NCBI GenBank assembly: GCA_964345605.1
Contig: CAYFSA010000001.1
Coordinates: 14,521-78,520 of the forward strand
Direction of reading: 5' to 3'
Origin: an uncultured Ectothiorhodospiraceae bacterium
Lineage (GTDB): Bacteria; Pseudomonadota; Gammaproteobacteria; CAYFSA01
Length of the DNA: 64,000 bases
Shown here: positions 1-64,000 of the stretch, one piece after another
Layout: each line of letters begins with the position of its first letter
Numbering within the stretch: position 1 is the stretch's first letter
Made by a program: the position numbers and the translations under genes
Notes under the pieces: model-generated
Databases searched by the model: none
The model's input: only the letters and a program-made list of their open reading frames with translations
What the model was told of the DNA's origin: nothing

Positions 1-1
1 G

Positions 2-154
2 GCCACTTATCCGGATTTATCGGCCCACCAAGTCTACATGAGCGGCCCGCCACCCATGATCAATGCGGCCAAACCGGCCTTTGCCGCGCATGGTCTGGCA
101 GACGACCAGCTATTTTATGATGCCTTCGAGGCGGCCGCTGACAATACCAGCTAA
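2..154 (+). CDS. C-terminal fragment of an FAD/NAD(P)-binding oxidoreductase (ferredoxin/flavin reductase type); 5' end lies outside the window
   Basis: Frame 2 reads ...VYMSGPPPMINAAKPAFAAHGLADDQLFYDAFEAAADNTS* and is open to the window edge. The MSGPPPM...G motif is typical of the NAD-binding C-terminus of Fre/FNR-like reductases. Confidence 0.4.
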   Translation, partial: ATYPDLSAHQVYMSGPPPMINAAKPAFAAHGLADDQLFYDAFEAAADNTS

Positions 155-1458
155 GGCTGCTGACCCGGCCGTTGCGCAACGCTTGACAGCGCGCTGACAG
201 GCACTGGCTGCTGCCCCGGCGATACCGGCACAGGCTGGGGCGTCAGCGATTGGCCGAGGGCGTAACCCAAGCCGGCCCGGAACATCTGCTGGGCACCTGC
301 ATCACCGATAGCCAGCAACACCTGACCGAGATACCAATACGTTTGCGGCGCCCGTTCTTGGGCAAGGCTTCGCTCCAGATAATCCCGCGCCCGCTCCCAC
401 ACGGCCGCGCGCATTGCGAGTCGCCCGGCACTTGCCAACAATTTGGGATCTTCGCCATGCTGCCCCAGCCAGCCATCGATTTCCTCCAGTAAGGCACGGG
501 GCTCGGCAACCTCGAGCTCCCCCAACAACGCCGCCAGACTCGGCTCGTCGGCCTGGGCCAGGCGTTGCCGGATAAACGCCAGGGCCTGGTCAGCGGCACC
601 CAAAGCCTGCAGATTTGCCGCGTAAGTGGCGGCCATCTCGGGTTGGGCCTGGACCGTCGGCGGCAATGCGTCCCAGGCTCTCACCAGGGCGTTGACATCG
701 CGCTGACTGACAGCCGAGCGCAGTTTGGCACGGGCGGCCTGCGCTTCCATATTGGCAAGCGCTTGTCCGGATAAGCTGGAGTAGGTCCGTAACATTGGCA
801 GCAGGGCCAGCAGGCGATGGCTGTCGCCCAGATGCTGATACAATTCCGCCAGCCGCTGCAGCACCAAGGAATGCTGAGGCGCGCGGCGATGCAGATGCTC
901 CAAGGTCGCCAAGGCTTGTTCCTGCTGGCCTTGCTCGAGCTGCAGTTCAGCCTGCACAAGGCCCACCGCAAGCTGGGCTTCGGGATAAACTTCAATTGCA
1001 CAGCGCAGGTACTCGTCGCGACGCTGCGGATAGCCCTGCGATTGCGCGGCCCGGGCCGCGCCCAAGTAACGCAAGACCGCTGCCGCCGGCCGCCCCGGCT
1101 CCGCAGTGCCCGGACCGACCTGCCGCGGGTTGCGCGTCAGTCTCGCCTCGGCATCGGCAAAGCGGCCCTCGGCCAGCGCCCAAAACCCTTCGATCACCTG
1201 TTCCACGGTTGCAGCTTCTTCCCGACGCCGGCGTTGCTTATGCAGCCGCGCCGGAAGCTGCCACAGCCAGATACCGAGCTGAGCCAGGATCAACGCGCCG
1301 CTAAACCCCAATGCCAGCATACCGATAAACGCCGGCATGGAGAGCTGAATGCTCAACTCGCGGAAGGTTAGCAACGCATAACCCGGCAACCCCAACACCC
1401 ATTGGGCCAGCACCGTGCCCAGCAACACGCCGGCAATCAGGACAAACGGCCAGGCCAT
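151..1458 (-). CDS. hemY: HemY-like TPR membrane protein (heme biosynthesis-associated)
   Basis: N-terminal double TM segment followed by TPR-like helical repeats. It is the last gene of a hemC-hemD-hemX-hemY run. Start chosen at the internal Met (MAWPFVLIAG...) that abuts the hemX stop; the ORF track's first Met is 27 nt upstream. Confidence 0.8.
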   Translation of the reverse strand: MAWPFVLIAGVLLGTVLAQWVLGLPGYALLTFRELSIQLSMPAFIGMLALGFSGALILAQLGIWLWQLPARLHKQRRRREEAATVEQVIEGFWALAEGRFADAEARLTRNPRQVGPGTAEPGRPAAAVLRYLGAARAAQSQGYPQRRDEYLRCAIEVYPEAQLAVGLVQAELQLEQGQQEQALATLEHLHRRAPQHSLVLQRLAELYQHLGDSHRLLALLPMLRTYSSLSGQALANMEAQAARAKLRSAVSQRDVNALVRAWDALPPTVQAQPEMAATYAANLQALGAADQALAFIRQRLAQADEPSLAALLGELEVAEPRALLEEIDGWLGQHGEDPKLLASAGRLAMRAAVWERARDYLERSLAQERAPQTYWYLGQVLLAIGDAGAQQMFRAGLGYALGQSLTPQPVPVSPGQQPVPVSALSSVAQRPGQQP

Positions 1459-2480
1459 CAATCTGTCTCGGTAGCGGCTGCCCACAGCATCGCCAACAGC
1501 TCTGCCATGTCGATGGGCTCCGGCGTCAGGTCGCTCTCCCGCAAGCGGGTCAATTGCGCGACTAACGGCTGCACACTCTGGGCATCGTAATACAGCAGCA
1601 GCCAGGCGAGCGCGGCATCGAGCTCATGGCGGTAATCGGCCTGATTACCCCGCAAAGCCGCCAAGCGAGCCAATTCCAAGCGCAAAATCAACATCTGTCG
1701 CACAAAGGCATCAGTAGCCGGGCTCGGCATTGCTTGGGCCGGTTGATCATGCCGACGGATTTGCAAATGCCGACCCAGACGCTCGGCCAACCGTTGCTGC
1801 AGGGCTTTATCAGGACGGGCTGACGGATTCGGAGCATCCGCCTGAGCCTGTTCCTTCTGCTGAGCCGGCGATTGCAGACGGGTATATTTGGGCGGTAAGG
1901 GACCCGGATCTCGCACCAGCCGCTCTAACACCTCGGCACTTTCGCGGCCGCCTCGATATTGACCGAGTCGCGCCGCTTCCTGCTGAATGCGCTGGCTAAG
2001 GGACTGCAGCTCAGGCGCCTCGGGCAAGACCTCGACCGCTGCATTCAAGGCTTGCGCGGCGCCCGCGGGATCGTTTAGCAATTCGAGCTGGCGCTCGCCA
2101 ACCCGCAGTAAATACTCAACTTCGGCCAGCCGGAACGCCCGCCGGCCCTCTCCGGCCCGCGCACGCTCCACGGCTCGATGCATTTCGGTCAGGCGCTGCG
2201 TTTGCTGATCCAGCCGAGTTGCCAGGCTTGCCAAGCGGTTTTGGCGGGCGGCCTCGGCTTGCTGCCAAGCGCTCTGCAGCGCCTGTTGACGGGTCTGCAG
2301 ATACCAGCCGCTGACGCCGATCACCAGCAGCAGGAAGCCACTTGCGCCCCAAACCCAGCGGCGACATACCTGCCGAGGCGCTTGACTGGAAGGGGTTAGC
2401 ACCGTCTGAAAAATACGCTCAACCAGGGGCACAGCCCGAACGGTTTGGGCGATGCGTTGCCCCAGCTCACGCCAATTCAT
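1458..2480 (-). CDS. hemX: HemX-like membrane protein (putative uroporphyrinogen-III C-methyltransferase HemX family)
   Basis: Single TM segment (WGASGFLLLVIGVSGWYL) followed by a Q/A/R-rich coiled-coil region, typical of HemX. Start set at MNWRELGQRIA, where the ATG at 2480 overlaps the hemD stop; the longer track ORF overlaps hemD by 125 nt. Confidence 0.75.
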   Translation of the reverse strand: MNWRELGQRIAQTVRAVPLVERIFQTVLTPSSQAPRQVCRRWVWGASGFLLLVIGVSGWYLQTRQQALQSAWQQAEAARQNRLASLATRLDQQTQRLTEMHRAVERARAGEGRRAFRLAEVEYLLRVGERQLELLNDPAGAAQALNAAVEVLPEAPELQSLSQRIQQEAARLGQYRGGRESAEVLERLVRDPGPLPPKYTRLQSPAQQKEQAQADAPNPSARPDKALQQRLAERLGRHLQIRRHDQPAQAMPSPATDAFVRQMLILRLELARLAALRGNQADYRHELDAALAWLLLYYDAQSVQPLVAQLTRLRESDLTPEPIDMAELLAMLWAAATETD

Positions 2481-2484
2481 AAGC

Positions 2485-3288
2485 TTAATTGCACCGAGCT
2501 TGCCGCCATTGCAGCAGGGCCGCCAGCATGGCCTCATCACTCGGGTCATGGGCCACGGCGACGGTATTTTGCCAACCCGCATGCCGAGCCGCAGCCGCCA
2601 TGCGTTCACTGCCGACCAGCAAGGGCAAGCGCCGCAGCCATGGCCAACCCGCCTCGCCCCACAGGGCGATCAGGTTATGCAGGGCGTCGACGCTGGTCAC
2701 GGTCAGCAGGTCCAAGCCTCCCTCCCGACTGCGCTGCAGCCAGGGATCCAGGTCGACGTGCGGCATCCCGCGGCGATACAAATTGGCTTGGGTCACCCGC
2801 GCCCCCCGCGCGATCAGGGTCTCCTCAAGCAGCTCGCGGCCTCCCTCGCCCTTGCACAATACGACCTGCTGGCCCTGCACATGGTGCAGCGCTGCCAGCG
2901 CCAGTAAGCCTTCGCTGTCATAGCGGGTGGCAGGCTGCACGGTCGGCGGCAGGCCCGCCGCTGTCAGGGCTTGAGCGGTTTTGTTGCCGACCGCGGCAAT
3001 CGCCGGAGTGCGGCTGGCCGTAACCGGGTCCTGGTCCCTGGCCTGAAACCAGTGCATTGCTTCGGTAACCGCGGTCGGACTAATGAAAACCGCCAGATCA
3101 TAGTCGGCCCACGCCTGCATGCTGGCATCGCGCGCCCCGGGATCGGTGGGCGGCAGAATGGCCAACACCGGCAATTGCAAGGGCACCGCGCCTTGTTGTT
3201 GCAGCAACTCACAAAAACCGGCGGCACGCTCGGCCGGCCGCGTCACTAACACGCGCAATCCGGCCAGAGGCAGGGTTTGCTCCGACAA
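2485..3288 (-). CDS. hemD: uroporphyrinogen-III synthase
   Basis: 267 aa. MSEQTLPLAGLRVLVTRPAERAAG... matches the HemD N-terminus. It sits immediately downstream of hemC with a 3-nt gap. Confidence 0.85.
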   Translation of the reverse strand: MSEQTLPLAGLRVLVTRPAERAAGFCELLQQQGAVPLQLPVLAILPPTDPGARDASMQAWADYDLAVFISPTAVTEAMHWFQARDQDPVTASRTPAIAAVGNKTAQALTAAGLPPTVQPATRYDSEGLLALAALHHVQGQQVVLCKGEGGRELLEETLIARGARVTQANLYRRGMPHVDLDPWLQRSREGGLDLLTVTSVDALHNLIALWGEAGWPWLRRLPLLVGSERMAAAARHAGWQNTVAVAHDPSDEAMLAALLQWRQARCN

Positions 3289-3290
3289 GG

Positions 3291-4232
3291 CTACGCCTCG
3301 TCGTCGATCAAACCGAGCTCGGCAAGGATTTTGCCAGCCCCTTGCGCCAGCAAGTCATCAGCAACCCGATGACCCAGGGCTTCGGCCTCGGCCTGCGGCG
3401 CCCGGCCTTCGGCATGGTGAACGGGCTGGCCGGCGGGATGACCGACCAGGGCCCGCAAATAGAGTTCGCCGCCTTCCAAGGTGGCATAGCCAGCGATAGG
3501 CACCTGGCAGCCACCTTGCAAGCGGCGATTCATCGCCCGCTCGGCGCTGATGCAGTAATAAGTCTCGCTATCATGCAGCGGCGCGATCAAGGTTTCGATC
3601 TCGGGATCATTGCGCCGGCATTCGATCCCCAGCACCCCTTGGCCGATGGCTGGCAAGCTGTCGGCCGGCGAAATACGGTCGGTAATCCGTTCGGCCAGAT
3701 CAGCCCGCTCCAAGCCTGCCGTCGCCAAGACGATGGCGTCATAGACACCCTCGTCCAGCTTGCGCAGGCGGGTATGGATATTGCCTCGCAGATCGATGAC
3801 CTCAAGCCCCGGATAGCGCGCCCGAATCTGGCATTGCCGCCGTAAGCTGGATGAGCCCAGCCGGGCGCCGTCCGGCAGCTCCTGCAGATGCTTATAGGTA
3901 TTGGAAACGAAGGCATCCCGCGGATCATGCCGGGGCAATACCACCGGCAACTGCAATTTTTCGGTGATTTGTACCGGCACATCCTTGAGCGAATGCACGG
4001 CAATATCGGCCTCGCCGTTCAGCAGGCCTTGCTCCAGCTCTTTGACAAACAAGCCTTTGCCACCCACCTTGGCCAAAGGACTGTCGAGGAGCTGATCACC
4101 CTTGGTGGTCATTTTGCATAGCTCGACTTCCAGACCCGGATGCAGGGCCTGCAGACGGGCAGCAACGAATTCAGTCTGCACCACGGCCAACACACTCTGC
4201 CGGGTAGCGATACGCAGGGGACGATCAATCAT
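3291..4232 (-). CDS. hemC: hydroxymethylbilane synthase (porphobilinogen deaminase)
   Basis: 313 aa. [23 protein letters not shown]...[11 protein letters not shown] and the later dipyrromethane cofactor region are characteristic of HemC. Confidence 0.9.
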
Positions 4233-4422
4233 AAGCTTGGGCCTGACTCAAATGCTGAAAAACGGACATGGCGTGCCGCCTGGTGCAGCACGGCTCAGGT
4301 ATCGATCAAACGCCGCAGTATAACCCTCGAGGCCATACTGCGGAACCAGATGAACCGATAACACTAGACAAAAACCAGCCACCTGTCACCGGCGCTTATG
4401 CCATAATGCTGGATAAGCTTGT

Positions 4423-5301
4423 ATGAGCAGGAGATCAATTATCTTGAATAGCCGTGTGGGGTTGCTGATTGTCGTTGCCATGATTTTGGTCTACACAAGC
4501 CATGACCGACCGGCTGTAGCGGCCCCGCCTACCGAGCCGTCTGCCACGACAGAGCTGCTGCCCCCGCATTACCCGCAGGAAAGGGTTTTCGTGGATACCC
4601 AAAAGCTGCCCTGGCGGGCCATTGGCCGGGTCAACATGCTCGGCGGCCGGCGTTACTGCACGGGAATCCTGATTGGGGATCAGTATGCTTTGACCGCAGC
4701 GCATTGCGTGGCCGCGCTGCGCGAGCATCCCCGAGAAATCCACTTCCTCGCCGGTTTTCAACGCGATAACTATCGTGCCCACGCCCAAGCCGAAACCGTC
4801 ATCCTGTCTCCCGCTTACGCCCAAACTGACAGCAAGCGACAGCGGTTTGTCCACGACTGGGCGCTGCTTGAGCTCACCGCCCCTATCGGTCGCGAGATCG
4901 GCCATATTTCCTGGATCCCATTCGGCTTGGCAGACTTCACCAAAATCAAGCACTCAGGCTCGTTCATCGTCGCTGGTTATCGCAGTGATCGGCCTTATGT
5001 GCAAACCGCGGATCAACATTGTCGTATAATTGGCTTCACCGCCACCAGGCGCCTTTTTTATCATGGCTGTCCGCTGCGTACCGGGGATTCCGGCGGGCCA
5101 ATTCTCTGGCAGCAGAACGATGATCGCTATTTGTTGGTGGGTCTGTCGGTCGGCGGACTTATTGAGCCGCGCTCTATATCCCCTATGCAACTCAATACAC
5201 CGAATCTTAAAGTCGGCTATGCCATTCCTCTCGGGCGTCTGCAGACGACGTTTGCTACGCTAGACTTACAGCCAGCAATTATAGATTCCCATAATCATTG
5301 A
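4423..5301 (+). CDS. secreted trypsin-like (S1 family, glutamyl-endopeptidase-like) serine protease
   Basis: N-terminal signal/anchor segment. Catalytic motifs TAAHC (His) and GDSGGP (Ser) are present. Transcribed divergently from hemC. Confidence 0.8.
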   Translation: MSRRSIILNSRVGLLIVVAMILVYTSHDRPAVAAPPTEPSATTELLPPHYPQERVFVDTQKLPWRAIGRVNMLGGRRYCTGILIGDQYALTAAHCVAALREHPREIHFLAGFQRDNYRAHAQAETVILSPAYAQTDSKRQRFVHDWALLELTAPIGREIGHISWIPFGLADFTKIKHSGSFIVAGYRSDRPYVQTADQHCRIIGFTATRRLFYHGCPLRTGDSGGPILWQQNDDRYLLVGLSVGGLIEPRSISPMQLNTPNLKVGYAIPLGRLQTTFATLDLQPAIIDSHNH

Positions 5302-5346
5302 TGCCCTTCGTTTTCTGATACCGCTTCAGCAAAAAAGGCCGATTTC

Positions 5347-7227
5347 ATGTTTAAGTTTTCATCACTGTTGCGCTTTTGCTTAGTGCTGCTGGTTTGCCTG
5401 CTTGGCAGCGGCCAGGCCGGCCTTGCAGACGATACGTCCGCGCTAACCTATCTCAACCAACTGCGCGCGCAGGTCGCGATGCTGCCTTTCAGTCATCACG
5501 AGCAGTTGCAGCAAGCAGCGGCCAATCATGCTCAATATCTCACCTTGAACAATCTTACCGGTCATGACGAGCAAGCCGGCCGGTCGGGATTTACCGGCAC
5601 GGGGCCGGGCGAACGGGCCGTGGCAGTTGGCTACCCGAGCCGGCAGGTTAGCGAGAATATCTCCTATGGCGACAGCGATTATCGCCAATCTGTGGATGGT
5701 TTGATGTCAGCGATCTACCATCGCCACGGCTTTTTGGCTTTTGACCGAGACGAGATTGGCTTTGCCCGCTCAAGCTATCCCGATAACCGCCAGGCCTGGG
5801 TCTACAACATGGGCAATTCTTATGTGCGGGCTTTATGCAGCGGCGATGCTTTCACGGGCACAGGCCGATATTATATTGGGATATGCGAACCGGATATACG
5901 GCTCGCTGCAGCCGTCTATGAACAGGCTTTGGCGCAGCTCCCTGCAGCCAATCCCGAGTTAGTCGTCTGGCCACCGATCAATGGCACTGATATACCCCCA
6001 GCCTTTTTTGAGGAATCTCCTGATCCCCTGCCTGATTTCTCCGTCTCGGGCTATCCAATCTCCGTATTGTTCAATCCGGATGCTGTCACCACCGCCGGGG
6101 TCAGTCGCTTTACCCTCTACCGTCTGCCGGACGAGCACGAACTCGAAAACACGCGTGAACTCAACGAGTTCACCGATCCCAACCAGCGATTTAATAACTT
6201 ACAATACGCTCTGTTTCCTCTGGAACGCTTGGCATGGCATACGCGTTACCGTGTCGAGATCGACTACACCCAGGACGGCATTCCCTATACCAAACAATGG
6301 ACTTTCACCACCCGTGATTTGGGCATACCGGTCCACACTATTACCACGGGTGACACGCTCGAAGTGGTCGCCGGAGGGCGTTTTGCCGTATACATCCGAC
6401 CCAGCGACGCCTACCCAACGTTGTCGGCCGGGGGTGGCATAAGCTGGCGGTATCCCAGGGGGATGACGATCGACAGTGAATTTATCGATAGCAACACGGT
6501 TCAGCTAACCGTTGATGGTGCTGTCGGCGATGCGGCGGTATTTACTTACAATGACAGTTCCTCCTTTACCATTCGCCTGACAGAGCATGCCAATCAAGCT
6601 CCTAGCGCTGATGCGGGCGCTGACCAAGCAGTTACTGCCGGCGAGCTCGTCACCTTAACCGGTACTGGCAGCGATCCTGAGCAAGACCCGCTGACCTATG
6701 AATGGCAACAACTTGGCGAGCAAACGGTTGAAATCGTACCGGATGGCGCCAGCATACAATTCACCGCGCCGGGGGTAGCCACAGCTACGCCGTTCAATTT
6801 TGAATTGACGGTGAGTGATCCGCATGGCGCAAGTGACAGTGACCAAGTCACCCTAACAATCAGCCCGTCTGTCCTGCCTGCGGATATCGATGGCAACGGT
6901 TTGGTTGAGGAGATGGACGCGTTGATGCTCCTGCGCCATTTATTCGGTTTTCGCGGCGTTGCCCTCACTCAAGGCCTTGTCGATAGCGCCAACTGCCGAC
7001 GCTGTGACGCCATGGCCATCACCGCTTATCTCCAGGAGCAGCAAGCACGCTACGATATTGACAATAACGGCCAAGTTACCGCCCTGAGCGATGGCCTTAT
7101 ACTGTTGCGTTATTTGCGCGGTTATGAAGGTAGTGATCTCATTGCACAGGTAATCGATCAACAGGATTGCCGTCGTTGTGATACTGCCTCGGTGCAAACA
7201 TATATCGCTACGGAACTGGTACGTTGA
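5347..7227 (+). CDS. secreted multidomain protein: CAP (SCP/PR-1, YkwD-like) domain + PKD-like domain + two dockerin-like Ca-binding repeats
   Basis: Signal peptide MFKFSSLLRFCLVLLVCLLGSGQA. CAP-type motifs (LNQLRAQ..., HAQYL, SENISYG, HRHG). PKD-like ANQAPSADAGADQAVTAGELVTLTGTGSDPEQDPLTYEWQ. Two C-terminal repeats, DIDGNGLVEEMDALMLLRHL...CRRCD and DIDNNGQVTALSDGLILLRYL...CRRCD. Confidence 0.65.
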   Translation: MFKFSSLLRFCLVLLVCLLGSGQAGLADDTSALTYLNQLRAQVAMLPFSHHEQLQQAAANHAQYLTLNNLTGHDEQAGRSGFTGTGPGERAVAVGYPSRQVSENISYGDSDYRQSVDGLMSAIYHRHGFLAFDRDEIGFARSSYPDNRQAWVYNMGNSYVRALCSGDAFTGTGRYYIGICEPDIRLAAAVYEQALAQLPAANPELVVWPPINGTDIPPAFFEESPDPLPDFSVSGYPISVLFNPDAVTTAGVSRFTLYRLPDEHELENTRELNEFTDPNQRFNNLQYALFPLERLAWHTRYRVEIDYTQDGIPYTKQWTFTTRDLGIPVHTITTGDTLEVVAGGRFAVYIRPSDAYPTLSAGGGISWRYPRGMTIDSEFIDSNTVQLTVDGAVGDAAVFTYNDSSSFTIRLTEHANQAPSADAGADQAVTAGELVTLTGTGSDPEQDPLTYEWQQLGEQTVEIVPDGASIQFTAPGVATATPFNFELTVSDPHGASDSDQVTLTISPSVLPADIDGNGLVEEMDALMLLRHLFGFRGVALTQGLVDSANCRRCDAMAITAYLQEQQARYDIDNNGQVTALSDGLILLRYLRGYEGSDLIAQVIDQQDCRRCDTASVQTYIATELVR

Positions 7228-7314
7228 CTTGTCCAAGCAGCCGCCGCAGGCCCTCAAAGCAGCTATTTTCACCCTGATTAATCGCCACTTCATTTAGGAT
7301 GCGGAATGACAGGG

Positions 7315-8049
7315 CTATAAAGCCCGCACCAGCCGGCGGACTTCGGACGCATGGCGGCGGCTGACCTCAAGCTGCTCGACGATATCCTTTATCTGCACAC
7401 GCAGCCGACCATCGTTGCCGCGCTTGAGACCTGCCAGTGAGGCTATGGTTACCAGGGCATTGCGATGAATACGAATAAACGTCCCCGGGAAATTGGCCTC
7501 GAGCGTTTTCAAGGAATCCTCGATCAGAACTTCCCCGTCTTTATAGCGAACCGTGACGTATTTCTGCTCGGCCTGGCAGTAATACACTTGCTCGATCGGA
7601 ATCAAACGCAAAGCGCCGCGCTCGGTCGCACAAATATACGTATGCGCCTTGCTCGGCGACTGCTCGGCCCGCAAGCCTTCGAGCTGGGCCAGATTCGGGC
7701 GGCTAGCGCTGGTCAGGGCCTGTTCCAGTTCCTGCTGGCGTACGGGCTTGACCAGGTAGCCCATGGCATGCAGGGCAAAGGCCTCCAAGGCATGATCCGA
7801 ATAGGCGGTCACAAAGATGACCGCCGGTGCCGGCCGTAAGCGCAGGAAATATTGGGCGGCCTCCATGCCGTCCATGCCGGGCATGCGGATGTCGAGCAGG
7901 ACGATTTCAGGACGCTCGACTTGGCAATGCTCCAACGCTTCGACCCCATTGGTCGCCAAGGCACAAACCTCAAAGCCCTCGATCGCTTCCACCATGCTTG
8001 CCAGACGCTCCAGCGCTGGCTGCTCGTCATCGACCACAAGCACCTTCAT
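7315..8049 (-). CDS. LytTR-family two-component response regulator (AlgR-like)
   Basis: Receiver domain MKVLVVDDEQPALERL...DIRMPGMDGME plus a C-terminal LytTR DNA-binding domain. Paired with the downstream histidine kinase. The argH-kinase-regulator arrangement mirrors argH-fimS-algR of Pseudomonas. Confidence 0.85.
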   Translation of the reverse strand: MKVLVVDDEQPALERLASMVEAIEGFEVCALATNGVEALEHCQVERPEIVLLDIRMPGMDGMEAAQYFLRLRPAPAVIFVTAYSDHALEAFALHAMGYLVKPVRQQELEQALTSASRPNLAQLEGLRAEQSPSKAHTYICATERGALRLIPIEQVYYCQAEQKYVTVRYKDGEVLIEDSLKTLEANFPGTFIRIHRNALVTIASLAGLKRGNDGRLRVQIKDIVEQLEVSRRHASEVRRLVRAL

Positions 8050-8120
8050 GGCATTCCCCTTTGTTCATTGGCCCTGCGGACCAATCGATCTGGTTCCCCC
8101 GGGCCATTTATCGGTCGCAT

Positions 8121-9230
8121 TCAGGTGCCGGTATTACGCCAGCGAATCGTGAATTCAACTCGATAATGAGCCTGGGTTTGCGAAATTTTCAGGGGATCGG
8201 TATCGCCGTAAGCAAGCGTCAAGCGTTCCCGTACATTATCCTGGGCAATCTGGCTGCCACGCTTACTTCCCAAACGCTTTGCACCAGGCAATGGGTTGGT
8301 GACGGCAATCGCCACACCGGCGTTTTCGCACCTCACCTCCACGGTAACAGTGCCCCCCCCAGTCGCCGGCTCGATGCCATGGTAAATAGCATTCTCGACC
8401 AACGGTTGCAAAATCAACGCCGGCACCTCGATCGCCAGGGGTACCTCCGGATCCTCACGCCAATCCACGGTCAACCGCTGACCCAGGCGCAATGACTCGA
8501 TGTTCAAATAGCGCCGGGTTATGTCCAGTTCATTGGCCAATTTGACGTGATCTTGCTGCGCCAGCGCCACGCGAAACAGATCCGCCAAATCTTCCACCGC
8601 CTGCTCGGCCCACTGTGGTGAGCTGCGCGTCAAGCTCGCGATGGTATTCATCGAATTGAACAAAAAATGCGGCCGAATCCGGGCCTGGAGGGCCTCAATA
8701 CGCATCTGGGCCGCGGTTTTGAGCGGTTGCCGGGCGCGCTGATAGACCGCGAGCAAATAGCCGGCAAGCAAGGCTACCAACATGGCGACGGCCAGATTAC
8801 GTAGGACGAAACCTAGTTCATTGGCCACCGCCCCGGCAGTGCTTGGCCCAAACGGCCAGGCCAGCACAATGACCGAGCCCAGGATCGTTACCGCAGCTAC
8901 ACAAACCAGGCCGACCGCATAGGTATAACCGGGACGCAGCTGGTTGACATAGCCTCGCAGCAGACATAGCAAACCAACCACGATCCAGGTTACCACTTGC
9001 ACGAAAGCCGAGACGGCCAGCCCGTGTGCCAGCCAGTTCGCCGTTGTCACACCGGGCGCCAAGACCAGCAGCAAGGCCAGGACTTCAGCTAACAGCAGGA
9101 TCATCAGCCCATGTCGCCACCGGCAAGCAATGGCATGCCAACGCTTGTCCGAACGCTCATCTTTAACCATGAGGTCTACCTTGCTCCCTTGCTTGCCCGA
9201 TTCCGGAAACGCACAGACAAAATGATACAC
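8121..9230 (-). CDS. LytS/AlgZ(FimS)-type sensor histidine kinase (non-canonical His_kinase/HATPase)
   Basis: Multiple N-terminal TM helices, then a LytS-type His-kinase region ([15 protein letters not shown]) and an ATPase region. Start uncertain (9230 or 9170). Divergent from argH. Confidence 0.75.
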
Positions 9231-9266
9231 TGGCGATTTGCCAGTCGTGTACAGGTTTCAATAGTC

Positions 9267-10664
9267 ATGAGCAACCAAGCCAACAAATCCTGGGGAGGGC
9301 GTTTCGCCGAGCCCACCGACGCCTTTGTGGAAGCCTTTACCGCCTCTATCGGCTTCGATCATCGCCTGGCCCAGCTAGACTTGGCCGGCTCCCGCGCCCA
9401 CGCCCGGATGCTGATGCAAACGGGTATTCTGGGCCAGGCCGACGGCGAGCTCATTCTGACAGGCCTCGATGCCCTGGAACAGGACTTAGCCGCCGGCAAG
9501 CTCAGCTGGTCGGTGGCCGCGGAAGATATTCACATGAATCTGGAAGCCCAGCTCATCGACCGCATCGGCGAAGCGGGCAAACGGCTGCACACGGCACGCT
9601 CGCGCAATGACCAAGTCGCCACCGACCTGCGCCTGTATACCCGCGAGGCCATCGATCATCTGGAAACCGAGCTGCGCCGCCTGCAAACCGGCCTTTTGGA
9701 TCTCGCCGATGCTGAGGCCGAGACTATCATGCCGGGCTTTACCCATTTGCAGGCCGCCCAACCCGTCACCTTCGGGCATCACATGCTGGCCTGGCTGGAA
9801 ATGCTCGAGCGTGACCGTGAACGCCTGCTGGATGCCCGCAAACGGGTCAACACCCTACCCCTCGGCGCGGCCGCCCTGGCCGGCACCGGCTTTCCCATCG
9901 ACCGCCAGTACACCACTGAGCTATTAGGTTTCGAGCGGCCGGCGGCGAATTCCCTGGATGCCGTCAGCGATCGCGATTTCGCCCTAGAAGTCAATGCCGC
10001 GGGCGCCATCCTAATGGTGCATTTATCGCGTTTCGCCGAGGAATTGATTCTCTGGAATGCCACCCCATTCGGCTTCGTGCAATTACCCGATCGCTTCTGC
10101 ACCGGGTCTTCCATCATGCCGCAAAAGAAAAACCCCGATGTCCCGGAACTGATCCGTGGCAAAGCCGGCCGGGTCTTCGGCCATCTCATGGGCCTGCTGA
10201 CTCTGATGAAGGCCCAGCCGCTGGCCTATAACAAGGACAATCAGGAGGACAAGGAACCCCTGTTCGATACCCTCGACACCCTCACCGACAGCCTGCGGGC
10301 TTTTGCCGATCTTATCCCGCACTTGCGCGTCGACCGCGAGCGCATGCACGCAGCCGCCCGCGCTGGTTATGCCACGGCCACCGACCTGGCCGATTATCTG
10401 GTACGCAAAGGCATGGCCTTTCGCGATGCCCATGCCGCCGTCGGCCAGGCCGTGCAGCACGGCCTGGCGCAGGGCCTGGACCTCGCCGAGATGGACTTAC
10501 AAACCTTGCAAGGCTTCGCGGCCTGTATCGAAGCCGATGTCTATGACATATTAACGGTGGAGGGCTCGGTGGCCAGCCGTGACCATGTCGGCGGCACCGC
10601 GCCGGCGCAAGTGCGCCGGCAAATTGAGTATCATCGCAAGCGCCTGGCAAGGTTGGCGCAATGA
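9267..10664 (+). CDS. argH: argininosuccinate lyase
   Basis: [28 protein letters not shown]... and fumarate-lyase signatures. Start reassigned to the ATG at 9267; the ORF-track Met is 156 nt upstream and overlaps the kinase gene. Confidence 0.95.
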
Positions 10665-10700
10665 CTTGGCATTGCCATGCTTATTGGGTGATTCTAACGC

Positions 10701-10768
10701 AATGGGCGGGCTGAAGCCCGCCCTACTAGTTGGCGACCGACCGGTCGACTCTACTCACTCTCGCATCG
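10701..10768. repeat. hairpin-containing repeat A (GGGCGGGCTGAAGCCCGCCC-TACTAG-TGG... second palindrome ...CTACTC.CTCTCG); imperfect direct copy of repeat B at 14199..14273
   Basis: A 14-mer, gcccgccctactag, is identical to one at 14211..14224. Flanking similarity extends the match to ~70 bp. Contains a perfect 8-bp GC stem with a 4-nt loop. Confidence 0.6.
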
Positions 10769-11044
10769 CCTCAGCCAGGCCTTGACTTGTTCCGGGTCTA
10801 ATCGTTTAAGCAGCTCCTCCGGATCAAGCCCCTTCAGCCGCTCCTCCGCCGGCAGTTCATCCAAAAACGCCTGGCGCTCCTCCGGGGTCATGTTGTGCAG
10901 TAGCTGTTGATGCGTCTCGCGGATGAAGTCTGCCATCGTGTACGACATCGCCGGGTCCTCCAGGTGATAAGTCAGGTAAAGCTGCTGCAGCAATGCCCGG
11001 GAGCCCGGCCGGTGCCATTGGCGGATGCGTGCTTCGCGGTTCAT
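10751..11044 (-). CDS. hypothetical small protein (97 aa); last codons (..CESE*) are encoded by repeat A
   Basis: ORF with repeated LxPEE/LDPE motifs reminiscent of C-terminal regions of transposase-associated (Rpn/DUF4351-like) proteins. No firm family assignment. Confidence 0.35.
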   Translation of the reverse strand: MNREARIRQWHRPGSRALLQQLYLTYHLEDPAMSYTMADFIRETHQQLLHNMTPEERQAFLDELPAEERLKGLDPEELLKRLDPEQVKAWLRRCESE

Positions 11045-11240
11045 GGACGCTGTTGCCCCGGTTTGGCCTACAGGGTTTGCTCATCATCCCTGGCTGTATC
11101 GACAAGTTATGCCGCGGCTCCCCGGGCGCGGCGCACCCCGTCTGCCTTACCTCGCGACGCAGGATAACGCAAAGCTAACGTGCTGGGTGGAGCGAAGCGG
11201 AACCCAGTCGCGTTGAGCGCCATGTTAGAGTCACCGATGT

Positions 11241-11468
11241 TCATAGAAGCTCCAAAAATCCTTCAACGGAAAGGCGCGCCTGTTTCAGGATATGCGAAAG
11301 CGTAGATCGCTTAATCGGGCGGTGCGCCGGCACCGTAAGTTTCAGCACCTCGTCGCGAGTATGCTCATGAAGCCGGATATGGCTGCCACGTTGCCTAACC
11401 ACTACCCATCCATCTCGCTTCAAAGCAGTGATGACCTGCTCGTAGGCGAGGCTTGGAACCTTGCTCAT
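11241..11468 (-). CDS. hicA: HicA-family toxin (YcfA-like mRNA interferase)
   Basis: 75 aa. ...VVRQRGSHIRLHEHTR...LKLTVPAHRPIKRSTLSHILKQA is a typical HicA signature. A 4-nt overlap with upstream hicB. Confidence 0.8.
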   Translation of the reverse strand: MSKVPSLAYEQVITALKRDGWVVVRQRGSHIRLHEHTRDEVLKLTVPAHRPIKRSTLSHILKQARLSVEGFLELL

Positions 11469-11680
11469 ACAGCCACTTCTGTAATCTCGGAATCCGGCCC
11501 ATAAGCCGCGTCGTCTTCGACGGTCTCCAAGTACAGTTCGACGGCCTCCCTAATATTTTGTAGAGCCTCGTCTTTGCTATCTCCTTCGCTAATGCATCCC
11601 GGTAGGCTGGGAACGTACGCGGTGTACCCACCTTCCTCACTGGGCTCAAGAACAACTGCTAGCTTCATATCAATCTCCAC
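11465..11680 (-). CDS. hicB: HicB-family antitoxin (UPF0150)
   Basis: 71 aa. KLAVVLEPSEEGGYTAYVPSLPGCISEGDSKDEALQNIREAVELYLE is a typical HicB N-domain. Confidence 0.75.
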   Translation of the reverse strand: MEIDMKLAVVLEPSEEGGYTAYVPSLPGCISEGDSKDEALQNIREAVELYLETVEDDAAYGPDSEITEVAV

Positions 11681-11859
11681 AATTCTCTAATCTCAAAGAC
11701 TCTAACATCTAAGCATTTATCTGCCGTGCGCAGCATGGCGGATAAATGTCTGTTGAACTGAGCCGCCCCGACTGGGGGCACCCGCCGGGTGGTCTTCTCT
11801 TCAAGGGGGAAAGTATCCGGCGCCCCTGGGGCGCCTCGCACCGGACGGCGCGAGCCAGG

Positions 11860-12477
11860 TCATATCTGAGCCTTCCTTGAGCAGCCACTACCGGTCTCCT
11901 TGAAGCAGGCCGTGAGTTCGTTCCCCGGATACTGCACGAGCTCTACTTGAATTCCAACCGATGGCCCGCAAGTGACCGCGCCTCGCTCTGCGGGCGGTCT
12001 GCACACGTTCCGCCAATCGCTTCCAGCTACGGCGGCCGTTGTCAATGGCCAGGATACGGCCATTGTGGATGGCGCTGCGGTGCGTATAGCGCGAGAGGTA
12101 ACGCCCTGGCACAGCGGGCAGTGGCGATCCCGGCAACTGTAATACCAGGTTTGTTCCTTGTGACAGTGACCGCAGTGGAGCACCTGACCGCCCATCGCCT
12201 CGGTCCGACAGGACAGCAAGTGGCTGCTCACCTGCAAATACAAAAAGCGAATCCCGTTCAGATGAAGTCGACAACTGGTTGGAGACAACCCACGGCCCAG
12301 GACGAGATACCGAAAATACGCCTCCAGCTCTTCTACACTCAGATCATCCGGGGAACGGCCGTAGTGGCGGGCCAGTCGCTCCACCGCATGCAGGTAGCTG
12401 CCATGGGTACGGGGGGCAAAACCACGAAGCCGCATCGCCTCGATCATGGACTGCCGTAGCGGGCTCATCGTCGTCAC
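11860..12477 (-). pseudogene. remnant of a mobile element: phage-integrase N-terminal SAM-like domain fused in frame to the zinc-binding N-terminus of an IS91-family transposase; catalytic parts absent
   Basis: Residues 1-85 (EELEAYFRYLV...SCRLHLNGIRFLY) look like an integrase SAM-like domain. HCGHCHKEQTWYYSCRDRHCPLCQG matches the IS91-type transposase Zn-ribbon. The rest of the ORF is low-complexity read-through, and no HUH/tyrosine catalytic region follows. Confidence 0.55.
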
Positions 12478-12714
12478 TCCTCTGGTGAACGGCCACCATT
12501 GGCCTTATCCAGAGTCTCGACGATGGGAAGCGGAATGCAGGGTAATCGAAGCCAAATAAGCGAGCTACCGCGAAGCGGTTTAGTTCAACGCCGCTCAGCA
12601 CGCGCGGCTACGGAATGGAGGCGAAGCCGCAATGTAGTAGGCGTCGCCGTGCCTGGCCTTGTTAGGGCCTTGGAATCGGGATAGCATAATTGCATCGCCA
12701 CTCGCGGAGGCACC

Positions 12715-12951
12715 ATGACTACCGAAACATTAGAGCACCTACGCTCTCAGATTTCGACTCTCTCCGAGTCGGAACGCGCAGCGTTGGCTCGCGAACTCAT
12801 CATGAGCCTGGACGGCCCCCGTGACGACTCGGTCGAGCAAGCCTGGAACGATGAAATTGTTCGCCGTGTATCCAAGGTCAAAAGCGGAAAGGCCACGCTG
12901 CTCAGCCGCGAAGAATTCCGATCAAAGATGCGAGCGAGGTTAGGCCAGTAA
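12715..12951 (+). CDS. addiction-module antitoxin (ParD/RelB-like putative addiction module component)
   Basis: 78-aa protein. Its stop abuts the start of a ParE-like toxin gene 3 nt downstream. Confidence 0.65.
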   Translation: MTTETLEHLRSQISTLSESERAALARELIMSLDGPRDDSVEQAWNDEIVRRVSKVKSGKATLLSREEFRSKMRARLGQ

Positions 12952-12953
12952 CA

Positions 12954-13268
12954 GTGCGAACGGTAAGGATACTGGAAGAAGCCTCGCAGGAAGCGATAGA
13001 GGCAGCAGCATGGTACGAATTTGAGCAGGCTGGACTTGGAGCTGAGTTTTTCGCTGCCGTTGATGCCGCCATCGACGTTATTGAAGAAAACTTCATCCCC
13101 TTGTCACCTCTCCCCGATGAAGCTCGCGACACCGGTGCAAAACGCCTTATTCTGGAGCGCTTCCCCTACGATATAGTTGCGATTGAGTTGCCGGAAGAAG
13201 CGGTCGTAATCGCCATTGCCCACCACTCTCGTAAGCCCGGCTATTGGCTGGGACGTGGTAACTCCTAG
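12954..13268 (+). CDS. ParE/RelE-family toxin (plasmid stabilisation system protein)
   Basis: 104 aa. ...AIDVIEENFIPLSP...RLILERFPYDIVAIE...VVIAIAHHSRKPGYW matches the ParE/RelE fold consensus. Confidence 0.7.
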   Translation: MRTVRILEEASQEAIEAAAWYEFEQAGLGAEFFAAVDAAIDVIEENFIPLSPLPDEARDTGAKRLILERFPYDIVAIELPEEAVVIAIAHHSRKPGYWLGRGNS

Positions 13269-13405
13269 CCAGCATAAACGGCGCCCGACTAGGGCGTCCG
13301 GTGGAGGCCCTTCGGGCCGGAACGAATTTAATACATTTGTTAAGCATTGATTTTCCAGAGCACGCCCTAAGTACAATAACAAACGCTAGAAAGGACAACC
13401 GCTCA

Positions 13406-13579
13406 ATGAAAAATTTTTTAGAAGACCTAGCTGGATTGAGCGTTTCGAAGCTGTACCAGCACTTCAGGATGCGCGACCACCCCTACGGCCTACAGGATTC
13501 TCTGTCTACGCTTAACCTGTCTTGTTCGCACCTCCGTGCTCCGCCACAGGTCCAAGACTCGATACGTGTAGGTGGCTAA
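13406..13579 (+). CDS. small hypothetical ORF (57 aa) in an AT-rich pocket
   Basis: Good SD (AAAGGA) 10 nt upstream of the ATG. Local AT-rich composition unlike the surrounding sequence. No recognisable family. Confidence 0.3.
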   Translation: MKNFLEDLAGLSVSKLYQHFRMRDHPYGLQDSLSTLNLSCSHLRAPPQVQDSIRVGG

Positions 13580-13690
13580 CCCTTACCCGGCAGGGACTTT
13601 CACCCCGCAAGATACGCCGAGCTTTGCTCGGCGCGATAACGCCAAGCTCAGTCGAGCGAGACCGAAACCGGCTTCGGCTGGAGCAGTTCG

Positions 13691-14160
13691 TTAGAGAGCT
13701 TTCCTCATCGCCAAGTCACAACGGTCTGAGAGATGGCTCGGCGTGAACTCCATGAACCCGTACTTCCTGTAGAGCGCCAAGGCTTCTTTAAGACATGAAT
13801 TCGTCTCAAGCGTCATCTCCACAAACCCTAAACTCTTTGCGACAGCGATGGCATCGTCCATCATCGTCTTCCCCAAGCCTCGCCCTTTGAGTTCGGGTAG
13901 CAAGTACATCTTGCGCAATTCACAGGAATGACTTGTCGTTGGGAATATCCCGCAAGATCCGACAACCCGGCCGTCGCATTCGAGAATCCTGAACGCTCCG
14001 CCGTTCGACAATTACGATGCTTGGATGTTACGGATGTCTGCATCGGTTTCTTCAGGATTGGTGCTTAGCCCATATCCGGCAAGTACCCGGCAAGAGCCTC
14101 CTTCAGAATCCAGAACACGTCCTCTTCATCGTCTGGGCGGTAGTCGCGAAGTTGACACAT
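13691..14160 (-). pseudogene. GNAT-family N-acetyltransferase disrupted by frameshifts
   Basis: The C-terminal 106-aa ORF carries GNAT motif A (RGLGKTMMDDAI) and the YRKYGF motif. A GNAT-like N-terminus (MCQLRDYRPDDEEDVFWILKEAL) is encoded from 14160 in another frame and is followed by stops. Confidence 0.55.
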
Positions 14161-14195
14161 CGTGAATCTGCTCTCTAACCAGTCAATAAAAATAA

Positions 14196-14230
14196 TAAAG
14201 GCGGACTAAAGCCCGCCCTACTAGATGGCC
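14196..14230 (-). terminator. rho-independent terminator of the dynamin-like GTPase operon
   Basis: On the minus strand a GC hairpin (GGGCGGGCTTTAGTCCGCC) is followed by a T-rich tract (TTTATTATTTTTATT). Confidence 0.5.
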
Positions 14231-14273
14231 AGCTGTGGGTCGATTGAAATCGACCCTACTCCTCGCTCTCGGT
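14199..14273. repeat. hairpin-containing repeat B (GGCGGACTAAAGCCCGCC-CTACTAG-ATGG...GGGTCGATTGAAATCGACCC-TACTCCTCGCTCTCGG); direct copy of repeat A
   Basis: See repeat A. Overlaps the last codons (..TESEE*) of the dynamin-like gene. On the minus strand the first hairpin is followed by TTTATTATTTTTATT, so it doubles as a terminator. Confidence 0.6.
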
Positions 14274-15731
14274 TTGAGCACCAGCCAAGGTGCTCGGGTG
14301 GCTCGTGCCGGAAGGATTGGTAAACTGGTCGTTCAGCCGCTGAACATAGCGATCGGCGGTATCTCGCACAGATTTCAGGATGAGGCGTGAGCGCTTGCTC
14401 CAGCCCCAGGGATTGCGTCGCCACATGGGCCGCCAGAATTCGGTATTCTTGCGGAATGCAGCCACCAGATTGCCGGGCAATTTATCATCCTGCAGGGTAG
14501 CCGCCACTTTGTCCGCCATCAAGTTGCGGAATAGAAAATGAATACCGGCCAGCACCACGACCAGGGCGACCCCTAGGCCGATAGCAAGATTCGGCTGCGA
14601 GCCCAAGCCTTGCACGAAGCCGGCGATCTCCCCAAGGCCCCAGCCATAGTTGATAGCAACCCCACCAAAGACGAGCAAGATCGCCAAGACAGTCAGCCCG
14701 TCACCCGTCAGAGTAAGCTGCCGCCAACGCCGTAAGGCTTGCTGCAAACGCGGCACAACGGCAAATTCAATCTGCTCGCCGATATGGCTTAGCGTACCGA
14801 CGATACGGTAGACACGCTGCACGCCGACATCAGCAATGCGACTGTAAATCAGCTCCATGTCGTGATCACGTTTGCTGCGGAAACGCTCCCGCAGGCTCGC
14901 ATCTTCGATCGGCACCGCTGCCGTATCGCTATAAACGGCATAAAAGCGGCCGGCACTCAAACCATGCTTAGCCAGAGCCCGATGCCAGGCAGCCAGGACA
15001 TCCTCGGCGTTATCCTCGCGGGCAGTCGTGTCGATCTGGTTGAGTACAAACTGGAATTTGCCGAAATCGCCACGGTGATAGACGTTGGCGACCAGATGCT
15101 TAAGGGTATCCTGCATGGCGCCGGGCTCGGGACGGCGGGCATCGAACAGGACCAGCACCAGGTCCGATAAGTCCATGATATAGTCGGTAATACGCAGGGT
15201 CGAATCGCGCTGCTCATCAGCATCAAAGCCCGGCGAGTCGATAATGATCTTGCCACGCAAATGCTCGGCCCTGCAGGTCTTCATCTGGGTGTAGGTGTCG
15301 ACCCGCATGCCCTCACCCGGTGCGACATGCTCAATTTCGTCGGCAATTTGATAAAACGGAAAGCGCGGATCAGAATCCAGGGCCCGGCCAGGCAATTCGT
15401 GCACCTGATCATCCTGGCTAAAACAAATAACAGTGAATTTGTCATCCACCGCTTGGTTACCCGTATCCTGCAGTTTCTTGCCGAGGAAATCATTGATGAA
15501 CGTGGATTTGCCTGCCGAATAAGTACCTAGGACGGTAATGAGCGGCCACCAGGAAATTTTCGTGGCAAAGGACTCGTCAGTTTCCAACAGGCCGAGCTTG
15601 TAGGCAACCCGATCAAGCTCACGAAATTCTTTGGCTGCCTCGACCAGGATGGGATTTTCCAATTGCAGATGCTCGGTCAGGGCATCGAGTCTGAGCTGTA
15701 ACACGCTATTGGCTTGTGACATGCTATTCAC
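14256..15731 (-). CDS. dynamin-family large GTPase with C-terminal membrane hairpin (bacterial dynamin-like protein, LeoB-like)
   Basis: G1 GTYSAGKST, G3 DSPG and G4 NQID motifs. Two hydrophobic helices near residues 340-400. Its start overlaps the stop of the upstream gene by 4 nt. Confidence 0.75.
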   Translation of the reverse strand: MNSMSQANSVLQLRLDALTEHLQLENPILVEAAKEFRELDRVAYKLGLLETDESFATKISWWPLITVLGTYSAGKSTFINDFLGKKLQDTGNQAVDDKFTVICFSQDDQVHELPGRALDSDPRFPFYQIADEIEHVAPGEGMRVDTYTQMKTCRAEHLRGKIIIDSPGFDADEQRDSTLRITDYIMDLSDLVLVLFDARRPEPGAMQDTLKHLVANVYHRGDFGKFQFVLNQIDTTAREDNAEDVLAAWHRALAKHGLSAGRFYAVYSDTAAVPIEDASLRERFRSKRDHDMELIYSRIADVGVQRVYRIVGTLSHIGEQIEFAVVPRLQQALRRWRQLTLTGDGLTVLAILLVFGGVAINYGWGLGEIAGFVQGLGSQPNLAIGLGVALVVVLAGIHFLFRNLMADKVAATLQDDKLPGNLVAAFRKNTEFWRPMWRRNPWGWSKRSRLILKSVRDTADRYVQRLNDQFTNPSGTSHPSTLAGAQTESEE

Positions 15732-16528
15732 CTTGAGTTCGTTATAGTTGGCGAGACACCGTTGCGCGGCTGCGCCGGCCAGGAATCCGCTTGAGGTTGC
15801 TGATTGGCGTTTTGTTCAGCTGCTTGATAGGCCTGTTGCAAAGCCGACATCACCGGCGAAATTGGCACCACCCCAGCTGCCTCGAGCGCGCGTACCAATT
15901 CCCCCGCTTCCCAGCCACGGCCCTGAGCGACCAACCGCGTGGCCGCTTCGGCGTAGGTCTCGGCGGCGTTGTCATAGGCCCCCATAAGGGTATAAAAATT
16001 GCCAAGTTCGCCGACCACATCCGGATCATGCGCCAAGCGCTGCGCCAAGGTTACATAAGCACGCTCCGCGCATTGATGCCGTCCCTGCCAAACGCAAGTC
16101 CGAGCCTGGCGCCACAAACGCCGGATAGCCTCATTTTTTTGGCTAGGCCGTGGCGTCTGTGGGCGCTCAGTGTACGCGGCTGTTCCCATTGGCTGAGACG
16201 TCCGTTGCTGCTCCTGGCGAATCGCCTCTTGCTCGCGCCATTGCTGCCAAGCTTCGCGGCTTGCAGCCTCAGCCGCGGCTTGCGGGGGCTCGGGCTGCCC
16301 TGCTTGCGTCCCGGCGGGCCGCTGCAGCGATGCATCCGAGCCTGGCTCGGACGCCGGCACCTCTGCTTCGTCGCCTTCCACGGCGCGAATCTGATGCAAA
16401 TTGCGCGGGGCCTGGGCTTGAACCGGGTCGGCAAGCGCGAGCAGACCAAACGCCATAACCCCTACACAAACTGCGATACTGTTAGACTGCCCTGAAGTCA
16501 CAGGAAAGTTGTAAGCAATGGATCGCAT
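15728..16528 (-). CDS. secreted protein with Q/A/E-rich coiled-coil region and C-terminal TPR-like helical domain; co-operonic partner of the dynamin-like GTPase
   Basis: Start chosen at the ATG (16528) that gives a signal peptide, MRSIAY...IAVCVGVMAFGLLALADPVQA. The track's longer ORF begins with GTG at 16600. Translationally coupled to the GTPase gene. Confidence 0.5.
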   Translation of the reverse strand: MRSIAYNFPVTSGQSNSIAVCVGVMAFGLLALADPVQAQAPRNLHQIRAVEGDEAEVPASEPGSDASLQRPAGTQAGQPEPPQAAAEAASREAWQQWREQEAIRQEQQRTSQPMGTAAYTERPQTPRPSQKNEAIRRLWRQARTCVWQGRHQCAERAYVTLAQRLAHDPDVVGELGNFYTLMGAYDNAAETYAEAATRLVAQGRGWEAGELVRALEAAGVVPISPVMSALQQAYQAAEQNANQQPQADSWPAQPRNGVSPTITNSR

Positions 16529-16753
16529 CGGGCGAGCTAAGCGCCGCCTCACGCCGCTCAAGCTAAGCCCATGCCCCCATTGCAAGCCGAACCGTCGCAC
16601 AGCGAGTGTGCTCGGCCAGCGTCAACAGTGGCAAGGCCGCCTGAATGGACTGCACTGTGCATCCAACATGGCAAACAATGCATCATTAGACATCAATCAC
16701 TTGGCCCAACAAAAAATAGCCATTTAAGCCGCTACTACCGCACAACCGACAGT

Positions 16754-16909
16754 TTATTGTGCATGCCCATGCACCGCCTCGGCTTCGCTATGCGCGGGCT
16801 TGTTGCCGAGCCAGCTATCAAGATTATCGCGCGCGACCCAGCCATACACCGCAGCGCTCACAATCAGGACGAGCACCAAATGGCGCAATATCCAATAAAC
16901 AACAGGCAT
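16754..16909 (-). CDS. possible small single-TM protein (51 aa)
   Basis: MPVVYWILRHLVLVLIVSAAVYGWV... with a GGGGG SD about 8 nt upstream. Lies between the ParA gene and the TPR/dynamin genes on the same strand. Weak call. Confidence 0.25.
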   Translation of the reverse strand: MPVVYWILRHLVLVLIVSAAVYGWVARDNLDSWLGNKPAHSEAEAVHGHAQ

Positions 16910-16938
16910 TGAGATACCCCCGTATAGTCGAACTTTTG

Positions 16939-17571
16939 TTATTTGACGAATAGATGCGAATATAAAATCATGCTCAAGCGCATGACCTCGCTATGCGCTG
17001 GACCCTGCGGCTCCAACTCAAAGGCAGCCAGCCCTTCGCTGAAGGCCTCGCGATAGACCGGCCGGTCACACCAGATAGCATCAATGACGTGGACGCTTTT
17101 AAGCTGTTGCAGCGCGGCGCGCGCCTCGGCATTTTCCGGAGCAGCCGGATCAGGATTGGCGCGATTGATAAAGCACAGGTGCTCTGGGGCGCGACTGCCG
17201 AGATTGGCTTCGCGGACAATACTGATAAACCGCTGTAACGACCAAATATCAGCCTGGCTCGGCGGCACCGGCGTCACAACCCGATCGGCCATATTTAAAG
17301 CCAAGCGCAATGCTGGCATATCCGAAGTACCGACATCCACCAAGACTTCCCTGGCGGTTGTTCTGCTCAATTTAACCGCTTGGCGCTCGACTGCCATGGC
17401 AGGCTGGTGGCCTTCCTCCCGGCGGATATCGATCAAATCAGCGAGCGTGGCTTGGGGATCCAGATCGAATAATTGCAGCGGCTGCTGCTGAGCTGCCAGA
17501 TAGGCTGCGATATTGAAAGCTACGGTGCTTTTGCCCGTACCCCCTTTAAGGTTACCGAATACGGTAATCAT
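16939..17571 (-). CDS. orphan ParA/MinD-family P-loop ATPase (no parB nearby)
   Basis: Deviant Walker A, MITVFGNLKGGTGKST. About 210 aa with no N-terminal extension. Start set at the ATG at 17571. Confidence 0.85.
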   Translation of the reverse strand: MITVFGNLKGGTGKSTVAFNIAAYLAAQQQPLQLFDLDPQATLADLIDIRREEGHQPAMAVERQAVKLSRTTAREVLVDVGTSDMPALRLALNMADRVVTPVPPSQADIWSLQRFISIVREANLGSRAPEHLCFINRANPDPAAPENAEARAALQQLKSVHVIDAIWCDRPVYREAFSEGLAAFELEPQGPAHSEVMRLSMILYSHLFVK

Positions 17572-17643
17572 GCAAACAATTCGATTTCTGCGCTCCCCCT
17601 TTGACAAACCGCACATCCCTGTGCAGTGGCAGATTTCAGGCGA

Positions 17644-18042
17644 TTAATAGTCCGCGTTACCGCCGCTGGCTTGGCCGCCACCCTGCTGCGGGGCTTGACC
17701 GGCATAAGGCGCGGGCGCCCCGCCATACGGAGCACCCCGATGAGGTACACCGTAACCGTAGGGCGCATAGCCATAGCCATACGGGCCATAGCCATAGTGA
17801 TCGTAATAATCACCATAACCACGGCCCCAACCGCGACCACTCATATTGAAGTCGAAATCACCAAACATATCACCTAAGCCGTCAGCCCAGCTGTTACTAC
17901 CATAGCCGGGATAGCCGCCCCAGGGGCCACCATAATAGCCAGGATAGCCGCCCCAGGGACCACCCCCCCAGTAGGCGTTTGCCGCACCGGCCGACAGACC
18001 AAGGATTACAGCCAGAGTAATTGCTTTGGTCAGGTTTGTCAT
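17644..18042 (-). CDS. secreted Gly/Tyr/Trp/Pro-rich low-complexity protein (sulfur-globule-protein-like / glycine-rich structural protein)
   Basis: Signal peptide [23 protein letters not shown]. Mature part is rich in [10 protein letters not shown] and [15 protein letters not shown] repeats. SD GGAGG lies upstream of the ATG at 18042. Confidence 0.6.
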
Positions 18043-18144
18043 TGCATCCTCCACTTAAGGAAAATACCCCCGCGGTTAATGACGGCGCATGTGTCGAGGG
18101 CAATCCACACACGCCCGGCAGAACCTCTCAAGCCCATTATGCTA

Positions 18145-21100
18145 TTAATGCTCCAGATCGGCTTTCAAGCGGATACCGCGTTTACCTGATTTCGGTTGGG
18201 TCGCTTGCGAGGACTCGGCGTGAGCCTCGGATGCCGCCGTTTGAGCCGACTTATCTACATAATTGCTCGCTTGCTCAGCTTCTTGTTCAATCGTCGTTGC
18301 CTGCGCAACAGGTGCCGTTGGCGACTTCTCGGCCGCGGCATCTGACGGCTGCGACCAAGCCGATTCCGGCAGCGAGGCACTATCCGGCATGGGTGCCTGG
18401 CCGGTTCGGTGGGTTGCGCTCACGCCACTGCTGCTCGCTTTAGCCGGCTCGGATTGCACAGCCAAAGTTTGCTCGCCCTGGGACAGCGGAGACGGCTGGG
18501 CTGCAGTGCTGGCGGCCTCACCGCTTGCCCCAGACGCCGGCATGGTCTCAGCCGGCTCAATTTGCTTGTCACGCGCGCGGCTCAAGGCCCATACCTGCTT
18601 TACGCCCCAACGCAGCAAATAAAATATACCCTGGGCTATCAGGCCGATATAGATCGCCACAGTCTTGGCCGTGGCGAGTGCGGCGCTGCGTGAGGATTTG
18701 CGTGTTTCACGCCGCGCTGCCGAATCGCCAGGCCCGGAACCGGCCCCATCATCCGGGCCGCTGGGGCCACTCGGACCCGGACCACTGGGCCCATTACCCC
18801 GGCCCTTGCTCAGTAACGGATCGTTCTCGCAGGGCGTCGGCGCCATCTGACTTGCCGGGCCGGCCAAACAGAAAGCATGGCGTACCGAGACGCAGCCTAA
18901 GGGAATAACCAGCAATGTCAACACGGTCGAAACGATGACACCGAACATCAGGGACACTGCCATCCCCTGGAAGATTGGATCGGCCAAGATCACCGCCGAG
19001 CCGCCGACCAGCGCCAGCGCGGTGATGATAATGGGGCGTGTACGCGCCTTGCAGGCCTGGATCACCGCCTCGGACACCGGTTGGCCATGATCCACTTCGT
19101 GCTTGGCAAAATCCACCAATAAGATAGAGTTACGCACAATAATACCTGCCAGGGCGATGAAGCCGATCATTGACGTGGCGGTGAACTCGGCATTAAACAG
19201 CCAGTGCCCCGGAATAATCCCGATCAAAGTAAGCGGAATCGGCGCCATCACCACCATCGGCAGGATAAAGTTACCGAACTGTGCCACCACCAGAATGTAA
19301 ATCAGCACTAAGGCCCCGGCGAAGGCAATGCCCATATCCCGGAAGGTCTCGTAAGTGACCGTCCATTCGCCACCCCATTCGAAGGCAACATTGGCGCTGG
19401 TATAGTCACTGCTCGGCGGTCCCATCCAGCCGGTTTTGACCGGCTCGCCCGTGGGTGACTCATAGTCTTCGAGCATCTTTTCGACTTCAAGCATGCCATA
19501 AACCGGGGCGGCCAGGCGTCCGGCGGTTTCCGCCGTGACATACTCCAGCGGCCGCAGATCCTTGTGATAAATGACCGGATCCTGTGGGCGCGGTTTAAAA
19601 TAGCCCAATTCCGCCAAGGGGACGGTATCGCCCCGCGCTCGCCCGCCAGCGGTTTGGCCTCCACCATTGCTCACCTGGGTCGCAACCGGCAGCTGCCCGA
19701 TGCGCGAAAACTCATGGCGTATCGATAGCGGCACTTGCAGGACAATCTCGACCGGATCGACCATGCGGCTTTCGAATTTGACATCACCGAGCTCGTAGCC
19801 TCCCATAGCCATCGCCAAGGTCTCGTTGATATCGGCCACACTCACCCCGATCCGCGACGCCTTCTCACGCTGCACCACAAAGTCATAGACCTGGTATTCC
19901 GCTTGCAGGAAATTGTCCTCGTCCGTCAAGTACTGCGCCTTCTCGAACATCTGCGTCAAATCTTCGGCCACGGCAACGAGCGCCTCACGCGGGCCGTACA
20001 CTTCGGCCACCACCGATTGCAGCACGGGCGGCCCGGGCGGCATTTCGACCACTTCGATCCGGGCTCCGGCGGCCGTGGCAATGGGGGTTAAGCGCTCGCG
20101 CACTTCCACCGCGATCTGGTGACTGGTGCGATCAGGCCGGTCGTGCTTGTCGATCAACTGCACTTGGATATCACCCTGCCAGGGATTCTGACGCAGATAG
20201 TAATGGCGCACCAAACCGTTGAAATTATACGGCGAGGCGGTACCGGCATAGGACTGCAGACTGACGACTTCCGGGATTTCCTGGACTTCTTCGGCCAAGT
20301 CCTGAATCACATTGGCCGTGCGCGGCAGCGCGGTACCCTCAGGCATGTTCAGCATCACCTGGAATTCCGGCTTGTTATCCAACGGCAGCATCTTGACCCG
20401 CACATCGGTCGTATAAAATAGCGATACCGAGGCAAAAAAGGCCACGATGACCGCCAGCAAAAACAGGCTGCCTTTCCAGCGGCTTTTGAGCATCGGCGTA
20501 ATCGAGAAGCGGTACAAGCGCTCGTACATCTCGGCCGACCGATGCTCCTGCGAGGCCATCCGGCCAAGTTTGCGCAGACTCGGTTTGAGCAGCATCGCCA
20601 ACCACGGTGTGAACACGAAGGCGGCAAACAGGGAGAAGGCCATGGCCACCGAGCCTAAGGCGGGAATGGGCATCATGTAGGGGCCCATCATGCCGCTGAC
20701 CATCGCCATCGGCAGCAGGGCCGCAATGACGGTGCCGGTCGCCAGGATAGTCGGATTACCGACCTCATCAACCGCCGCCACTGCCGTGGGGGAATCGATC
20801 TCGCTCTTAATCAGCCAGCGTCGGTAGATATTCTCGACCACCACGATAGCATCGTCGACCAGGATGCCGATGGAGAATATCAAGGCGAATAGACTCACCC
20901 GGTCGATGGTAAAGCCCAACACCCAGGCCGAGAACACGGCGACCAGGATAACGATGGGGATAACGACAAGCACCACCGTGGCCGCACGCCAGCCCAGGAA
21001 GTACCAGACCAGGGCGGTCACGATGAAGGTCGCGATCAGCAGCTTCTTGAGCAGCCCGTTAACCTTTTGCTTAGCGGTCTCACCATAGTTGCGGGTTACA

Positions 21101-22200
21101 TCGACCTTGACGTTATCCGGGATAATCCGTCCCTGCAAACTATTGACCTTGTTAATCACATCCTGGGCGACCACCACGCCATTGCTACCCTTCTTCTTAG
21201 CAATCGCCAGCGTGACCGCCGGTGCCCCATTGGCCGAGGCCTGCTGTTCGGCCTGCTCGCCTTCATGACTATGGCCGCCATGCCCATAGGCCGGACCGGT
21301 ATAATGCCGTACGAGCTGATGCGCTTCCCCCGGGCCAAGATAAACATTGGCGACGTCACGCACATAAATGGGTTGGCCGCGATAGGCACCGATTACCAGG
21401 CTCTCGACATCCTCGGCTGTGCGTAAAAACTCGCCGGTATAAAGCTTGAACGTACTGTCGCCGGATTCCATGCGGCCAAGCCCTCGCTCTTTGTTGGCAG
21501 CACGAATCGTATTGGCCAGCTTATCCATGGAAAGCTCGTAGCCGGCGAGCTTTTCCGGTAACACCTCGATACGCAATTGCTCCTGGCGCCCATGCACCAC
21601 GAAGCCTTTATTGATGTTCGGCAGCTCGTTGGCCCGCTGCATGACCTCCAGGGCAATTTGGTGCAGCGTCGCGTCATCGACCTCCTGCGACCAAAAGGTA
21701 AAGGTCACAATAGGCACGTCATTGATGCCTTTGGGCTTGACCAGCGGCTCCGAGGCACCCGGCGGGATCTTGTCCAGATTCGAGGCCAGCTTGTCGTACA
21801 ACTTAACCAGCGACGGGCCTTTCTCTTCGCCGACATCGAACTGCACGGTCACCAGCGCGCGATCGCGCTCGGAAGCCGAATAGACATGATCGACTCCGGT
21901 CAGCTCGTTCATCATGCGCTCGAGCGGCTCGGTGACCAGGCTGGCGACCTGATCGGAGGACCCCCCTGGATACTTCACGAAGATATCCACCATGGGCACA
22001 GAGATTTGGGGATCTTCCTGCCTTGGCGTCAGGGCAATGCCGATCAAACCAGCGACTAGGCTGGCAATCAGAAACAAAGGTGTCAGCGGTGAACGGATAA
22101 ACGCGCCGGCGACCCGTCCGGCGATGCCCAAAGGAGCATCATCGTTCGTTGACGGGCTCGAGGAGGCGGACTGATGCTCGTTGGAATTATTGTCGCTCAT
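18145..22200 (-). CDS. RND-superfamily efflux permease (AcrB/CzcA-like, 12-TM core) with ~300-aa C-terminal low-complexity extension
   Basis: 1351 aa. The first ~1040 aa have the typical RND architecture. The tail carries a GPSGPGPSGPSGP tract, an extra hydrophobic helix (TVAIYIGLIAQGIFYLLRWGV) and an S/A/Q/E-rich segment. Confidence 0.9.
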   Translation of the reverse strand: MSDNNSNEHQSASSSPSTNDDAPLGIAGRVAGAFIRSPLTPLFLIASLVAGLIGIALTPRQEDPQISVPMVDIFVKYPGGSSDQVASLVTEPLERMMNELTGVDHVYSASERDRALVTVQFDVGEEKGPSLVKLYDKLASNLDKIPPGASEPLVKPKGINDVPIVTFTFWSQEVDDATLHQIALEVMQRANELPNINKGFVVHGRQEQLRIEVLPEKLAGYELSMDKLANTIRAANKERGLGRMESGDSTFKLYTGEFLRTAEDVESLVIGAYRGQPIYVRDVANVYLGPGEAHQLVRHYTGPAYGHGGHSHEGEQAEQQASANGAPAVTLAIAKKKGSNGVVVAQDVINKVNSLQGRIIPDNVKVDVTRNYGETAKQKVNGLLKKLLIATFIVTALVWYFLGWRAATVVLVVIPIVILVAVFSAWVLGFTIDRVSLFALIFSIGILVDDAIVVVENIYRRWLIKSEIDSPTAVAAVDEVGNPTILATGTVIAALLPMAMVSGMMGPYMMPIPALGSVAMAFSLFAAFVFTPWLAMLLKPSLRKLGRMASQEHRSAEMYERLYRFSITPMLKSRWKGSLFLLAVIVAFFASVSLFYTTDVRVKMLPLDNKPEFQVMLNMPEGTALPRTANVIQDLAEEVQEIPEVVSLQSYAGTASPYNFNGLVRHYYLRQNPWQGDIQVQLIDKHDRPDRTSHQIAVEVRERLTPIATAAGARIEVVEMPPGPPVLQSVVAEVYGPREALVAVAEDLTQMFEKAQYLTDEDNFLQAEYQVYDFVVQREKASRIGVSVADINETLAMAMGGYELGDVKFESRMVDPVEIVLQVPLSIRHEFSRIGQLPVATQVSNGGGQTAGGRARGDTVPLAELGYFKPRPQDPVIYHKDLRPLEYVTAETAGRLAAPVYGMLEVEKMLEDYESPTGEPVKTGWMGPPSSDYTSANVAFEWGGEWTVTYETFRDMGIAFAGALVLIYILVVAQFGNFILPMVVMAPIPLTLIGIIPGHWLFNAEFTATSMIGFIALAGIIVRNSILLVDFAKHEVDHGQPVSEAVIQACKARTRPIIITALALVGGSAVILADPIFQGMAVSLMFGVIVSTVLTLLVIPLGCVSVRHAFCLAGPASQMAPTPCENDPLLSKGRGNGPSGPGPSGPSGPDDGAGSGPGDSAARRETRKSSRSAALATAKTVAIYIGLIAQGIFYLLRWGVKQVWALSRARDKQIEPAETMPASGASGEAASTAAQPSPLSQGEQTLAVQSEPAKASSSGVSATHRTGQAPMPDSASLPESAWSQPSDAAAEKSPTAPVAQATTIEQEAEQASNYVDKSAQTAASEAHAESSQATQPKSGKRGIRLKADLEH

Positions 22201-22229
22201 GGAGATTGCGTTCCAGCATGGACCAAGCG

Positions 22230-23357
22230 TTAAGGCATATACCCCGAGGAGGCCCCCGGCGGCGGATTATCCACGATACGGTCGCCGGGCGACAAACCGG
22301 ACATGACAGCGACCCGATCCGGACCGACCTCGCGGCCGAGCCGAACCACACGTAACTGGGAAGTCCCGTCGGTTACTTTCAGCACACTCGGCAAGCTGCC
22401 TTCGAGAATAGCCGAGTGCGGCACCACCACTTGGGCTGGCCCGCCACGCGCTTGGACCGGCAGAACAATATCGGCATACATACCAGGCCCACCGGGTACG
22501 CCGGCCGGCAAATCGAACTTGACGGTCACGGTATGGCGCTGCGGATCGGCCTGCGGATAAATCTGGGCCACGCGGGCATCAACTGGCGAACGACCGGCAA
22601 CATCCAGAAAAGCCCGCACAATCATCCCGACTTCCAGATTATTAATCAGTCGCGTAGGAATGTCGGCCCGAATCCGCAAATAGTCGACATGGGCAAAGCG
22701 CAGCATGGGTTGGCCGGGCTGCACCGTATCGCCGCGCTCGACCAACTTGTCCATGATCACCCCATCGAATGGCGCGATAGAACGGGCATCGCGCAAGGCC
22801 GCATCGATTTCGGCGATAGTCGAACGGGCTTGCTCAACCTGCGCAGCAGCTTGATTGACCGACGTCCAACGGCCATAAATATTGGCACCACGCTCGACAT
22901 CGGGATCGCCGTAACCGGCCACTTCACCTGCCTGGCGAGTGAACATCTTGTCGAATAGCGAGGGCACACCCATGCCGGGTAACTGCTGGACACTCTCCGT
23001 ACTCGGCGAACGCAGTTCGCGATCATACTGAATCTGCGCATTACGCAAGGCATATTGGGCATTGCGCAGCTTGGCGACGGCCGAGCGCCGGCGCGCGCGC
23101 AAATCGTCTTCGTCAATACTGGCAAGCAGATCACCCGCCTGGAAGCGATCGCCCTCTTCGCCGGCGATCATATCGATACGACCGGGAATCTGCGCGGACA
23201 GGGTCACTTCTTTATAGGGAACGACGGTACCCCCCACCACGACCTGACTCCGGTTCTGGACGGTTTCCACGGTAATAACTCGCGGCTCGGCCGCTTGGCT
23301 TACCGAGGTAAAGAAAAGTGTGAGTAAACAAGCAATATTGAACAAGAGAAAACGCAT
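22230..23357 (-). CDS. RND efflux periplasmic adaptor (membrane fusion protein, HlyD family)
   Basis: Signal/anchor MRFLLFNIACLLTLFFTSVSQA followed by biotinyl-lipoyl, coiled-coil and beta-barrel MFP regions. Lies 30 nt upstream of the RND gene. No outer-membrane factor gene is adjacent. Confidence 0.85.
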   Translation of the reverse strand: MRFLLFNIACLLTLFFTSVSQAAEPRVITVETVQNRSQVVVGGTVVPYKEVTLSAQIPGRIDMIAGEEGDRFQAGDLLASIDEDDLRARRRSAVAKLRNAQYALRNAQIQYDRELRSPSTESVQQLPGMGVPSLFDKMFTRQAGEVAGYGDPDVERGANIYGRWTSVNQAAAQVEQARSTIAEIDAALRDARSIAPFDGVIMDKLVERGDTVQPGQPMLRFAHVDYLRIRADIPTRLINNLEVGMIVRAFLDVAGRSPVDARVAQIYPQADPQRHTVTVKFDLPAGVPGGPGMYADIVLPVQARGGPAQVVVPHSAILEGSLPSVLKVTDGTSQLRVVRLGREVGPDRVAVMSGLSPGDRIVDNPPPGASSGYMP

Positions 23358-23648
23358 ATTGATGGTCTCGGGCTTAGGGCATAACCGTAACTGAAAACGC
23401 CGATCCGAAATGAGATACATCGCCTGACCATCCCTGCCGTCGCGGCACTGATCGATGACAGCAGATTGATCGTTGGCAAATATGGGACGTGATCATATCG
23501 AATCCAAGCCGCCAGGCATACCTCTGGTGAAGAATTCCTGCGAATAATACCCGAGCGCCGCGCGCCACGCACCCGCTTGGCTCCGAGACAAGCCTGCGTT
23601 AGCCTTGCGCAATACTGGCGCTAGCGCGCCGCCTCCCGGACCCAAGCC

Positions 23649-24800
23649 GTGACCGAGCTCCTGTTTATCGACCACCCCGCGACCTTGCAAGACTTGACTA
23701 CCACCCTGCGAGGCACGCCCTGGTTGGCCCTGGATACCGAATTTTACCGCGAGAAGACTTACTTCCCGCAGCTGTGTCTGGTGCAAATCGCCACGGCCGA
23801 CATAATCGCTTGCATCGACCCGCTCGCCCTGCCGGATCTGACCCCCTTGCAGGCACTGCTGGGGGATCGGCAAACCACCAAAGTCTTTCATGCCGCCGCT
23901 CAGGACATCGAAGCATTGTTGCAACGCCTCACGGCTGCCCCCTTCCCCTTGTTCGACACCCAAATCGCCGCCGCCTTGCTCGGTTACGGGGACCAGCCGG
24001 GCTATGCCCGATTAGTTCGCGATCTGCTAGGGATCAAACTGGACAAATCGCAAACCCGCACCGATTGGGCCCGCCGCCCCCTGCTGCCGGCGCAGCTTGC
24101 CTACGCCGCCGATGACGTGCGTTATCTCGGACCGATTTATCAGCGCTTAACCCATCAGCTCAAAGCCAAAGGGCGGCTCGATTGGCTGACCGAAGATTTC
24201 GCAAGCCTGGCCGATAGCCTGGCTTATCGGCCCAATCCCGAAACCGCTTGGCAACGGATTCGCGGCATTCATACCCTGCACCCGCGCCAGCTCGCGATCC
24301 TGCACGGCCTGGCAGCCTGGCGGGAAAACCTGGCGATCGAGCGCAATCAGCCCCGCAAGCACCTGGCCTCCGACGAAGGGCTGCTGGCGCTGGTACATCA
24401 GCCGCCCAGCACGCTCAAACAACTGCAGCGCAACAAAGGCATCCCCGCAGCGATTACGGCCCAGCATGGCGAGCAATTACTGCGATTAATGGCCGAGGCC
24501 CAAAGCCTGCCGGCCACGGCCTGGCCACCCACGCCCCGCCACCAACCCTTGACACCATCCCAGGAAGCCTTAGCCGATGCCGCGCTAGCCATCCTGCGCA
24601 CCTGCGCTGCACAGCAGGCTATCAGCCTGAGCATGCTGGGCGGACGCAGCCAAATCGAGCGTTACCTCCGCGGCGAAAGACGTCTGCCGTTATTCACGGG
24701 CTGGCGCTATCACGTAGCGGGACAGCCGATCGAAGCCTTTCTGCAAGGCAGGCTCCAGCTCCAGGTGATCATGGAGCAGCTCGCGCTGCGGGGGCTGTAA
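23649..24800 (+). CDS. rnd: ribonuclease D
   Basis: DEDDy 3'-5' exonuclease motifs (LALDTEF, HAAAQD, YAADDV) and an HRDC domain. GTG start. Confidence 0.9.
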   Translation: MTELLFIDHPATLQDLTTTLRGTPWLALDTEFYREKTYFPQLCLVQIATADIIACIDPLALPDLTPLQALLGDRQTTKVFHAAAQDIEALLQRLTAAPFPLFDTQIAAALLGYGDQPGYARLVRDLLGIKLDKSQTRTDWARRPLLPAQLAYAADDVRYLGPIYQRLTHQLKAKGRLDWLTEDFASLADSLAYRPNPETAWQRIRGIHTLHPRQLAILHGLAAWRENLAIERNQPRKHLASDEGLLALVHQPPSTLKQLQRNKGIPAAITAQHGEQLLRLMAEAQSLPATAWPPTPRHQPLTPSQEALADAALAILRTCAAQQAISLSMLGGRSQIERYLRGERRLPLFTGWRYHVAGQPIEAFLQGRLQLQVIMEQLALRGL

Positions 24801-24814
24801 AGGCTCGACCGAAC

Positions 24815-25210
24815 TTATTGCACTATAAAGCCGGTAAACAAGATATCTTTTAACGGCGGCCGCCCCAAATACCGGACCAACGCCTCATTGACCGCAGTCG
24901 TCAGCTCTTCGCGCAAGGCCTGGCGCTTGGACACATCACGCAGTTCCGGTAACGGCCGCCCCCCCAAAGCCAACAGAATACGATCACGCACGATGGGCAT
25001 TTTGTCTTTGACCGCTTGCATGTCTTCTTTGCTGTTCACTTCCAGCTGCATCTGCACACGCGCATAATGGCCTGGGCTTTCACCGACGTTCACAACAACA
25101 TCTTCCATGCGAATAAACGGAAAGGCATCATCGGCGGCTAGACTCTCCGCGCCGAGCGACAAACCGACCGCAAGCAGCAGCAACTGACAAACCCGACGAG
25201 CTAAGCTCAT
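24815..25210 (-). CDS. FliL-family (flagellar basal body-associated) periplasmic protein
   Basis: Signal peptide, then FPFIRMEDVVVNV...VQMQLEV...RDRILLAL...LREELTTAVNEAL, which follows the FliL domain pattern. Confidence 0.55.
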   Translation of the reverse strand: MSLARRVCQLLLLAVGLSLGAESLAADDAFPFIRMEDVVVNVGESPGHYARVQMQLEVNSKEDMQAVKDKMPIVRDRILLALGGRPLPELRDVSKRQALREELTTAVNEALVRYLGRPPLKDILFTGFIVQ

Positions 25211-25337
25211 GAACTATCTCCCGAAATCACAGTAACAAATGGACAAAAAGCGGCGCTTATGTATGCTGGGCACCTTCGGCTAGCGCCGAGGCGGCCGGTA
25301 GGGGCAGCACAGACTAGGCATCACGTAGCGAGCAGTT

Positions 25338-26213
25338 ATGAAAGACCTGAAAACCCGTCTTGCTGAACATGGCTTTATCGCCAATACCGATTATGACTAC
25401 CCGATCAAATGCCTGTTAAGCGCGCGGCTATCCCATCTGCGCTGCCTGAACATCGAAGGCAACGGTGGCCGCCGCAAAACCGCCTTTGCTCATGCCCTGG
25501 CCAAGGCGCTCGATATCGAGCATGTGCTGTATTATGAATTTCCCCATACCCAACCAGCCCCCGAGCCCGTGCGCATTCCCCCGAACCTGCAGGCCCAGGA
25601 CGCTGATTACCCCGGCGAACCCCCGGTCGAGGCCTTCGTGCAGATCGTCGGTGAGGCCTGTGCGCTGAGCGAGGGCGAACCGACCGCACTGATCCTGGAT
25701 CAGCTCCAGCGCGCCCCGTTTCATCGCCATCTGCAGATCAGCGAATTCATCCAGCGCTGCGAATGGAGCGTCGCGGAAATGCAGCTGCGCGCCAACCGCC
25801 AAAACCTTCATGTTTTCCTCATTGCCGAGGAACCGCTATACCACTCCCTGCAGCAATTGAGTTTCAATCTGTGGCTCGCCGACCAAGCTCAATCAGGGCT
25901 TCACCCAACGCCCGCCGAGCTCGGTCTGAACCCGGCGGCCGAGCCCGTCCTCGGCGGTCTGGCACGGCTTTTCGCTCACTTGGAGGTCACGCCCACTTGG
26001 TATGAATATCAACGCCTCATGCACGATATCCAGTTCAATATCCAAAGCCTTGACAATCTCAAGACCTCCATCTATGGCTGGATCGAAGGCGTGCAGCGGG
26101 CGTCGCTGTATGCCGCCAAGACCCATGAAATCCTGGAAACCGAACTGGCGCCGTTGCTGAACCGCTATCTGGGCACTCAGCTACTCGACGCACCACAGTC
26201 TCAGCGCCCATAA
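25338..26213 (+). CDS. conserved hypothetical protein (291 aa) with degenerate P-loop-like motif
   Basis: NIEGNGGRRKTAFAHALAKAL resembles a degraded Walker A. No other recognisable motifs. Confidence 0.45.
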   Translation: MKDLKTRLAEHGFIANTDYDYPIKCLLSARLSHLRCLNIEGNGGRRKTAFAHALAKALDIEHVLYYEFPHTQPAPEPVRIPPNLQAQDADYPGEPPVEAFVQIVGEACALSEGEPTALILDQLQRAPFHRHLQISEFIQRCEWSVAEMQLRANRQNLHVFLIAEEPLYHSLQQLSFNLWLADQAQSGLHPTPAELGLNPAAEPVLGGLARLFAHLEVTPTWYEYQRLMHDIQFNIQSLDNLKTSIYGWIEGVQRASLYAAKTHEILETELAPLLNRYLGTQLLDAPQSQRP

Positions 26214-26278
26214 TGCACAGAGTGGGAGCTGGGCCACCGGGCCAACCATTGCCAACCATTGACTCGAATGAGGATGAC

Positions 26279-26530
26279 ATGCAGGTAGAAACCGTCAAGC
26301 GCTTGATTGAACAAGCGATCCCCAACAGCACTGTGCAAGTCGCCAACAGCGGCAATAAATACGAGGTCATGGTCGTCAGCGACGCATTCGCCGGCAAGAC
26401 CCCGGTCGCCGCCCACAAGCTCGTCTATAGCGCGCTGAATGATCATATCGACTCAGGCGAGATTCATGCGCTCAGTATCCGCACCTTCACCCCGGATAAT
26501 GCCCCTGCCGGCCACTCGACTCAAGCTTAG
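26279..26530 (+). CDS. BolA-family protein (IbaG/YrbA-like)
   Basis: ...YEVMVVSDAFAGKTPVAAHKLVYSALNDHIDSGEIHALSIRTFTP matches the BolA/IbaG consensus. Confidence 0.7.
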   Translation: MQVETVKRLIEQAIPNSTVQVANSGNKYEVMVVSDAFAGKTPVAAHKLVYSALNDHIDSGEIHALSIRTFTPDNAPAGHSTQA

Positions 26531-26545
26531 GCACGCGCCGCCGCC

Positions 26546-27361
26546 TTGACCGTATCCTTACCTGAGTTCCAGCGGGAACTGACCGAAACGATTCGTTATC
26601 AGGCCTACCTGCGCTATTGCGCGCGGGGACGTGAGTCCAATCACGCCGAGGACGATTGGTTTGGCGCCGAAGTCGCTATCATTTCTCAGTTAAGCGGGGT
26701 CCTCGAGGAATGGCAGCCGGCTTCGGCACCTGACCTGACCGAAACCTTTTACCAAGCCTCCACCGAGCAGGCCCGGCAGGCCTCGCATCAAGCCAGTGTG
26801 GCACTCGCGCGCATGTTAGCCAAGCCACGACCTTTTGGCACCCGACATTGGACGCGCAAGCTGACGCCCCTGCGTCTGACCATCGCCTTACCGCCGTTAC
26901 TATGGGTCACCACTTTACTGACTTGGCCCGACAACCCGGCGATGCACCTGTCTGGCCAACGCGCCGATCCGCCGCTAGCAGCCGCCATGGCAGCCAACGG
27001 CATGCCTCAGCCAGCCAGCAACACCCAGCCAGCCATGCCGGCTTACCATGCCCATACCGACTCGCTCAGCGCACCGCGCTACACCATTCAGCTCCTGGCG
27101 GTGCGCGATCCGCGGGGCATACCGGCGTTTATTGCTGCAAACAGGCTGGATCGCCAGCAACTGGAACTCATCCAGAGCCACCGCAGCCCACATGGCTGGT
27201 ATCTCTTATTGTATGGCACCTTTGATGGCTACCAGGCTGCCCAGCAAGCACTGCGAACCCTGCCGCCAGCCTTATCGACCAACAGCCCCTTCATTCGCGA
27301 GCGCAGCGCCCTCAGCGCAACCGTCGCCTGGCCCGATCAACCTCAGGATTCACTCGGCTAA
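26546..27361 (+). CDS. membrane protein with N-terminal DUF2934-like motif and C-terminal SPOR (peptidoglycan-binding) domain
   Basis: IRYQAYLRYCARGRESNHAEDDWFGAEVAI fits the DUF2934 consensus. A TM segment follows. A C-terminal SPOR-like region runs YTIQLLAVRD...GWYLLLYGTFDGYQAAQQAL. Start codon non-ATG or uncertain. Confidence 0.55.
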   Translation: MTVSLPEFQRELTETIRYQAYLRYCARGRESNHAEDDWFGAEVAIISQLSGVLEEWQPASAPDLTETFYQASTEQARQASHQASVALARMLAKPRPFGTRHWTRKLTPLRLTIALPPLLWVTTLLTWPDNPAMHLSGQRADPPLAAAMAANGMPQPASNTQPAMPAYHAHTDSLSAPRYTIQLLAVRDPRGIPAFIAANRLDRQQLELIQSHRSPHGWYLLLYGTFDGYQAAQQALRTLPPALSTNSPFIRERSALSATVAWPDQPQDSLG

Positions 27362-28180
27362 TTGCTGCTTGGCCTGCAGCCACAGTCGATCGAGTTCATC
27401 TAGGTCACAGTCCTCGGGCCGCGCACCCCGCCCGGCCAGGGTGGTCTCGATGTAGCGGAAGCGTTGCTCGAATTTGCGATTGGCGGTACGCAGCGCGGTT
27501 TCAGGATCGACTTGCAGATGCCGACTGAGATTCACCGCCGAGAACAATAAATCGCCGATTTCGTCGGTTAGACGTTCGCGGCTATAACCACCGGCCTCCA
27601 ATTCGGCTTCGACCTCGGCCAATTCCTCGCTGACCTTGCTGCGCACCGCCTCGACCGCCGGCCAATCGAAGCCGACCTTGGCCGCGCGCTGCTGCAGCTT
27701 CAAGGCTCGTGTCAAGGCGGGCAAAGCCAGCGCGATACCGTCCAAGGCACTTTCGGTCGCGCTCGCTGCCCATTTTTCCTGCCGCTCCCGCGCCTTTTCC
27801 GCCTCCCAGGCATGCGCGCGCTCTTGTTCGGTGGCATAGACCGCATCCCCGAACACATGCGGATGCCGCCGTACGAGCTTGTCCGAAATGCCGGCCGCGA
27901 CGTCATGAAAGTCGAACAACCGTTGCTCTTCGGCCAACCGGGAATAGAAGACCACCTGCAGCAGGAGATCACCAAGCTCTTCGCGCAAGCTATGATAATC
28001 CTGGCGCTCGATCGCATCAGCAACCTCATAGGCTTCTTCCAAAGTATGCGGCACGATGCTCAAAAAGGTTTGCGCCAAATCCCAGGGGCATCCTGAAGTT
28101 GGGTTGCGCAGCTGCGCCATGATACCCAGTAGCCGCGCAAGGTCGTTGTGTTGCGTTTGTTGTTCGGTCTGTTCGCTCAA
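27350..28180 (-). CDS. mazG: nucleoside triphosphate pyrophosphohydrolase MazG
   Basis: Tandem MazG domains with EEAYEVADAI and ELGDLLLQVVF motifs. Confidence 0.9.
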   Translation of the reverse strand: MSEQTEQQTQHNDLARLLGIMAQLRNPTSGCPWDLAQTFLSIVPHTLEEAYEVADAIERQDYHSLREELGDLLLQVVFYSRLAEEQRLFDFHDVAAGISDKLVRRHPHVFGDAVYATEQERAHAWEAEKARERQEKWAASATESALDGIALALPALTRALKLQQRAAKVGFDWPAVEAVRSKVSEELAEVEAELEAGGYSRERLTDEIGDLLFSAVNLSRHLQVDPETALRTANRKFEQRFRYIETTLAGRGARPEDCDLDELDRLWLQAKQQLAE

Positions 28181-28743
28181 AACGAAATCCGTATACCAAT
28201 GTGGGGACGATGCTCGACCAGTTCGGGATTGTCACCCTGCATCTCGACACGCAGATAGCGGTAGCCAACGAAACCGGAGGTGCCGGGCATCACTTCCAAG
28301 GCGAGCCGGGCATCGCCCTCGAACAAGTTCGAGGCATCGGCAAAACTGGTGATATCCGGGGCATAATCGGCGCGCCCGGAAATCGAGACCGGCATATTGG
28401 CGGGAATCGTCACGCCCGCACCGGCCCCGAGACTGAGCGCCATCACATCCTGATCCAGTTCATCCAGATGGCCGGCATAACCACGGATACCGACGATCGC
28501 GAAAGTCGGCGCTTTGCCGGCCGGCATACCGCGCGCAGCCACCCCGATCGAGCCGACTATATCCCCTTGTTCATTAAAAAAACCCCGGGTATTGAGCCGG
28601 GTATAACCATATTGTGTCTCGGCCAAATCGACATTACCGACCAAGTTCGCCGTTTTGGTACTCAAACTGACCTCGACGCCATGCCCCCAAGCCACCGTTG
28701 CCGCTGCCCACAGGCAGCCCAATACAATCCTGCGGTGCACCAT
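28177..28743 (-). CDS. outer-membrane beta-barrel protein (YfaZ-like)
   Basis: Signal peptide, alternating amphipathic strands, and a C-terminal aromatic residue (..GIRISF). Confidence 0.5.
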   Translation of the reverse strand: MVHRRIVLGCLWAAATVAWGHGVEVSLSTKTANLVGNVDLAETQYGYTRLNTRGFFNEQGDIVGSIGVAARGMPAGKAPTFAIVGIRGYAGHLDELDQDVMALSLGAGAGVTIPANMPVSISGRADYAPDITSFADASNLFEGDARLALEVMPGTSGFVGYRYLRVEMQGDNPELVEHRPHIGIRISF

Positions 28744-28839
28744 GATTGACTCCTAAAAATAGCCGCTGATTCTTTATGTGTAGAGCGCACTTAAGGTTTC
28801 CAAAACGGCGCCAGTGTAACATGATCAGGGCATTTAGCC

Positions 28840-29415
28840 CTATTGGCCAGGCGAGCGGCCCGAAGGCGTGTAGCGCAAGCGTAATTGACCGCCGCGCTGC
28901 AGCATCTCCACTCGGCGCAAAAAACTCATCCCCAGCAGCACATCATCACCCGGCGCCATGCCGGTATTAATGCTGCCGCGGACCTGGCGCAGTCGCAAAG
29001 GCCCGATACTGACACGCTCCAAGGTCGTCACATAGCCTACCACCGCGCCATTAGCGGTGCGGTAGACTTGCCGCGGACCCCGCGTCAGCCCTAAGCGAGC
29101 CGCTTTGGCAGCGGGAATGGCCACATCGCTGGCGCCCGTATCCACTATAAACGTCACCGGCTCGCCATTGATCCGGCCACTGGTGACGTAATGCCCGTCG
29201 CGATTGCGCGTGAGCACGACTTCGATGAACTCGCCCTCGCGTACCTCGGCTAGCGGCTCGGTGTTGGGATTATGCTGGCGACTGACCCAGACATCGAACA
29301 ATAGCGACAGCACGACGATCAAGGCGACCCAAAAGGCCACGTACATCCCGCAGCCCCAGCGGCTGCCGGGGTGGACGGGCGTTTCGTCATCCTGCCAACG
29401 GGGCTCGTTCGGCAT
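28840..29415 (-). CDS. membrane-anchored retropepsin-like aspartic protease (clan AA, TIGR02281-type)
   Basis: TM anchor followed by FIVDTGASDVAIP, where DTG is the catalytic motif. Confidence 0.65.
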   Translation of the reverse strand: MPNEPRWQDDETPVHPGSRWGCGMYVAFWVALIVVLSLLFDVWVSRQHNPNTEPLAEVREGEFIEVVLTRNRDGHYVTSGRINGEPVTFIVDTGASDVAIPAAKAARLGLTRGPRQVYRTANGAVVGYVTTLERVSIGPLRLRQVRGSINTGMAPGDDVLLGMSFLRRVEMLQRGGQLRLRYTPSGRSPGQ

Positions 29416-29593
29416 CTGCGGCTCGATCGTCTGATAACGGCCTGAGGTTTAGCCTTAGCGTTTGCATGGTTGAGTCAGCCTTTGGTTGCATTATGCTGCC
29501 TATATCTTGAGGACAACGCCAACAGCCTGAGCGGTCGCGTCCCTGGCGTCACCTTAATTGAATCAGACACCAAGCCCTTTTGAAGGAGTTGCC

Positions 29594-29932
29594 ATGAATG
29601 TTAAAGAAACCATCGAAATCAAGCTGCAGCAAGCCCTGATCACTACCGAATTGGAAGTCATTAACGAAAGCCATATGCACAACGTCCCACCTGGCTCGGA
29701 ATCCCATTTCAAGATCAACATTGTCTCCCCGGCGTTCGTGGGTCAATCATTGCTGCAACGGCATCGACACATCAATCAATTGCTGCAGGAAGAACTCGCC
29801 GGGCCGGTGCATGCCTTGAGTCTGCACACCCTGACCCCGGAGGAATGGACCGCCCGCACCGGCAAGCTCCCGGAATCACCACCTTGCATGGGAGGAAAAA
29901 AGGCCGAACAGGCCCGTCAATCGATTAGCTGA
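29594..29932 (+). CDS. bolA: BolA-family transcriptional regulator
   Basis: ...ESHMHNVPPGSESHFKINIVSPAFVGQSLLQRHRHINQLL...HALSLHTLTPEEW is the classic BolA signature. Confidence 0.7.
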   Translation: MNVKETIEIKLQQALITTELEVINESHMHNVPPGSESHFKINIVSPAFVGQSLLQRHRHINQLLQEELAGPVHALSLHTLTPEEWTARTGKLPESPPCMGGKKAEQARQSIS

Positions 29933-30093
29933 GCAATGCCGCGGCCGGCGGCGAACTGCCTTGCCAGTCACGCTGGCCCATCCTGCTTGCGGCCCATCCT
30001 GCTTGCCGGCCAAAAACATGCACCCACACTTCGCCACGCTAACCGCCGTTGTGAGCCTGGCAAAGGGAACCTACCGAGGGCGGAGTCGACGGA

Positions 30094-30933
30094 TCAATTG
30101 CCGGGCAGCCACCGCTCGAACGAGGCAAAGCTCTGTCCCACCCCCTCGGGGGCCGCCGGGTCATAGTAAAGACTGCGCAGGCGCATCGTGGTGGGCGGCG
30201 CGAGCAGGCTGCCTTCCACCAAACTGCGATAATCGGTGCCGCCCAGCAGCCGATGCACAACGGTGAGATACAGTCGGTCCAGGCACTGATCGGCGAGCAG
30301 CATGTGCATGATTTCCGGGCCGGTCACCGAGTAAATACAGCGGTAACCACGCGTCCCGAGCCTGTCGATCAGGGTTGCACCAGTGACTCGCTCGCCCGGC
30401 TCCTGGATGACAGTAAAGCCTTGGGCTTGTATCTCGGCGACACGCGCGGCCTGAGCCCGAGCACTGGTGAAAAACACGACGTCACGCTGGCCATCGCGCA
30501 TTTCCGCGGGAATCGGACAGTTCAAGCTGGCACTCACCACCGCCAAGGCGGGATAGGCTGACAGCCCCTGATGCACCCGCCAGGCCCGCAGATCGGCAAA
30601 ACTCGGATCGTCGTAAACCGCAATGATCTCCTGCGCCGTCCCCGCAGCACGTTCGCGCAAGTGCCGGCCACTGGTGATGAGCACATCCGCCTGAGCCGCC
30701 AGTTCCTGAAACAAGCGCCAGTCACGCGGATTGGCAATGGCATGGGGCACGGTCTGAGCGCCGTCCGCCCCTGCGGTCACTGAGATCCGCCCGTCCAGAC
30801 TGCAGACATAATTGGTGTAGACAAAGGGGCGTTCGTTTGCACCCGACTGTTGCAGGTCTTCCTGCAAATACAATCGGTCAAGCGCGACTTCCGCAGTCGG
30901 CTGCGGCAACAGACGCAACAAGGGCTCGGTCAT
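30094..30933 (-). CDS. RibD C-terminal domain / dihydrofolate-reductase-fold reductase family protein
   Basis: 279 aa with the RibD_C-like pattern (..YVCSLDGRIS..., ..DVLITSGRHL...). Last gene of a four-gene operon. Confidence 0.65.
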   Translation of the reverse strand: MTEPLLRLLPQPTAEVALDRLYLQEDLQQSGANERPFVYTNYVCSLDGRISVTAGADGAQTVPHAIANPRDWRLFQELAAQADVLITSGRHLRERAAGTAQEIIAVYDDPSFADLRAWRVHQGLSAYPALAVVSASLNCPIPAEMRDGQRDVVFFTSARAQAARVAEIQAQGFTVIQEPGERVTGATLIDRLGTRGYRCIYSVTGPEIMHMLLADQCLDRLYLTVVHRLLGGTDYRSLVEGSLLAPPTTMRLRSLYYDPAAPEGVGQSFASFERWLPGN

Positions 30934-30935
30934 GG

Positions 30936-31268
30936 TCAGTCGTACAACACCTTGGCCATCTCATCGAAGACCTGGGTCACCGAGCCACGCTCATTTTCCA
31001 GTAAACAGACCAAATCACCCAAAACACACACGGACATATCCCGCCCCCGCACGCTCCAGCCACGCGGCGGAGCCCAACCTTGCTGTTGGGTGAACATCGA
31101 CAGCTGATCGGCATTGGCCTGAGTCAGCCGCTGATAATTCTTGGCAAAGCGACACAATTTATGCAGCACCACTTCCTCGAGAAACCCGTAGCCCTCGCCG
31201 CAGCTGCCGTCATCACGAAACTGCACTACCGCCTGGACCCCGTCGAGGGCGAGCAATCGCTTGATCAT
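30936..31268 (-). CDS. small Cys-motif protein, paralogue 1 of a tandem trio (DUF2173-like, uncharacterised)
   Basis: 110 aa. Shares LxGV..V.F, GW and CVLGxLxCxxxN motifs with the two genes upstream. Confidence 0.5.
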   Translation of the reverse strand: MIKRLLALDGVQAVVQFRDDGSCGEGYGFLEEVVLHKLCRFAKNYQRLTQANADQLSMFTQQQGWAPPRGWSVRGRDMSVCVLGDLVCLLENERGSVTQVFDEMAKVLYD

Positions 31269-31284
31269 GGCCGCATCTCCCGCC

Positions 31285-31629
31285 TCACTGCGCTAAGCCG
31301 GCATAGGCCGCTTCAAAATCGGCCAGGTCGTTACGCATGACAAGACCTGTCGAACCCTGGATCGCCACCGACCAGTCGGTGCCGATCAGCGAAAAACCGG
31401 TTACCGGATAAAAACCTTCCATCTGGGTCAAGGTCTCCCAGCCCCGCGCCTGCATGGTCCCGATCGCCCGATTGGCCACGCAGACATGGGCGAGCAGGTC
31501 CAGGACGCGGGCATCGAGCTGTGCCGTCTGACTCGCGTCAATGCGGTGGTCAGTGAGCTCGCCCCGGTCAGAAAACTCGAATACGGCAAGCACGCCGGGC
31601 AGCTCCATCAAGCGATCGAATCTAGCCAT
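31285..31629 (-). CDS. small protein, paralogue 2 of the tandem trio (Cys-less variant)
   Basis: 114 aa. MELPGVLAVFEF..., GWETL and WSVAIQGSTGLVMRN align with paralogues 1 and 3. Confidence 0.5.
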   Translation of the reverse strand: MARFDRLMELPGVLAVFEFSDRGELTDHRIDASQTAQLDARVLDLLAHVCVANRAIGTMQARGWETLTQMEGFYPVTGFSLIGTDWSVAIQGSTGLVMRNDLADFEAAYAGLAQ

Positions 31630-32047
31630 GCATCATCTCCGCTGAACCCGTTGAAGAAAAAGACATGCCCGCGCCGGCATTGGCATCCGGCTCGGTGCGG
31701 TCGGCGACGAACCGCTGCATCACCGCCAGCACATCGTTGATCGGCGCCTGACCATTGGCCATGAAACAAAACAGCCGGCCCAGCACACAAACGGTATAGC
31801 GCGGCCCGGTGACGGTCCAACCCATGACCGGCAAGAAGCCGCAATGAGAATGAGCGCACAGCCCCTGCAACATCTCGCCTTCCATGGTAACGCCCAGGGT
31901 GGTCGCCCGGCACATGATAGTGGCCAGGCGCGCCATTTCGGTATCCAGTTCCCCCTGATAATCACAACTATCGCCATGGCCGGCATACTCGCCGGCAACC
32001 ATGACCCCCGGTAACTTCATCAAATCGGCAATGGCACCCATGCGCAC
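31622..32047 (-). CDS. small Cys-rich protein, paralogue 3 of the tandem trio
   Basis: 141 aa. MKLPGVMVAGEY, GWTVTG and YTVCVLGRLFCFMAN. Additional Cys residues (CDY, CRAT, CAHSHC). Confidence 0.5.
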   Translation of the reverse strand: MRMGAIADLMKLPGVMVAGEYAGHGDSCDYQGELDTEMARLATIMCRATTLGVTMEGEMLQGLCAHSHCGFLPVMGWTVTGPRYTVCVLGRLFCFMANGQAPINDVLAVMQRFVADRTEPDANAGAGMSFSSTGSAEMMHG

Positions 32048-32182
32048 CTCCTCAGGTGAGATAATGTCGGGGTGGGCCTATCTCGGCAACCGCTGCCTCG
32101 GCAACCGCTGCAAGCCAATCTCAGGCGCATAGTAACGCGCCGCGATAACCGGCAAAAGCCAAAAACACTAAGGATAAACACC

Positions 32183-32701
32183 ATGTCGACATCTAGCCGT
32201 TTAGCCGTCGCTCAAGCACGCATTCCCGCGAGCTTCATGCGCCGCCTCGCCGCCATGCTGTACGATGGCCTGCTGATCCTGGCCATCCTCTTTCTGGCGG
32301 TGCTGATCGTGATCTACCCCACCGGCGGCGCCGTGCAGCATCCCTTGTTCAGCCTTTATCCCCTGGCCATCGGTTTTTTGTTTTTTGGTGGCTTTTGGGT
32401 GCTACGTGGCCAAACCCTGGGCATGAAAACCTGGCAGCTCTGGCTTCTAACCCCCCAAGGCCAGCGGATCAACTGGCGGCAAGCCCTAACCCGTTATCTC
32501 CTGGCCTTGGCGAGCTGGGGCTCACTGCTCATTGCCCTGAGCTGGGCAAATCTGCACAACCCGCCTGTCTGGCTGGTCCTCCTGGCCTGCCTACCGGGTG
32601 GCATGGCCATCGCCTGGGCCGGTTTCGATGGCGAGCGCAGCACACTCTATGACCGCTTATCCGGGACCCGGTTAGTGCGAATCCCGGCCGGGCAACGCTA
32701 A
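32183..32701 (+). CDS. RDD-family membrane protein
   Basis: ..FMRRLAAMLYDGLLILAILFLAV is a typical RDD N-terminus, with three predicted TM segments. SD AAGGA upstream of the ATG at 32183. Confidence 0.6.
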   Translation: MSTSSRLAVAQARIPASFMRRLAAMLYDGLLILAILFLAVLIVIYPTGGAVQHPLFSLYPLAIGFLFFGGFWVLRGQTLGMKTWQLWLLTPQGQRINWRQALTRYLLALASWGSLLIALSWANLHNPPVWLVLLACLPGGMAIAWAGFDGERSTLYDRLSGTRLVRIPAGQR

Positions 32702-32862
32702 TCCCTAAGTCTTGCTTGGCTGACGCGCGGGCCTGTTCATTCCCCACCTCGACCTGGGCTGATTGCCTATCAGCCTTGCTCAGACCTGCGCAGGCTGCTG
32801 CTGGCGCAGGGCCCTCTGGCTTGGGCGCAGGTTTGCCACTGACAGTAACACTTGGCAAGCGT

Positions 32863-33582
32863 CTAAGCAGATTGGCGAAACCGCATGTTAGCGTTACCGG
32901 TAGTAATCAGATCGCCATCCTGCAGGGCCTTGCCCTGGGCGCGCAGCGGACTGCCGTTGAGGGTCGGGACCTGCCGGCTGTTGCCGGTATCGATAAGCAT
33001 GGCAAAGAACTGGCTGCCCCGTTTGGAGATCGCAACCACGGCTTCCCCAGGGTTGCCGAGGGTCGTGACCCCGCGCTGCAGGGGAATGGTAGTGCCCGCC
33101 TGCGTCCCGCTTTCCACCCACAATGAACCCAACGGTGCCGCCGGCGAGTCGGCCTGGACAACCGTGGCACTGGCTGCCGACGCCGGTGTAGCGGGTTTGC
33201 TCGTGGCGGCTTGCACCCGGTCGGGTGGCATCGCTGCGGCTTGCGGTTTGGGCGGCACAGCAGTCCGCTCCTCCAGCGCGCCGCGCTGCGTGACCGGACA
33301 CATGAAATGCAGCAGCTCACGGCCGATCGTGATCCGGTCGCCATGGCGCAACACCCTTTTCTTGACAGGCGCCTGATTGACGTAGGTGCCGTTGGTGCTA
33401 TCGAGATCCTCGAGAAACACATCATTGAGCAGACGAATAAACCGAGCATGGTGCTGACTGACCGCCCGATTAGGAAACTGCAGATGATTGCTGGCGGCCC
33501 GGCCGATCACCACGCAGTCCTGTTCGATGGTAAATTCGTGGGTTTGTTGCGCTGCATTTTGCCACACTAGCTTCGGTGCCAT
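32863..33582 (-). CDS. FHA-domain protein (N-terminal FHA plus second degenerate FHA-like domain)
   Basis: N-terminal FHA signature, VIGRAASNHLQF...VSQHHARF...NGTYVN...GDRITIG. A Pro/Ala-rich linker follows. The C-terminal FHA-like segment runs TTLGNPGEAVVAIS...LNGSPL...GDLITTG. Confidence 0.8.
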   Translation of the reverse strand: MAPKLVWQNAAQQTHEFTIEQDCVVIGRAASNHLQFPNRAVSQHHARFIRLLNDVFLEDLDSTNGTYVNQAPVKKRVLRHGDRITIGRELLHFMCPVTQRGALEERTAVPPKPQAAAMPPDRVQAATSKPATPASAASATVVQADSPAAPLGSLWVESGTQAGTTIPLQRGVTTLGNPGEAVVAISKRGSQFFAMLIDTGNSRQVPTLNGSPLRAQGKALQDGDLITTGNANMRFRQSA

Positions 33583-33600
33583 TGTCCAATAATCCCGGCT

Positions 33601-34419
33601 TCAGTTTACCCTAGCGCGCTTGAACAGACGGGCCCACCAGGGCCCATGGCGGCGGGCCTGCCGCGGCGCCGCGCGAGCCAGCATAACGGAAACATTATCC
33701 TTGCCGCCACGGTCATTGGCGCGGGCAACCAAAGCCTCGGCGGCCTGCGCCAAATTGTTTGCATGCTTGCTCAACAAAGTGGCGATCTCGGCATCCGTCA
33801 GCATGTCGTACAGGCCATCGGTGCACAAGAGAAACAAATCATGGGGTAAGGCCAGGGTATCGCGCACATCAATGGCAACACTCGGCCCGACCCCGAGGGC
33901 CCGGGTAATGATATGACCCGGCGTGTGCACCTCCTGGGTGCGGCCAGCGTGAAGACCGCGATCTATGACCTCCTGGCGCACCGTATGATCCTGGGTCAGA
34001 CAGGTGAAATCGCCGCCGCGATAGCGATAAAGCCGGGAATCGCCCACATAGGCAAAATGAATATGGCCATCGCGCAAGATGCAGGTAACAACCGTCGTTC
34101 CCATGCCGAACTGTTCCGGATTGCGCTGAGCTTGGGCATAAATGCGGCGATTGGCCTGAACGATGGCCTGGCGCATGGCAAGCCCGAGCTCACTGCAGCC
34201 GGTGGCGGGGTCAATGCCATGGGAAGCAGGCAGCTCGTCAATTTGTTCGAGTTGCTCGAGGATGGTATCGACCGCGATGCGGCTAGCGATTTCACCTGCG
34301 TGATGGCCGCCCATACCATCGGCAACGACCAACAAATCAATTTGCTCGGCTTGGCCGATGCAGTCCTCGTTTTGCGAGCGCACCTTGCCGACATCCGATA
34401 AACCAGCCCACTCAATCAT
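33601..34419 (-). CDS. PP2C-family Ser/Thr protein phosphatase
   Basis: Metal-binding motifs VADGMGGHHAGEIAS and LLCTDGLYD. Lies 18 nt downstream of the FHA gene on the same strand. Confidence 0.85.
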   Translation of the reverse strand: MIEWAGLSDVGKVRSQNEDCIGQAEQIDLLVVADGMGGHHAGEIASRIAVDTILEQLEQIDELPASHGIDPATGCSELGLAMRQAIVQANRRIYAQAQRNPEQFGMGTTVVTCILRDGHIHFAYVGDSRLYRYRGGDFTCLTQDHTVRQEVIDRGLHAGRTQEVHTPGHIITRALGVGPSVAIDVRDTLALPHDLFLLCTDGLYDMLTDAEIATLLSKHANNLAQAAEALVARANDRGGKDNVSVMLARAAPRQARRHGPWWARLFKRARVN

Positions 34420-34806
34420 GGCAGTATCCGCCCCAAAAAAAAGACGCTGGCTGCGCTCATGGGAACACCTTCTGGGCTAAGCGCATGGGGACCCCTGTCG
34501 TTTGCTAATGCCTGGTCTGCCAGCTTACCCAGCAAACGGGTCAGGGACAAGCGGAAGACACTGCAAATTACCGACGCAGCGCCGGGTAGGGGCAGCTTCA
34601 ACCGACCGCCTCGCCTGCATGAAAGCTCGGCGAGGCGGGTTAAAACCCGCCCTACAGCGCCCTTGCCGGGCAGCGCATGCGCTTAACTTAATGGCAGTGC
34701 CCTAGAGGGCAGGGGTGCGAAAACTTATGAAACAATTGATAAGAATGCCATGGCCATGATCATAGGGTTGCCGATCCGGATTCAGTATACTGATTGAGAA
34801 TTCTTA

Positions 34807-35634
34807 ATGAGTGAAGCGGTTCATGTCCGAAACACGACGCGCAGCCCGAAACATGGACAAACCATGACCAAGCCGCTGCAATGCGAATTGCACCCAGCAA
34901 CGATGAGCGAGCGCCTGCGAGTCTGGTATGGCTCACGGGTCGGCCAGGCTTTGTTGACTGAGCTGCTGCCTTATTTCGATGAACTGCTGCCCCGCCTGTT
35001 CGGATTTTACGCCCTGCAAATCGGCGCCATTGCGCCGGGCATCGACTTACTGGCTGCCAGCCGGATCCGCCATCGCGGCTGCCTGGATATCGCCGCTTAT
35101 CCGGGCTGCCTGCAAGCCGATCCGGCCGCCTTACCCATTGAATCAGCCAGCTTGGACCTATTGTTATTGGCGCATAGCCTGGATTTCGCCCCGGATCCCC
35201 ACCAAGTCATGCGCGAGGCAGAGCGCAGCCTGGTGCCGGAGGGGCATTTACTGATCATGGGATTCAACCCAATGAGTCTGTTCGGCATCTGGCGGCTGGC
35301 CCGGCTGCGACGCCATGGGCCGCCCTGGTGCGGCCGGTTTTACTCGGTGATGCGAACCCACGATTGGCTGGACTTGCTTGGCATGGATGTTTTACAAACG
35401 CATTATATGATGTTTCGCCCTCCCTGCCAGCATACCGGCTTGATGCGCCGCTGCCAGCCGTTGGAATATGCCGGCCGGCGGCTATGGCGCTATTTTGGCG
35501 GTGTTTATCTGGTCCTGGCCCGCAAGCGCGTCGCCACCCTGACGCCCATCAAACCGCGCTGGCAGCCGCGGCATGGCTTGCTGCCCGGCAAAATCGCCGA
35601 ACCCACTATCGGCCGAGCCAGCCATGGCGAATGA
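34807..35634 (+). CDS. class I SAM-dependent methyltransferase (YafS-like)
   Basis: Lies immediately upstream of rnhA-dnaQ, as E. coli yafS does. Start may be the internal MTKPLQ. Confidence 0.6.
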
Positions 35635-36085
35635 AATCCAGGCCTTTACCGACGGCGCCTGCCGCGGCAACCCCGGCCCTGGCGGTTGGGGCGTTTTGCT
35701 GCGAGCGATAGGGCCGACTGGCGAAGTACTCAAAGAGACCGAGCTCAAAGGGGGTGAGCCGCATACCACCAACAATCGCATGGAACTCATGGCGGCGATT
35801 CAAGCCCTACAAGCCTTGACCCGGCCGACACCGTTGGTGCTGACCACCGATTCGCGTTACGTCATGCAGGGCATCACCGAATGGCTGGCTCGCTGGAAAC
35901 GCAACAACTGGCGCACCGCCACTCGCCAGCCGGTCAAAAACGCCGATCTGTGGCAGCGCCTCGACACCCTCGCCCAACGCCATCAGGTCCGGTGGCAATG
36001 GGTCAAGGGCCATAGCGGCCATGCGGAAAATGACCGCGTCGATGCCCTGGCCAATCAGGCCATCGACGCCCTGTTAGCGGAGTAA
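35627..36085 (+). CDS. rnhA: ribonuclease HI
   Basis: [16 protein letters not shown]...TNNRMEL...DSRYV...[18 protein letters not shown] match the RNase H catalytic residues. Confidence 0.9.
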
Positions 36086-36090
36086 ATGCA

Positions 36091-36807
36091 TTGCGACAAA
36101 TCGTCCTGGATACCGAAACAACCGGCCTGGAGCCCAGTGAAGGCCATCGCATTCTGGAAATCGGCTGCGTCGAGCTGCAAGATCGCCGACTTACCGGCAA
36201 CGACTTCCATTGTTATCTCAACCCTGAACGCGAGGTCGATGAGGGAGCCTTGGCGGTGCACGGGCTCGATCAAGCCCTGTTGGCCGAAAAGCCGCGCTTC
36301 GCCGAAGTCGTCGGGGATTTCATGGCGTATCTGCAAGGCGCCGACGAGCTGCTGATACACAATGCGCCCTTCGATGTCGGCTTTATCGACCAGGAGCTCG
36401 CGCGGGTCGGCGGGCAGTGGTCGCATCTGGCCGCCTATCATCACATCGTCGATACCCTGGTGCTCGCACGACGCAAACGTCCGGGCCAACGCAACAGCTT
36501 AGATGTCCTGTGCAAGCACTACCAAGTCGACAATTCTGGGCGCGCATTGCACGGCGCCCTGCTGGACGCGCGTTTGTTGGCAGAAGTGTATCTCGCGCTC
36601 ACCGGCGGCCAGAGCAGCCTGGCCCTGGGGCACGCCGATGCTGGCGAAGCCGGCGCACGCCCCCGCCCGGTCGCCGCCGAGCGGTCCCGGCTGCCGGTCA
36701 TCGCGGCCAGTGCTGCGGAGCTGCAGGCGCATGCCAAGGTCCTGGAAGTCATTGACAAGGCGAGCGGCGGACGTTGCCTGTGGTCCGCAATGCAGGCTAG
36801 CAATTAA
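36091..36807 (+). CDS. dnaQ: DNA polymerase III epsilon subunit (3'-5' proofreading exonuclease)
   Basis: Exo motifs IVLDTETTGL, HNAPFDVGF and HGALLDA. Non-ATG (TTG) start. Confidence 0.9.
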   Translation: MRQIVLDTETTGLEPSEGHRILEIGCVELQDRRLTGNDFHCYLNPEREVDEGALAVHGLDQALLAEKPRFAEVVGDFMAYLQGADELLIHNAPFDVGFIDQELARVGGQWSHLAAYHHIVDTLVLARRKRPGQRNSLDVLCKHYQVDNSGRALHGALLDARLLAEVYLALTGGQSSLALGHADAGEAGARPRPVAAERSRLPVIAASAAELQAHAKVLEVIDKASGGRCLWSAMQASN

Positions 36808-36845
36808 CCGCTCTGCGCCCGTTGTTTTAACTTCCAGGCATTGGG

Positions 36846-37183
36846 TCGGTCGAAACCGACCCAACCAGTTGCCGTAGGGCGGGTTTCAACCCACCCCACC
36901 ACAGCCAAATGCCGGCACCGCTTGGTCGAAACCGACCCAATCCAGTTGCCGTAGGGCGGGTTTCAACCCGCCCCACCGCGGCCAAATGCCGGCACCGCTT
37001 GGTCGAAACCGACCCAACCAGTTGCCGTAGGGCGGGTTTCAACCCGCCCCACCGCAGCCAAATGCCGGCACCGCTCGGTCGAAACCGACCCAATCCAGTT
37101 GCCGTAGGGCGGGTTTCAACCCGCCCCGCCGCAGCCAAATGCCGGCACCGGCTCGGTTGCAAGCAACCGAGCCGACCGATCAG
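36846..37183. repeat. tandem array of four ~77-bp repeat units, each with two nested hairpins, ending in a strong 11-bp-stem hairpin
   Basis: Units start at 36846, 36924, 37001 and 37077, with periods of 78, 77 and 76 nt and >90% identity. Each unit has GGTCGAAACCGACC and GGGCGGGTTTCAACCCGCCC palindromes. The terminal hairpin GGCTCGGTTGCAAGCAACCGAGCC (about 37151..37174) abuts the smpB stop. Confidence 0.85.
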
Positions 37184-37662
37184 TGCTCCTTAAGAACCCG
37201 CGCTTTCTCCCGCTGCCAATCGCGGGCCTTTTCCGTTTCGCGTTTATCATGGGCCTTCTTACCCTTGCCCAGCCCGATTTCCAGCTTGGCCAAGCCCTTT
37301 TTCCAATACATCGCCAAGGGCATGAGGGCGTAACCCCGCCGCTCGACCAGGCCAATGAGCTTATCCAGCTCGCCGCCGTGCAATAACAGCTTGCGGTTGC
37401 GGCGTGGATCGGGGGAGACATGTTTGGAGACTGTAGGCAGCGGCGAGATGTGCGCGCCGAACAGCCAAGCCTCGGCATCTTTGATCATGACGTAGCTTTC
37501 TTTAAGCTGTATCCGTCCGGCACGCAAGCTTTTGACTTCCCAGCCCTCGAGTACCAGTCCTGCTTCGAAGCGTTGCTCGATGGCAAAGTCAAAGCGGGCA
37601 CGCTTGTTCAAAGCGATGGTGCTGCCGCCCGTGCTGGATTGTGACTGCTTCTTTTTACTCAT
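37180..37662 (-). CDS. smpB: SsrA-binding protein
   Basis: ..[31 protein letters not shown]...[11 protein letters not shown] is the canonical SmpB sequence. Confidence 0.9.
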
Positions 37663-37783
37663 GTGCCTTTATAAGTACGGGATTTGAGTTTTCATCGTAA
37701 TGCCATTGTAACGCAGTGGCAAAGCACACGTGCCCACAACACAGGGGCACGACCCCTTGGTTAACACGAAAAGAAGGTGTGGC

Positions 37784-39142
37784 ATGCAAAAACGCGTATC
37801 CATACACGGGCAGTGGTCGTCTAAGCTCATATTTATATTGGCGGCTACGGGCTCGGCCGTTGGGCTCGGCAATATTTGGAAGTTCCCTTATATGGCGGGA
37901 GACAATGGGGGAGCCGCCTTTGTGCTGGTGTACCTGTTGGCGATTGCGATGGTCGGCTTGCCCATCATGATCGCCGAAATCCTGCTCGGTCGGCGTGGCC
38001 GGCAAAGCCCCATCAATACCATGCGCACCCTGGCGCAGGAGGAGCGAACCTCGGGCTTCTGGATCCTGCTGGGCTGGCTGGGTGTCTTGTCGGGGCTGCT
38101 CATCCTGTCATTTTACAGCGTCATCGCGGGCATGACGGCCGGTTATACCGTGCGCGCCATCGGCGGGGTTTTCACCGGAATCACCGCCGAGCAAGCTCAG
38201 GCGATGCTCGCCAACCTGACCGCCGATCCGGAGCGATTGCTCGCCTGGCATACCATCTTCATGGCGATGGTCGTCGTCGTAGCTGCACGCGGGGTCCGCT
38301 CCGGACTAGAACAGGCGGTCAAGATACTGATGCCCACCCTGCTCGTGCTGCTGCTATTCCTGATGGGCTATGCGGTGGTCGAAGGCGATTTCGTGGCGGG
38401 CTATGAATTTCTGTTCTCGGTCGATTTCAGCGCCGTTAACCCGAGCATGATCCTCGACGCCATGGGCCAAGCCTTTTTCACCCTGAGTCTGGGCATGGGT
38501 GCGATCATGATCTATGGCTCCTATCTGCCCGATCATACCTCGATCGCCGGGACTAGCTTCACCGTCGCGGCCGCTGACACATTAGTCGCCCTGGTAGCTG
38601 GCCTGGCCATTTTCCCCATGGTATTTGCCTATGGGCTGGAACCGGATGCCGGATTCGGCTTAATTTTCGAGACACTACCTTTAGCATTCGGCGAGATGCC
38701 CGGCGGAGTCTGGGTCGGCACGGCGTTTTTCCTATTGTTATTGTTCGCCGCCTGGACCTCGGCGATTTCGCTGATGGAGCCCATCGTCGCCTGGCTGGCC
38801 GAAAATCGGGGCTTGAGCCGTATCATGGCGGCTGCCACCGGCGGCATCTTTATTTGGCTGCTCGGGATAGGCACCATCCTGTCGTTCAATCTTCTCCAAG
38901 ACTTCACACTATTCGGTCTGACCATCTTCGAGTCCCTGGATTTCCTAACCGCCAACATTATGTTGCCGCTAGGCGGCCTGCTGATCGCGATTTTCGTCGG
39001 TTGGATCATGTCACGGGGGTCGGTCGAGCATGAAATGGACATCGGCAATGGCCTCGGCTTCCGCCTGTGGTATTTCTTGATCCGATTCATTGCGCCATTG
39101 TTGGTACTTTTGGTATTTCTGAGCCAGATTGGTATCCTTTGA
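37784..39142 (+). CDS. sodium-dependent transporter, neurotransmitter:sodium symporter (NSS/SNF) family
   Basis: WSSKLIFILAATGSAVGLGNIWKFPYMAGDNGGAAF is the NSS TM1 signature. About 12 TM segments. SD AAGGTG upstream of the ATG at 37784. Confidence 0.85.
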   Translation: MQKRVSIHGQWSSKLIFILAATGSAVGLGNIWKFPYMAGDNGGAAFVLVYLLAIAMVGLPIMIAEILLGRRGRQSPINTMRTLAQEERTSGFWILLGWLGVLSGLLILSFYSVIAGMTAGYTVRAIGGVFTGITAEQAQAMLANLTADPERLLAWHTIFMAMVVVVAARGVRSGLEQAVKILMPTLLVLLLFLMGYAVVEGDFVAGYEFLFSVDFSAVNPSMILDAMGQAFFTLSLGMGAIMIYGSYLPDHTSIAGTSFTVAAADTLVALVAGLAIFPMVFAYGLEPDAGFGLIFETLPLAFGEMPGGVWVGTAFFLLLLFAAWTSAISLMEPIVAWLAENRGLSRIMAAATGGIFIWLLGIGTILSFNLLQDFTLFGLTIFESLDFLTANIMLPLGGLLIAIFVGWIMSRGSVEHEMDIGNGLGFRLWYFLIRFIAPLLVLLVFLSQIGIL

Positions 39143-39163
39143 GAATACTATTTGCAAGTTCGA

Positions 39164-39204
39164 CCGGTCAGCCATAGGGCTGACCGGGGTTTGGTTTTGG
39201 TTTT
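39164..39204 (+). terminator. rho-independent terminator downstream of the NSS transporter gene
   Basis: Perfect 10-bp stem CCGGTCAGCC/GGCTGACCGG with loop ATAG, followed by GGTTTGGTTTTGGTTTT. Confidence 0.7.
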
Positions 39205-39221
39205 AATGGGATGAAGTTCGA

Positions 39222-39674
39222 TTGCCTACCGTAAATCGCAGCGCGTTGGTGCATTACACCCCGACGCAGATGTATGAACTGGTCAATGATGTCCCCTCTT
39301 ATCCCGAGTTTCTACCGTGGTGTCACTCTGCCAAGGTATTGTGGTCGGATGCCGATCAGGTCAAGGCCTGCATCGAGCTGGCCAAAGGGCGTCTGCGCAA
39401 GTCTTTCACGACCTTGAACCAGCTCTGGCCCAGCGAGATGATCAACATGCGTCTGGTGGAAGGCCCCTTCCAGCGCCTGGAAGGAGTCTGGCGCTTCAAG
39501 GCCATGCCGGATGATGCCTGCCGCGTCTCGCTGGCGTTGGAGTTCGAGTTTGCCTCGCGCTTGCTAAAAATGACGGTCGGCCCAATCTTTAATCAGCTCG
39601 CCAACTCCATGGTAGACGCCTTTGTTCAACGTGCCCAAGAGGTTTATGGTGGAAGCGCAAACCATTCCCGTTGA
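39222..39674 (+). CDS. ratA: RatA/YfjG-type SRPBCC-domain toxin (ribosome association toxin)
   Basis: 150-aa SRPBCC (polyketide cyclase-like) fold protein. It sits next to smpB and upstream of ratB, as in E. coli. Confidence 0.75.
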   Translation: MPTVNRSALVHYTPTQMYELVNDVPSYPEFLPWCHSAKVLWSDADQVKACIELAKGRLRKSFTTLNQLWPSEMINMRLVEGPFQRLEGVWRFKAMPDDACRVSLALEFEFASRLLKMTVGPIFNQLANSMVDAFVQRAQEVYGGSANHSR

Positions 39675-39936
39675 GGTAGCCTACGCGCTGCCTGAGGAGC
39701 AAATCATCATTCCGCTACAAGTCGTTCCCGGCACTACCGCCGGAATGGCCGTACTGGAATCCGGAATTTTAGAACGGTTTCATGATATCGATTTGCACAA
39801 GCAAAAAATCGGTATTTTTGGCAAGGTCGTGAAGAAAGATACACCACTCAATGAGCATGATCGCGTGGAAATCTACCGGCCTTTGATCGCCGACCCTAAA
39901 GCCGCCCGCAAGGAACGCGCCGCAAAATCGGCCTGA
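39646..39936 (+). CDS. ratB: RnfH/YfjF-family ubiquitin-like protein
   Basis: About 96 aa with ..GTTAGMAVLESGI...IGIFGK...DRVEIYRPL. Overlaps the ratA 3' end. Confidence 0.7.
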   Translation: MVEAQTIPVEVAYALPEEQIIIPLQVVPGTTAGMAVLESGILERFHDIDLHKQKIGIFGKVVKKDTPLNEHDRVEIYRPLIADPKAARKERAAKSA

Positions 39937-40056
39937 CCGGAACCGTTACGGCATTGCCATCGTGCGCCCTGGGCCGGTCGCTAAGCGGCTTCGGCTCGGG
40001 GCGTAAGGCGAGCCCGTCAGGCAGTACTACCCGGTCGCGGCAGACAAGCGCCTGCC

Positions 40057-40326
40057 TTATTCGCCTTCGTCGAAACGGTTCTCGATGAGGGTCTGCAGGG
40101 CTTGCAAGGCTTGCTCCTCGTCCTCGCCATCGAGATACAGGGTCACTTCGCTGCCGCGACTGGCCGCAAGCATCATCACGCCCATGATCGACTTGCCGTT
40201 GACCCGACGGCCGGCTTTTTCAATCTGAACGTCACAGCGATAGCCCGAGGCTAACCCGACGAATTTGGCGGCAGCCCGGGCATGCAGGCCGAGACGGTTG
40301 ATAATGGTCAGGGTCTTTTGCAGCAT
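40057..40326 (-). CDS. ptsO: HPr-family phosphocarrier protein (NPr-like)
   Basis: 89 aa. ..NRLGLHARAAAKFV.. carries the active-site His region, with a regulatory Ser in GKSIMGVM. Confidence 0.8.
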   Translation of the reverse strand: MLQKTLTIINRLGLHARAAAKFVGLASGYRCDVQIEKAGRRVNGKSIMGVMMLAASRGSEVTLYLDGEDEEQALQALQTLIENRFDEGE

Positions 40327-40334
40327 GGCTTGAG

Positions 40335-40718
40335 CTAGCTTGCGATAATCCCGTCATGGCCGCCGGAGAGGGCTTTAGCGGCCAGTTCATCGAGCGGCAG
40401 ATTTGGATAATTCAACACGCGGATCAGCATGGGCAGGTTGATGCCGCTGATCACTCGCACCCCCGGCTCGGCCAGCAAGCGCTGGGCGATGTTGGCAGGG
40501 GTGGCACCGTACATATCGGTAAGCACCAGGACACCCGCACCGCCATCCAGCTGCTGCGCGAGGGCGCGGGCCTGCTCATAGACGCAGTCGGGATCGGCAC
40601 TCAGGGTAACCTCGAGATGATCCACGACCAGCGGGCAAGTAACCAGCATGGCCTGGGCCGTGGCGATCAGGCTGGCGCCAATACGGTCATGGGTGATGGT
40701 AAGCAAACCAACCGCCAT
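40335..40718 (-). CDS. PTS EIIA component, mannose/fructose family
   Basis: MAVGLLTITHDRIGASLIATAQ... carries the His of EIIA-Man type. Part of the ptsN-hprK-rapZ-EIIA-HPr cluster. Confidence 0.7.
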   Translation of the reverse strand: MAVGLLTITHDRIGASLIATAQAMLVTCPLVVDHLEVTLSADPDCVYEQARALAQQLDGGAGVLVLTDMYGATPANIAQRLLAEPGVRVISGINLPMLIRVLNYPNLPLDELAAKALSGGHDGIIAS

Positions 40719-40728
40719 GATAACAAGC

Positions 40729-41589
40729 TCAACCGAGTTCGCGATGACGGGTCGTCACGCTGTATTCCCGGCCGGCTTCAAAATGCTCGCGCAAGCGTTC
40801 GATCAGATACACCGACCGGTGCCGCCCGCCCGTGCAGCCGACGGAGACGCTCAAATAGCTGCGGTTTTCCTGTTGAAAACGCGGCACCCAGTGATCCAGG
40901 AAATCCCGCACATGGGTAAGCATTTGCTCGACCAACCGATGCTGGCGCAGATAGTCGGCCACGGGCACATCACGCCCGGTCAGGTTACGCAGGCCGGGAA
41001 CCCAATTCGGATTCGGCAGACAGCGCACGTCGAACACGAAATCGGAATCCAGCGGTACGCCGTGCTTGAAGCCGAAAGACTGCAGCAGCAGCGACATGGG
41101 AGACGCCTTGGTGCCCCTGACACGCGCTTTGATCAGATCAACCACCTCATGCACGCTAGTGTGGGTGGTATCGATAATCAGATCAGCCTGCGCCGCCACT
41201 GCCGAGAGCAATTGGCGCTCCTGCTTGATCGCTTCGACCAGCGGCCAGCCCGGCCCGGTCAACGGATGCTTGCGGCGGGTTTCGCTAAACCGCTGGATCA
41301 GGGTATCGAGCTCGGCCTGCAGGAACAAGATTTCCACCGGGAACTCGGCGTGCCGCAATTGCAGGGCGATGCGCTCGAAATCTTGGAGCTGCTCGATGCC
41401 GCTGCGCGCATCGATACTGATGGCAATGTTGTCGTGCTGCTGCAGCTCCGGCCCTTCCAGGAGCTGCATAAACGCTGGCAACAGCTGCAAATGGAGGTTG
41501 TCGATGCAGTAGAAGCATTCATCTTCCAGGGCATGCATGGCAATGGTCTTGCCGGACCCTGACAAACCGCTGACAATGGTTAATCGCAT
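40729..41589 (-). CDS. rapZ: RNase adapter protein RapZ (YhbJ)
   Basis: MRLTIVSGLSGSGKTIAMHALEDECFYCIDNL is the RapZ Walker A N-terminus. The C-terminus has ..GCTGGRHRSVY.. Confidence 0.9.
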   Translation of the reverse strand: MRLTIVSGLSGSGKTIAMHALEDECFYCIDNLHLQLLPAFMQLLEGPELQQHDNIAISIDARSGIEQLQDFERIALQLRHAEFPVEILFLQAELDTLIQRFSETRRKHPLTGPGWPLVEAIKQERQLLSAVAAQADLIIDTTHTSVHEVVDLIKARVRGTKASPMSLLLQSFGFKHGVPLDSDFVFDVRCLPNPNWVPGLRNLTGRDVPVADYLRQHRLVEQMLTHVRDFLDHWVPRFQQENRSYLSVSVGCTGGRHRSVYLIERLREHFEAGREYSVTTRHRELG

Positions 41590-42572
41590 GGCTGCAGATC
41601 GGCTAACAAGCGTTGTTGGCGGGCCGCGAAATCCACCGCGGCATTATACCCATGAACGCGCAGCTGATGGTTGCGCACCGCCGCTTCAACCAGCACGGCG
41701 AGCTGGCTGCCCGGGCAAATCGGCAGCACCACCGCATCGACGCTGACCCCAAGAATGGTGCGCTGCTCGGTGATCCCCCACAACCGCTGTTCAGGATCGC
41801 TGGCGAGCTGCCCCGCTGGTGTCAAATCGATAATCAGCACAAGCTGCTTACTTTGGCGAACGGCATTGTTGCCGAACATGGCCGGGATATTCAGCACGCC
41901 CAGGCCCCGCACCTCCAAAAAACCCCGCAGCAGCTCAGGACAACTGCCCTCCAGATAATTGGGTCCAAGGCGCATGATTTCGGGAGCATCGTCGGCGATC
42001 AAGCGATGGCCGCGGTTAATCAAATCCAGGGCCAGCTCGCTCTTGCCGATATTGCTGGCGCCGCGAATCAAGATACCGCAGCCACCCACTTCCAGAAATA
42101 CCCCGTGCATGATGAGCTTGGGGGCAAACTGCCTGCTCAGATAAACCCGCAGCGTACTGATCACTTGCTCGCAACTCCGCGGCGAGGCCAGCACCGGCAA
42201 ATCATTGGCCAGGGCGGCGGCATGCAAGGCCTGCGGTAGACTCAGGCCGTTGGCCAGCACTAAGGCACCCAGGCCGGTTTGCCGCTGCTGCTGCAACCAG
42301 CTACTCAAAGCGTCTTTTGACTGCGCGACCAGCCAGGGGTATTCAGCCTGATCGACCACATTGAACAGCGGCGGATAGGATTCCAACAAGCGGCCGGCCA
42401 AACTAGCCGGCCCAGGGTCGCGCTGCATGGGCTGCAGCGGCCGGGGAATGGCTGGCTGCACCCAGACAGTCAGCTCGAGCTGCCTGCCCAAAGCCTCGAG
42501 AACATCCGGGATGGCAATCTCAGGCGTTGAAGTCAATTTTTCGGCTCTGTCTGTGTCCCGGCATTCGGCCAA
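41580..42572 (-). CDS. hprK: HPr kinase/phosphorylase
   Basis: GILIRGASNIGKSELALDLINRGHRLIADD and LEVRGLGVLNI are the HprK signature motifs. Confidence 0.9.
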   Translation of the reverse strand: MAECRDTDRAEKLTSTPEIAIPDVLEALGRQLELTVWVQPAIPRPLQPMQRDPGPASLAGRLLESYPPLFNVVDQAEYPWLVAQSKDALSSWLQQQRQTGLGALVLANGLSLPQALHAAALANDLPVLASPRSCEQVISTLRVYLSRQFAPKLIMHGVFLEVGGCGILIRGASNIGKSELALDLINRGHRLIADDAPEIMRLGPNYLEGSCPELLRGFLEVRGLGVLNIPAMFGNNAVRQSKQLVLIIDLTPAGQLASDPEQRLWGITEQRTILGVSVDAVVLPICPGSQLAVLVEAAVRNHQLRVHGYNAAVDFAARQQRLLADLQPCD

Positions 42573-42581
42573 TGTCGCTCC

Positions 42582-43055
42582 TTAAGAGGCTGCATGTTGC
42601 TCCGGCTGCCAAGCCCGGATCGCCGTCAGCAGCGCCGGTGTGTCCTGGGCACTGCGCAGACGCTTGAGCATATGCTGATCACCGAACATTTCGGCTAATT
42701 GCGCCAGCATTTGCAGATGCGTATCCGTGCATTGCTCGGGTACGATCAAAGCAAACAACAGGTCGACAGGCTGGTCGTCGGGGGCGTCGAAATGGACCGC
42801 GGCCGTCAGGCGGATGAAGGCCCCGATGGTTTGCTGTATGCCAGTCAGGCGGCCGTGCGGTAAGGCAACGCCTCGGCCGAGGCCGGTACTGCCGAGGCGT
42901 TCGCGGTTCAGCAGGCTCTCGAAGACCTCGCTTCGAGAGAGCTGCGGTGAGGCACCGGCGATCATCTCCGCGAGGAGTTCAAGCACACGTTTTTTGCTCG
43001 TCACGTCGGCGTGCTCGGCTACACGTTCCGCGCTGAGAAGATCGCCGATATTCAT
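42582..43055 (-). CDS. ptsN: PTS IIA-Ntr (nitrogen regulatory protein)
   Basis: MNIGDLLSAERV... with the active-site region GRGVALPHGR. Start set at the ATG at 43055. Confidence 0.85.
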   Translation of the reverse strand: MNIGDLLSAERVAEHADVTSKKRVLELLAEMIAGASPQLSRSEVFESLLNRERLGSTGLGRGVALPHGRLTGIQQTIGAFIRLTAAVHFDAPDDQPVDLLFALIVPEQCTDTHLQMLAQLAEMFGDQHMLKRLRSAQDTPALLTAIRAWQPEQHAAS

Positions 43056-43062
43056 AAGCCGG

Positions 43063-43386
43063 CTATAAGACCTCCGCGGAATCGATTGTTTCATTGCGGC
43101 GGTGATCCTTGCTCTTTTCCTTGTGCTTGACCAGTTGGCGATCGAGTTTGTCGACAAGATCATCTATGGCCACATACATATCGCCCTGCTCGGCTGTCGC
43201 ATGGATTTTGCCACCGCTCATACGCAGTGCCGCCTCGGCTTGATGGCGCTGTTTTTCGACGCTCAGCACGACATGGACATCGATAACATGATCGAAATGC
43301 CGTTCCAGGCGTTCGAATTTGCCTTTGACATAGTCCCGCATGGCGGGCGTGATATCCACGTGTTGGCCGGTTAGATCGATTTGCAT
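43063..43386 (-). CDS. hpf: ribosome hibernation promoting factor
   Basis: MQIDLTGQHVDITPAMRDYVKGKFERL... is the classic HPF/YhbH N-terminus. Start set at the ATG at 43386. Confidence 0.85.
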   Translation of the reverse strand: MQIDLTGQHVDITPAMRDYVKGKFERLERHFDHVIDVHVVLSVEKQRHQAEAALRMSGGKIHATAEQGDMYVAIDDLVDKLDRQLVKHKEKSKDHRRNETIDSAEVL

Positions 43387-43563
43387 AGTACTACTCCAGT
43401 CGGTTTGATAGACCGCGGTTGGGCCCGTCCAGGGCACTGACTCAAGAAACACCGTGAATGCCACGGCATGGGCCGGCCTCGTCATGGCCGGGAAAAGCGC
43501 ATATCACACGCCGCAGTTCGCGGCGCGAACTCGAGACCATGGTCCGGTCCGCCAAGGCCTGAC

Positions 43564-45096
43564 TCAAGCAAGCCGTTTGCGCTCATTCGACGAAGGGATT
43601 TGCAGGGCCTCGCGATATTTGGCGACAGTCCGCCGGGCCACATTAATACCGCGTTCCATGAGAATGGCGGCGATCTTGTTGTCGCTCAACGGTTTGTTGC
43701 TATCTTCTTCGTCAACGAGCTTGCGAATCATGGCGCGAATGGCGGTAGCCGAGCATTCCCCCCCGTCGGTCGTACTGACATGACTGGAAAAGAAATACTT
43801 GAGCTCATACACGCCGCGCGGCGTATGCATGTACTTCTGTGAAGTGACCCGGGAGATGGTCGATTCATGCAATTCCAGCTGATCGGCGATATCGCGCAAA
43901 ACCAAGGGCTTCATTGCCTCCGGACCATAATCGAGAAACGCCCGCTGCCGGTCGACGATGGCCGCAGCAACTCGCAACAGCGTCTCGTTGCGGCTGAGCA
44001 GGCTCTTGATGAACCAGCGGGCCTCTTGCAGATTGTTGCGCAGATAGGTGTTGTCCGCGCTTTGATCGGCGCGCTTGATCATAGCGGCATACTGCTGATT
44101 GATACGCAACGGCGGAGCGGTTTCCGGGTTGAGCTCGACATGCCAGCGGCCCTCGCGCTTGACCACGAACACATCCGGGATCACGTAAGACGTGCTGGTC
44201 TGGGCGAACATGGCCCCTGGCCGCGGATTCAATCCCTGAATCAGCGCCAGGACGTTTTGCAGCTCGTCGCGCTCCAGCTGTAGGTTGCGCATCAACCCCT
44301 TGTAGTCACGATTGCCCAACAGGTCCAGATAATCCTCCACCAGGTGCATCGCCGCCGTCAACCAGGGCGTATCGGTGGGCAGCGCATGCAGTTGGATGGC
44401 CAGGACCTCGCCCACCTGCAGCGAGCCGCAACCGATCGGGTCGAGCTGCTGCACCCAGCGGCGAACAGCTTCAACTTCGGCCGCCTCGATCTCGAGCACA
44501 GCGGCCAGATTGGCGACAAACGCCTCACCTTCTGCAGCAGGCAAAAAGCCATCCTCGTCCACGGCATCGATAATCGCCGTGGCGATCAAACGGTCTTGAT
44601 CGGTCAGGGGGGCGAGATCAAGCTGCCACATGAGATGATCACGCAGGGTTTCCTCGCCGTCGCTTTGATTTTCGAACAGATCACGGCCATCGACCTCCGG
44701 GGTCCCCGTGTGCGCCGGCGCGATGTCGTAAATTTCGTCCCAGGAGCTGTCGACCGCCAGGTCTTGGGGGATTTCATCGGTAGACTCACCGGCGGCACGC
44801 TCCTCGCCGCTCATGGCCGAGTCCGCATCGCCGGTATCATCGTTTGCATTGCCCCCCGCCTCCGCCGCCTCCGGAGCGGCTGGTTCGGGTGATTGGCTAC
44901 TGACCGCCTCGTCGATCGCGCCAGCCTCCGCCTCTTCACCCTCAGCCAGCTCAAGCATGGGGTTTTCTTCCAAGGCCTGCTGAATTTGGCCCTGAAGCTC
45001 GAGCGTGGATAATTGCAGCAGTTTGATGGCCTGCTGCAATTGCGGCGTCATAGTAAGCTGCTGACCGAGTCGCAGTTGAACCGTTGGCTTAAGCAT
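43564..45096 (-). CDS. rpoN: RNA polymerase sigma-54 factor
   Basis: N-terminal LQQAIKLLQLSTLEL, the RpoN box ..ARRTVAKYRE.. and an HTH region. Confidence 0.95.
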   Translation of the reverse strand: MLKPTVQLRLGQQLTMTPQLQQAIKLLQLSTLELQGQIQQALEENPMLELAEGEEAEAGAIDEAVSSQSPEPAAPEAAEAGGNANDDTGDADSAMSGEERAAGESTDEIPQDLAVDSSWDEIYDIAPAHTGTPEVDGRDLFENQSDGEETLRDHLMWQLDLAPLTDQDRLIATAIIDAVDEDGFLPAAEGEAFVANLAAVLEIEAAEVEAVRRWVQQLDPIGCGSLQVGEVLAIQLHALPTDTPWLTAAMHLVEDYLDLLGNRDYKGLMRNLQLERDELQNVLALIQGLNPRPGAMFAQTSTSYVIPDVFVVKREGRWHVELNPETAPPLRINQQYAAMIKRADQSADNTYLRNNLQEARWFIKSLLSRNETLLRVAAAIVDRQRAFLDYGPEAMKPLVLRDIADQLELHESTISRVTSQKYMHTPRGVYELKYFFSSHVSTTDGGECSATAIRAMIRKLVDEEDSNKPLSDNKIAAILMERGINVARRTVAKYREALQIPSSNERKRLA

Positions 45097-45334
45097 CTAT
45101 CGCAATGAGCAACCAGTGGCGTGAACAGAAATGGCTGTGGCCGGTCTGCTGAGCCGGCGGCCGAGCCGCGCCTCTGCTCAACACGGCTGTATCGTTATAC
45201 TGATATTAGCAGTCGCGGGTAAACCAGGGGCAACCGGCAGGCCGAACCGCGCGCCAGCCTAGGCGTTATGTATAGACCCGTTCATGTCAGAGTGTACCCA
45301 AAAACGGCAGGGACTTGCAGGCAAACCCGCCGGC

Positions 45335-46060
45335 TCATAACCGAAAGGCCTCGCCAAGATACACATCGCGGACCTGCCGATTGCGCAGAATGGCTTCCGG
45401 CGCCCCCTCGGCAATCACTTGTCCTTCGCTCATGATATAGGCCCGCTCGCAAATCCCCAAGGTTTCGCGGACATTATGATCGGTAATCAGAACCCCGATG
45501 CGGCGCTCGGTCAGATGCGCCACGATGCGTTGAATGTCCACCACGGAAATGGGATCGACCCCGGCGAACGGCTCGTCCAGCAGAATAAAGGCCGGTTCGG
45601 CCGCCAAGGCCCGGGCAATTTCGACGCGCCGGCGCTCGCCGCCCGACAAGCTCATGCCCAGGCTGGCGCGGATATGACCGATCTGCAAATCATCGAGCAG
45701 CTTCTGCAGCCGGGCCTTACGATCGCGCCGTTTGAGCTCGCGGCGGAGCTCGAGAATACTCAGGATATTATCGGCCACCGTCAACCGGCGAAACACGGAG
45801 GGCTCCTGGGGCAGATAGCCTACGCCTAAGCGCGCGCGGGCGTGCATGGGCATATGCGTAATATCGCGCTCCCGCAGCTGGATATAGCCATAATCACAAG
45901 CGATCAGCCCGACAATCATGTAAAAGCAAGTGGTCTTGCCTGCCCCGTTGGGCCCGAGCAGGCCCACCACCTCGCCGCTTTTGACCTGCACACTGACACC
46001 GTTGACCACCGCCCGCTGGCGATAGCGTTTGCACAGATTGCGGGCATTGAGCTCGCTCAT
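45335..46060 (-). CDS. lptB: LPS export ABC transporter ATP-binding protein
   Basis: Walker [10 protein letters not shown] and the ABC signature [15 protein letters not shown]. Lies immediately downstream of lptA. Confidence 0.95.
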
Positions 46061-46644
46061 GGCTGGCCGGCCGCCGGGCCGGTGTCGTCGTCATGAGGCG
46101 GGGGCTTGTCGTTTTGCTGGGACCGGGTAGTCTCGATGGCATTCGGCTGAATAAGGACCTCGACCCGCTCGCCGGCTTGCCCCGTGCCCGCCGTAACCAC
46201 GCCGGTATTGATGTTGTAAGTAATTTTCTCGCTCGCGAAACGATTGCCGCCCTGCCAAAGCTCGGCCCGGCGCTCGAGGCTGACCTCATTGGCCTTGGCC
46301 CGGTAAACGATCCGCTGGGCCTTGCCTTGGATTTCGCGGCCGTCATCGGTCACTTGCCGCAGGGTAACCGGCGCCCCCGAGGCAATCATCTGATCGATGC
46401 GATTGCCGGCGATAAAGATGCGCAGCTCAGCGGCGTTGATGCGCATGCTGCCCTGGGTAATGCGAACATTGCCGATATACCGGCCCACCCCCGCCTGCTT
46501 ATCCAACTCGGCACGATCGGACTCGATATGCACCGGCTGCTCGGCATCAGCGCTACGGGCCAGGACCGGCACCGCCAACAATCCTTGCAGCAAAAGCAGG
46601 AGCAATGCCAAAAGCATCCTCCGCACCCCCGCGCTAGGGCACAT
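46057..46644 (-). CDS. lptA: LPS transport periplasmic protein LptA
   Basis: Signal peptide plus an OstA-like beta-jellyroll. Start uncertain (46644 or 46617). Confidence 0.8.
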
Positions 46645-47188
46645 AACGGCCTGTCACGTCAGCAAGCAATTGCATGCGCTCACGCGCCAGATCAGCGAAC
46701 ATACCGACGCCCTGAAGCCGATGCGGACCGCTAGTCGCGACCACGGTCAAATCGGTGCTGGCCACCCGATCCTTGGGACGCACCCGCAGATCCTCGGTGG
46801 TTACCCGAATCGCCGGCTCGTCCTCACTACGGGTGCGCGCCATGGTCACCCCGCCGATCAGATACAACTCGGCCCCCTGGGGGCCGATCCAGCCATCCGC
46901 GGCGCGCATCACCCAGGGCGGCCCCGCAGGCTGCTGCAGAGTAAACTCGGGCTTGACCAGTTCGCCGGTATCGTCGGCGGCCAGATGGGCAAAGCGCTCG
47001 GCTTGCAGTCGATAGGCGGGGCGGCCCTGGGCATCGCTGACATACAGCACGAAGTCGGTCATGTAATAGTCTGGGCCGGCATTAAGCACCAGCGGTTCGG
47101 TCGCTGCGCCCCGCTCGTTACGCAGCCAGGAGGCGAGCAGCACCGACAAGGCCGCCACGCCAATCAAGCCGAGCTGCCAGCGCCTCAT
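46634..47188 (-). CDS. lptC: LPS export system protein LptC
   Basis: N-terminal TM anchor plus an LptC fold. Positioned between kdsC and lptA. Confidence 0.75.
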   Translation of the reverse strand: MRRWQLGLIGVAALSVLLASWLRNERGAATEPLVLNAGPDYYMTDFVLYVSDAQGRPAYRLQAERFAHLAADDTGELVKPEFTLQQPAGPPWVMRAADGWIGPQGAELYLIGGVTMARTRSEDEPAIRVTTEDLRVRPKDRVASTDLTVVATSGPHRLQGVGMFADLARERMQLLADVTGRYVP

Positions 47189-47709
47189 GTCAGATAATCA
47201 CCCAGGGCCTGGGACAATTTGCCTTGGGCCTCGAGGATGAACTCGCAGACCTCGCGGGCGGCGCCGCGGCCACCGGCATGCGCGGTCACCCAATGGGCAT
47301 GCTGTTGGGCCCAGTGATGGGCGTCATTGACTGCAATCGCCAAGCCGACCCGTGCCATGACCGGCAGATCGACCACATCGTCGCCGACATAGGCGATATG
47401 CTCGGCATCGATACCAGTATCCTGCAGAATACGCTCGAGCGCCGGCAGCTTGTCGCGATGACCCTGAAAGACCAGCTCGACCCCGAGGTCTTGCATCCTG
47501 TGGGTGACCACCTGAGAGCGGCGGCCGGTAATGATCGCGATGCGCACACCGTAATCCTGCAGCATGCGCATGCCGTGCCCATCGCGGGAATGGAACGCCT
47601 TGTACTCTTCGCCATGATCACCGAGAAACAGGCTGCCGTCGGTGAGCACACCATCGACGTCGAAAATGACGAGCTGGATTTGCTTGGCTTTGTCGAGAAG
47701 ATGCAGCAT
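47185..47709 (-). CDS. kdsC: 3-deoxy-D-manno-octulosonate 8-phosphate phosphatase
   Basis: HAD motif I IFDVDGVLTDG and later motifs. Its canonical position is upstream of lptC. Confidence 0.85.
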   Translation of the reverse strand: MLHLLDKAKQIQLVIFDVDGVLTDGSLFLGDHGEEYKAFHSRDGHGMRMLQDYGVRIAIITGRRSQVVTHRMQDLGVELVFQGHRDKLPALERILQDTGIDAEHIAYVGDDVVDLPVMARVGLAIAVNDAHHWAQQHAHWVTAHAGGRGAAREVCEFILEAQGKLSQALGDYLT

Positions 47710-47816
47710 TTAGGTCTTGGCTCAATCGGTTAATATCATTAATGCCGAGCAATCGAACAGCGACTGCCTTAACGAGGTCTGATTATAAAGTTTACTCGCC
47801 TCGAGCGGATAAAGGT

Positions 47817-48782
47817 ATGCATACGAAGCAGGTTGTGCGAGCGGTGCTGCGGCTGACCGGCCTGGCCGTGCTGTGCGCCGGTTGCGCGAGCGCAACGGCG
47901 ATGGCGGCCAGGCTGGATTTCGCCGCCGCGATCGACAGCGTTCACTGGTGGCTCGAAGAGGCCAGCGGCCAGGCTTGCCGGCTGCGCCAGGATATTCCTG
48001 GCTATGGCATTGCCCGGTTTGTGCAGGCCGGCTGGCAGCCGCTGCAGTTAACGGTGGCGCTACAGCGAACGCCCGCGCAACCTATCAAGGCAGACTTAGC
48101 CGTGCAACCGGCATCCTGGCAGGGCGAACTGCTCGGGCGCCGAGTTTACGAACTCACCATCAATCCTGGTCAAGCCTCGATCCGGGTCGAAGGCCGGCCG
48201 GCGGTCACCCTGCTGAACGCGCTGGAACAGGGCCGCGTCGTGGCCCTGCGACAGCATCCCAAAGGCCCGGCGATGGCAGCCGTGCAGGTGACCTTGCAGC
48301 CCATCGGCATGCGCACGAAGCGGCGCGCCTTCCGTCAATGCCAAGCGGATCTGCGGCAAAGCTTGATTGCCAACGAGCAATGGCAGTTGCTCACCGAGGC
48401 CCAAGTGCGGTCTAGCCAGGCGGCCAAGGATCAGGATATCGTGGTCAATTTCGATTTCGACCGCGCCGCCATCAAGCCGGCAGCGGCGCAGACGCTCGAC
48501 CAGCTCGCCCAGCGAGCCCGGCAGGCGGGCCATACCATTGTCATCAGACTGGCCGGACACGCCGATGCACGAGGCGCGCTGAGCTATAACGAGCGCCTGT
48601 CCGAGCGCCGGGCCCGGGCGGTAGCCCGCTATCTGATCAAAGCAGGTGTATCGCCACGCCGCTTGCGGCTGCATTGGTACGGGGAAACCCGCCCGGCCGC
48701 CGAAGGCGATGACGCGATCGCCCACGCGGCCAATCGGCGGGTCCGCATCCGGTTCGTGCCGGTTGATGGCAGCGAATCATGA
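47817..48782 (+). CDS. MotY-like flagellar T-ring lipoprotein with C-terminal OmpA-like peptidoglycan-binding domain
   Basis: Lipoprotein signal (LAVLCAGCAS). The N-domain pattern QACRL..IPGYGIARFVQ..GWQPL...FRQCQADL resembles the MotY N-domain. C-terminal OmpA motifs (..GHADARGALSYNERLSERRA..). Confidence 0.6.
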   Translation: MHTKQVVRAVLRLTGLAVLCAGCASATAMAARLDFAAAIDSVHWWLEEASGQACRLRQDIPGYGIARFVQAGWQPLQLTVALQRTPAQPIKADLAVQPASWQGELLGRRVYELTINPGQASIRVEGRPAVTLLNALEQGRVVALRQHPKGPAMAAVQVTLQPIGMRTKRRAFRQCQADLRQSLIANEQWQLLTEAQVRSSQAAKDQDIVVNFDFDRAAIKPAAAQTLDQLAQRARQAGHTIVIRLAGHADARGALSYNERLSERRARAVARYLIKAGVSPRRLRLHWYGETRPAAEGDDAIAHAANRRVRIRFVPVDGSES

Positions 48783-48930
48783 ACGCTCGCCATCGGCTTC
48801 GACAGCATGACCAGAAAGCGCAGCGCAGGCCGGTTAACAGCAGCCCGGCAACGGCTCGGATGGCCTACCGTAGTCAGCCTTCGGGCGCGTATACTAACCG
48901 CTTTGCGATCCACGCTGACACGGGGACACG

Positions 48931-50151
48931 ATGACAGCAATCAACAAAGTGGTTTTGGCCTATTCCGGGGGCCTCGATACCTCGGTGATCCTGAAATGGC
49001 TTCAACAAACCTATGGCTGTGAAGTGGTGACGTTTACCGCTGACATCGGCCAGGGCGAGGAAGTCGAGCCGGCCCGGACCAAGGCACAGGCACTCGGGGT
49101 CCAGGAGATTTATATCGAGGATCTGCGCGAGACGTTCGCGCGCGATTACGTCCTGCCCATGTTTCGCGCCAACACCGTGTATGAGGGCGAATACCTGCTC
49201 GGCACCTCGATCGCCCGGCCGCTGATCGCCAAGCGCCTGGTCGAAATCGCTACAGCCACGGGTGCCGACGCCATCGCCCATGGAGCCACCGGCAAAGGCA
49301 ACGATCAGGTCCGCTTCGAATTGGGCGCCTATGCCCTGCGCCCCGATATCCAGGTGATCGCGCCCTGGCGGGAATGGACACTGACCTCGCGCGAGCGGCT
49401 GCTGGCCTATGCCAAAGCGCATAATATCCCGGTCGAGTACCAGACCAGCGGCGGCTCGCCCTACTCCATGGATGCTAATTTATTGCATATTTCCTACGAG
49501 GGCGGCGTCTTGGAAGATCCTTGGGCGGAGCCGGAGGAAACCATGTGGCGCTGGACGGTGGCGCCCGAGCAGGCACCCGTGACGCCAACTTATCTGGATA
49601 TCGATTTTAACCAGGGTGATCCAGTGGCCCTCGATGGTGAAACGCTTAGTCCGGCCGTGCTAATCGAGCGCCTGAATGCCATCGCCGCCGCTCACGGGAT
49701 CGGCAGGCTGGACATCGTCGAGAACCGGTATGTCGGCATGAAATCTCGCGGCTGTTATGAAACCCCGGCCGGCACGGTGCTCTTGCAAGCGCATCGGGCC
49801 ATCGAATCGCTGACCTTGGACCGCGAGGCCGCGCATCTTAAGGACGAGCTCATGCCGCGTTATGCCGCGCTTATTTATAACGGCTACTGGTGGAGCCCGG
49901 AACGCGAAATGCTGCAAGCGGCCATCGATGCCAGCCAAACGCATGCCAACGGTCGGGTTCGGGTCAAGCTGTACAAAGGCAATGTCAGCATCGCCGGGCG
50001 CTACTCCGAGCGGGACAGCCTGTTCGACAGCGCCGCCGCCACCTTCGAGGACGATGCCGGGGCTTATGATCAACGCGACGCTGCGGGCTTCATTCGGCTC
50101 CACGCCTTGCGGCTGCGCACCGGCGGTCGCCACCGGCAGGGCTCGCAATGA
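48931..50151 (+). CDS. argG: argininosuccinate synthase
   Basis: [11 protein letters not shown]-loop motif and full-length ArgG signatures. Confidence 0.95.
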
Positions 50152-50939
50152 GGCTGCGGTGCGGCGGCATACCCACCCTTGTGGTGCTGCTAATCGTCAT
50201 CCTGACGGCCGGCTGCGCCAGCACGCCGGCGCAGGCACCCGGCGAGTTGGCCAACCGCGATCCGCTGGAGAACTACAATCGCCGGATGTATGCCTTCAAC
50301 GATGCCTTGGATCGGGCTTTCATCAAGCCATTGGCGCGGGGCTATCAGCTCATTACCCCTAGCATCGTCGATCGTGGCGTCAGTAATTTCTTCGCCAACA
50401 TCGATGACATCACCGTGGCCGTCAACGATCTGCTGCAGGCGAAATTCGCGCAAGCGGCCACCGATACCGGGCGGTTTCTCATCAACACCACCCTGGGCAT
50501 CGGCGGCCTGTTCGATGTCGCCTCGTCCTTAGGGCTGGAAAAACACGACGAAGACTTCGGTCAGACCCTGGGCTACTGGGGTGTACCCTCAGGTCCCTAC
50601 CTGATCTTGCCGCTGCTTGGCCCAAGCACACTGCGCGATGCCCCGACCCTGGTCGCCGCGCGCTATACCACCCCCTGGCCTTATCTCGACCTGGCAACCA
50701 TCGAGCAGCGCGGCATCGACTTGCTTGCCGCCGTCGATCTGCGGGCCGATCTGATGGGCGCCGAGAAAGTGGTCAATCAAATGGCTCTGGACCGCTATGC
50801 CACCATTCGTGACAGCTTTCTCGACCGGCGGCTGAACAAGGTCTATGACGGCAATCCGCCGCTAAGCGAACAATCCTTCGATCCGATCAAAGAACTCGAG
50901 ATGCTCGAGGAGCTCGAATCCTTGGACGCCTCACAATAG
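50148..50939 (+). CDS. mlaA: MlaA/VacJ family outer-membrane lipoprotein
   Basis: Lipobox LTAGC. Motifs ..[17 protein letters not shown].. and ..[14 protein letters not shown].. are the MlaA signatures. Confidence 0.8.
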
Positions 50940-50955
50940 TCGGGATCATCGCCGC

Positions 50956-51477
50956 ATGTACGTATTCGTCGAGCCTTTCTTGCAACTCTGTCTTTTCAAG
51001 CGCGGCCCGCAGGATTTACCGCCGTCAACGCTGCTGCTGACGCTGGTTTCGCTGGTCTATGTGATCGTCACGGGGCTGATGGTGCTGCCCTATTTCCCGG
51101 TTGCCGTAAGCCTGCTACAGGGCCTGTTGGACTTCGCGATTCTGGCCGGCTACACCTGGCTCATTCTGCTGCTCAGCGGCTATCCGCGGCGCTGGCTGCA
51201 AACGCTGATCGCCCTGCTCGGCGCCGGCACGATCCTGACGACCCTGATGCTGCCACTGTTGTACAACGCGGGCCAAGACCCGAGCGCTTGGGTGGCCCTG
51301 ACCTATCTATTTGCTGCCGGCTGGCTATTGGTGCTGTATGCCCATATTTTTCGCCTGGCCTTGTCGGCCCGTTCACTGGGTTATGGGATGATATTCGCCT
51401 TAGGCTACGTGCTGCTGTCCGCCGCCTTGATGCAGCGCCTGTTCCCGGCCCCGACTGTGTCCTCCCCGGTAGCCTGA
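50956..51477 (+). CDS. hypothetical integral membrane protein (173 aa, ~5 TM)
   Basis: Hydrophobicity pattern only. Confidence 0.4.
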   Translation: MYVFVEPFLQLCLFKRGPQDLPPSTLLLTLVSLVYVIVTGLMVLPYFPVAVSLLQGLLDFAILAGYTWLILLLSGYPRRWLQTLIALLGAGTILTTLMLPLLYNAGQDPSAWVALTYLFAAGWLLVLYAHIFRLALSARSLGYGMIFALGYVLLSAALMQRLFPAPTVSSPVA

Positions 51478-51495
51478 TCGCGGACCCTGGCCCAA

Positions 51496-52862
51496 TGCAT
51501 ATCCATATTCTAGGTATTTGCGGCACCTTCATGGGCGGCATTGCGGTAATCGCTCAGCAAGCCGGTCATCGGGTAACCGGGGCCGATAGCGGCGTTTATC
51601 CTCCCATGAGCACGCAGCTCGAGGGCTTGGGTATCGCCTTGACCGAAGGCTACGAGCCTGCTCAGCTCAGCCCTGCCCCTGAGCAGGTCATCGTCGGCAA
51701 TGTCATGCATCGGGGGCTGCCCATCATCGAACAGCTCCTGGATACCGGCCTGGCTTATAACTCCGGCCCGCAATGGCTGGCCGAGCAAGTCCTGCCGGAC
51801 CGCTGGGTATTGGCGGTCGCCGGCACCCATGGCAAAACCACCACAGCCGCCATGCTGGCCTGGATTCTGGAGCAGGCCGGCTATGCCCCGGGCTTTCTGA
51901 TCGGCGGCGTGCCGGCGAATTTCGGCACATCGGCGCGCCTGGGCCAGGCCCCGTATTTCGTCATCGAAGCCGATGAATACGACACGGCGTTTTTCGACAA
52001 GCGCTCCAAATTTGTTCATTACCGGCCTCGCACCCTGATTCTGAACAATCTCGAACACGATCACGCCGATATTTTCCCTGACTTAGCGGCGATCCAATGG
52101 CAATTCCATCAACTGCTGCGCACCGTACCCGGCAGCGGGCGCATCCTGGTCAACGCAGCCGAGCCGGCGCTGCAGGACGTCTTGCAGATGGGCTGCTGGA
52201 CCCCTACTGACTCCTACGCCCTGGCCGACGCGGCGGCCTGGCAGGCGCGCCTGCAGGATGCGGCCGGCCAGGCCTTCACGGTCCAACACCACGGCGAGGC
52301 CGTCGGCGAGGTGCACTGGTCCTTGCTTGGCCGGCATAACGTCGCCAACGCCCTCGCCGCGATTGCCGCGGCGGCCCATGTCAATGTCCCACCAACCACC
52401 GCCTGCACGGCACTCGGCGAATTCCAGGGCGTGCGCCGGCGCCTGCAATCGCGCGGCCGGGTTGCCGGTATCGAGATTTTCGATGATTTTGCCCATCATC
52501 CCACGGCCATTGCCACGACCTTGGCGGGCCTGCGGGCGCAACGCCCGGCTGCCCGCCTGGTGGCCGTACTGGAATTGCGCTCGAACAGTATGCGCATGGG
52601 CCTGCATCGAGAGCGCCTGGCTCCAGCGCTCGCCGGCGCCGATCTCGCCTGGGTCTATGCCGCCCCGGAGCTGGCCTGGGAACCAACCGCCCTCGCCAAC
52701 GGCCCAACTGAAACTGGCGGTATTGTACGGAGTATCGATGAATTGCTGCAGCAATTATTGCAGACCCTGCAAGCCGGCGACCGGGTAGTCATCATGAGCA
52801 ATGGCGGCTTCGCGGGACTGCACGACCGCTTGCTGACAAGCCTGCGAGAACGCTGCCCTTGA
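51496..52862 (+). CDS. mpl: UDP-N-acetylmuramate:L-alanyl-gamma-D-glutamyl-meso-diaminopimelate ligase
   Basis: [31 protein letters not shown].. matches the Mur-ligase (Mpl) N-terminus. ATP site [10 protein letters not shown]. Confidence 0.85.
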
Positions 52863-53515
52863 CCGCTTCGGCTCAGCCGGCGCAGCCTTGTCGGCAGATC
52901 ACCCTGGCGCTTACCGGCGCTTCCGGCATGCCCTACGCCCTGCGCTTGCTGCAATGCCTGACCGCCGCGCATGTGCAGGTAAACTTGTTGGTCTCACGGG
53001 CGGCGCAAGTGGTGATCGGTATGGAAACGGCGCTGCAATTGCCCGCTCAGCCCCGGGCAATGACTCGCTACCTGGCCGAGCATTTCGGCTTGCCGGCCGA
53101 ATTGCTGCAGGTTTACGGGCGCGAGCAATGGAATGCCCCGGTGGCAAGCGGCACCGCAGTGGCCGAGGCCATGGTGGTATGCCCTTGCACTACCGGGACC
53201 CTGGCGGCTATTGCCCAAGGCAACAGCGACAACTTGATCGAGCGAGCTGCGGATGTCTCCCTGAAGGAGCGGCGGCCGTTGATTCTGGTACTGCGCGAGA
53301 CACCGCTTTCGATTATTCATCTGGAAAACATGTTGCGCCTGGCGCGGGCTGGAGCCACTATCATGCCGGCCAATCCGGGCTTTTATCACATGCCCCAGGC
53401 TATTGACGACTTGGTTGATTTCATTGCGGCCAGGGTGCTCGATCACCTGCGGATACCCCATCAACTGCTGCCGCGATGGGGCCAAGCGGCCGCGGATTTG
53501 AACACTCGCCCTTGA
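52859..53515 (+). CDS. ubiX: flavin prenyltransferase UbiX
   Basis: ..[21 protein letters not shown].. is the flavoprotein motif of UbiX/Pad1. A 4-nt overlap with mpl. Confidence 0.85.
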
Positions 53516-53636
53516 GCGATCGCAATTTAGGGGGAGACGCGGCCCGGCAAGCAATGTTAGGCTGTTTATTCATGCTACCCTAGCGGGTCTGAGGCTAACC
53601 TTAGGCTCTTCAATCCAACGCCCAAGGAGTTTTATT

Positions 53637-54023
53637 GTGGCTGTCCAAGAGCTCACCGCCAACGATTTTGAAAAGACCATCACCGATAACAGCATCGTCC
53701 TGATCGATTTCTGGGCACCCTGGTGTGGTCCCTGCAAGAGCTTTGCCCCTATCTATGAGCAAGTCTCTGAAAACCATCCGGATGTTGCCTTCTGCAAGGT
53801 CAATACCGAGGAAGAGCAAGCCCTGGCCACGCATTTCCAAATTCGCTCCATTCCCACGCTCATGATTTTCCGCGAGCAGGTCATCCTGTTCTCCCAACCC
53901 GGTATGCTCGCCGCCAACCAATTGGAAGAGCTGATCGACAAGGTGCGGGAAGTTGACATGGCCCAGGTTCACGAAGAAGTCCGCAAACAGCAAGCGCAGG
54001 AGCAAGAAGCCCAAGCGAGCTAG
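53637..54023 (+). CDS. thioredoxin with short acidic/Q-rich C-terminal extension
   Basis: WCGPCK active site. 128 aa. Confidence 0.85.
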   Translation: MAVQELTANDFEKTITDNSIVLIDFWAPWCGPCKSFAPIYEQVSENHPDVAFCKVNTEEEQALATHFQIRSIPTLMIFREQVILFSQPGMLAANQLEELIDKVREVDMAQVHEEVRKQQAQEQEAQAS

Positions 54024-54084
54024 CTCGCACTCCTAACCCTAAGGGACTACGGCAAAGGAACTGCCCTGGTCAATAACAGGTCTG

Positions 54085-54786
54085 TCAGGTTTTCCGTAGC
54101 AACAGCGGCGCTCCGTCTTGCCGATACAGCCAAAGCACTGCACCTGCCGAGGCCACGAATTCGAACAGGCTGGCATATATATCGACCTCACGGGGCCAAG
54201 GGTAAGCATAAATCAAGTCCATTTCGGCCAACCGGCACCCCATAGCGACATAAGGATCGATCTGGGTCGATGGCTGCCAGTCAGTCGCACCATAAGTGCC
54301 GTGAACGGCAAAGTCCTCCGGCGCGATAGCCGGGACAAAACTGCCAACCGCCAACTGGCCGCGCAAACCAAATTGCGCAAATAGCTCATGAGCCCCGGCG
54401 ACCAACGCCGCGTCCTGCTCGATAGCAAAGACGCGCATACCGTTGATTGCGGCAAGCCCCGCGATCAGACCCACACCACTGCCCCATTCGCAATAGTGGC
54501 TGCCGGCCAAAACCCCTTCTTTTTGCAAACTTTTTAAGTGCCTGGCGAACATTTGAGGGTCCGATAGCAGCAACGTCGTGTAAGCCGGGTGGTCGGCATG
54601 AAACGCAGCAATCCATCGTCGCCCAGTGGCGATAAATGTTTCTTCCAAAGTGCTCAGGGAGTCATTGGCAGCGGGCCATTCAATAGGTATTAGCGCCATA
54701 GCGTCGACCCACATTACAACCGGTTTTCCTGAACGCGTCGAACGCCAAGCGCTAGATTGCATGGGCCAGACAGGTCTGACAAACAA
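54085..54786 (-). CDS. small class I SAM-dependent methyltransferase-like protein occupying the effector slot downstream of VgrG-DUF4123
   Basis: Motif I HYCEWGSGVGLIAGLAA, then post-I VFAIEQD. Its start overlaps the DUF4123 gene end (or begins 37 nt after it if the internal Met is used). Confidence 0.55.
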   Translation of the reverse strand: MFVRPVWPMQSSAWRSTRSGKPVVMWVDAMALIPIEWPAANDSLSTLEETFIATGRRWIAAFHADHPAYTTLLLSDPQMFARHLKSLQKEGVLAGSHYCEWGSGVGLIAGLAAINGMRVFAIEQDAALVAGAHELFAQFGLRGQLAVGSFVPAIAPEDFAVHGTYGATDWQPSTQIDPYVAMGCRLAEMDLIYAYPWPREVDIYASLFEFVASAGAVLWLYRQDGAPLLLRKT

Positions 54787-55309
54787 GCTTGCCTGCCTTC
54801 AAGCGATAATCAAGCCAGGTGTTTTCAGTTTCCGCGGCCATCACGCAGCGGTCCACCGGCCCAAAGAATGCGGCTGCCTGGGCCTGATCGCAAGTCGGCA
54901 GGTACACCCGCAGCACGCGTGGATCATAATAACGAAAATATAGGGGCCTGCCGGTTTCATCATAGACGGTTAACAGCACGCGGCAATGTTGCCGTAAATC
55001 GCGAAAACCGGCCTGTGAGATCAAAAACACGCCCCAATGCTGCCCCCAGGGCAGCCCCAAAAGCCAATCAAGCAATGGCGACCCAAACTCTAGCTGGACC
55101 AAATATGGTGCTGCTCGAGCCAGAGCGTCATCAAGCTCACCACGCAGCAGGCAGATTGATGCCCCTTCGTAGTCGGTCAACCAACGTGGTAATTCAGGCA
55201 CCGCTGCGCCGTCCACAATGCCAAACACGTTTGCCCCGGTCGCAGGCTCAAAAAGTAACGCCTTAACAGCGTCCAGACAGTGATTGCTTGAGGTCATCGC
55301 ATCATTCAT
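54752..55309 (-). CDS. DUF4123-family T6SS effector adaptor/chaperone (Tap/Tec-like)
   Basis: ..ANVFGIVDGAAVPELPRWL.. and ..PYLVQLE.. are the hallmark DUF4123 motifs. Lies immediately downstream of vgrG. Confidence 0.7.
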   Translation of the reverse strand: MNDAMTSSNHCLDAVKALLFEPATGANVFGIVDGAAVPELPRWLTDYEGASICLLRGELDDALARAAPYLVQLEFGSPLLDWLLGLPWGQHWGVFLISQAGFRDLRQHCRVLLTVYDETGRPLYFRYYDPRVLRVYLPTCDQAQAAAFFGPVDRCVMAAETENTWLDYRLKAGKLVCQTCLAHAI

Positions 55310-55352
55310 TCAATCAGTCGGTAATTTAATGGCAACCAATGACCTAGATGCA

Positions 55353-57539
55353 TTAGCCACCTGCACATACTTCGCAAAACGGTGTACCTGCCTGGGCGGC
55401 ATTGGCCAAAGTTTGTGCCTGTTGCCGCTGATACCCCGCAACTTGAATTGGGTCCAGGCTACGCGGGCTAGTGCTGCGCTCAGCCGCTTGGGTCGTACTT
55501 AGGTCACCTGCTTGCGAAGTAACTGCCGTTTGCGGCTCCTGCGGCGCTATCGGTGCATCGGGAGAGCAACCGGCGCCGCTACCCGCGCTGCCGCCGCTAT
55601 TGATTTTTACCATCGGCCCTGAGATATCAACGCCCAGCGGCCCTACTGTGACGAAGGAACTGCCCGCCTTGATGGTCAGTTGCATGCCCGCTTCGATAAC
55701 GACGTTCATGCCGCCCTTCACATGCACGTTCATGCCGGCATCGACGGCATAATTCATGCCGATCTTATCTTGTCGATCCATACCCGTTTTCGAGGACAAG
55801 CTGCCCTCAATCTTGCTATTGTGATCACCCCCGGCCTTTTGATGTTTGTCACCATCGACCTGTTCGTATTGATCTTCTTTGATTATCAAATGCTTGTGCC
55901 TGGTGACTTGTTCTAATTGATCGTGCGCCACGAGCAGATGCCGATCTTGGCCAACCCATTCCTTGGTGGTGTTTTGGATCCGTATATCCTGGTCTTTTTG
56001 GCCATGAATAAAAATCTCTTCACTGTCTTTTTTATCTTCAAAGCGAATCTCATTAAAACCGCCTCCGCCCTTTGAACTGTTGGTCTTCCAGGTCGTTTTG
56101 GTCTTTTCATCTGGCAAGGGATAAGGCGGCATGGCTTCAGCGTTATATACACGACCGGTGACGATGGGCTTATCGGGATCGCCTTCCAAAAAACTGACAA
56201 TCACTTCCTGGCCGATACGCGGCAACATGATAGCCCCCCAGCCTTTCCCGGCCCAGTTTTGCGACACCCGGATCCAGCAGGAGCTGTTCTCATCTTTCAT
56301 CCCGTAACGATCCCAGTGAAACTGTACTTTCACCCGGCCGTATTGATCCGTCCAGACTTCTTCGCCCGGCGGACCCACCACGGTCGCAGTCTGCGGACCC
56401 TGAATCATAGGCTTGGTTGTCGTTGCCTCAGGCCGATAACTCTCCCTACTGTCAATGGCTGTAAAGGACGTCTTATAATGAGGCTCACCGGCCTCTACGC
56501 CAGCCTGACTCGTTTCAAATGCTTGCGACCCCATCTCATGTCGAGCACTTACCACCAAATATTCACGGTTTTGGGTTTGCCGCGGATGCTCCGTCAGGGT
56601 AAACAAATACCCTACCGCCAAACCACCCACATCGCCCTCTCCCGATACCACTTCGAAATTGGCATGTAACGCTTCGATACGGCGGCGCGCATACTGTTCA
56701 CCATCGGCACGCTCACTGTACAAGCCCGGATAGTCATACATTTCAAAATCCGCCTTTTCATGGTGGCGGATAAATGGGGCGTTGGCGGTTAAATCCGCCT
56801 TGGGTTTGATGAAATAATAGTCATTGAGCACCACCGAACCCGGCAGTACTTGTTTTCGGCAATCGATGTGACTGATATGTTCTTGATGAATAGGGCGATC
56901 AGAGGGACTGCAAGGGATCTCCGAGTAATTCGGGAACGCATCATGGGCACTGTAACTATCGGCTAAAACCAGGATATTCCGGCCATTTTCATGTTTGATG
57001 AAATAATAGATCCCTTCGGCTTCCAATAGGCGGCTCACGAAGGCAAAATCAGTTTCGCGATACTGCACACAGTATTCCCATTGACGATACTCGTTCGTCA
57101 GCGCATTTTCATAATCGGTGAAGCCATGCTCCCGAAACAATTCCATGACGATGGTGGGAATGTTTTTAGCCTGATAAATGCGGCAATCGGTTGTGCGCGT
57201 CAGGAACCACAACCATGGGCGCAAGACCAGTTCGTACGCCGCATACTGCCCCCGCTCGCCGATATAGCGGCATTCGCTGACAAAACCATTGAAATACCGC
57301 TCGCCACCCCGTTCTAACCGATAGCGTAGCGTTACATTCGTGCCAAGCAATGCCTCGAGTTCAATGTCGATGTCGCTGCTCAGGGCCTCGAGTCGAAATT
57401 CGGACAGCCGGCCCAACGCTTCCTGACCCATCACTCGCTGCAACAACAAGACATCTTCACCGAGCACTGTATTGACAGCCATGGATCGATAAGTCTGGGT
57501 CGCACCGGTTTTGCGCAGCTCTGCCATCGCCCTACTCAC
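55353..57539 (-). CDS. vgrG: type VI secretion system tip protein VgrG with ~80-aa C-terminal extension
   Basis: gp27-like and gp5-like (OB-fold) regions, repeated GMN-V-GG beta-helix motifs, then a G/S-rich linker and a unique tail (..PFCEVCAGG). Confidence 0.95.
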   Translation of the reverse strand: MSRAMAELRKTGATQTYRSMAVNTVLGEDVLLLQRVMGQEALGRLSEFRLEALSSDIDIELEALLGTNVTLRYRLERGGERYFNGFVSECRYIGERGQYAAYELVLRPWLWFLTRTTDCRIYQAKNIPTIVMELFREHGFTDYENALTNEYRQWEYCVQYRETDFAFVSRLLEAEGIYYFIKHENGRNILVLADSYSAHDAFPNYSEIPCSPSDRPIHQEHISHIDCRKQVLPGSVVLNDYYFIKPKADLTANAPFIRHHEKADFEMYDYPGLYSERADGEQYARRRIEALHANFEVVSGEGDVGGLAVGYLFTLTEHPRQTQNREYLVVSARHEMGSQAFETSQAGVEAGEPHYKTSFTAIDSRESYRPEATTTKPMIQGPQTATVVGPPGEEVWTDQYGRVKVQFHWDRYGMKDENSSCWIRVSQNWAGKGWGAIMLPRIGQEVIVSFLEGDPDKPIVTGRVYNAEAMPPYPLPDEKTKTTWKTNSSKGGGGFNEIRFEDKKDSEEIFIHGQKDQDIRIQNTTKEWVGQDRHLLVAHDQLEQVTRHKHLIIKEDQYEQVDGDKHQKAGGDHNSKIEGSLSSKTGMDRQDKIGMNYAVDAGMNVHVKGGMNVVIEAGMQLTIKAGSSFVTVGPLGVDISGPMVKINSGGSAGSGAGCSPDAPIAPQEPQTAVTSQAGDLSTTQAAERSTSPRSLDPIQVAGYQRQQAQTLANAAQAGTPFCEVCAGG

Positions 57540-57695
57540 TCATCGTTGTCTGAATATTTGCATAATTTTCGCAGCCAATGCACACCCACCCCCGTGGCAG
57601 GGACGCGACCAAGGTCGCGACAACCTATGCAATGGCTCCCATCACCGCCGCCCCCGTTTCAGCCTTCGCTCAGCGCGGCTTGGCCACAGCCCAGC

Positions 57696-59237
57696 TTATT
57701 GTCGCAGCGCCGTAAATACGATTCCTATGACGGGCATACCCATTTCTTGTCGTAATGTGCAAGCATGCCAGTCTTGCAAGGCAAGCCCGCACTGGGCTAG
57801 CACATTGTGCAGATAGTCAAGTGCGTGGCTATACCGCCCATGAGGGTTCAAGTGATATCCCAGGGTGGCCGGCGCCGATAATTGTTCAACCGAACCGGCC
57901 AAACATCCGCCGATTTTCAGTGAACTGGCCACAAAACCGAACAGGGTCTGCAGCGCGCCGAAATAGACCAGGGTATCTGCCGAGACTATAGCATCCAGGC
58001 TTGCTGGCGGTTGCTGCTGAAAAAAGGCGGTCAGTTCCTGCTTGATCAATTCGTCGTAATCACCGCGCAGGCGGGCCTGATCCAACATCGGGCGGGAGAG
58101 ATCCACACCGATTAGCCTTTCAGCGTAGGGCCGCAGGAGTGGACCACAAAGTCCCGTACCGCAACCCGCATCGACGATCGTCATGGCATGATTCGGCGCC
58201 CCCATGCAGCGGGCGAAGGCCTCCACAACCAAATGCGGGGCTTGGTAATCCAAACTGGCCAAACGCCGTTCGAAGCTGTTGGCAAAACCGTCGAACAACG
58301 TCTCGACATAGCGATCATCGGCCTGCGGCGGTATCGCCAAGGCGCCGCAAGCCGCCAACATATGCAGAGCTACTGGATTGCCGGGCTCCTGCTCTGACCA
58401 CTGCTGATAGCAGTGGACTGCCTCCTCCCGGCGACCGCAGGCACTTAGCAACATGCCCAAATAATAATAAGCATTGGTATGTTGGGGATTGATGTCAAGC
58501 GCACGCCGATACGCCGAGATGGCATCTTCCACCAGGCCGCGCTCACGTAAAACGGTAGCCAGCTCGGTATAGGCATCGGCACCCGCTGCCACGGCCCGAC
58601 GATAGATTTGCTGCGCCGCCTCGTGCTGTTGCTGCAGTGCCAGCGCATTACCCAGGTTATGCAGCACTTCCGGCGCTTCTGGCGCCAGTACCAGCGCATG
58701 CTGCAATTGCTCGGTCGCGCCAGGCAAATCTCCCCGCTCCTGCAGTAACCGCCCCAGATTATTGAAGGCCATGGCAAATGACGGCCGCAGTAAAATGGCC
58801 TGACGATAGGCTTGCTCGGCCTCAGCCAAACGTCCCAAGCGCCGCAGCAAAATGCCCAAGTTGTTCCAAACATCTGCAGAGGGGGCGTACTCGAGCCCGT
58901 GTCGATAGGCCAGCTCTGCCTGTTCGAGATTGCCCAAGGTCTGATACACATTGCCTAAATTATTCCAGGCATCGGCATAATCCGGAGACAAGGTGATCGC
59001 CCGTTCCAGATAGTGAATTGCCTGGTCATTGCGCCCCAGCTGATAATGTAATAAGCCAAGAAAATGCAACGCATCGGGCTGCCCGGGACTGTCGGCCAAA
59101 ATCGTTTCATAAATGCGTTTGGCCGCGGCAATTTGGCCTTGCCGCTGGTGCCGCTGGGCAACCGCTAAGGCCTCGCTTATCGGTAGAACAACATCTTCGG
59201 GGGCGGTGGCCATGGCGAAAACCGTGGGTGTTATCAA
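57696..59237 (-). CDS. TPR-repeat protein fused to class I SAM-dependent methyltransferase domain
   Basis: About 8 TPR units (..ALHFLGLLHYQLGRNDQAI..). The C-terminal MTase motif I is IVDAGCGTGLCG. Confidence 0.7.
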   Translation of the reverse strand: MITPTVFAMATAPEDVVLPISEALAVAQRHQRQGQIAAAKRIYETILADSPGQPDALHFLGLLHYQLGRNDQAIHYLERAITLSPDYADAWNNLGNVYQTLGNLEQAELAYRHGLEYAPSADVWNNLGILLRRLGRLAEAEQAYRQAILLRPSFAMAFNNLGRLLQERGDLPGATEQLQHALVLAPEAPEVLHNLGNALALQQQHEAAQQIYRRAVAAGADAYTELATVLRERGLVEDAISAYRRALDINPQHTNAYYYLGMLLSACGRREEAVHCYQQWSEQEPGNPVALHMLAACGALAIPPQADDRYVETLFDGFANSFERRLASLDYQAPHLVVEAFARCMGAPNHAMTIVDAGCGTGLCGPLLRPYAERLIGVDLSRPMLDQARLRGDYDELIKQELTAFFQQQPPASLDAIVSADTLVYFGALQTLFGFVASSLKIGGCLAGSVEQLSAPATLGYHLNPHGRYSHALDYLHNVLAQCGLALQDWHACTLRQEMGMPVIGIVFTALRQ

Positions 59238-59325
59238 AAAAATCGTTACAATTTCGTCATGCCGATTTTAGGCCCGGTCTAACCGGCCGGCTCGGATCAT
59301 GCCGCGACAGACAAACAGGAGTGCC

Positions 59326-60093
59326 TCAGCCAGCTTGGTCATCGGCATATCCTTGGGCGTTTTCCAAACGTTGCCGCAAACGGGCCAGTTCAGTTACTGC
59401 TTCGGCATGCAAGTGATCAAGCTCCTGCATCACCGCTGTACAAGCGCGCTCATTATGCCGGCGTAGACGCCCGCTCATGCTCGACTGCTGCGCTGGCGAA
59501 ACCGAGGGATTGACGCTCGGCAGCACTAATTCTTTGGCCCAAAACCATGGGCTCGCAGCATTGCACCAGGCATTTGCCAATGACGCCGGCAACGACCAAA
59601 TAACGCCCTCACTGGCCCGTGCCAATAAGGTGAATAACTGAGCGCAGTCAGCCTGATTCACCAAGGCAAAGCGTTGTAAAGCATCTGACGCTAACTGCCA
59701 ATTGGAATGGCTCAATCCGGTCATCTTGGAGCGGAGCATTGCGATAACGTCCAAGCTGGTGGCCACCGTCTGTCGGGTCAATTCTGGCCGAGCCTCTTTG
59801 TCATGAGCGACTGGCTGGGCCAAATACCGACGCTGCGCTTGCGCGATTGACCGGCCCCGCCGCTGCATGCTGGCCAAAGTTGTCATACGTTGACTTAATG
59901 CTTGGTATTGATCTGCAGCAGCAGGTAGCTTGAGCGCAGCTCCGGTCAAATCGGCCCAAGGATCGGGATATTGCTGTCTGATCTCGTCATTGGCCGCGGC
60001 GAAATACAGTGCTTGCCAGCCGGCCACGCCATGCTGCTGGGCAAATGCAGCCAGGGAGTCTCCGGCAGCGAGCGTGTAGCGATCATCCGGCAT
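59326..60093 (-). CDS. hypothetical protein with N-terminal LysM-like domain, located between clpV and vgrG
   Basis: YTLAAGDSLAAFAQQHGVAGWQALYFAAAND...LKLP fits the LysM consensus. The remainder is unrecognised. Confidence 0.5.
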   Translation of the reverse strand: MPDDRYTLAAGDSLAAFAQQHGVAGWQALYFAAANDEIRQQYPDPWADLTGAALKLPAAADQYQALSQRMTTLASMQRRGRSIAQAQRRYLAQPVAHDKEARPELTRQTVATSLDVIAMLRSKMTGLSHSNWQLASDALQRFALVNQADCAQLFTLLARASEGVIWSLPASLANAWCNAASPWFWAKELVLPSVNPSVSPAQQSSMSGRLRRHNERACTAVMQELDHLHAEAVTELARLRQRLENAQGYADDQAG

Positions 60094-60182
60094 TGTTCAG
60101 TCTCATGGTTGCTGGCAGAAAACCCTGCAGCCCTGGCAGTTGAGCCGGGCCAGATACCCGAACAGCCATGTTGCCAGGCCGG

Positions 60183-62942
60183 TCAGGCCGCCTCCTTGGT
60201 GGTGTCGAAACGATAGGCAAACTCACCATCCTGCACTGATAAGCGAACGGCCGATAGCACGGCTCCTGCCGACATATGGGTCAAAAATTCTTGACTGATA
60301 CGCGGCAGCAAGGTATTGGTCAAAATCGCATCGACCACCCGTGCGCCACTTTCAACCTCACGGCAACGCTCCGAGATCAATGCAACCACATCTTCGTCAT
60401 AGCTGAAGCTGACTCGATGATTCTCGCGCACCCGGGAAACAATACGATCCAATTGGAGATGGATAATTCGCCCCAGAATCTCGTCACTGAGCGGATAGTA
60501 AGGCACCACGACCAGCCGCCCCAACAGGGCCGGCGGGAACACCTTGAGCAGCGGTTCCCGCAAGGCCTGAGCAATGCCCTCCGGTTCGGGCATGAGTTCC
60601 GGGTCGCGACACATCCCCATAATCAAATCGGTCCCGACATTGGTCGTCAGCAGAATCAATGTATTGCGAAAGTCGATATGACGGCCCTCGGCATCTTCCA
60701 TCCAACCTTTATCAAAAACTTGGAAAAAGATTTCATGCACATCCGGATGCGCCTTTTCAACTTCGTCCAGCAAGACGACGCTGTAAGGGCGTCGCCGTAC
60801 CGATTCGGTCAATACCCCGCCTTCACCATAACCCACATAGCCCGGCGGTGCGCCTTTTAGGGTAGAGACGGTGTGGGACTCCTGAAATTCACTCATATTT
60901 AGGGTAATGATGTTTTGTTCGCCCCCGTAAAGTGCCTCCGCCAAGGCCAAACCCGTTTCTGTTTTCCCCACGCCAGAGGTACCGGTCAGCATAAACACGC
61001 CAATCGGTTTATTGGGATTGTCGAGCCCAGCCCGCGAGGTCTGCACGCGCCGGGCGATCATATCCAGGGCATGCCGCTGGCCGATTACACGCTTTTCCAG
61101 AGCACCGGCGAGATTCAGCACGGCTTCAATTTCATTTTTCACCATACGGCCGACCGGAATCCCAGTCCAATCCGCCACCACCGAGGCTACCGCCTGGGCA
61201 TCGACACTGGGCAGAATCAACGGCCTCTCGCCTTGCAACACCAATAATTCCTGTTGCCTTCGACGTAATTCGGCGAGCGCTTCTTGACGTTGTGCTGCCG
61301 TCATCCCGGGCTCATCGGCGTGGGCCGCCGCAGCGGCCGTCGACGCTGAGTTTTCAGCATGGCCCCCTTGGTCAGACTGAGGCGGCTCAGCCATCGCCAA
61401 TGCGACACCGGTACCGGCTCGCAAGCATTTGCGCAAATCCAATACGTGTGTCACCAATGCCTGCTCCTGTTGCCAGCGGCCCTCCAATTCATGCAGCTCC
61501 TCGGTTGCCTTGGCCAATGCTGCCGCTACCTGCAATTCCCGCTCACCACCCTCGATACCCATCGCTTGTTCCCTGGCCAGGATGGCTTGTTCAGTTTGCA
61601 AGGCTTCAATCCGTCGACGCACATCTTCGACCGCCGCCGGTACAGCATGCTGGCTCACTGCTACACGGGCACAGGCGGTATCGAGGAGACTGACGGATTT
61701 GTCAGGGAGCTGGCGCGCCGGAATGTAGCGATGGGAAAGCTTAACTGCCGCTTCAATGGCTTCATCGAGCACCTGTATTCGGTGGTGCTGCTCCATGGTT
61801 GATGCCACGCCCCGCATCATGATAATGGCTTTGGCCTCGTCCGGCTCATCGACATTGACAACCTGAAACCGTCGTGTCAGAGCAGGATCTTTTTCGATAT
61901 GCTTTTTGTATTCGGCCCAGGTTGTCGCTGCAATGGTTCTCAATGTCCCCCGCGCCAGGGCCGGTTTGAGCAAATTGGCCGCATCCCCGGTGCCCGCCGC
62001 ACCACCAGCGCCTATCAGGGTATGGGCCTCGTCAATGAACAAAATGATGGGCGTCGGCGAGCCTTGCACTGCGTCGATCATCTGCCGCAAACGTTGCTCG
62101 AATTCACCTTTCATACTCGCCCCGGCCTGCAGCAATCCCACATCGAGCACCCTGACTTGCACCCCCTGCAGGGGCGGCGGCACGTCCTGGGCGGCCACCC
62201 TGGCAGCAAAGCCCTCAACAACCGCGGTCTTGCCCACCCCGGCCTCGCCGGTCAATATCGGATTGTTTTGCCGTCGACGCATCAGAATATCGACGATTTG
62301 GCGGATTTCGGCATCACGGCCGACCACCGGGTCGAGTTCGCCACGGTGAGCGCGGTCGGTCAAATCGACCGTATATTGACTTAATGACGCTTGCGCTGCG
62401 GCTGAGCCTCCCTCCGGCAGAGCGCTTGCCGCCGCTGTGTCGGCATCGCCGGCTACCATTTGCTGTTCCGGTGATTCCTGCACAATTTCATTAAAACGAT
62501 CCGATAAGTCGTCAATCTTGATTTTATCGAATTCCCGGGAAATGGCCGGCAGCGCATTGCGCAAACCCGGAGTTTTCAAAATCCCAACGATCAGATGCCC
62601 GCTGCGTACCTGTTTGTCTTTAAATAACAGCGTCGCGTACACCCAGCCGCGCTCCACGGCCTCCTCAACATGCGAGGACAAATCAGAAATCGATGCCGCG
62701 CCGCGGGGCAAACGGTCCAAGGCCGCCACCATATCCTTGGCCAGTCGCGCCGCGTCCATATCATAAGCACGGCTGATACAATGCAGATCGGAATTTTGTA
62801 ACTGCAATAGCTGATGCAGCCAATGCACGAGCTCGACATAGGGATTGCCACGTAACTTACAAAAGCCGGTGGCGCTCTCGATGGCTTTGAAGGCGAGGCT
62901 ATCGAGCTTGGCAAACAAAGCGGCGCGGCTGATATCGGCCAT
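60183..62942 (-). CDS. clpV: type VI secretion system AAA+ ATPase ClpV (TssH)
   Basis: Clp-N domain. Two AAA+ modules (GEAGVGKT; GTSGVGKTE). 919 aa. Confidence 0.95.
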   Translation of the reverse strand: MADISRAALFAKLDSLAFKAIESATGFCKLRGNPYVELVHWLHQLLQLQNSDLHCISRAYDMDAARLAKDMVAALDRLPRGAASISDLSSHVEEAVERGWVYATLLFKDKQVRSGHLIVGILKTPGLRNALPAISREFDKIKIDDLSDRFNEIVQESPEQQMVAGDADTAAASALPEGGSAAAQASLSQYTVDLTDRAHRGELDPVVGRDAEIRQIVDILMRRRQNNPILTGEAGVGKTAVVEGFAARVAAQDVPPPLQGVQVRVLDVGLLQAGASMKGEFEQRLRQMIDAVQGSPTPIILFIDEAHTLIGAGGAAGTGDAANLLKPALARGTLRTIAATTWAEYKKHIEKDPALTRRFQVVNVDEPDEAKAIIMMRGVASTMEQHHRIQVLDEAIEAAVKLSHRYIPARQLPDKSVSLLDTACARVAVSQHAVPAAVEDVRRRIEALQTEQAILAREQAMGIEGGERELQVAAALAKATEELHELEGRWQQEQALVTHVLDLRKCLRAGTGVALAMAEPPQSDQGGHAENSASTAAAAAHADEPGMTAAQRQEALAELRRRQQELLVLQGERPLILPSVDAQAVASVVADWTGIPVGRMVKNEIEAVLNLAGALEKRVIGQRHALDMIARRVQTSRAGLDNPNKPIGVFMLTGTSGVGKTETGLALAEALYGGEQNIITLNMSEFQESHTVSTLKGAPPGYVGYGEGGVLTESVRRRPYSVVLLDEVEKAHPDVHEIFFQVFDKGWMEDAEGRHIDFRNTLILLTTNVGTDLIMGMCRDPELMPEPEGIAQALREPLLKVFPPALLGRLVVVPYYPLSDEILGRIIHLQLDRIVSRVRENHRVSFSYDEDVVALISERCREVESGARVVDAILTNTLLPRISQEFLTHMSAGAVLSAVRLSVQDGEFAYRFDTTKEAA

Positions 62943-63046
62943 AGTTGGCTATCCTCTACCGGGTGAAGTTGAGATTACTGGCCGGTCATTTTGTAGTTTC
63001 AATGAACGCTCAATGAATGGCACGCAGGCCGAATTGTCTCGGCAAG

Positions 63047-64000
63047 TTATAGTCCAGCAGACATCCTTGCCAAGGGGGTTAAAACGAGATCTGCTGCATC
63101 CCCGGCCCCGGCAGGACGATGCCCGAGCCAGGTTGTCCAGCCAAGTTGGCCTGTCTGCCCGAGCACCAATGCCGGCACCTCGTCTTGCAGCAAAATCAAT
63201 TGCACATCCCATTGCAGTTCATCGCCAAGATAATTGCGCACCACCGCGAGCAAGGCGGGTAAACCGGGACCGCCTGGCAGAAACTGTTCGAATCGCTCGC
63301 GGGACAAGGGGCCGATATGGATTCGAAAGCGGTACTGACATTCGAAAGCCTTCACGCCAATGATGGCTGTCTGCCCCAAACTGCCGGTTCGCGGTGAAGC
63401 ACCCAGACGACACCGGTCAGCGACCTCGATGCCAATCCACTCGCCAATAAATTCACTGAGACGAGTAGTGACCAGCAAATAACGGGTAATCATGGCTTCC
63501 AAGCCCTCAGCATTTTTGGCGACGCTTGCCAGACGCCCGGCAAAATACAATTTTGCCTTATCCTGCATCGCATCCCGATGCCGCAGGGATGGCAAACCCA
63601 AGCCGCATAAAGACGCCAGATAATCGCCAAAGCGGTCCTGCTCAGGCCGATCATGATTCACGGTCGGTTGCGCACTCGCCCAGCTCCGATAGAACAATGT
63701 GAGCAAGCGATGATGGAACATGTCAGCAAAGCCCAACAAGGTATGGTCTTTGTGGGACCGGACTCGCTCCAGGGCATATTCGGTCAAATGCAGGGGTAAC
63801 GGACCATGCGGACCGAACAGCCCTAAAAACGCCACGTTGAGCTGCATCACAGCAGGCGCTGGCAGATCTTGGCAAGTTGTCAAGCTCGCTGGCGGGAACG
63901 CCATTGCACAATCCTGCCCCAGACGAATGGGCTCTTCAGTGGGCAGAACCGCTGCGCCGATCCGGGGCTGATCGCTATAGAGACACTCCAGCCATCTCAG
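63047..64000 (-). CDS. tssG: type VI secretion system baseplate protein TssG (5' end beyond window)
   Basis: ..SLAFPPAS.. and LGLFGPHGPLPLHLTEY are TssG hallmarks. The reading frame stays open upstream of the track's Met (...IRLGQDCAMAFPPASL) to the window edge, so the true start lies outside the window. Confidence 0.8.
   Translation of the reverse strand: MRWLECLYSDQPRIGAAVLPTEEPIRLGQDCAMAFPPASLTTCQDLPAPAVMQLNVAFLGLFGPHGPLPLHLTEYALERVRSHKDHTLLGFADMFHHRLLTLFYRSWASAQPTVNHDRPEQDRFGDYLASLCGLGLPSLRHRDAMQDKAKLYFAGRLASVAKNAEGLEAMITRYLLVTTRLSEFIGEWIGIEVADRCRLGASPRTGSLGQTAIIGVKAFECQYRFRIHIGPLSRERFEQFLPGGPGLPALLAVVRNYLGDELQWDVQLILLQDEVPALVLGQTGQLGWTTWLGHRPAGAGDAADLVLTPLARMSAGL

Follow-up and report, generated by a model that had tools for sequence, protein, structure and literature searches.

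Roadblock/LC7 domains are ancient adaptor modules and are best known in association with small GTPases, as in MglB, Ragulator and the conservons. Proteins of this fold work as obligate dimers, joined through the β3 edge strand and helix α2, and serve as platforms for adaptor or regulatory functions rather than as enzymes; the classical members partner a small GTPase. The best-documented role of the fold is the regulation of GTPases by assemblies of several Roadblock proteins (PMC4719450, PMC13343842, PMC10933270). The DUF2173 family (Pfam PF09941, COG4831) is held in public databases as a single family of unknown function, and JGI already names relatives of DUF2173 'roadblock/LC7 domain-containing protein'. 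The family is small: a collection of 1.84 billion proteins contains 217 cluster representatives of it. A full-text literature search found DUF2173 and COG4831 mentioned only in passing, once each, in agreement with an earlier note on this DNA, which had called the family uncharacterised.

The locus described here lies in a 64-kb window (the whole stretch of DNA analysed) and comprises four minus-strand open reading frames, all located where the earlier note had placed them. The first gene encodes a DUF2173 paralogue termed type C (31622..32041), which has 139 residues when translated from the ATG at 32041; the mechanical open reading frame from the GTG at 32047 gives 141 residues. The ATG is the more likely start, as GGAGG is found 5 nt upstream and gene callers choose it. 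The type C gene overlaps by 8 nt (ATGGCTAG) with the type B gene (31285..31629; 114 residues), which is followed after a 16-nt gap by the type A gene (30936..31268; 110 residues). Both of these spacings are as first reported, and the trio does form the tightly coupled operon that was described. The gap between type A and the fourth gene, which encodes a RibD_C/DHFR-fold reductase-like protein of 279 residues (30094..30933), reads as 2 nt in the sequence rather than the 3 nt claimed. An RDD-family gene on the plus strand (32183..32701; 172 residues, start from the gene caller) diverges from the trio and is separated from type C by an intergenic region of 141 nt (32042..32182). Pfam searches identified the RDD, FHA and PP2C neighbours named before and additionally a BolA gene. 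The defence-system models of PADLOC-DB v2 matched neither the trio nor the reductase nor the RDD protein; the PP2C neighbour showed a weak match to the candidate PDC-M21C (6e-10) in the same collection.

The three small proteins are paralogues, as had been proposed, with pairwise BLASTP E-values of 8e-10, 4e-10 and 2e-8 and identities of 26–36%. Their tentative assignment to DUF2173 is right, because each protein matches PF09941 end to end, covering profile positions 2–105 of 106 and scoring far above the gathering cut-off of 26.1 bits (106.7, 107.2 and 107.3 bits; E-values of 9.3e-31 for type C, 6.8e-31 for type B and 6e-31 for type A). All three are full-length members of the family.

Each of the trio proteins is predicted to be one single domain of the Roadblock/LC7/MglB fold. 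The AF2 model of type C (m76d622d99dc2) has a pLDDT of 83.5 and that of type A (mc3b4b48cb598) a pLDDT of 94.6 and a pTM of 0.84, and both show the topology α-β-β-α-β-β-β-α. The C-terminal tail of type C (residues 117–139) is modelled as disordered with a pLDDT below 50. The predicted models form the α-β-β-α-β-β-β(-α) sandwich of the Roadblock/LC7/MglB fold and are superposable on its solved members, the closest structural matches being CvnB, MglB, MglC, LAMTOR and the Rag C-terminal domains. None of the trio proteins matched Pfam Robl_LC7 (PF03259) at E ≤ 0.1, and searches of the PDB sequences with a single protein (phmmer) or the family profile (hmmsearch) gave only chance-level matches, to LpoB and DMC1. 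Membership of the superfamily is therefore a matter of predicted structure only; sequence similarity of the trio to LC7, Myxococcus MglB/MglC, Streptomyces CvnB, LAMTOR2/3/4/5 or the Asgard roadblock proteins is not detectable. The trio resembles MglB/MglC and the LAMTOR subunits in comprising jointly encoded paralogues, which suggests heteromeric pairing. The trio differs from the known Roadblock proteins in having conserved cysteines in α2, β4 and β5.

The distribution of the trio was surveyed with the signature motifs of type B (HVCVAN...TMQARGWE), taken from an alignment of type B proteins. A mixed alignment of types A, B and C contained too little conserved stretch to serve as the query of the locus scan and was set aside in favour of the type-B alignment. 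The motifs matched 229 species genomes, nearly all of them sulfur-oxidising Gammaproteobacteria, and 80 of these were sampled with 8-kb flanks requested. The order C-B-A, with proteins of about 118, 112 and 110 residues, is found at 78 of the 80 loci; one of the other two is at a contig end and in the other type A was not detected, so that neither is a full exception. At the 78 loci the median gap is 44.5 nt from C to B and 9 nt from B to A. Type B is the most conserved member, with a median identity of 57% to its orthologues. The genes 3′ of the trio vary among genomes (pcnB-folK, purL and various others) and usually lie more than 40 nt away. The trio is thus a real conserved unit and forms an accessory cassette of patchy distribution. 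Compared with the database entries, what is new is that three types of orthologue are distinguished, in an operon of fixed C-B-A order that is limited to one gammaproteobacterial clade.

The structural matches raise the possibility that the trio is a GAP/GEF-type Roadblock regulator, as are MglB/MglC, CvnB and Ragulator, of a GTPase encoded elsewhere in the genome. Regulation of this kind is what multi-Roadblock assemblies are best documented to do, and a dynamin-family GTPase gene is present within the window. We nevertheless regard this reading as unlikely. The dynamin-like gene is far from the trio (about 15 kb), and no GTPase-like cluster, including the small Ras-like type represented by MglA, CvnD and Rag, is among the conserved neighbour clusters of the 80 trio loci with their 8-kb flanks. 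The gene table covering 10 kb on either side in the window contains no GTPase, nor do the other DUF2173 contexts examined, and the lack of a sequence match to Robl_LC7 also counts against this reading. Unlike the GTPase-linked Roadblock systems, the trio has no small GTPase, histidine-kinase-like sensor or DUF742 among its conserved neighbour clusters; the recurrent neighbours of DUF2173 genes are instead an RDD membrane protein or an SCP2 domain.

The fourth gene of the operon encodes a RibD_C protein, as first annotated (PF01872, 5e-15; 56.3 bits versus a cut-off of 24.1), in which the domain spans residues 36–254. The protein shares this domain with RibD, the archaeal Rib7-type reductase and M. 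tuberculosis Rv2671, and its best PDB relatives are the archaeal pyrimidine reductase 6p8c and Rv2671 (~1e-5). It differs from RibD in having no deaminase domain, and it falls far below the cut-offs of all the NCBIfam equivalogs TIGR00227, TIGR01508 and PRK14059 (57.7 versus 150.15, 47 versus 274 and 40.6 versus 186.45 bits, respectively). Members of its subfamily have about 276 residues and occur in Chloroflexota, among others, at about 50% identity.

In the earlier note, the trio and the reductase were taken to form a single stoichiometric complex, in which the paired cysteines would bind a metal or cofactor and which would have a pterin- or flavin-type redox role; the absence of a consistently linked RibD_C gene from other genomes with the trio was named as a finding that would argue against a functional unit. 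The reductase gene follows type A after only 2 nt and without an intervening terminator-like site, which fits such a complex, and so does the closest relative, whose reductase is 63% identical and which keeps the same four-gene arrangement despite different genes downstream. That relative is, however, the only one of the 80 trio loci at which tblastn detected a RibD_C homologue. Viewed from the reductase, DUF2173 neighbours occur in just one of five homologue contexts, that of the 63% homologue; the 57% and 54% homologues and two of about 50% lack them, and the subfamily is widespread in, among others, Chloroflexota, in which no DUF2173 neighbour was seen. The reductase is not a conserved partner of the trio, and its gene is a lineage-specific addition at the 3′ end of the operon that is probably co-transcribed with the trio here. 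Given the tight spacing and the fact that the closest relative retains the gene, reductase and trio may still be functionally tied locally.

The cysteines on which the putative site was based are real. The motif MSVCVLGDLVCLLEN is present in the 110-residue protein, YTVCVLGRLFCFMAN in the 139/141-residue protein and the Cys-less version WSVAIQGSTGLVMRN in the 114-residue protein, as quoted. The C-x6-C pair is conserved at 94–100% in types A and C (C81 95% and C88 94% in the type A ortholog alignment; C85 100% and C92 95% among 81 type C orthologues), and C44 (99%) and C67 (89%) are conserved in type C as well. Type B, on the other hand, has Ala/Val and Val or Leu in the columns of the pair, and C50 is its sole conserved cysteine (79%). 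In the AF2 models the paired cysteines are cross-strand neighbours on β4/β5 inside a hydrophobic stripe, a core-like setting, so that plain core packing would account for their positions as well as ligand binding does; the pair is at most a putative site. The Roadblock fold is not known to have any redox or cofactor chemistry. The lack of a conserved link to RibD_C largely refutes the stoichiometric trio–reductase complex, and we hold this model as a whole, with its cysteine site and redox role, to be highly improbable.

The divergent RDD gene is the one recurring neighbour of the trio, contrary to the statement that nothing in the neighbourhood explains it. Its product, predicted to be a small inner-membrane protein, matches PF06271 (8.7e-19; 68.6 bits versus a cut-off of 24.1) and carries the motifs RLxAxxYD, GGQTLGM and WHDR; the hydropathy profile shows three hydrophobic stretches, one of which is long enough for two spans. 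The RDD gene is adjacent to and divergent from the trio at 68 of the 80 loci, which is 68 of the 75 with enough flank, and is absent from the neighbourhood at the other seven informative loci. The RDD–trio pair persists in this window even though the 64 kb contain neither lptFG nor pepA nor pcnB. When metagenome loci were seeded on RDD, orthologues again lay at the lptFG/pcnB junction, and the trio was missing from 40 of 55 informative loci and present at 15. The presence of the trio switches about 11 times on the RDD tree, and no RDD residue tracks it, the largest difference in column frequency between trio-bearing and trio-less loci being 0.52. An RDD protein dedicated to the trio was not accepted, given the 40 trio-less loci and the lack of a discriminating column. 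Since RDD orthologues hold the same junction without the trio, the link may be one of position only, and whether it is functional or merely positional is ambiguous. The genes lptFG, pepA, holC, pcnB and purL were likewise rejected as functional partners; they represent housekeeping synteny that is present with or without the trio. In the literature on RDD proteins, Na+/H+ antiporter activity is claimed for a single member from Halobacillus, and a binding site within the membrane is remarked upon; nothing further on function was found.

The 141-nt divergent region presumably holds the promoters of both transcription units. It contains a direct 15-nt repeat, GCAGCGGTTGCCGAG, present twice at 32082–32111. 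A scan with the sigma-70 consensus found no site in the region, and a scan for terminator-like sites gave a background level. A k-mer search of 78 orthologous upstream regions found no k-mer common to most of them, the commonest 9-mer occurring in 17.

Outside the gammaproteobacterial clade, DUF2173 genes occur in a separate arrangement that is also new compared with the databases, a module of a B-like member, a C/A-like member and SCP2. The module is found in Aquificota in two different flanking contexts. Two-domain DUF2173 fusions exist as well, and a 380-residue protein fuses DUF2173, DUF2173 and SCP2. In each DUF2173 pair a B-like member comes first, followed by a C/A-like one. Multiple copies are usual where context or domains were scanned, and some members are solitary. 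No SCP2 homologue was found in the 64-kb window or at the trio loci.

The DUF2173 family has its main concentration in organisms that oxidise sulfur or hydrogen (Thiohalobacter, Thiogranum, Thioalkalivibrio, Sedimenticola, Thiobacillus, Aquificota and Sulfolobales), and in two species of Sulfolobaceae elemental sulfur has been reported to induce a DUF2173 gene 99-fold and 32-fold (PMC11323534). Together with the conserved cysteines in α2, β4 and β5 and with the adjacency and fusion to SCP2, this could point to a thiol-based or ligand-binding role connected with a chemolithotrophic, sulfur-oxidising way of life, in which a cysteine-lined pocket between α2 and the sheet would hold a persulfide, a metal or else a hydrophobic ligand destined for SCP2 or RDD. 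We give this reading little credence. The taxon bias may be mere phylogeny, type B has hydrophobic residues in place of the cysteines, and sox, dsr and hdr genes are found neither among the conserved neighbour clusters nor in the gene tables examined. In contrast to the soluble trio proteins of ~110 residues, the Sulfolobaceae protein is described as a multi-pass membrane protein, and the supplements of that study hold no DUF2173 entry or identifier (PMC11323534).

On balance we favour, with moderate confidence, a reading in which the DUF2173 trio is a self-contained operon of Roadblock-fold proteins, most likely a hetero-oligomeric adaptor platform, and the reductase a lineage-specific insertion. 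Hetero-oligomerisation is most likely by analogy with the fold and in view of the tandem or fused copies, and co-assembly of all three proteins is plausible. The three paralogues would assemble with each other, type B pairing with type A or type C, to give a small cytoplasmic hetero-oligomer. This platform would serve to dock onto a further component or to regulate it, probably at the inner membrane; such a site is suggested by the RDD membrane gene divergent from the operon and by the coupling of a DUF2173 pair to SCP2. Like hetero-oligomerisation, action at the membrane, any role of RDD and the biological process served are inferred.

A more specific and distinctly unlikely proposal is that DUF2173 represents a GTPase-free Roadblock lineage, in which heteromers of B with A or C would hold a hydrophobic or sulfur-containing ligand in the conserved cysteine-lined α2/sheet pocket and exchange it with a membrane partner: SCP2 in Aquificota, RDD in Gammaproteobacteria and, locally, the RibD_C reductase. 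If true, DUF2173 would be no signalling scaffold but a new module with which chemolithoautotrophs handle small molecules or lipids.

For annotation, the reading of this locus as a reductase with Cys proteins should not be carried forward, since the juxtaposition is lineage-specific. The trio is present in the cultured hosts Thiohalobacter thiocyanaticus Hrh1 and Thioalkalivibrio denitrificans ALJD, in which it is testable. A fixed three-paralogue operon of predicted Roadblock-fold proteins with no linked GTPase is present in hundreds of sulfur-oxidising Gammaproteobacteria; the lack of a linked GTPase, together with the independent adjacency and fusion to SCP2 in other phyla, suggests an undescribed use of the Roadblock fold.

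All four minus-strand ORFs proposed in the earlier note were found. The first three encode small DUF2173 proteins, named types C, B and A in transcription order: type C (31622–32047), type B (31285–31629, 114 residues) and type A (30936–31268, 110 residues). The fourth (30094–30933) encodes a 279-residue RibD_C-domain protein, here called the reductase. The type C ORF has 141 codons from its GTG start; because GGAGG is read five bases upstream of the ATG at 32041, which is also the start chosen by gene callers on the source contig (167 kb, JGI metagenome), a protein of 139 residues is more likely. Types C and B overlap by 8 nt (ATGGCTAG) and types B and A are 16 nt apart, as had been claimed, while the gap from type A to the reductase is 2 nt rather than 3 nt. 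The three small proteins are indeed paralogous, with 24–28% full-length identity and pairwise BLASTP E-values of 2e-8 to 8e-10. The 141-nt region between type C and the divergent RDD gene contains two copies of a 15-nt direct repeat, GCAGCGGTTGCCGAG (32082–32111, minus-strand reading), possibly a regulator site or a simple duplication.

Over its full length, each trio protein fits the Pfam profile PF09941 (DUF2173), scoring ∼107 bits where the cut-off is 26.1, which bears out the family assignment that had been offered tentatively. DUF2173 is a small family, since only 217 of 1.84 billion cluster representatives match its profile at E ≤ 1e-3, and a literature search found essentially no published work on it. 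An AlphaFold2 model of type A, built from a 31-sequence alignment (pLDDT 94.6, pTM 0.84), adopts an α-β-β-α-β-β-β-α topology; the 139-residue type C shares this topology in its model (pLDDT 83.5) and ends in a disordered tail. When the type A model was compared with the PDB by Foldseek, the 50 best matches all had the Roadblock fold; they include dynein LC7, MglB, Streptomyces CvnB, Ragulator/MP1-p14 and Asgard roadblock proteins. By predicted fold, the trio proteins would belong to the Roadblock superfamily; the fold carries this assignment because they have no sequence match to the Pfam Robl_LC7 profile or to PDB chain sequences. The assignment is not new, as 'roadblock/LC7 domain-containing protein' is already the JGI label for relatives.

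DUF2173 homologues sort into three orthologous types. Type C, first in the trio, is typically ∼118 residues long (139 in the window) with the signature SIMCRAT...VCxxxNxFCF; type B, the second, is typically ∼112 (114) with HVCVAN...TMQARGWE; and type A, the third, is typically ∼110 (110) with FRDDG...ADQLSMF...SVCSVGNLVC. One genome per species from 185,579 species was scanned with type-B motifs; 229 species matched, and counts of trio loci cover the best 80 loci among them. Nearly all 80 are from sulfur-oxidising Gammaproteobacteria (Thiohalobacter, Thiogranum, Thioalkalivibrio denitrificans, Sedimenticola, Thiohalophilus, Thiobacillus, Ectothiorhodospiraceae and many MAGs). The distribution within this one clade is patchy and accessory. 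All three types lie in the order C-B-A on one strand in 78 loci; of the other two, one is at a contig end and one has no detected type A. Across the trio loci the median gap is 44.5 nt from C to B and 9 nt from B to A (range −8 to +25). The genes 3' of the trio differ (pcnB-folK in ∼25 of the 80 loci, purL in 8, many others) and usually begin after more than 40 nt. With its order fixed and such variable genes downstream, the trio is a self-contained operon.

The earlier note had joined trio and reductase, adjacent in the window, into one functional unit. By tblastn, a reductase homologue occurs in one of the 80 best trio loci, and no conserved trio–reductase link was found across them. This single locus, from an Ectothiorhodospiraceae MAG, is the closest relative; its reductase is 63% identical and lies 65 nt after the trio, and the genes further downstream differ from those of the window. 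The next-closest reductase homologues, 57% and 54% identical, and two of Chloroflexota type at ∼50% have no DUF2173 neighbour in the contexts read. The subfamily exceeds 2,000 members, many from taxa outside the trio carriers. The 279-residue protein matches Pfam RibD_C at 5e-15, falls far under every NCBIfam riboflavin/pyrimidine-reductase equivalog cut-off, and finds its best relatives among solved structures at only ∼1e-5; the locus does not qualify as a RibD-pathway operon. A lack of conserved linkage to a RibD_C gene, which the earlier note had itself named as an argument against a functional unit, is what the survey found, and the reductase was dropped from the conserved unit. The reductase may still be co-expressed with the trio locally, in this one lineage. 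A Cys-protein/reductase redox system failed the neighbourhood survey, and a complex of the reductase with the Cys proteins is very unlikely.

The divergent RDD-family gene (32183–32701, plus strand), encoding a small inner-membrane protein, had been set aside in the view that nothing nearby explains the trio. It is in fact recurrent: an RDD gene lies directly upstream of the trio, on the opposite strand, in 68 of the best 80 loci. In five of the remaining 12 the sequence upstream is shorter than 500 bp, and in seven it holds valS or other genes, giving 68 of 75 informative loci (80 minus those five). The common wider order is holC-pepA <> lptF-lptG, RDD, trio, pcnB-folK-panBC; the RDD–trio pair is retained in the window despite the absence of lptFG, pepA, holC and pcnB from its 64 kb. 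Dedication of RDD to the trio was tested on metagenome loci (L096–L175) retrieved with an RDD alignment. RDD orthologues lie between lptG-lptF-pepA-holC and pcnB-folK with or without the trio, which is present in 15 of 55 loci with enough flank and missing from 40, where RDD occupies the same lptG/pcnB junction. On a neighbour-joining tree of RDD, trio presence requires ∼11 changes versus 34 with shuffled labels, and no residue separates trio-bearing from trio-less RDD genes. Given the 40 trio-less loci and the lack of a discriminating residue, RDD does not need the trio. The data suggest repeated insertion of the trio into, or repeated loss from, a single particular intergenic site. The adjacency could mark the place where the cassette was inserted; a functional RDD–trio link is possible, if somewhat doubtful.

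Directly beyond the RDD gene, an FHA-domain protein and a PP2C phosphatase are encoded (32863–34419, minus strand), the latter weakly matching the PADLOC candidate defence model PDC-M21C (6e-10); elsewhere among the surveyed genomes, neither RDD nor the trio has this pair as a neighbour. A dynamin-family GTPase (14256–15731, minus strand; Pfam Dynamin_N, 8e-14) is encoded ∼15 kb from the trio, its gene overlapped by an upstream 290-residue ORF (15728–16600, minus strand); no other GTPase was noticed in the window. Two conserved plus-strand ORFs of 291 and 271 residues (25338–26213 and 26546–27361) flank a second small BolA-like gene; neither has a Pfam family in the gene tables, nor did a direct scan of the 291-residue ORF give one. 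A tandem array (36848–37150) of a 77-nt GC-rich unit, present in four copies with 96% matches, separates a dnaQ-like gene (36091–36807) from the next gene and gives rise to spurious, repetitive ORFs on the two strands. A type VI secretion cluster fragment (55353–62942, minus strand) comprises VgrG (55353–57539), a TPR and methyltransferase protein (57696–59237) and a ClpV/ClpB-like double AAA ATPase (60183–62942).

Outside the gammaproteobacterial trio, some DUF2173 members are solitary genes with unrelated neighbours, and some carry signal peptides. Aquificota/hot-spring contigs contain a three-gene module of DUF2173 (113 residues), DUF2173 (108–111) and SCP2 (126) in two different flanking contexts (loci L087, 6644–7775; L088, same coordinates; L176, 4643–5764). 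A 380-residue fusion, P0244, has the domain order DUF2173-DUF2173-SCP2, its SCP2 part being 48% identical to the Aquificota neighbour; two-domain DUF2173 fusions were also found. SCP2 domains bind lipids or hydrophobic ligands, and no SCP2 homologue occurs in the window or the trio loci. In the Aquificota pairs and P0244, the first unit scores best on the type-B profile and the second on type C or A. This consistent order points to an ancestral heterodimer in which a B-like subunit paired with a C/A-like one. The trio would then be the ancestral pair, the tightly coupled B-A, with an extra C/A-type copy upstream.

In L093, the locus of the 54%-identical reductase homologue, an SCP2-like ORF and a GYD-domain gene (4004–4396 and 4586–4876) lie directly upstream of it, the former sharing 30% identity with the SCP2 linked to DUF2173; L087 likewise has a GYD gene ∼2 kb from its Aquificota DUF2173 pair. 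This recurrence is probably coincidence, though it is a second link among the same three families.

Cysteine conservation was counted over ∼80 orthologues per type. Type A conserves C81 (95%) and C88 (94%), and type C conserves C44 (99%), C67 (89%), C85 (100%) and C92 (95%). Type B conserves only C50 (79%), which aligns with type C C44, and has Ala/Val and Val or Leu in the columns of the C-x6-C pair. In the predicted models this pair is located on β4 and β5, paired across the hairpin within an alternating hydrophobic stripe (S/V-C-V and L-C-V), a placement that would fit buried core residues or a cysteine-lined internal pocket. Metal or cofactor binding by the paired cysteines, as put forward in the earlier note, is possible but gains no support from these data. 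The sole functional data in print concern a 'DUF2173' gene strongly induced by sulfur in two Sulfolobaceae (PMC11323534); that paper describes the product as a membrane protein of the multi-pass kind, and its supplements gave no trace of the gene. A thiol-based or ligand-binding role connected with sulfur chemolithotrophy would suit the cysteines of types A and C and the sulfur-oxidising carriers, and leaves the Ala, Val and Leu of type B to be accommodated; it is considered unlikely.

We propose, as the most likely mechanism, that types A, B and C join one another via the standard Roadblock dimer interface to form a hetero-oligomeric platform without enzymatic activity, which would dock on or regulate an inner-membrane partner. 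It is placed at the membrane because of the SCP2 link together with RDD; recurrent membrane- or lipid-related neighbours are shown for DUF2173 genes. On the predicted fold, the closest working likeness would be MglB/MglC, CvnB and LAMTOR subunits, small Roadblock domains that pair into platforms. However, the trio lacks the linked small GTPase that defines MglB and CvnB modules, as no conserved neighbour cluster of the trio loci looked like a GTPase; an MglB-like regulator of an unlinked GTPase, in keeping with the fold, is improbable. The trio, the reductase and the RDD protein hit none of the anti-phage defence models. As far as the literature search reaches, neither the fixed C-B-A cassette nor the DUF2173-pair/SCP2 module seems to have been described before, and the trio represents a clean, conserved and experimentally approachable unknown.

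Follow-up and report, generated by a model that had tools for sequence, protein, structure and literature searches.

A probable BIME-like cluster of GTAG-tagged REPs between convergent dnaQ-like and smpB genes in an uncultured gammaproteobacterium

The tandem array that lies between a dnaQ-like exonuclease gene and smpB in an uncultured Chromatiales/Ectothiorhodospiraceae-like gammaproteobacterium is very probably a BIME-like cluster of GTAG-tagged REPs, as judged from the 64-kb window (that is, the whole stretch of 64,000 nucleotides that was analysed) together with the corresponding loci of relatives. A clear REP/BIME-type cluster would thereby be added for an uncultured organism of this kind, whose nearest named SmpB homologues are 73-79% identical and whose locus occurs in samples that include Andean microbial mats. 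The two flanking genes are convergent, with dnaQ on the plus strand and smpB on the minus strand, and their Pfam identities (PF00929 and PF01668) uphold the placement of the array given by an earlier, sequence-only reading of this DNA. Most of the 372-nt spacer between them is occupied by the REP cluster, whose first hairpin begins 33 nt downstream of the stop codon of the dnaQ-like gene. The features of the locus, in which H1 and H2 denote the two hairpins of each unit, are as follows:

36091..36807, plus strand: dnaQ-like exonuclease gene (RNase_T/DnaQ-type; PF00929), next to RNase H
36841..37179, unstranded: whole REP cluster, 4 units of 76-79 nt each plus the terminal hairpin
36841..36864, minus strand: H1 of unit 1, full form, an inverted REP (iREP); stem TTGGGTCGGT/ACCGACCCAA, loop CGAA
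36874..36896, plus strand: H2 of unit 1, a REP; GTAG + GGGCGGG TTTCAA CCCACCC, one stem mismatch
36897..36921, unstranded: long linker, one example of a segment present in every unit; CACC(A/G)C(A/G)GCCAAATGCCGGCACCGCT
36922..36940, minus strand: H1 of unit 2, 5' arm truncated, 5-bp stem in the fold
36951..36973, plus strand: H2 of unit 2; GTAGGGCGGGTTTCAACCCGCCC, perfect 8-bp stem
36999..37017, minus strand: H1 of unit 3 (repeat families, unit table)
37027..37049, plus strand: H2 of unit 3 (H2 pattern, GTAG scan and stem search)
37075..37093, minus strand: H1 of unit 4 (repeat families, unit table)
37104..37126, plus strand: H2 of unit 4 (H2 pattern, GTAG scan and stem search)
37149..37174, unstranded: terminal H1-like hairpin; CGGCTCGGTTGC-AA-GCAACCGAGCCG, -20 kcal/mol
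37180..37662, minus strand: smpB (PF01668), stop codon TGA at 37182-37180

Tandem Repeats Finder reports one strong array in the window, at 36848-37150, with a period of 77, 4.0 copies, 96% matches and a score of 557, and an equally good super-period of 153 nt; the unit start-to-start spacing from the repeat-family analysis is 76-78 nt. The four head-to-tail units of ~77 bp and >90% identity that the sequence-only reading had described are thus borne out, as are the palindromes and the conserved segment that it quoted, since every one of these motifs was located in the array. Indeed, GGTCGAAACCGACC starts at positions 36848, 36924, 37001 and 37077, GTAGGGCGGGTTTCAACCC(G/A)CCC starts at 36874, 36951, 37027 and 37104, and the linker segment CCAAATGCCGGCACCGC has four copies in the window, all of them within the array. 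The linkers alternate between a short one of ~8 nt (CAGTTGCC) and a long one of ~27 nt, the latter including an 8-nt palindrome, TGCCGGCA.

Each 77-nt unit consists of two related GC-rich hairpins. H2 reads GTAG-GGGCGGG-TTTCAA-CCCGCCC on the plus strand and forms a perfect 8-bp stem with a 4-nt loop, while H1 is a GGGTCGG/CCGACCC version that lies on the strand opposite to H2. As read from the sequence, the two stems differ by compensatory changes (TC..GA vs CG..CG), and we therefore regard H1 and H2 as two subtypes of one palindrome family. The arms of H1 in unit 1 are complementary over 10 nt, with nine of the 10 positions paired by RNAfold, and the inner H1 copies of the array fold into a stem of merely 5 bp. 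In the window strain, decay has turned the H1 tag into GTTG or ATTG (CAAC or CAAT on the plus strand); in unit 1 it is GTTG on the minus strand of the window and GTAG (CCCTAC on the plus strand) in a divergent strain. There, unit 1 reads GGGTCGGTTGAAACCGACCCTAC-CAAACACC-GTAGGGCGGG, with H1 ending in CTAC and this CTAC facing the GTAG of H2. Considering this arrangement, and that the minus strand of H1 aligns to H2 better than its plus strand does, the unit is best read as an inverted heterodimer, with the orientation call for the inner H1 copies resting on the decayed tag. The tagged ends of the dimer are ~8 nt apart, and a linker of ~27 nt connects it to the next dimer.

The arms of the inverted pair formed by H1, linker and H2 are complementary at 19 of 23 positions, by a count made by eye in the divergent strain; the centroid fold of the array favours two separate hairpins over a single long REPIN hairpin. 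The folding that had been proposed for the units found both strands to be far stabler than shuffled sequence (z = -8.2 for the plus strand and -10.3 for the minus strand). The array was also said to end beside smpB in a hairpin with an 11-bp stem, and this holds: its two 12-nt arms (37149-37160 and 37163-37174) are 100% complementary, the stem is 11 bp in the fold, and the hairpin stands 5 nt from the smpB stop codon, with the pairing in RNAfold reaching to within 1-2 nt of it. Because this terminal hairpin aligns in register with the H1 copies, to which it is 78% identical, we count four H2 and five H1-type hairpins in the array.

The array is not the only place where this family is found. 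The H2 pattern has 11 matches in the 64-kb window versus 0.01 expected, and a scan for GC-rich hairpins preceded by GTAG returns only seven sites in 64 kb, namely the four H2 copies plus 10726(-), 14259(-) and 34655(-); the elements at 14221 and 10754 likewise begin with GTAG when read from the sequence. Copies of the H1-type pattern occur at 14237-14259 and in array unit 1 (36843-36865). In all, the family is found at four loci in 64 kb, each of them outside credible genes. The window contains 22 perfect stems that are 8 bp or longer, of which the family supplies seven; block shuffles give 2-13 such stems each, with a mean of ~6. The members outside the array are these:

10704..10726, minus strand: H2-type family member, GTAGGGCGGGCTTCAGCCCGCCC; 40 nt downstream of argH
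10732..10754, minus strand: H1-like degenerate palindrome, GTAG-tagged, GTAGAGTCGACCGGTCGGTCGCC (GTAGAGTCGACC...); in direct orientation to the REP at 10704
14200..14221, minus strand: H2-type family member with one mismatch, GTAGGGCGGGCTTTAGTCCGCC
14237..14259, minus strand: H1-type family member, GTAGGGTCGATTTCAATCGACCC
34586..34607, plus strand: degenerate GTAG element, GTAGGGGCAGCTTCAACCGACC; faces the REP at 34633, as read from the sequence
34633..34655, minus strand: H2-type family member, GTAGGGCGGGTTTTAACCCGCC; inside a segment of ~150 nt, 34585-34737

Related single hairpins had been proposed near 10704, 14201 and 34635, and all are present, those at 10704 and 14201 being doublets rather than single elements; argH and the dynamin gene, named as neighbours, both have Pfam support. 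At the loci 10704 and 14200, an H1-type element is followed by an H2-type element on the same strand, in direct and not inverted orientation, and the dynamin-family ORF 14256-15731(-) takes its TAG stop codon from the GTAG of the element at 14237-14259. The third locus is arranged otherwise, as 34586-34655 forms a REPIN-like inverted pair in which the spacer ends are complementary. The segment 34585-34737 is missing from the divergent strain, with ~20 unrelated nt in its place. The GTAG tag on all family members had gone unmentioned in the sequence-only reading. We also considered whether the REPs at 10704 and 14200 bound a variable island, a notion that was dropped, as positions 1-14232 of the window are collinear and 99.94% identical in a JGI strain.

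How does this family compare with known repeats? Published features of such repeats match the array (PMC3733652, PMC3333891 and PMC2817692, Nunvar et al. 2010). As regards the properties of a REP, short GC-rich stem-loop palindromes are present (H2, H1 of unit 1 and the terminal hairpin), a 5' GTAG stands at the foot of the palindrome in four of the four array H2 copies (GTTG/ATTG in the array H1), and extragenic copies are dispersed over four loci in 64 kb. As regards those of a BIME, the orientation alternates, subtypes are paired and linkers alternate, and the tandem units are conserved and variable in copy number. The REP/BIME-like family suggested in the sequence-only reading is well supported by these same traits, that is, the GTAG tag, the dispersed extragenic copies, the alternating subtypes and linkers, and the strain-variable copy number.

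Members of the GTAG REP super-family have stems of 6-9 bp and short loops (Di Nocera, De Gregorio and Rocco 2013, PMC3733652); they are frequently dimers, including heterodimers with unlike stems, and their clusters are tandemly reiterated dimers (PMC3733652). Where such REPs lie between convergent ORFs, their distance to the ORF ends is usually <20 bp, and the GTAG tag is sometimes the TAG stop codon of an ORF; the super-family includes the SMAG repeats of Stenotrophomonas, and 24 GTAG families have been published (PMC3733652). The array shares with them the tag and the GC stem, the heterodimers, the tandem dimers, the placement between convergent ORFs near their stop codons and, within its family, the TAG stop codon, a likeness drawn from the description of the 24 families; a difference is that two loci of this window are head-to-tail dimers. 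E. coli BIME-2 elements are multiple tandem copies built from two inversely oriented REP types and a short linker (Ton-Hoang et al., PMC3333891), copies that are well conserved at each locus and differ in number among strains (PMC3333891). The TnpA-REP protein requires the GTAG tag, and its strand transfer can build tandem copies; for the protein to bind, the E. coli REP must have a mismatch in its stem (PMC3333891). The array is like E. coli BIME-2 (y and z2 REPs) in its inverse subtypes, its short and long linkers, its 5' GTAG and its variable copy number, and unlike it in that there is no sequence similarity, the array stems are perfect 8-bp GC stems and the tag of one array partner has decayed. 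No sequence relationship to the enterobacterial y/z REPs was found, and as a blastn search with the array found no match in 5,426 E. coli genomes, we do not count it as a member of the y/z family. We take the array to resemble a BIME-2 cluster and to belong to the GTAG REP super-family.

Further afield, the family can be followed through the degenerate H2 pattern GTAGGGCGGGNTTNANCCCGCC, which has at least 152 matches in at least 119 stretches from many phyla in a genome contig scan; the taxa among the matches listed include Rhodobacterales, Lysobacteraceae, Thermoanaerobaculia and others. No related genome emerged when the window was compared by blastn with the 119 GTAGGGCGGGNTTNANCCCGCC-bearing stretches among the matches listed. 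RAYT, or TnpA-REP, is a Y1 HUH transposase, and REPs are defined by a high copy number, usually >100 per genome, and by a cognate RAYT gene flanked by REPs (a REPtron). No RAYT gene was found by motif or tblastn searches in the 64-kb window, in ~7 kb of extra flank or in this organism's contigs, and the ~7 kb of additional flank held no further REP copies. The weak hits of the RAYT search were translations of the REPs themselves. Elsewhere, three RAYT genes among the matches listed scored well above the 80-bit cutoff of the NCBIfam equivalog NF047646 ('REP-associated tyrosine transposase'), which served as the RAYT model, and each is directly flanked by GTAGGGCGGG-type REPs:

L060, Sedimentitalea MAG: NF047646, 165.5 bits
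L081, Sulfitobacter sp. F26204: NF047646, 137.2 bits
L115, Aestuariivita boseongensis: NF047646, 153.5 bits

A RAYT remnant in Lysobacter koreensis (L113) reached 75.2 bits; as this is below the cutoff and the remnant is flanked by a different REP, it was not counted. Also among the matches listed, an alphaproteobacterial MAG (L061) carries a tandem array of REPs of the same class with a period of 79 nt. Both likenesses and differences emerge in relation to REPINs and RAYTs (Bertels and Rainey 2011, PMC3116915; PMC2817692): an inverted pair of REPs separated by a short spacer, the pair at 34586-34655 with its complementary spacer ends and the RAYT genes flanked elsewhere by the same REP class are shared, while the predicted fold of the array is two hairpins and not one long REPIN hairpin, and no RAYT was found in the sequence of this organism that was examined.

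The composite unit behaves differently from the single elements. The 77-nt unit with its linker has no copy elsewhere in the window, in the JGI metagenome scan, in the E. coli genomes or among plasmids, and blastn of the array against the PLSDB plasmids gave no match; the linker CCGCNGCCAAATGCCGGCACCG has three matches in JGI metagenome contigs, a collection without this locus, as the known JGI contig was not among the matches, and these are chance matches, unrelated and, by eye, apparently coding. Since the unit is unmatched outside the locus, we consider it a local amplification and not a dispersed BIME type.

The history of this amplification can be read from the same locus in several metagenome assemblies, recovered by exact-protein look-ups:

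Window allele: spacer 372 nt, 4 units
L002/L123 (ERZ922771): spacer 372 nt, 4 units, flank identity to the window 99.90%
L001 (JGI 3300012002): spacer 219 nt, 2 units (unit 1 + unit-2 type), flanks 99.93-99.97%
L125/L140 (ERR2437276): spacer 219 nt, 2 units (unit 1 + unit 4), flanks ~99.8%
L139 (SRR17886269): spacer 143 nt, 1 unit, flanks ~99%

The comparison of array lengths in related strains that had been suggested from the sequence therefore has a definite outcome: strains that are 99-99.97% identical in their flanks carry one, two (as two alleles, 2 and 2') or four units. The two 2-unit alleles have different junctions, which implies at least two independent events of 153 nt, and a one-base T indel, found in units 2 and 4 and absent from units 1 and 3, agrees with the two-unit register in which these events occurred. 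A more distant strain cluster, the divergent strain referred to above (SmpB 98%, DNA 94-97%), has the array too, in contigs that end inside it. Its units are alike among themselves and unlike those of the window (the short linker is CAAGCACC vs CAGTTGCC, and H1 is GGTCAAAACC), which argues for concerted evolution of the array units within the locus. Several assemblies break within the array, which accounts for the assembly breaks of this organism at the locus; with its one, two or four units, the spacer is a convenient strain marker. On the other side of the comparison, the gene order (SNF transporter, smpB, dnaQ, rnhA, methyltransferase) is shared by Ectothiorhodosinus mongolicus, whose SmpB is 79% identical and whose smpB-dnaQ spacer is just 7 bp long. 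We therefore regard the array as a lineage-specific insertion that was amplified afterwards, and as a clean natural case in which a REP dimer, once inserted into a 7-bp spacer, was gained and lost in tandem.

What might have driven these events? A RAYT, acting on the single-stranded hairpin and its GTAG tag, would have spread the family, a step suggested by the REPs of the same class that flank RAYT genes elsewhere. An element was inserted into the minimal smpB-dnaQ spacer in this lineage, and the number of tandem copies may have shifted by slippage, by unequal recombination between units or by RAYT strand transfer. The array would lie in the 3' untranslated regions of the two convergent genes and, if it is transcribed, its stable hairpins, which lack a U-tract, would hinder 3'-5' exonucleases and attenuate read-through, and not serve as intrinsic terminators.

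The position of the terminal hairpin raises a further question: could it affect smpB itself? In E. coli, REPs ≤15 nt from a stop codon are reported to cause ribosome stalling and to lower expression, according to a summary in PMC12306157, and by analogy the terminal hairpin near the smpB stop codon could lower SmpB synthesis. Taking the analogy further, the smpB mRNA could itself undergo REP-induced stalling at its stop codon and then trans-translation by tmRNA-SmpB, such that SmpB would limit its own synthesis and the number of units would tune its dosage. The terminal hairpin is identical in the 94-97% divergent strain, where the adjoining linkers and the 3' end of smpB have changed, and this is weakly consistent with constraint. 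We nonetheless rate autoregulation of SmpB as unlikely, because the syntenic relative has no hairpin and because one allele, that with a single unit (L139), carries a mismatch in the stem of the terminal hairpin (G to A). Were it true, strains with different numbers of units downstream would differ in how stable the 3' end of the mRNA is, and with it in their SmpB dosage. Only this putative link between a stop-codon-proximal REP hairpin and smpB would be of wider interest; otherwise, the array matters mainly for annotation.

Could the array be a purely local tandem duplication with chance palindromes, linked to no mobile REP family and devoid of function? Considering that the 77-nt unit and its linker are confined to this locus, that unit number drifts freely between strains and that a relative copes with a 7-bp spacer, this would account for part of what we see. 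It does not account for the GTAG tag and the two stem types common to three other intergenic loci, one of which is itself polymorphic for presence and absence, nor for the same REP class flanking RAYT genes elsewhere, and we find it very unlikely. A neutral, selfish status is compatible with the REP reading, and the contradiction is thus limited to the claim that there is no family link.

The sequence-only reading had also offered a structured small-RNA locus, and a small-RNA gene or cis-regulatory RNA beside smpB would fit the very stable structure predicted for both strands, and perhaps the extended H2 stem, which is stabler as RNA of the minus strand (-25.9 kcal/mol, via G-U pairs) than of the plus strand (-19.7 kcal/mol). 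This alternative finds no support. No Rfam family was found at threshold (the best score was 25 bits vs a 70-bit cutoff), and the spacer (36808-37179) has no promoter-like or terminator-like site, the sole terminator-like hit being inside smpB. Copy number is moreover unconserved, at one to four units among strains that are ≥99% identical, and the syntenic relative is without the array; taken together, such an RNA is most improbable. An Rsm-type sRNA was set aside on reading the sequence, as the hairpin loops have no GGA motif.

A bidirectional intrinsic (Rho-independent) terminator serving the convergent dnaQ and smpB genes would explain why GC-rich hairpins lie close to both stop codons. However, no array hairpin is followed by a T/U run, so that a canonical intrinsic terminator, a hairpin then a U-tract, is absent. 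Nine hairpins are present where one would suffice, and the 7-bp spacer of the syntenic relative has no hairpin whatsoever, which leaves us with very little belief in this role.

As for a protein-coding repeat, a 111-aa ORF (minus strand) and a 94-aa ORF (plus strand) do cross the array, and the 153-nt double unit is divisible by 3, but the chance that either is a gene is next to nil: neither matches Pfam, a single unit measures 76-78 nt, repeat composition alone predicts that both strands are open, and the 229 nt by which the 1-unit and 4-unit alleles differ are not divisible by 3 and shift the frame. We hence treat the array as non-coding, in agreement with the sequence-only reading, which had called these long ORFs artefacts. 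It had likewise excluded a CRISPR array, rightly so: the units abut with no unique spacers between them, every inter-hairpin segment is repeated, and the best CRISPR-DR Rfam score is 18.8 bits vs a 36-bit cutoff. An integron attC array was rejected, there being no cassettes between the units, as was an IHF site in the linkers, in which nothing fits the WATCAANNNNTTR consensus by eye. ARAGORN found no tRNA or tmRNA genes in the window, in line with the earlier remark that no tmRNA gene was recognisable there. In a Chromatiales relative, ssrA stands directly after smpB.

Within the dnaQ-smpB array, the long linker of every unit carries the 8-nt sequence TGCCGGCA, a perfect palindrome with a GCCGGC site inside it; in the first unit it lies at 36909-36916. 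Mutated forms of this palindrome are TACCGGCA, in the 1-unit allele (L139), and GGCCGGCA, in a single unit of the divergent strain. A similar array is found in an alphaproteobacterial MAG (L061:1328-1873), where GTAG-GGCGGG-type REPs are arranged in tandem with a 79-nt period, at least four regular copies lying on one strand together with inverted copies; this shows that amplified clusters of the GTAG-GGCGGG REP class recur in unrelated genomes.

Elsewhere in the window, the two hairpin types occur as doublets, at 10704-10754 and 14200-14259, which share the linker motif CTAGTAGGGCGGGCTT. In both doublets the H1-type and H2-type REPs are head-to-tail, i.e. in direct orientation, whereas in the dnaQ-smpB array they are inverted. 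At the second doublet, the TAG stop of the dynamin-family ORF (14256-15731, minus strand) is supplied by the GTAG tag (14256-14259) of the H1-type REP at 14237-14259 (minus strand), and the hairpin therefore begins directly at the stop codon. A different arrangement is seen in the ~150-nt segment 34585-34737, where a REP at 34633-34655 and a decayed GTAG element at 34586 form an inverted pair, REPIN-like, around a spacer with complementary ends. In the divergent strain (L127), which is 94-97% identical to the window, ~20 unrelated nucleotides replace this segment; the divergent PP2C/methyltransferase promoter region is polymorphic for the segment's presence or absence.

REPs were also found inside coding sequence: RAYT genes of three Rhodobacterales genera carry a GTAGGGCGGG-class REP or REP pair in frame within the transposase ORF, as follows.

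L060:810-875, intra-ORF REP in the RAYT gene of a Sedimentitalea MAG
L115:591-668, intra-ORF REP in the RAYT gene of Aestuariivita boseongensis

The REP of the Sulfitobacter sp. F26204 gene (L081) is probably intra-ORF as well, within ORF 696-1214, and with this probable placement the insertion site is identical across all three. In translation the REP reads GGVNPAL or AGLKPGL; it falls between the motifs RAGF and G.WQ.RFWEH and inserts ~12-17 extra residues relative to the NF047646 profile.

As for the smpB neighbourhood, a Chromatiales MAG whose SmpB is 75% identical (L134:3044-3407) has a tmRNA gene, with the tag ANDDNYALAA, directly after smpB; the window organism and Ectothiorhodosinus instead have smpB convergent with dnaQ, and no tmRNA gene was found within the 64-kb window. 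On the dnaQ side of a 2-unit locus (L140:3779-3939, contig ERZ922774 k127_397314), similarity to the window dnaQ is lost upstream of the gene's last ~160 nt, and the contig terminates at this unrelated stretch, which could reflect either chimerism in the assembly or a variant with a rearrangement.

Finally, between argH and the dynamin-family gene, positions 13458-13600 (minus strand) match the Rfam family RF02005 (group II intron domains D1-D4) at 50.4 bits, against a cutoff of 49 bits; as the match spans just 143 nt, it is probably a fragment or end of such an intron.

Follow-up and report, generated by a model that had tools for sequence, protein, structure and literature searches.

The region described here forms the distal end of a T6SS gene island acquired by horizontal transfer and lies in the 64,000-nucleotide stretch of DNA that was analysed (henceforth the window). 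We consider it probable, at roughly 60%, that the VgrG-adaptor pair at this end is 'empty', and that the last gene of the island encodes a methyltransferase belonging to a family of such proteins rather than a cargo protein. Searches with Pfam and NCBIfam recovered, on the minus strand, the same gene order as a preliminary description made from the letters alone, apart from its LysM label for the 255-aa protein (see below):

63047-64000, minus strand, 5' end beyond the window: tssG (PF06996, E 6.5e-91; TIGR03347; 347 aa in the public contig)
60183-62942, minus strand: clpV/tssH, T6SS AAA+ ATPase, 919 aa (TIGR03345, 1253 bits vs a cut-off of 885)
59326-60093, minus strand: conserved 255-aa T6SS-locus protein with a possibly LysM-like N-terminus (relatives in the same position)
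57696-59213, minus strand (ORF 57696-59237): fusion of TPR and class I methyltransferase, 505 aa as called (TPR_1, E 8.5e-48)
55353-57527, minus strand (ORF to 57539): vgrG, 724 aa as called, tail end PFCEVCAGG (TIGR03361, E 3e-196)
54752-55309, minus strand: short DUF4123 adaptor, 185 aa (PF13503, E 1e-29)
54085-54714, minus strand (ORF 54085-54786): class I SAM-methyltransferase-like gene, 209 aa as called (no Pfam family)
53637-54023, plus strand: thioredoxin, convergent, the first gene past the T6SS island (TIGR01068, E 9.8e-31)

The full tssG, with tssF upstream, is visible in locus L001; the order of the island is tssF-tssG-clpV-[255-aa, possibly LysM-like]-[TPR-methyltransferase]-vgrG-[short DUF4123 adaptor]-[~205-aa methyltransferase-like gene]. 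The ClpV of the public contig and that of the window differ by two residues. Third-position GC content (GC3) is 0.57–0.62 in the T6SS genes, 0.68 in the thioredoxin gene and 0.72–0.78 in the core genes beyond it; the methyltransferase-like gene, at 0.605, lies within the T6SS range and below the core, and the possibility that it is a core gene merely abutting the island was rejected for this reason. It begins 37–52 nt past the DUF4123 stop codon, in the same orientation, across a clean junction with no gene remnant. The 61 nt that separate it from the thioredoxin gene leave no space for an immunity gene, in agreement with the preliminary description, which had noted a convergent thioredoxin as the next gene and no immunity gene between. 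The two methyltransferase genes that it had seen flanking vgrG are also real. Neither an FHA nor a ppkA gene was found in the T6SS portion of the window, and a promoter and terminator scan of 53.4–60.3 kb gave counts no higher than those of shuffled sequence.

The product of the last gene had been given as 233 aa long, a length that turned out to be an artefact of taking the longest ORF, with a TTG start and an overlap with the DUF4123 stop. Public gene calls make it 209 aa (54085-54714), and all of the 29 close relatives that we aligned start with M-[PTA]-L, equivalent in the window to MALIPIE at 54699, which suggests that the true start is at 54699 and the protein 204 aa long. The class I SAM motif claimed for it was upheld, since in 120 relatives there is no variation in CEWGSGxG or in the acidic E99 (the 'AIE' within VFAIEQD). 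Across these 120 sequences C75, W77, G78, G80, E99 and the motif AYPWPxE do not vary, and the window protein keeps them all; because it retains 13 out of 13 family-invariant residues, a pseudogene or spurious ORF was rejected. The AlphaFold2 (AF2) model has a Rossmann-like class I methyltransferase fold (pLDDT 92.9), and the family profile matches PrmA over motifs I–II (E 3e-4). By modelled fold and by motifs the protein is thus a class I SAM-dependent methyltransferase, for which SAM binding and catalysis are predicted. It has no Pfam or NCBIfam family above cut-off. The profile and structure searches that the preliminary description had proposed (Pfam, NCBIfam and fold search) detected neither MIX, PAAR or another effector marker, nor an N-terminal extension, nor a toxin fold, and PADLOC returned nothing relevant. 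As no secretion marker was detected, the protein is most likely cytoplasmic, and since its length is that of relatives outside T6SS loci it would lack a delivery domain.

Relatives as a whole are numerous. At least 591 confirmed matches were found in GTDB species genomes, and the best 80 of the 591, from which the taxonomy was taken, come mostly from Planctomycetota or Verrucomicrobiota; three of the 80 belong to Chromatiaceae or Lamprobacter, the rest being mostly PVC-group bacteria. Around the 83 non-gammaproteobacterial loci examined, tblastn found no VgrG, TssG, TssM, TagF, TssBC or DUF4123 within 10 kb, and clustering of the neighbouring ORFs revealed no recurrent partner, no neighbour being present in more than 11 of the 83. 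The ~205-aa methyltransferase family is an uncharacterised one, widespread in bacteria without nearby T6SS genes; it is not restricted to T6SS loci, nor do its members stand as a rule behind an adaptor, VgrG or PAAR gene.

Within the Gammaproteobacteria the picture is a different one. Members of this branch show 45–50% identity, and T6SS or FHA genes flank the methyltransferase in 8 of the 10 distinct contexts with informative flanks, a small sample in which several loci may be orthologous and in which the methyltransferase is always at the edge of the locus. Three further short contigs of the branch carry no T6SS gene. A metagenome scan with the alignment of the branch returned 14 loci, nearly all on contigs of less than 4 kb, the only informative ones being L094 (FHA upstream) and L098 (autotransporter downstream). 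The methyltransferase follows an FHA gene in L012, L009/L016, L014, L109/L110 and L094 and a PpkA gene in L008, and has TssBC nearby in L007. In the nine contexts other than the window, the gene upstream is an FHA gene five times, ppkA once and a gene of another kind three times; it is never an adaptor (0/9), so that the DUF4123-methyltransferase adjacency is limited to the window's own lineage. Several of the FHA proteins bear an SLT lytic-transglycosylase domain. The branch also has invariant residues of its own, GTYGATDW at positions 139–146, that are absent from the wider family. Altogether the gammaproteobacterial branch appears to accompany T6SS loci, where its members as a rule directly follow ppkA or a gene for an FHA-domain protein, and it is conceivable, at somewhat less than even odds, that the enzyme acts on a T6SS-related substrate such as a constituent of the Fha/PpkA module or a protein that regulates it.

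This linkage need not be functional. The methyltransferase could be a passenger with a T6SS-independent role, methylating RNA, protein or small molecules as its PVC relatives would, and owing its place at the edge to shared ancestry. Most family members among the best 80 of 591 have no T6SS gene nearby, and where there is a T6SS block the gene is always the last of it. In Chromatiaceae an autotransporter gene often stands alongside, and it does so as well in L108, where the methyltransferase lies behind Tol-Pal on a 12.7-kb contig without any T6SS gene; in L005 it lies behind a BatA-D operon, with no T6SS gene in the 10-kb flanks. The T6SS linkage could in this way reflect an inherited position and not a shared function. 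Against this, the association has outlasted rearrangements, five kinds of T6SS-locus neighbour being involved (FHA-only protein, FHA+SLT fusion, PpkA, DUF4123 and TssBC), and between L012 and L009 the FHA partners share no more than 25% identity. The gene lies close to its upstream neighbour and points the same way, at 10–128 nt in L008, L009, L012 and L109, much as in the window, where the gene moreover has the GC3 of the island and not that of the core genome. On balance we regard a passenger role as a serious alternative, though less likely than not.

What should stand behind the adaptor can be judged from related loci. The adaptor itself is clear, with a PF13503 score of 103.6 bits (cut-off 25.8) and a position behind vgrG. 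It is of a short kind: the best 120 of 2925 relatives found at E≤1e-10 measure 167–194 aa, and its match to Tla1 is weak and partial (positions 42–148 of a 245-position profile, well below cut-off). The preliminary description had called the tail of the VgrG unique and preceded by a G/S-rich linker of ~80 aa; instead, the C-terminal ~85 residues (...SG.PFCEVC) align with four other VgrGs, and only ~12 of them are G/S-rich. The four come from L012, L112, L113 and L114, and in every one of these a DUF4123 gene comes next, so that the vgrG-DUF4123 pairing is repeated in four related loci and tail and adaptor co-occur in five loci counting the window. Behind the adaptor, L113 has DUF4123-PAAR164-DUF4347-98 aa, L112/L111 DUF4123-Uma2-PAAR164-254 aa-150 aa, L012 vgrG-DUF4123-PAAR165-Peptidase_C70-FHA-methyltransferase, and L114 DUF4123-117-368-207 aa (three unannotated genes) with no PAAR164. 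A conserved 164-aa PAAR protein (80–93% identical among the loci that bear it) and variable small genes are thus found behind the adaptor in three of the four. These small genes would be the candidate effectors, and we found no PAAR164 in the 64-kb window, from which the whole module is absent. The occurrence in relatives of such a canonical cargo module, PAAR plus variable small genes, is the kind of finding that the preliminary description had named as speaking against its effector reading.

The module would either have been deleted from an order like that of L012 or be encoded elsewhere in the genome. Removal of three genes (PAAR-Peptidase_C70-FHA) from L012 yields the gene order of the window, and we put a deletion at about an even chance. 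It may instead be that nothing was lost, the window order being ancestral and the adaptor serving an effector or PAAR protein whose gene lies at another site in the genome, in the manner of orphan vgrG/effector islands. VgrG identities place the branch of the window locus outside L012, L112 and L113, the loci with PAAR, and the adaptor of L114 is likewise without PAAR164, so that parsimony cannot separate a loss here from a gain there; the clean DUF4123-methyltransferase junction also fits an order in which nothing was removed. On the other side, two or more small non-core genes follow the adaptor in all four related loci and none in the window, and L012 shares the exact flanking genes of the window with PAAR-C70-FHA between them. 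An ancestral order seems to us the more doubtful of the two possibilities. The preliminary description had also offered that the true effector was lost and that an unrelated gene now abuts the adaptor. Its first half, in the sense of a missing effector, is supported by the PAAR module of the relatives; 'unrelated' does not fit the island-like GC3 of the gene or its recurrent T6SS neighbours.

The second methyltransferase is the TPR fusion, which this T6SS lineage has conserved. Pfam places Methyltransf_11/12/25 at its residues 354–446, and in L012, L112 and L113 relatives with 44–49% identity have the 255-aa gene on one side and vgrG on the other. The 255-aa protein has relatives of 33–37% identity at the corresponding place in L112 and L113, and L012 shows a partial match, so that the order 255 aa-TPR-methyltransferase-vgrG is conserved in four loci including the window; in L113 clpV is also directly upstream of the 255-aa gene. 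The LysM label given earlier to this protein had no Pfam match even at E≤10. A three-sequence profile of its first ~60 residues did match LysM proteins in the PDB (best 4uz2, E 7.7e-6), with only the first strand-helix aligned, and the top seven matches of that profile were mostly of peptidoglycan-binding or LysM type (MltD, YkuD, autolysin, Ecp6). Its start does not resemble a signal peptide, a homologue search returned solely a 96%-identical copy, and the AF2 model, built from the single sequence with no alignment, has a pLDDT of 45, too low for use. The placement of the TPR-methyltransferase between clpV and vgrG was not found in the literature searched (T6SS with methyltransferase, TPR or DUF4123). 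A broader proposal would have this T6SS lineage use protein methylation in assembly, regulation or payload, both methyltransferases being dedicated to it and modifying VgrG, PAAR or Fha, or being exported; we think this unlikely.

The other reading offered in the preliminary description was a cargo effector belonging to an unusual class of enzyme. In a form in which the ~205-aa protein is a genuine cargo that DUF4123 loads on the VgrG tail and that methylates a target in the recipient, it appears to us very improbable. The gene lies directly downstream of vgrG-DUF4123, in the same direction and at a short distance, and this classical cargo position counts against our main reading. The lack of an immunity gene agrees with a cargo that leaves the producer unharmed, for which none would be needed; the residues GTYGATDW are compatible with a new function; and T6SS-dependent translocation has been claimed in P. 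aeruginosa for PA3840, a putative RNA methyltransferase (PMC12841499). Yet the family is widespread outside T6SS loci, the protein is no longer than its members there and matches no MIX, PAAR or toxin family, its T6SS-linked relatives stand behind FHA or PpkA genes and in none of nine cases behind an adaptor, and in three of the four related loci it is a PAAR protein that comes after the adaptor. In our main reading the ~205-aa methyltransferase would not be the adaptor's cargo: it is a weak effector candidate because the slot is taken by an enzyme that is conserved and probably cytoplasmic, while the cargo module of the relatives is missing.

Adjacency to an adaptor alone is therefore an unsafe basis for annotating an effector. 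The locus also draws attention to a class I methyltransferase family of ~205 aa that lacks a Pfam model, counts its host species in the hundreds and includes a gammaproteobacterial branch beside T6SS FHA/PpkA genes, and to a 255-aa/TPR-methyltransferase pair that one T6SS lineage keeps between clpV and vgrG. Post-translational control of T6SS has so far been mainly a matter of threonine phosphorylation, and we know of no methyltransferase among the described T6SS accessory proteins; if either enzyme did modify a T6SS component, a further post-translational layer would be added to this control.

Compared with the known VgrG/DUF4123/effector modules (Tap-1/Tec, Tla1, TecT), the window has the same succession of vgrG and DUF4123 and a conserved VgrG tail that goes with the adaptor, but differs in having no effector or immunity gene, a minimal adaptor of ~175–185 aa and, downstream, a methyltransferase of a non-T6SS family. 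In TecT-TseT the DUF4123 protein acts as the chaperone of a PAAR effector, an arrangement resembled by three of the four related loci, where a PAAR protein and small genes of varying kind come after the adaptor. The threonine-phosphorylation module PpkA-PppA-Fha-TagF is brought to mind by the gammaproteobacterial relatives, which directly follow FHA or ppkA and have pppA and tagF in the vicinity; the FHA proteins of these loci are, however, not canonical TagH (TIGR03354 16–30 bits vs a cut-off of 120), and to our knowledge no methyltransferase belongs to the described pathway. The T6SS literature searched for methyltransferases with DUF4123 or TPR contained no description of the genes reported here. 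One reported case, PA3840, is alike in being a methyltransferase of housekeeping type claimed as a T6SS substrate, and its effect is ascribed by the same study (PMC12841499) to a mechanism inside the bacterium. Among class I methyltransferases (PrmA, CCoAOMT/YrrM-TrmR-like, METTL5 and Dot1-like), identities of 11–20% and Foldseek TM scores of only 0.45–0.56 do not allow the ~205-aa protein to be assigned to a subfamily. Amino-methyltransferases carry (D/N)PP(Y/F), and in its place the ~205-aa family has its own invariant AYPWPxE. The TPR-methyltransferase, finally, combines parts known from elsewhere: its ~7 TPRs match the TPR regions of OGT and SPINDLY (E 1e-61 to 1e-33) and the best solved match of its C-terminal class I domain is METTL27 (E 1.4e-10), so that a methyltransferase stands where OGT has a glycosyltransferase catalytic domain.

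At the T6SS end of the window, ORF reading and Pfam/TIGRFAM matches placed the genes on the minus strand, from 54.0 kb to the window end, in the order given in the preliminary description, which was largely correct as a whole:

63047 to beyond 64000, minus: TssG (PF06996, E 6.5e-91)
60183-62942, minus: ClpV/TssH (TIGR03345, 1253 bits)
59326-60093, minus: 255-aa protein without a Pfam family
57696-59237, minus: TPR + class I methyltransferase fusion (TPR_1, E 8.5e-48; Methyltransf_11/12/25, residues 354-446)
55353-57539, minus: VgrG (TIGR03361, E 3e-196)
54752-55309, minus: DUF4123 protein (the adaptor), 185 aa (PF13503, E 1e-29)
54085-54786, minus: methyltransferase-like ORF
53637-54023: convergent thioredoxin, 61 nt from the methyltransferase-like ORF

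UbiX, Mpl, MlaA and ArgG lie beyond the thioredoxin. GC3 is 0.57-0.62 in the T6SS genes, the methyltransferase-like last gene included, and 0.72-0.78 in the core genes beyond, which sets the T6SS block apart in composition as an island with its edge at about 54.0 kb. The high-GC core region holds, some 20 kb from the T6SS end, a gene for an FHA-domain protein (239 aa; 32863-33582, minus) next to one for a PP2C phosphatase (272 aa; 33601-34419, minus; 30% identity to PppA of the related locus L008, which is T6SS-linked), beside a divergent Methyltransf_11 protein (275 aa; 34807-35634, plus).

The last gene of the island had been described as encoding a 233-aa protein. The gene is real but that length is not, as it requires a TTG start within the DUF4123 gene; public gene calls (four contigs, protein 100% identical) put the start at MWVDAM (54714; 209 aa), AGGAAA lying 10 nt upstream, and alignment with close relatives, which start M-[PTA]-L, points to a MALIPIE start at 54699. 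The protein had no match in Pfam, and its sole NCBIfam match was BchM, sub-threshold, across the SAM-binding region. Its AF2 model (120-sequence alignment) reached pLDDT 92.9 and pTM 0.91, and a PDB search with the family profile retrieved PrmA (E 3e-4, spanning motifs I-II). All 13 columns invariant across the 120 sequences are kept: C75, W77, G78 and G80 (motif I, CEWGSGxG), E99 at the acidic end of strand 2, A170-Y-P-W-P174, E176, F184 and L194. Together, residues, model and PrmA match argue for a real, selectively maintained gene whose predicted product is a methyltransferase of an unmodelled family, probably catalytically active. The fold is not that of a toxin.

Searching proteins gave 308 relatives, each ~200-215 aa long, and scanning one genome per species gave 591 matches that were confirmed. 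Chromatiaceae or Lamprobacter account for three of the best 80 of these (45-49% identity); most of the others (28-42%) belong to Planctomycetota and Verrucomicrobiota, joined by a few Lentisphaerae, 'Alcaligenaceae' MAGs and one Vicinamibacterales. Flanks were searched by tblastn over 10 kb with VgrG, TssG, TssM, TagF, TssBC, DUF4123, PAAR and FHA proteins. Within this range of the non-gammaproteobacterial loci nothing appeared but a weak match to an FHA domain and generic matches to kinases; VgrG, TssG, TssM, TagF, TssBC, DUF4123 and PAAR had none. ORF clustering of 83 loci found no neighbour present in more than 11. Taken as a whole, this is not a T6SS family.

The gammaproteobacterial branch (30 proteins, 42-50% identity) has extra invariant residues in common, including GTYGATDW. 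Eight of its 10 distinct contexts with informative flanks, the window included, are T6SS loci (L numbers denote loci of relatives from public genomes or metagenome contigs):

Window: DUF4123, then methyltransferase
L012: 260 aa, TPR-methyltransferase, VgrG, DUF4123, PAAR (165), Peptidase_C70 (180), FHA (496), methyltransferase
L009/L016: FHA+SLT fusion (548 aa; L009 6344-7990), then methyltransferase; ppkA and TssBC near
L014: FHA+SLT fusion (7076-8719), then methyltransferase; ppkA, pppA, tagF near
L109/L110: FHA+SLT fusion (553 aa; L109 2567-4228), then methyltransferase; ppkA, pppA, tagF near
L094: FHA, then methyltransferase
L008: TssM, TagF, PppA, PpkA, then methyltransferase
L007: TssBC at 1.3 kb from methyltransferase
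L005: methyltransferase behind a BatA-D operon; no T6SS genes within 10 kb
L108: methyltransferase behind Tol-Pal; no T6SS genes on the 12.7-kb contig

The short contigs L095, L097 and L098 show no T6SS genes in the little flank present. The commonest upstream gene encodes an FHA-domain protein (spacing 10-128 nt in L009, L109 and L012), and the adaptor holds that place in no relative. Between L012 and L009 the FHA partners share just 25% identity over ~530 residues, so the FHA-methyltransferase pairing is old. The fusions of the Chromatiaceae-type loci (548-553 aa) carry FHA N-terminally and an SLT lytic transglycosylase C-terminally, and the PpkA kinases beside them have a C-terminal FGE-sulfatase domain. 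A ~506-aa protein matching both VipA (TssB) and VipB (TssC) families is encoded by a single gene beside vgrG or FHA genes, with no tssB-tssC pair (L009 4488-6008, L007 5139-6656, L114 6096-7619, all minus).

The methyltransferase gene closes the T6SS block in every case. On its far side, downstream, Chromatiaceae loci often have an autotransporter (L007 8811-10826, L098 548-2626, L009 11352-13637), which is kept in L108 (6439-8139), whose 12.7-kb contig shows no T6SS genes. Given this edge position and retention, the T6SS linkage of the branch may be due to inherited position.

The adaptor has 2925 relatives at E<=1e-10, of 167-194 aa in all 120 among the matches listed. Behind it, related loci carry further genes:

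L113: TssF, TssG, ClpV, 253 aa, TPR-methyltransferase, VgrG, DUF4123, PAAR (164), DUF4347 (152), 98 aa
L112/L111: 251 aa, TPR-methyltransferase, VgrG, DUF4123, Uma2, PAAR (164), 254 aa, 150 aa, 73 aa
L114: VgrG, DUF4123, 117 aa, 368 aa, 207 aa

The PAAR protein (164/165 aa; L012 5003-5500, L111 1288-1782, L113 10573-11067) shows 80-93% identity between L012, L111/L112 and L113, loci with VgrGs 71-85% identical to each other, and has no match within the 64-kb window. Its match to the Pfam PAAR motif is confined to the last ~50 residues. The Uma2-family gene (putative endonuclease) lies at L111 799-1275 and L112 7116-7592, with another 3 kb downstream in L111. The VgrG tail, previously thought unique, is common to all five VgrGs compared (window, L012, L112, L113, L114) as ...GRSLD..V..YQ...AA.SG.PFCEVC, and co-occurs with this adaptor family. 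Its ...SG.PFCEVC motif with two cysteines, in the VgrG C-terminus (window 55353-55620), is kept in all five VgrGs preceding a short DUF4123 and might serve in docking or metal binding.

Three related loci, L012, L112 and L113, likewise have the 255-aa protein followed by the TPR-methyltransferase right before vgrG (33-37% and 44-49% identity), and in L113 the two lie directly between clpV and vgrG; the pair is conserved in this T6SS lineage. Its TPR repeats match the OGT and SPINDLY superhelices, and the best solved relative of the catalytic part is METTL27 (E 1.4e-10), an architecture typical of enzymes that recruit protein substrates, as this one may. The LysM domain attributed to the 255-aa protein was not reproduced by Pfam; a small N-terminal profile retrieves PDB LysM proteins (best E 7.7e-6), with an alignment confined to the first strand-helix. 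The protein opens with this segment and lacks a signal-peptide-like leader.

The best supported reading (probability about 0.6) is that the locus ends in a VgrG-adaptor module without its cargo, followed by an island-borne class I methyltransferase that has no detected secretion marker and would not be loaded by the adaptor. The earlier suggestion that an effector is missing is supported: small non-core genes trail the adaptor in all four related loci compared, and the window alone, among loci of this type, has none. Without PAAR-C70-FHA, L012 has exactly the gene order of the window. The DUF4123-methyltransferase junction is 37-52 nt and holds no gene remnant. The window VgrG (62-67% identical to the others) branches, by identity, outside L012, L112 and L113, with L114 further out, so that a loss in the window is as parsimonious as a gain in the other lineage; we give a deletion from an L012-like ancestor even odds.

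A T6SS-related role for the methyltransferase, e.g. action on the Fha/PpkA module or on some other component, is plausible but somewhat doubtful. A neutral passenger, consistent with an inherited edge position, is unlikely. Equally unlikely is that nothing was lost and the cargo is encoded elsewhere, a view that fits the main reading of the methyltransferase gene. That the methyltransferase is itself the effector, one of the two readings first proposed, is very improbable: in relatives the gene upstream is never the adaptor, a PAAR protein follows the adaptor in three of four related loci, and there is no toxin fold. As a claimed precedent only, a 2026 paper reports that PA3840 of P. aeruginosa, a putative RNA methyltransferase, is translocated in dependence on the T6SS (PMC12841499). 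With good confidence, the methyltransferase is not the adaptor's cargo.

Searches of T6SS papers for methyltransferases with DUF4123 or TPR yielded no description of these genes; new here are a T6SS lineage that carries two conserved genes of methyltransferase type and a methyltransferase family without a model. The VgrG-DUF4123 pair of the window is itself an ordinary Tap/Tec-type arrangement, and the PAAR-first cargo behind the adaptor in relatives resembles TecT-TseT.
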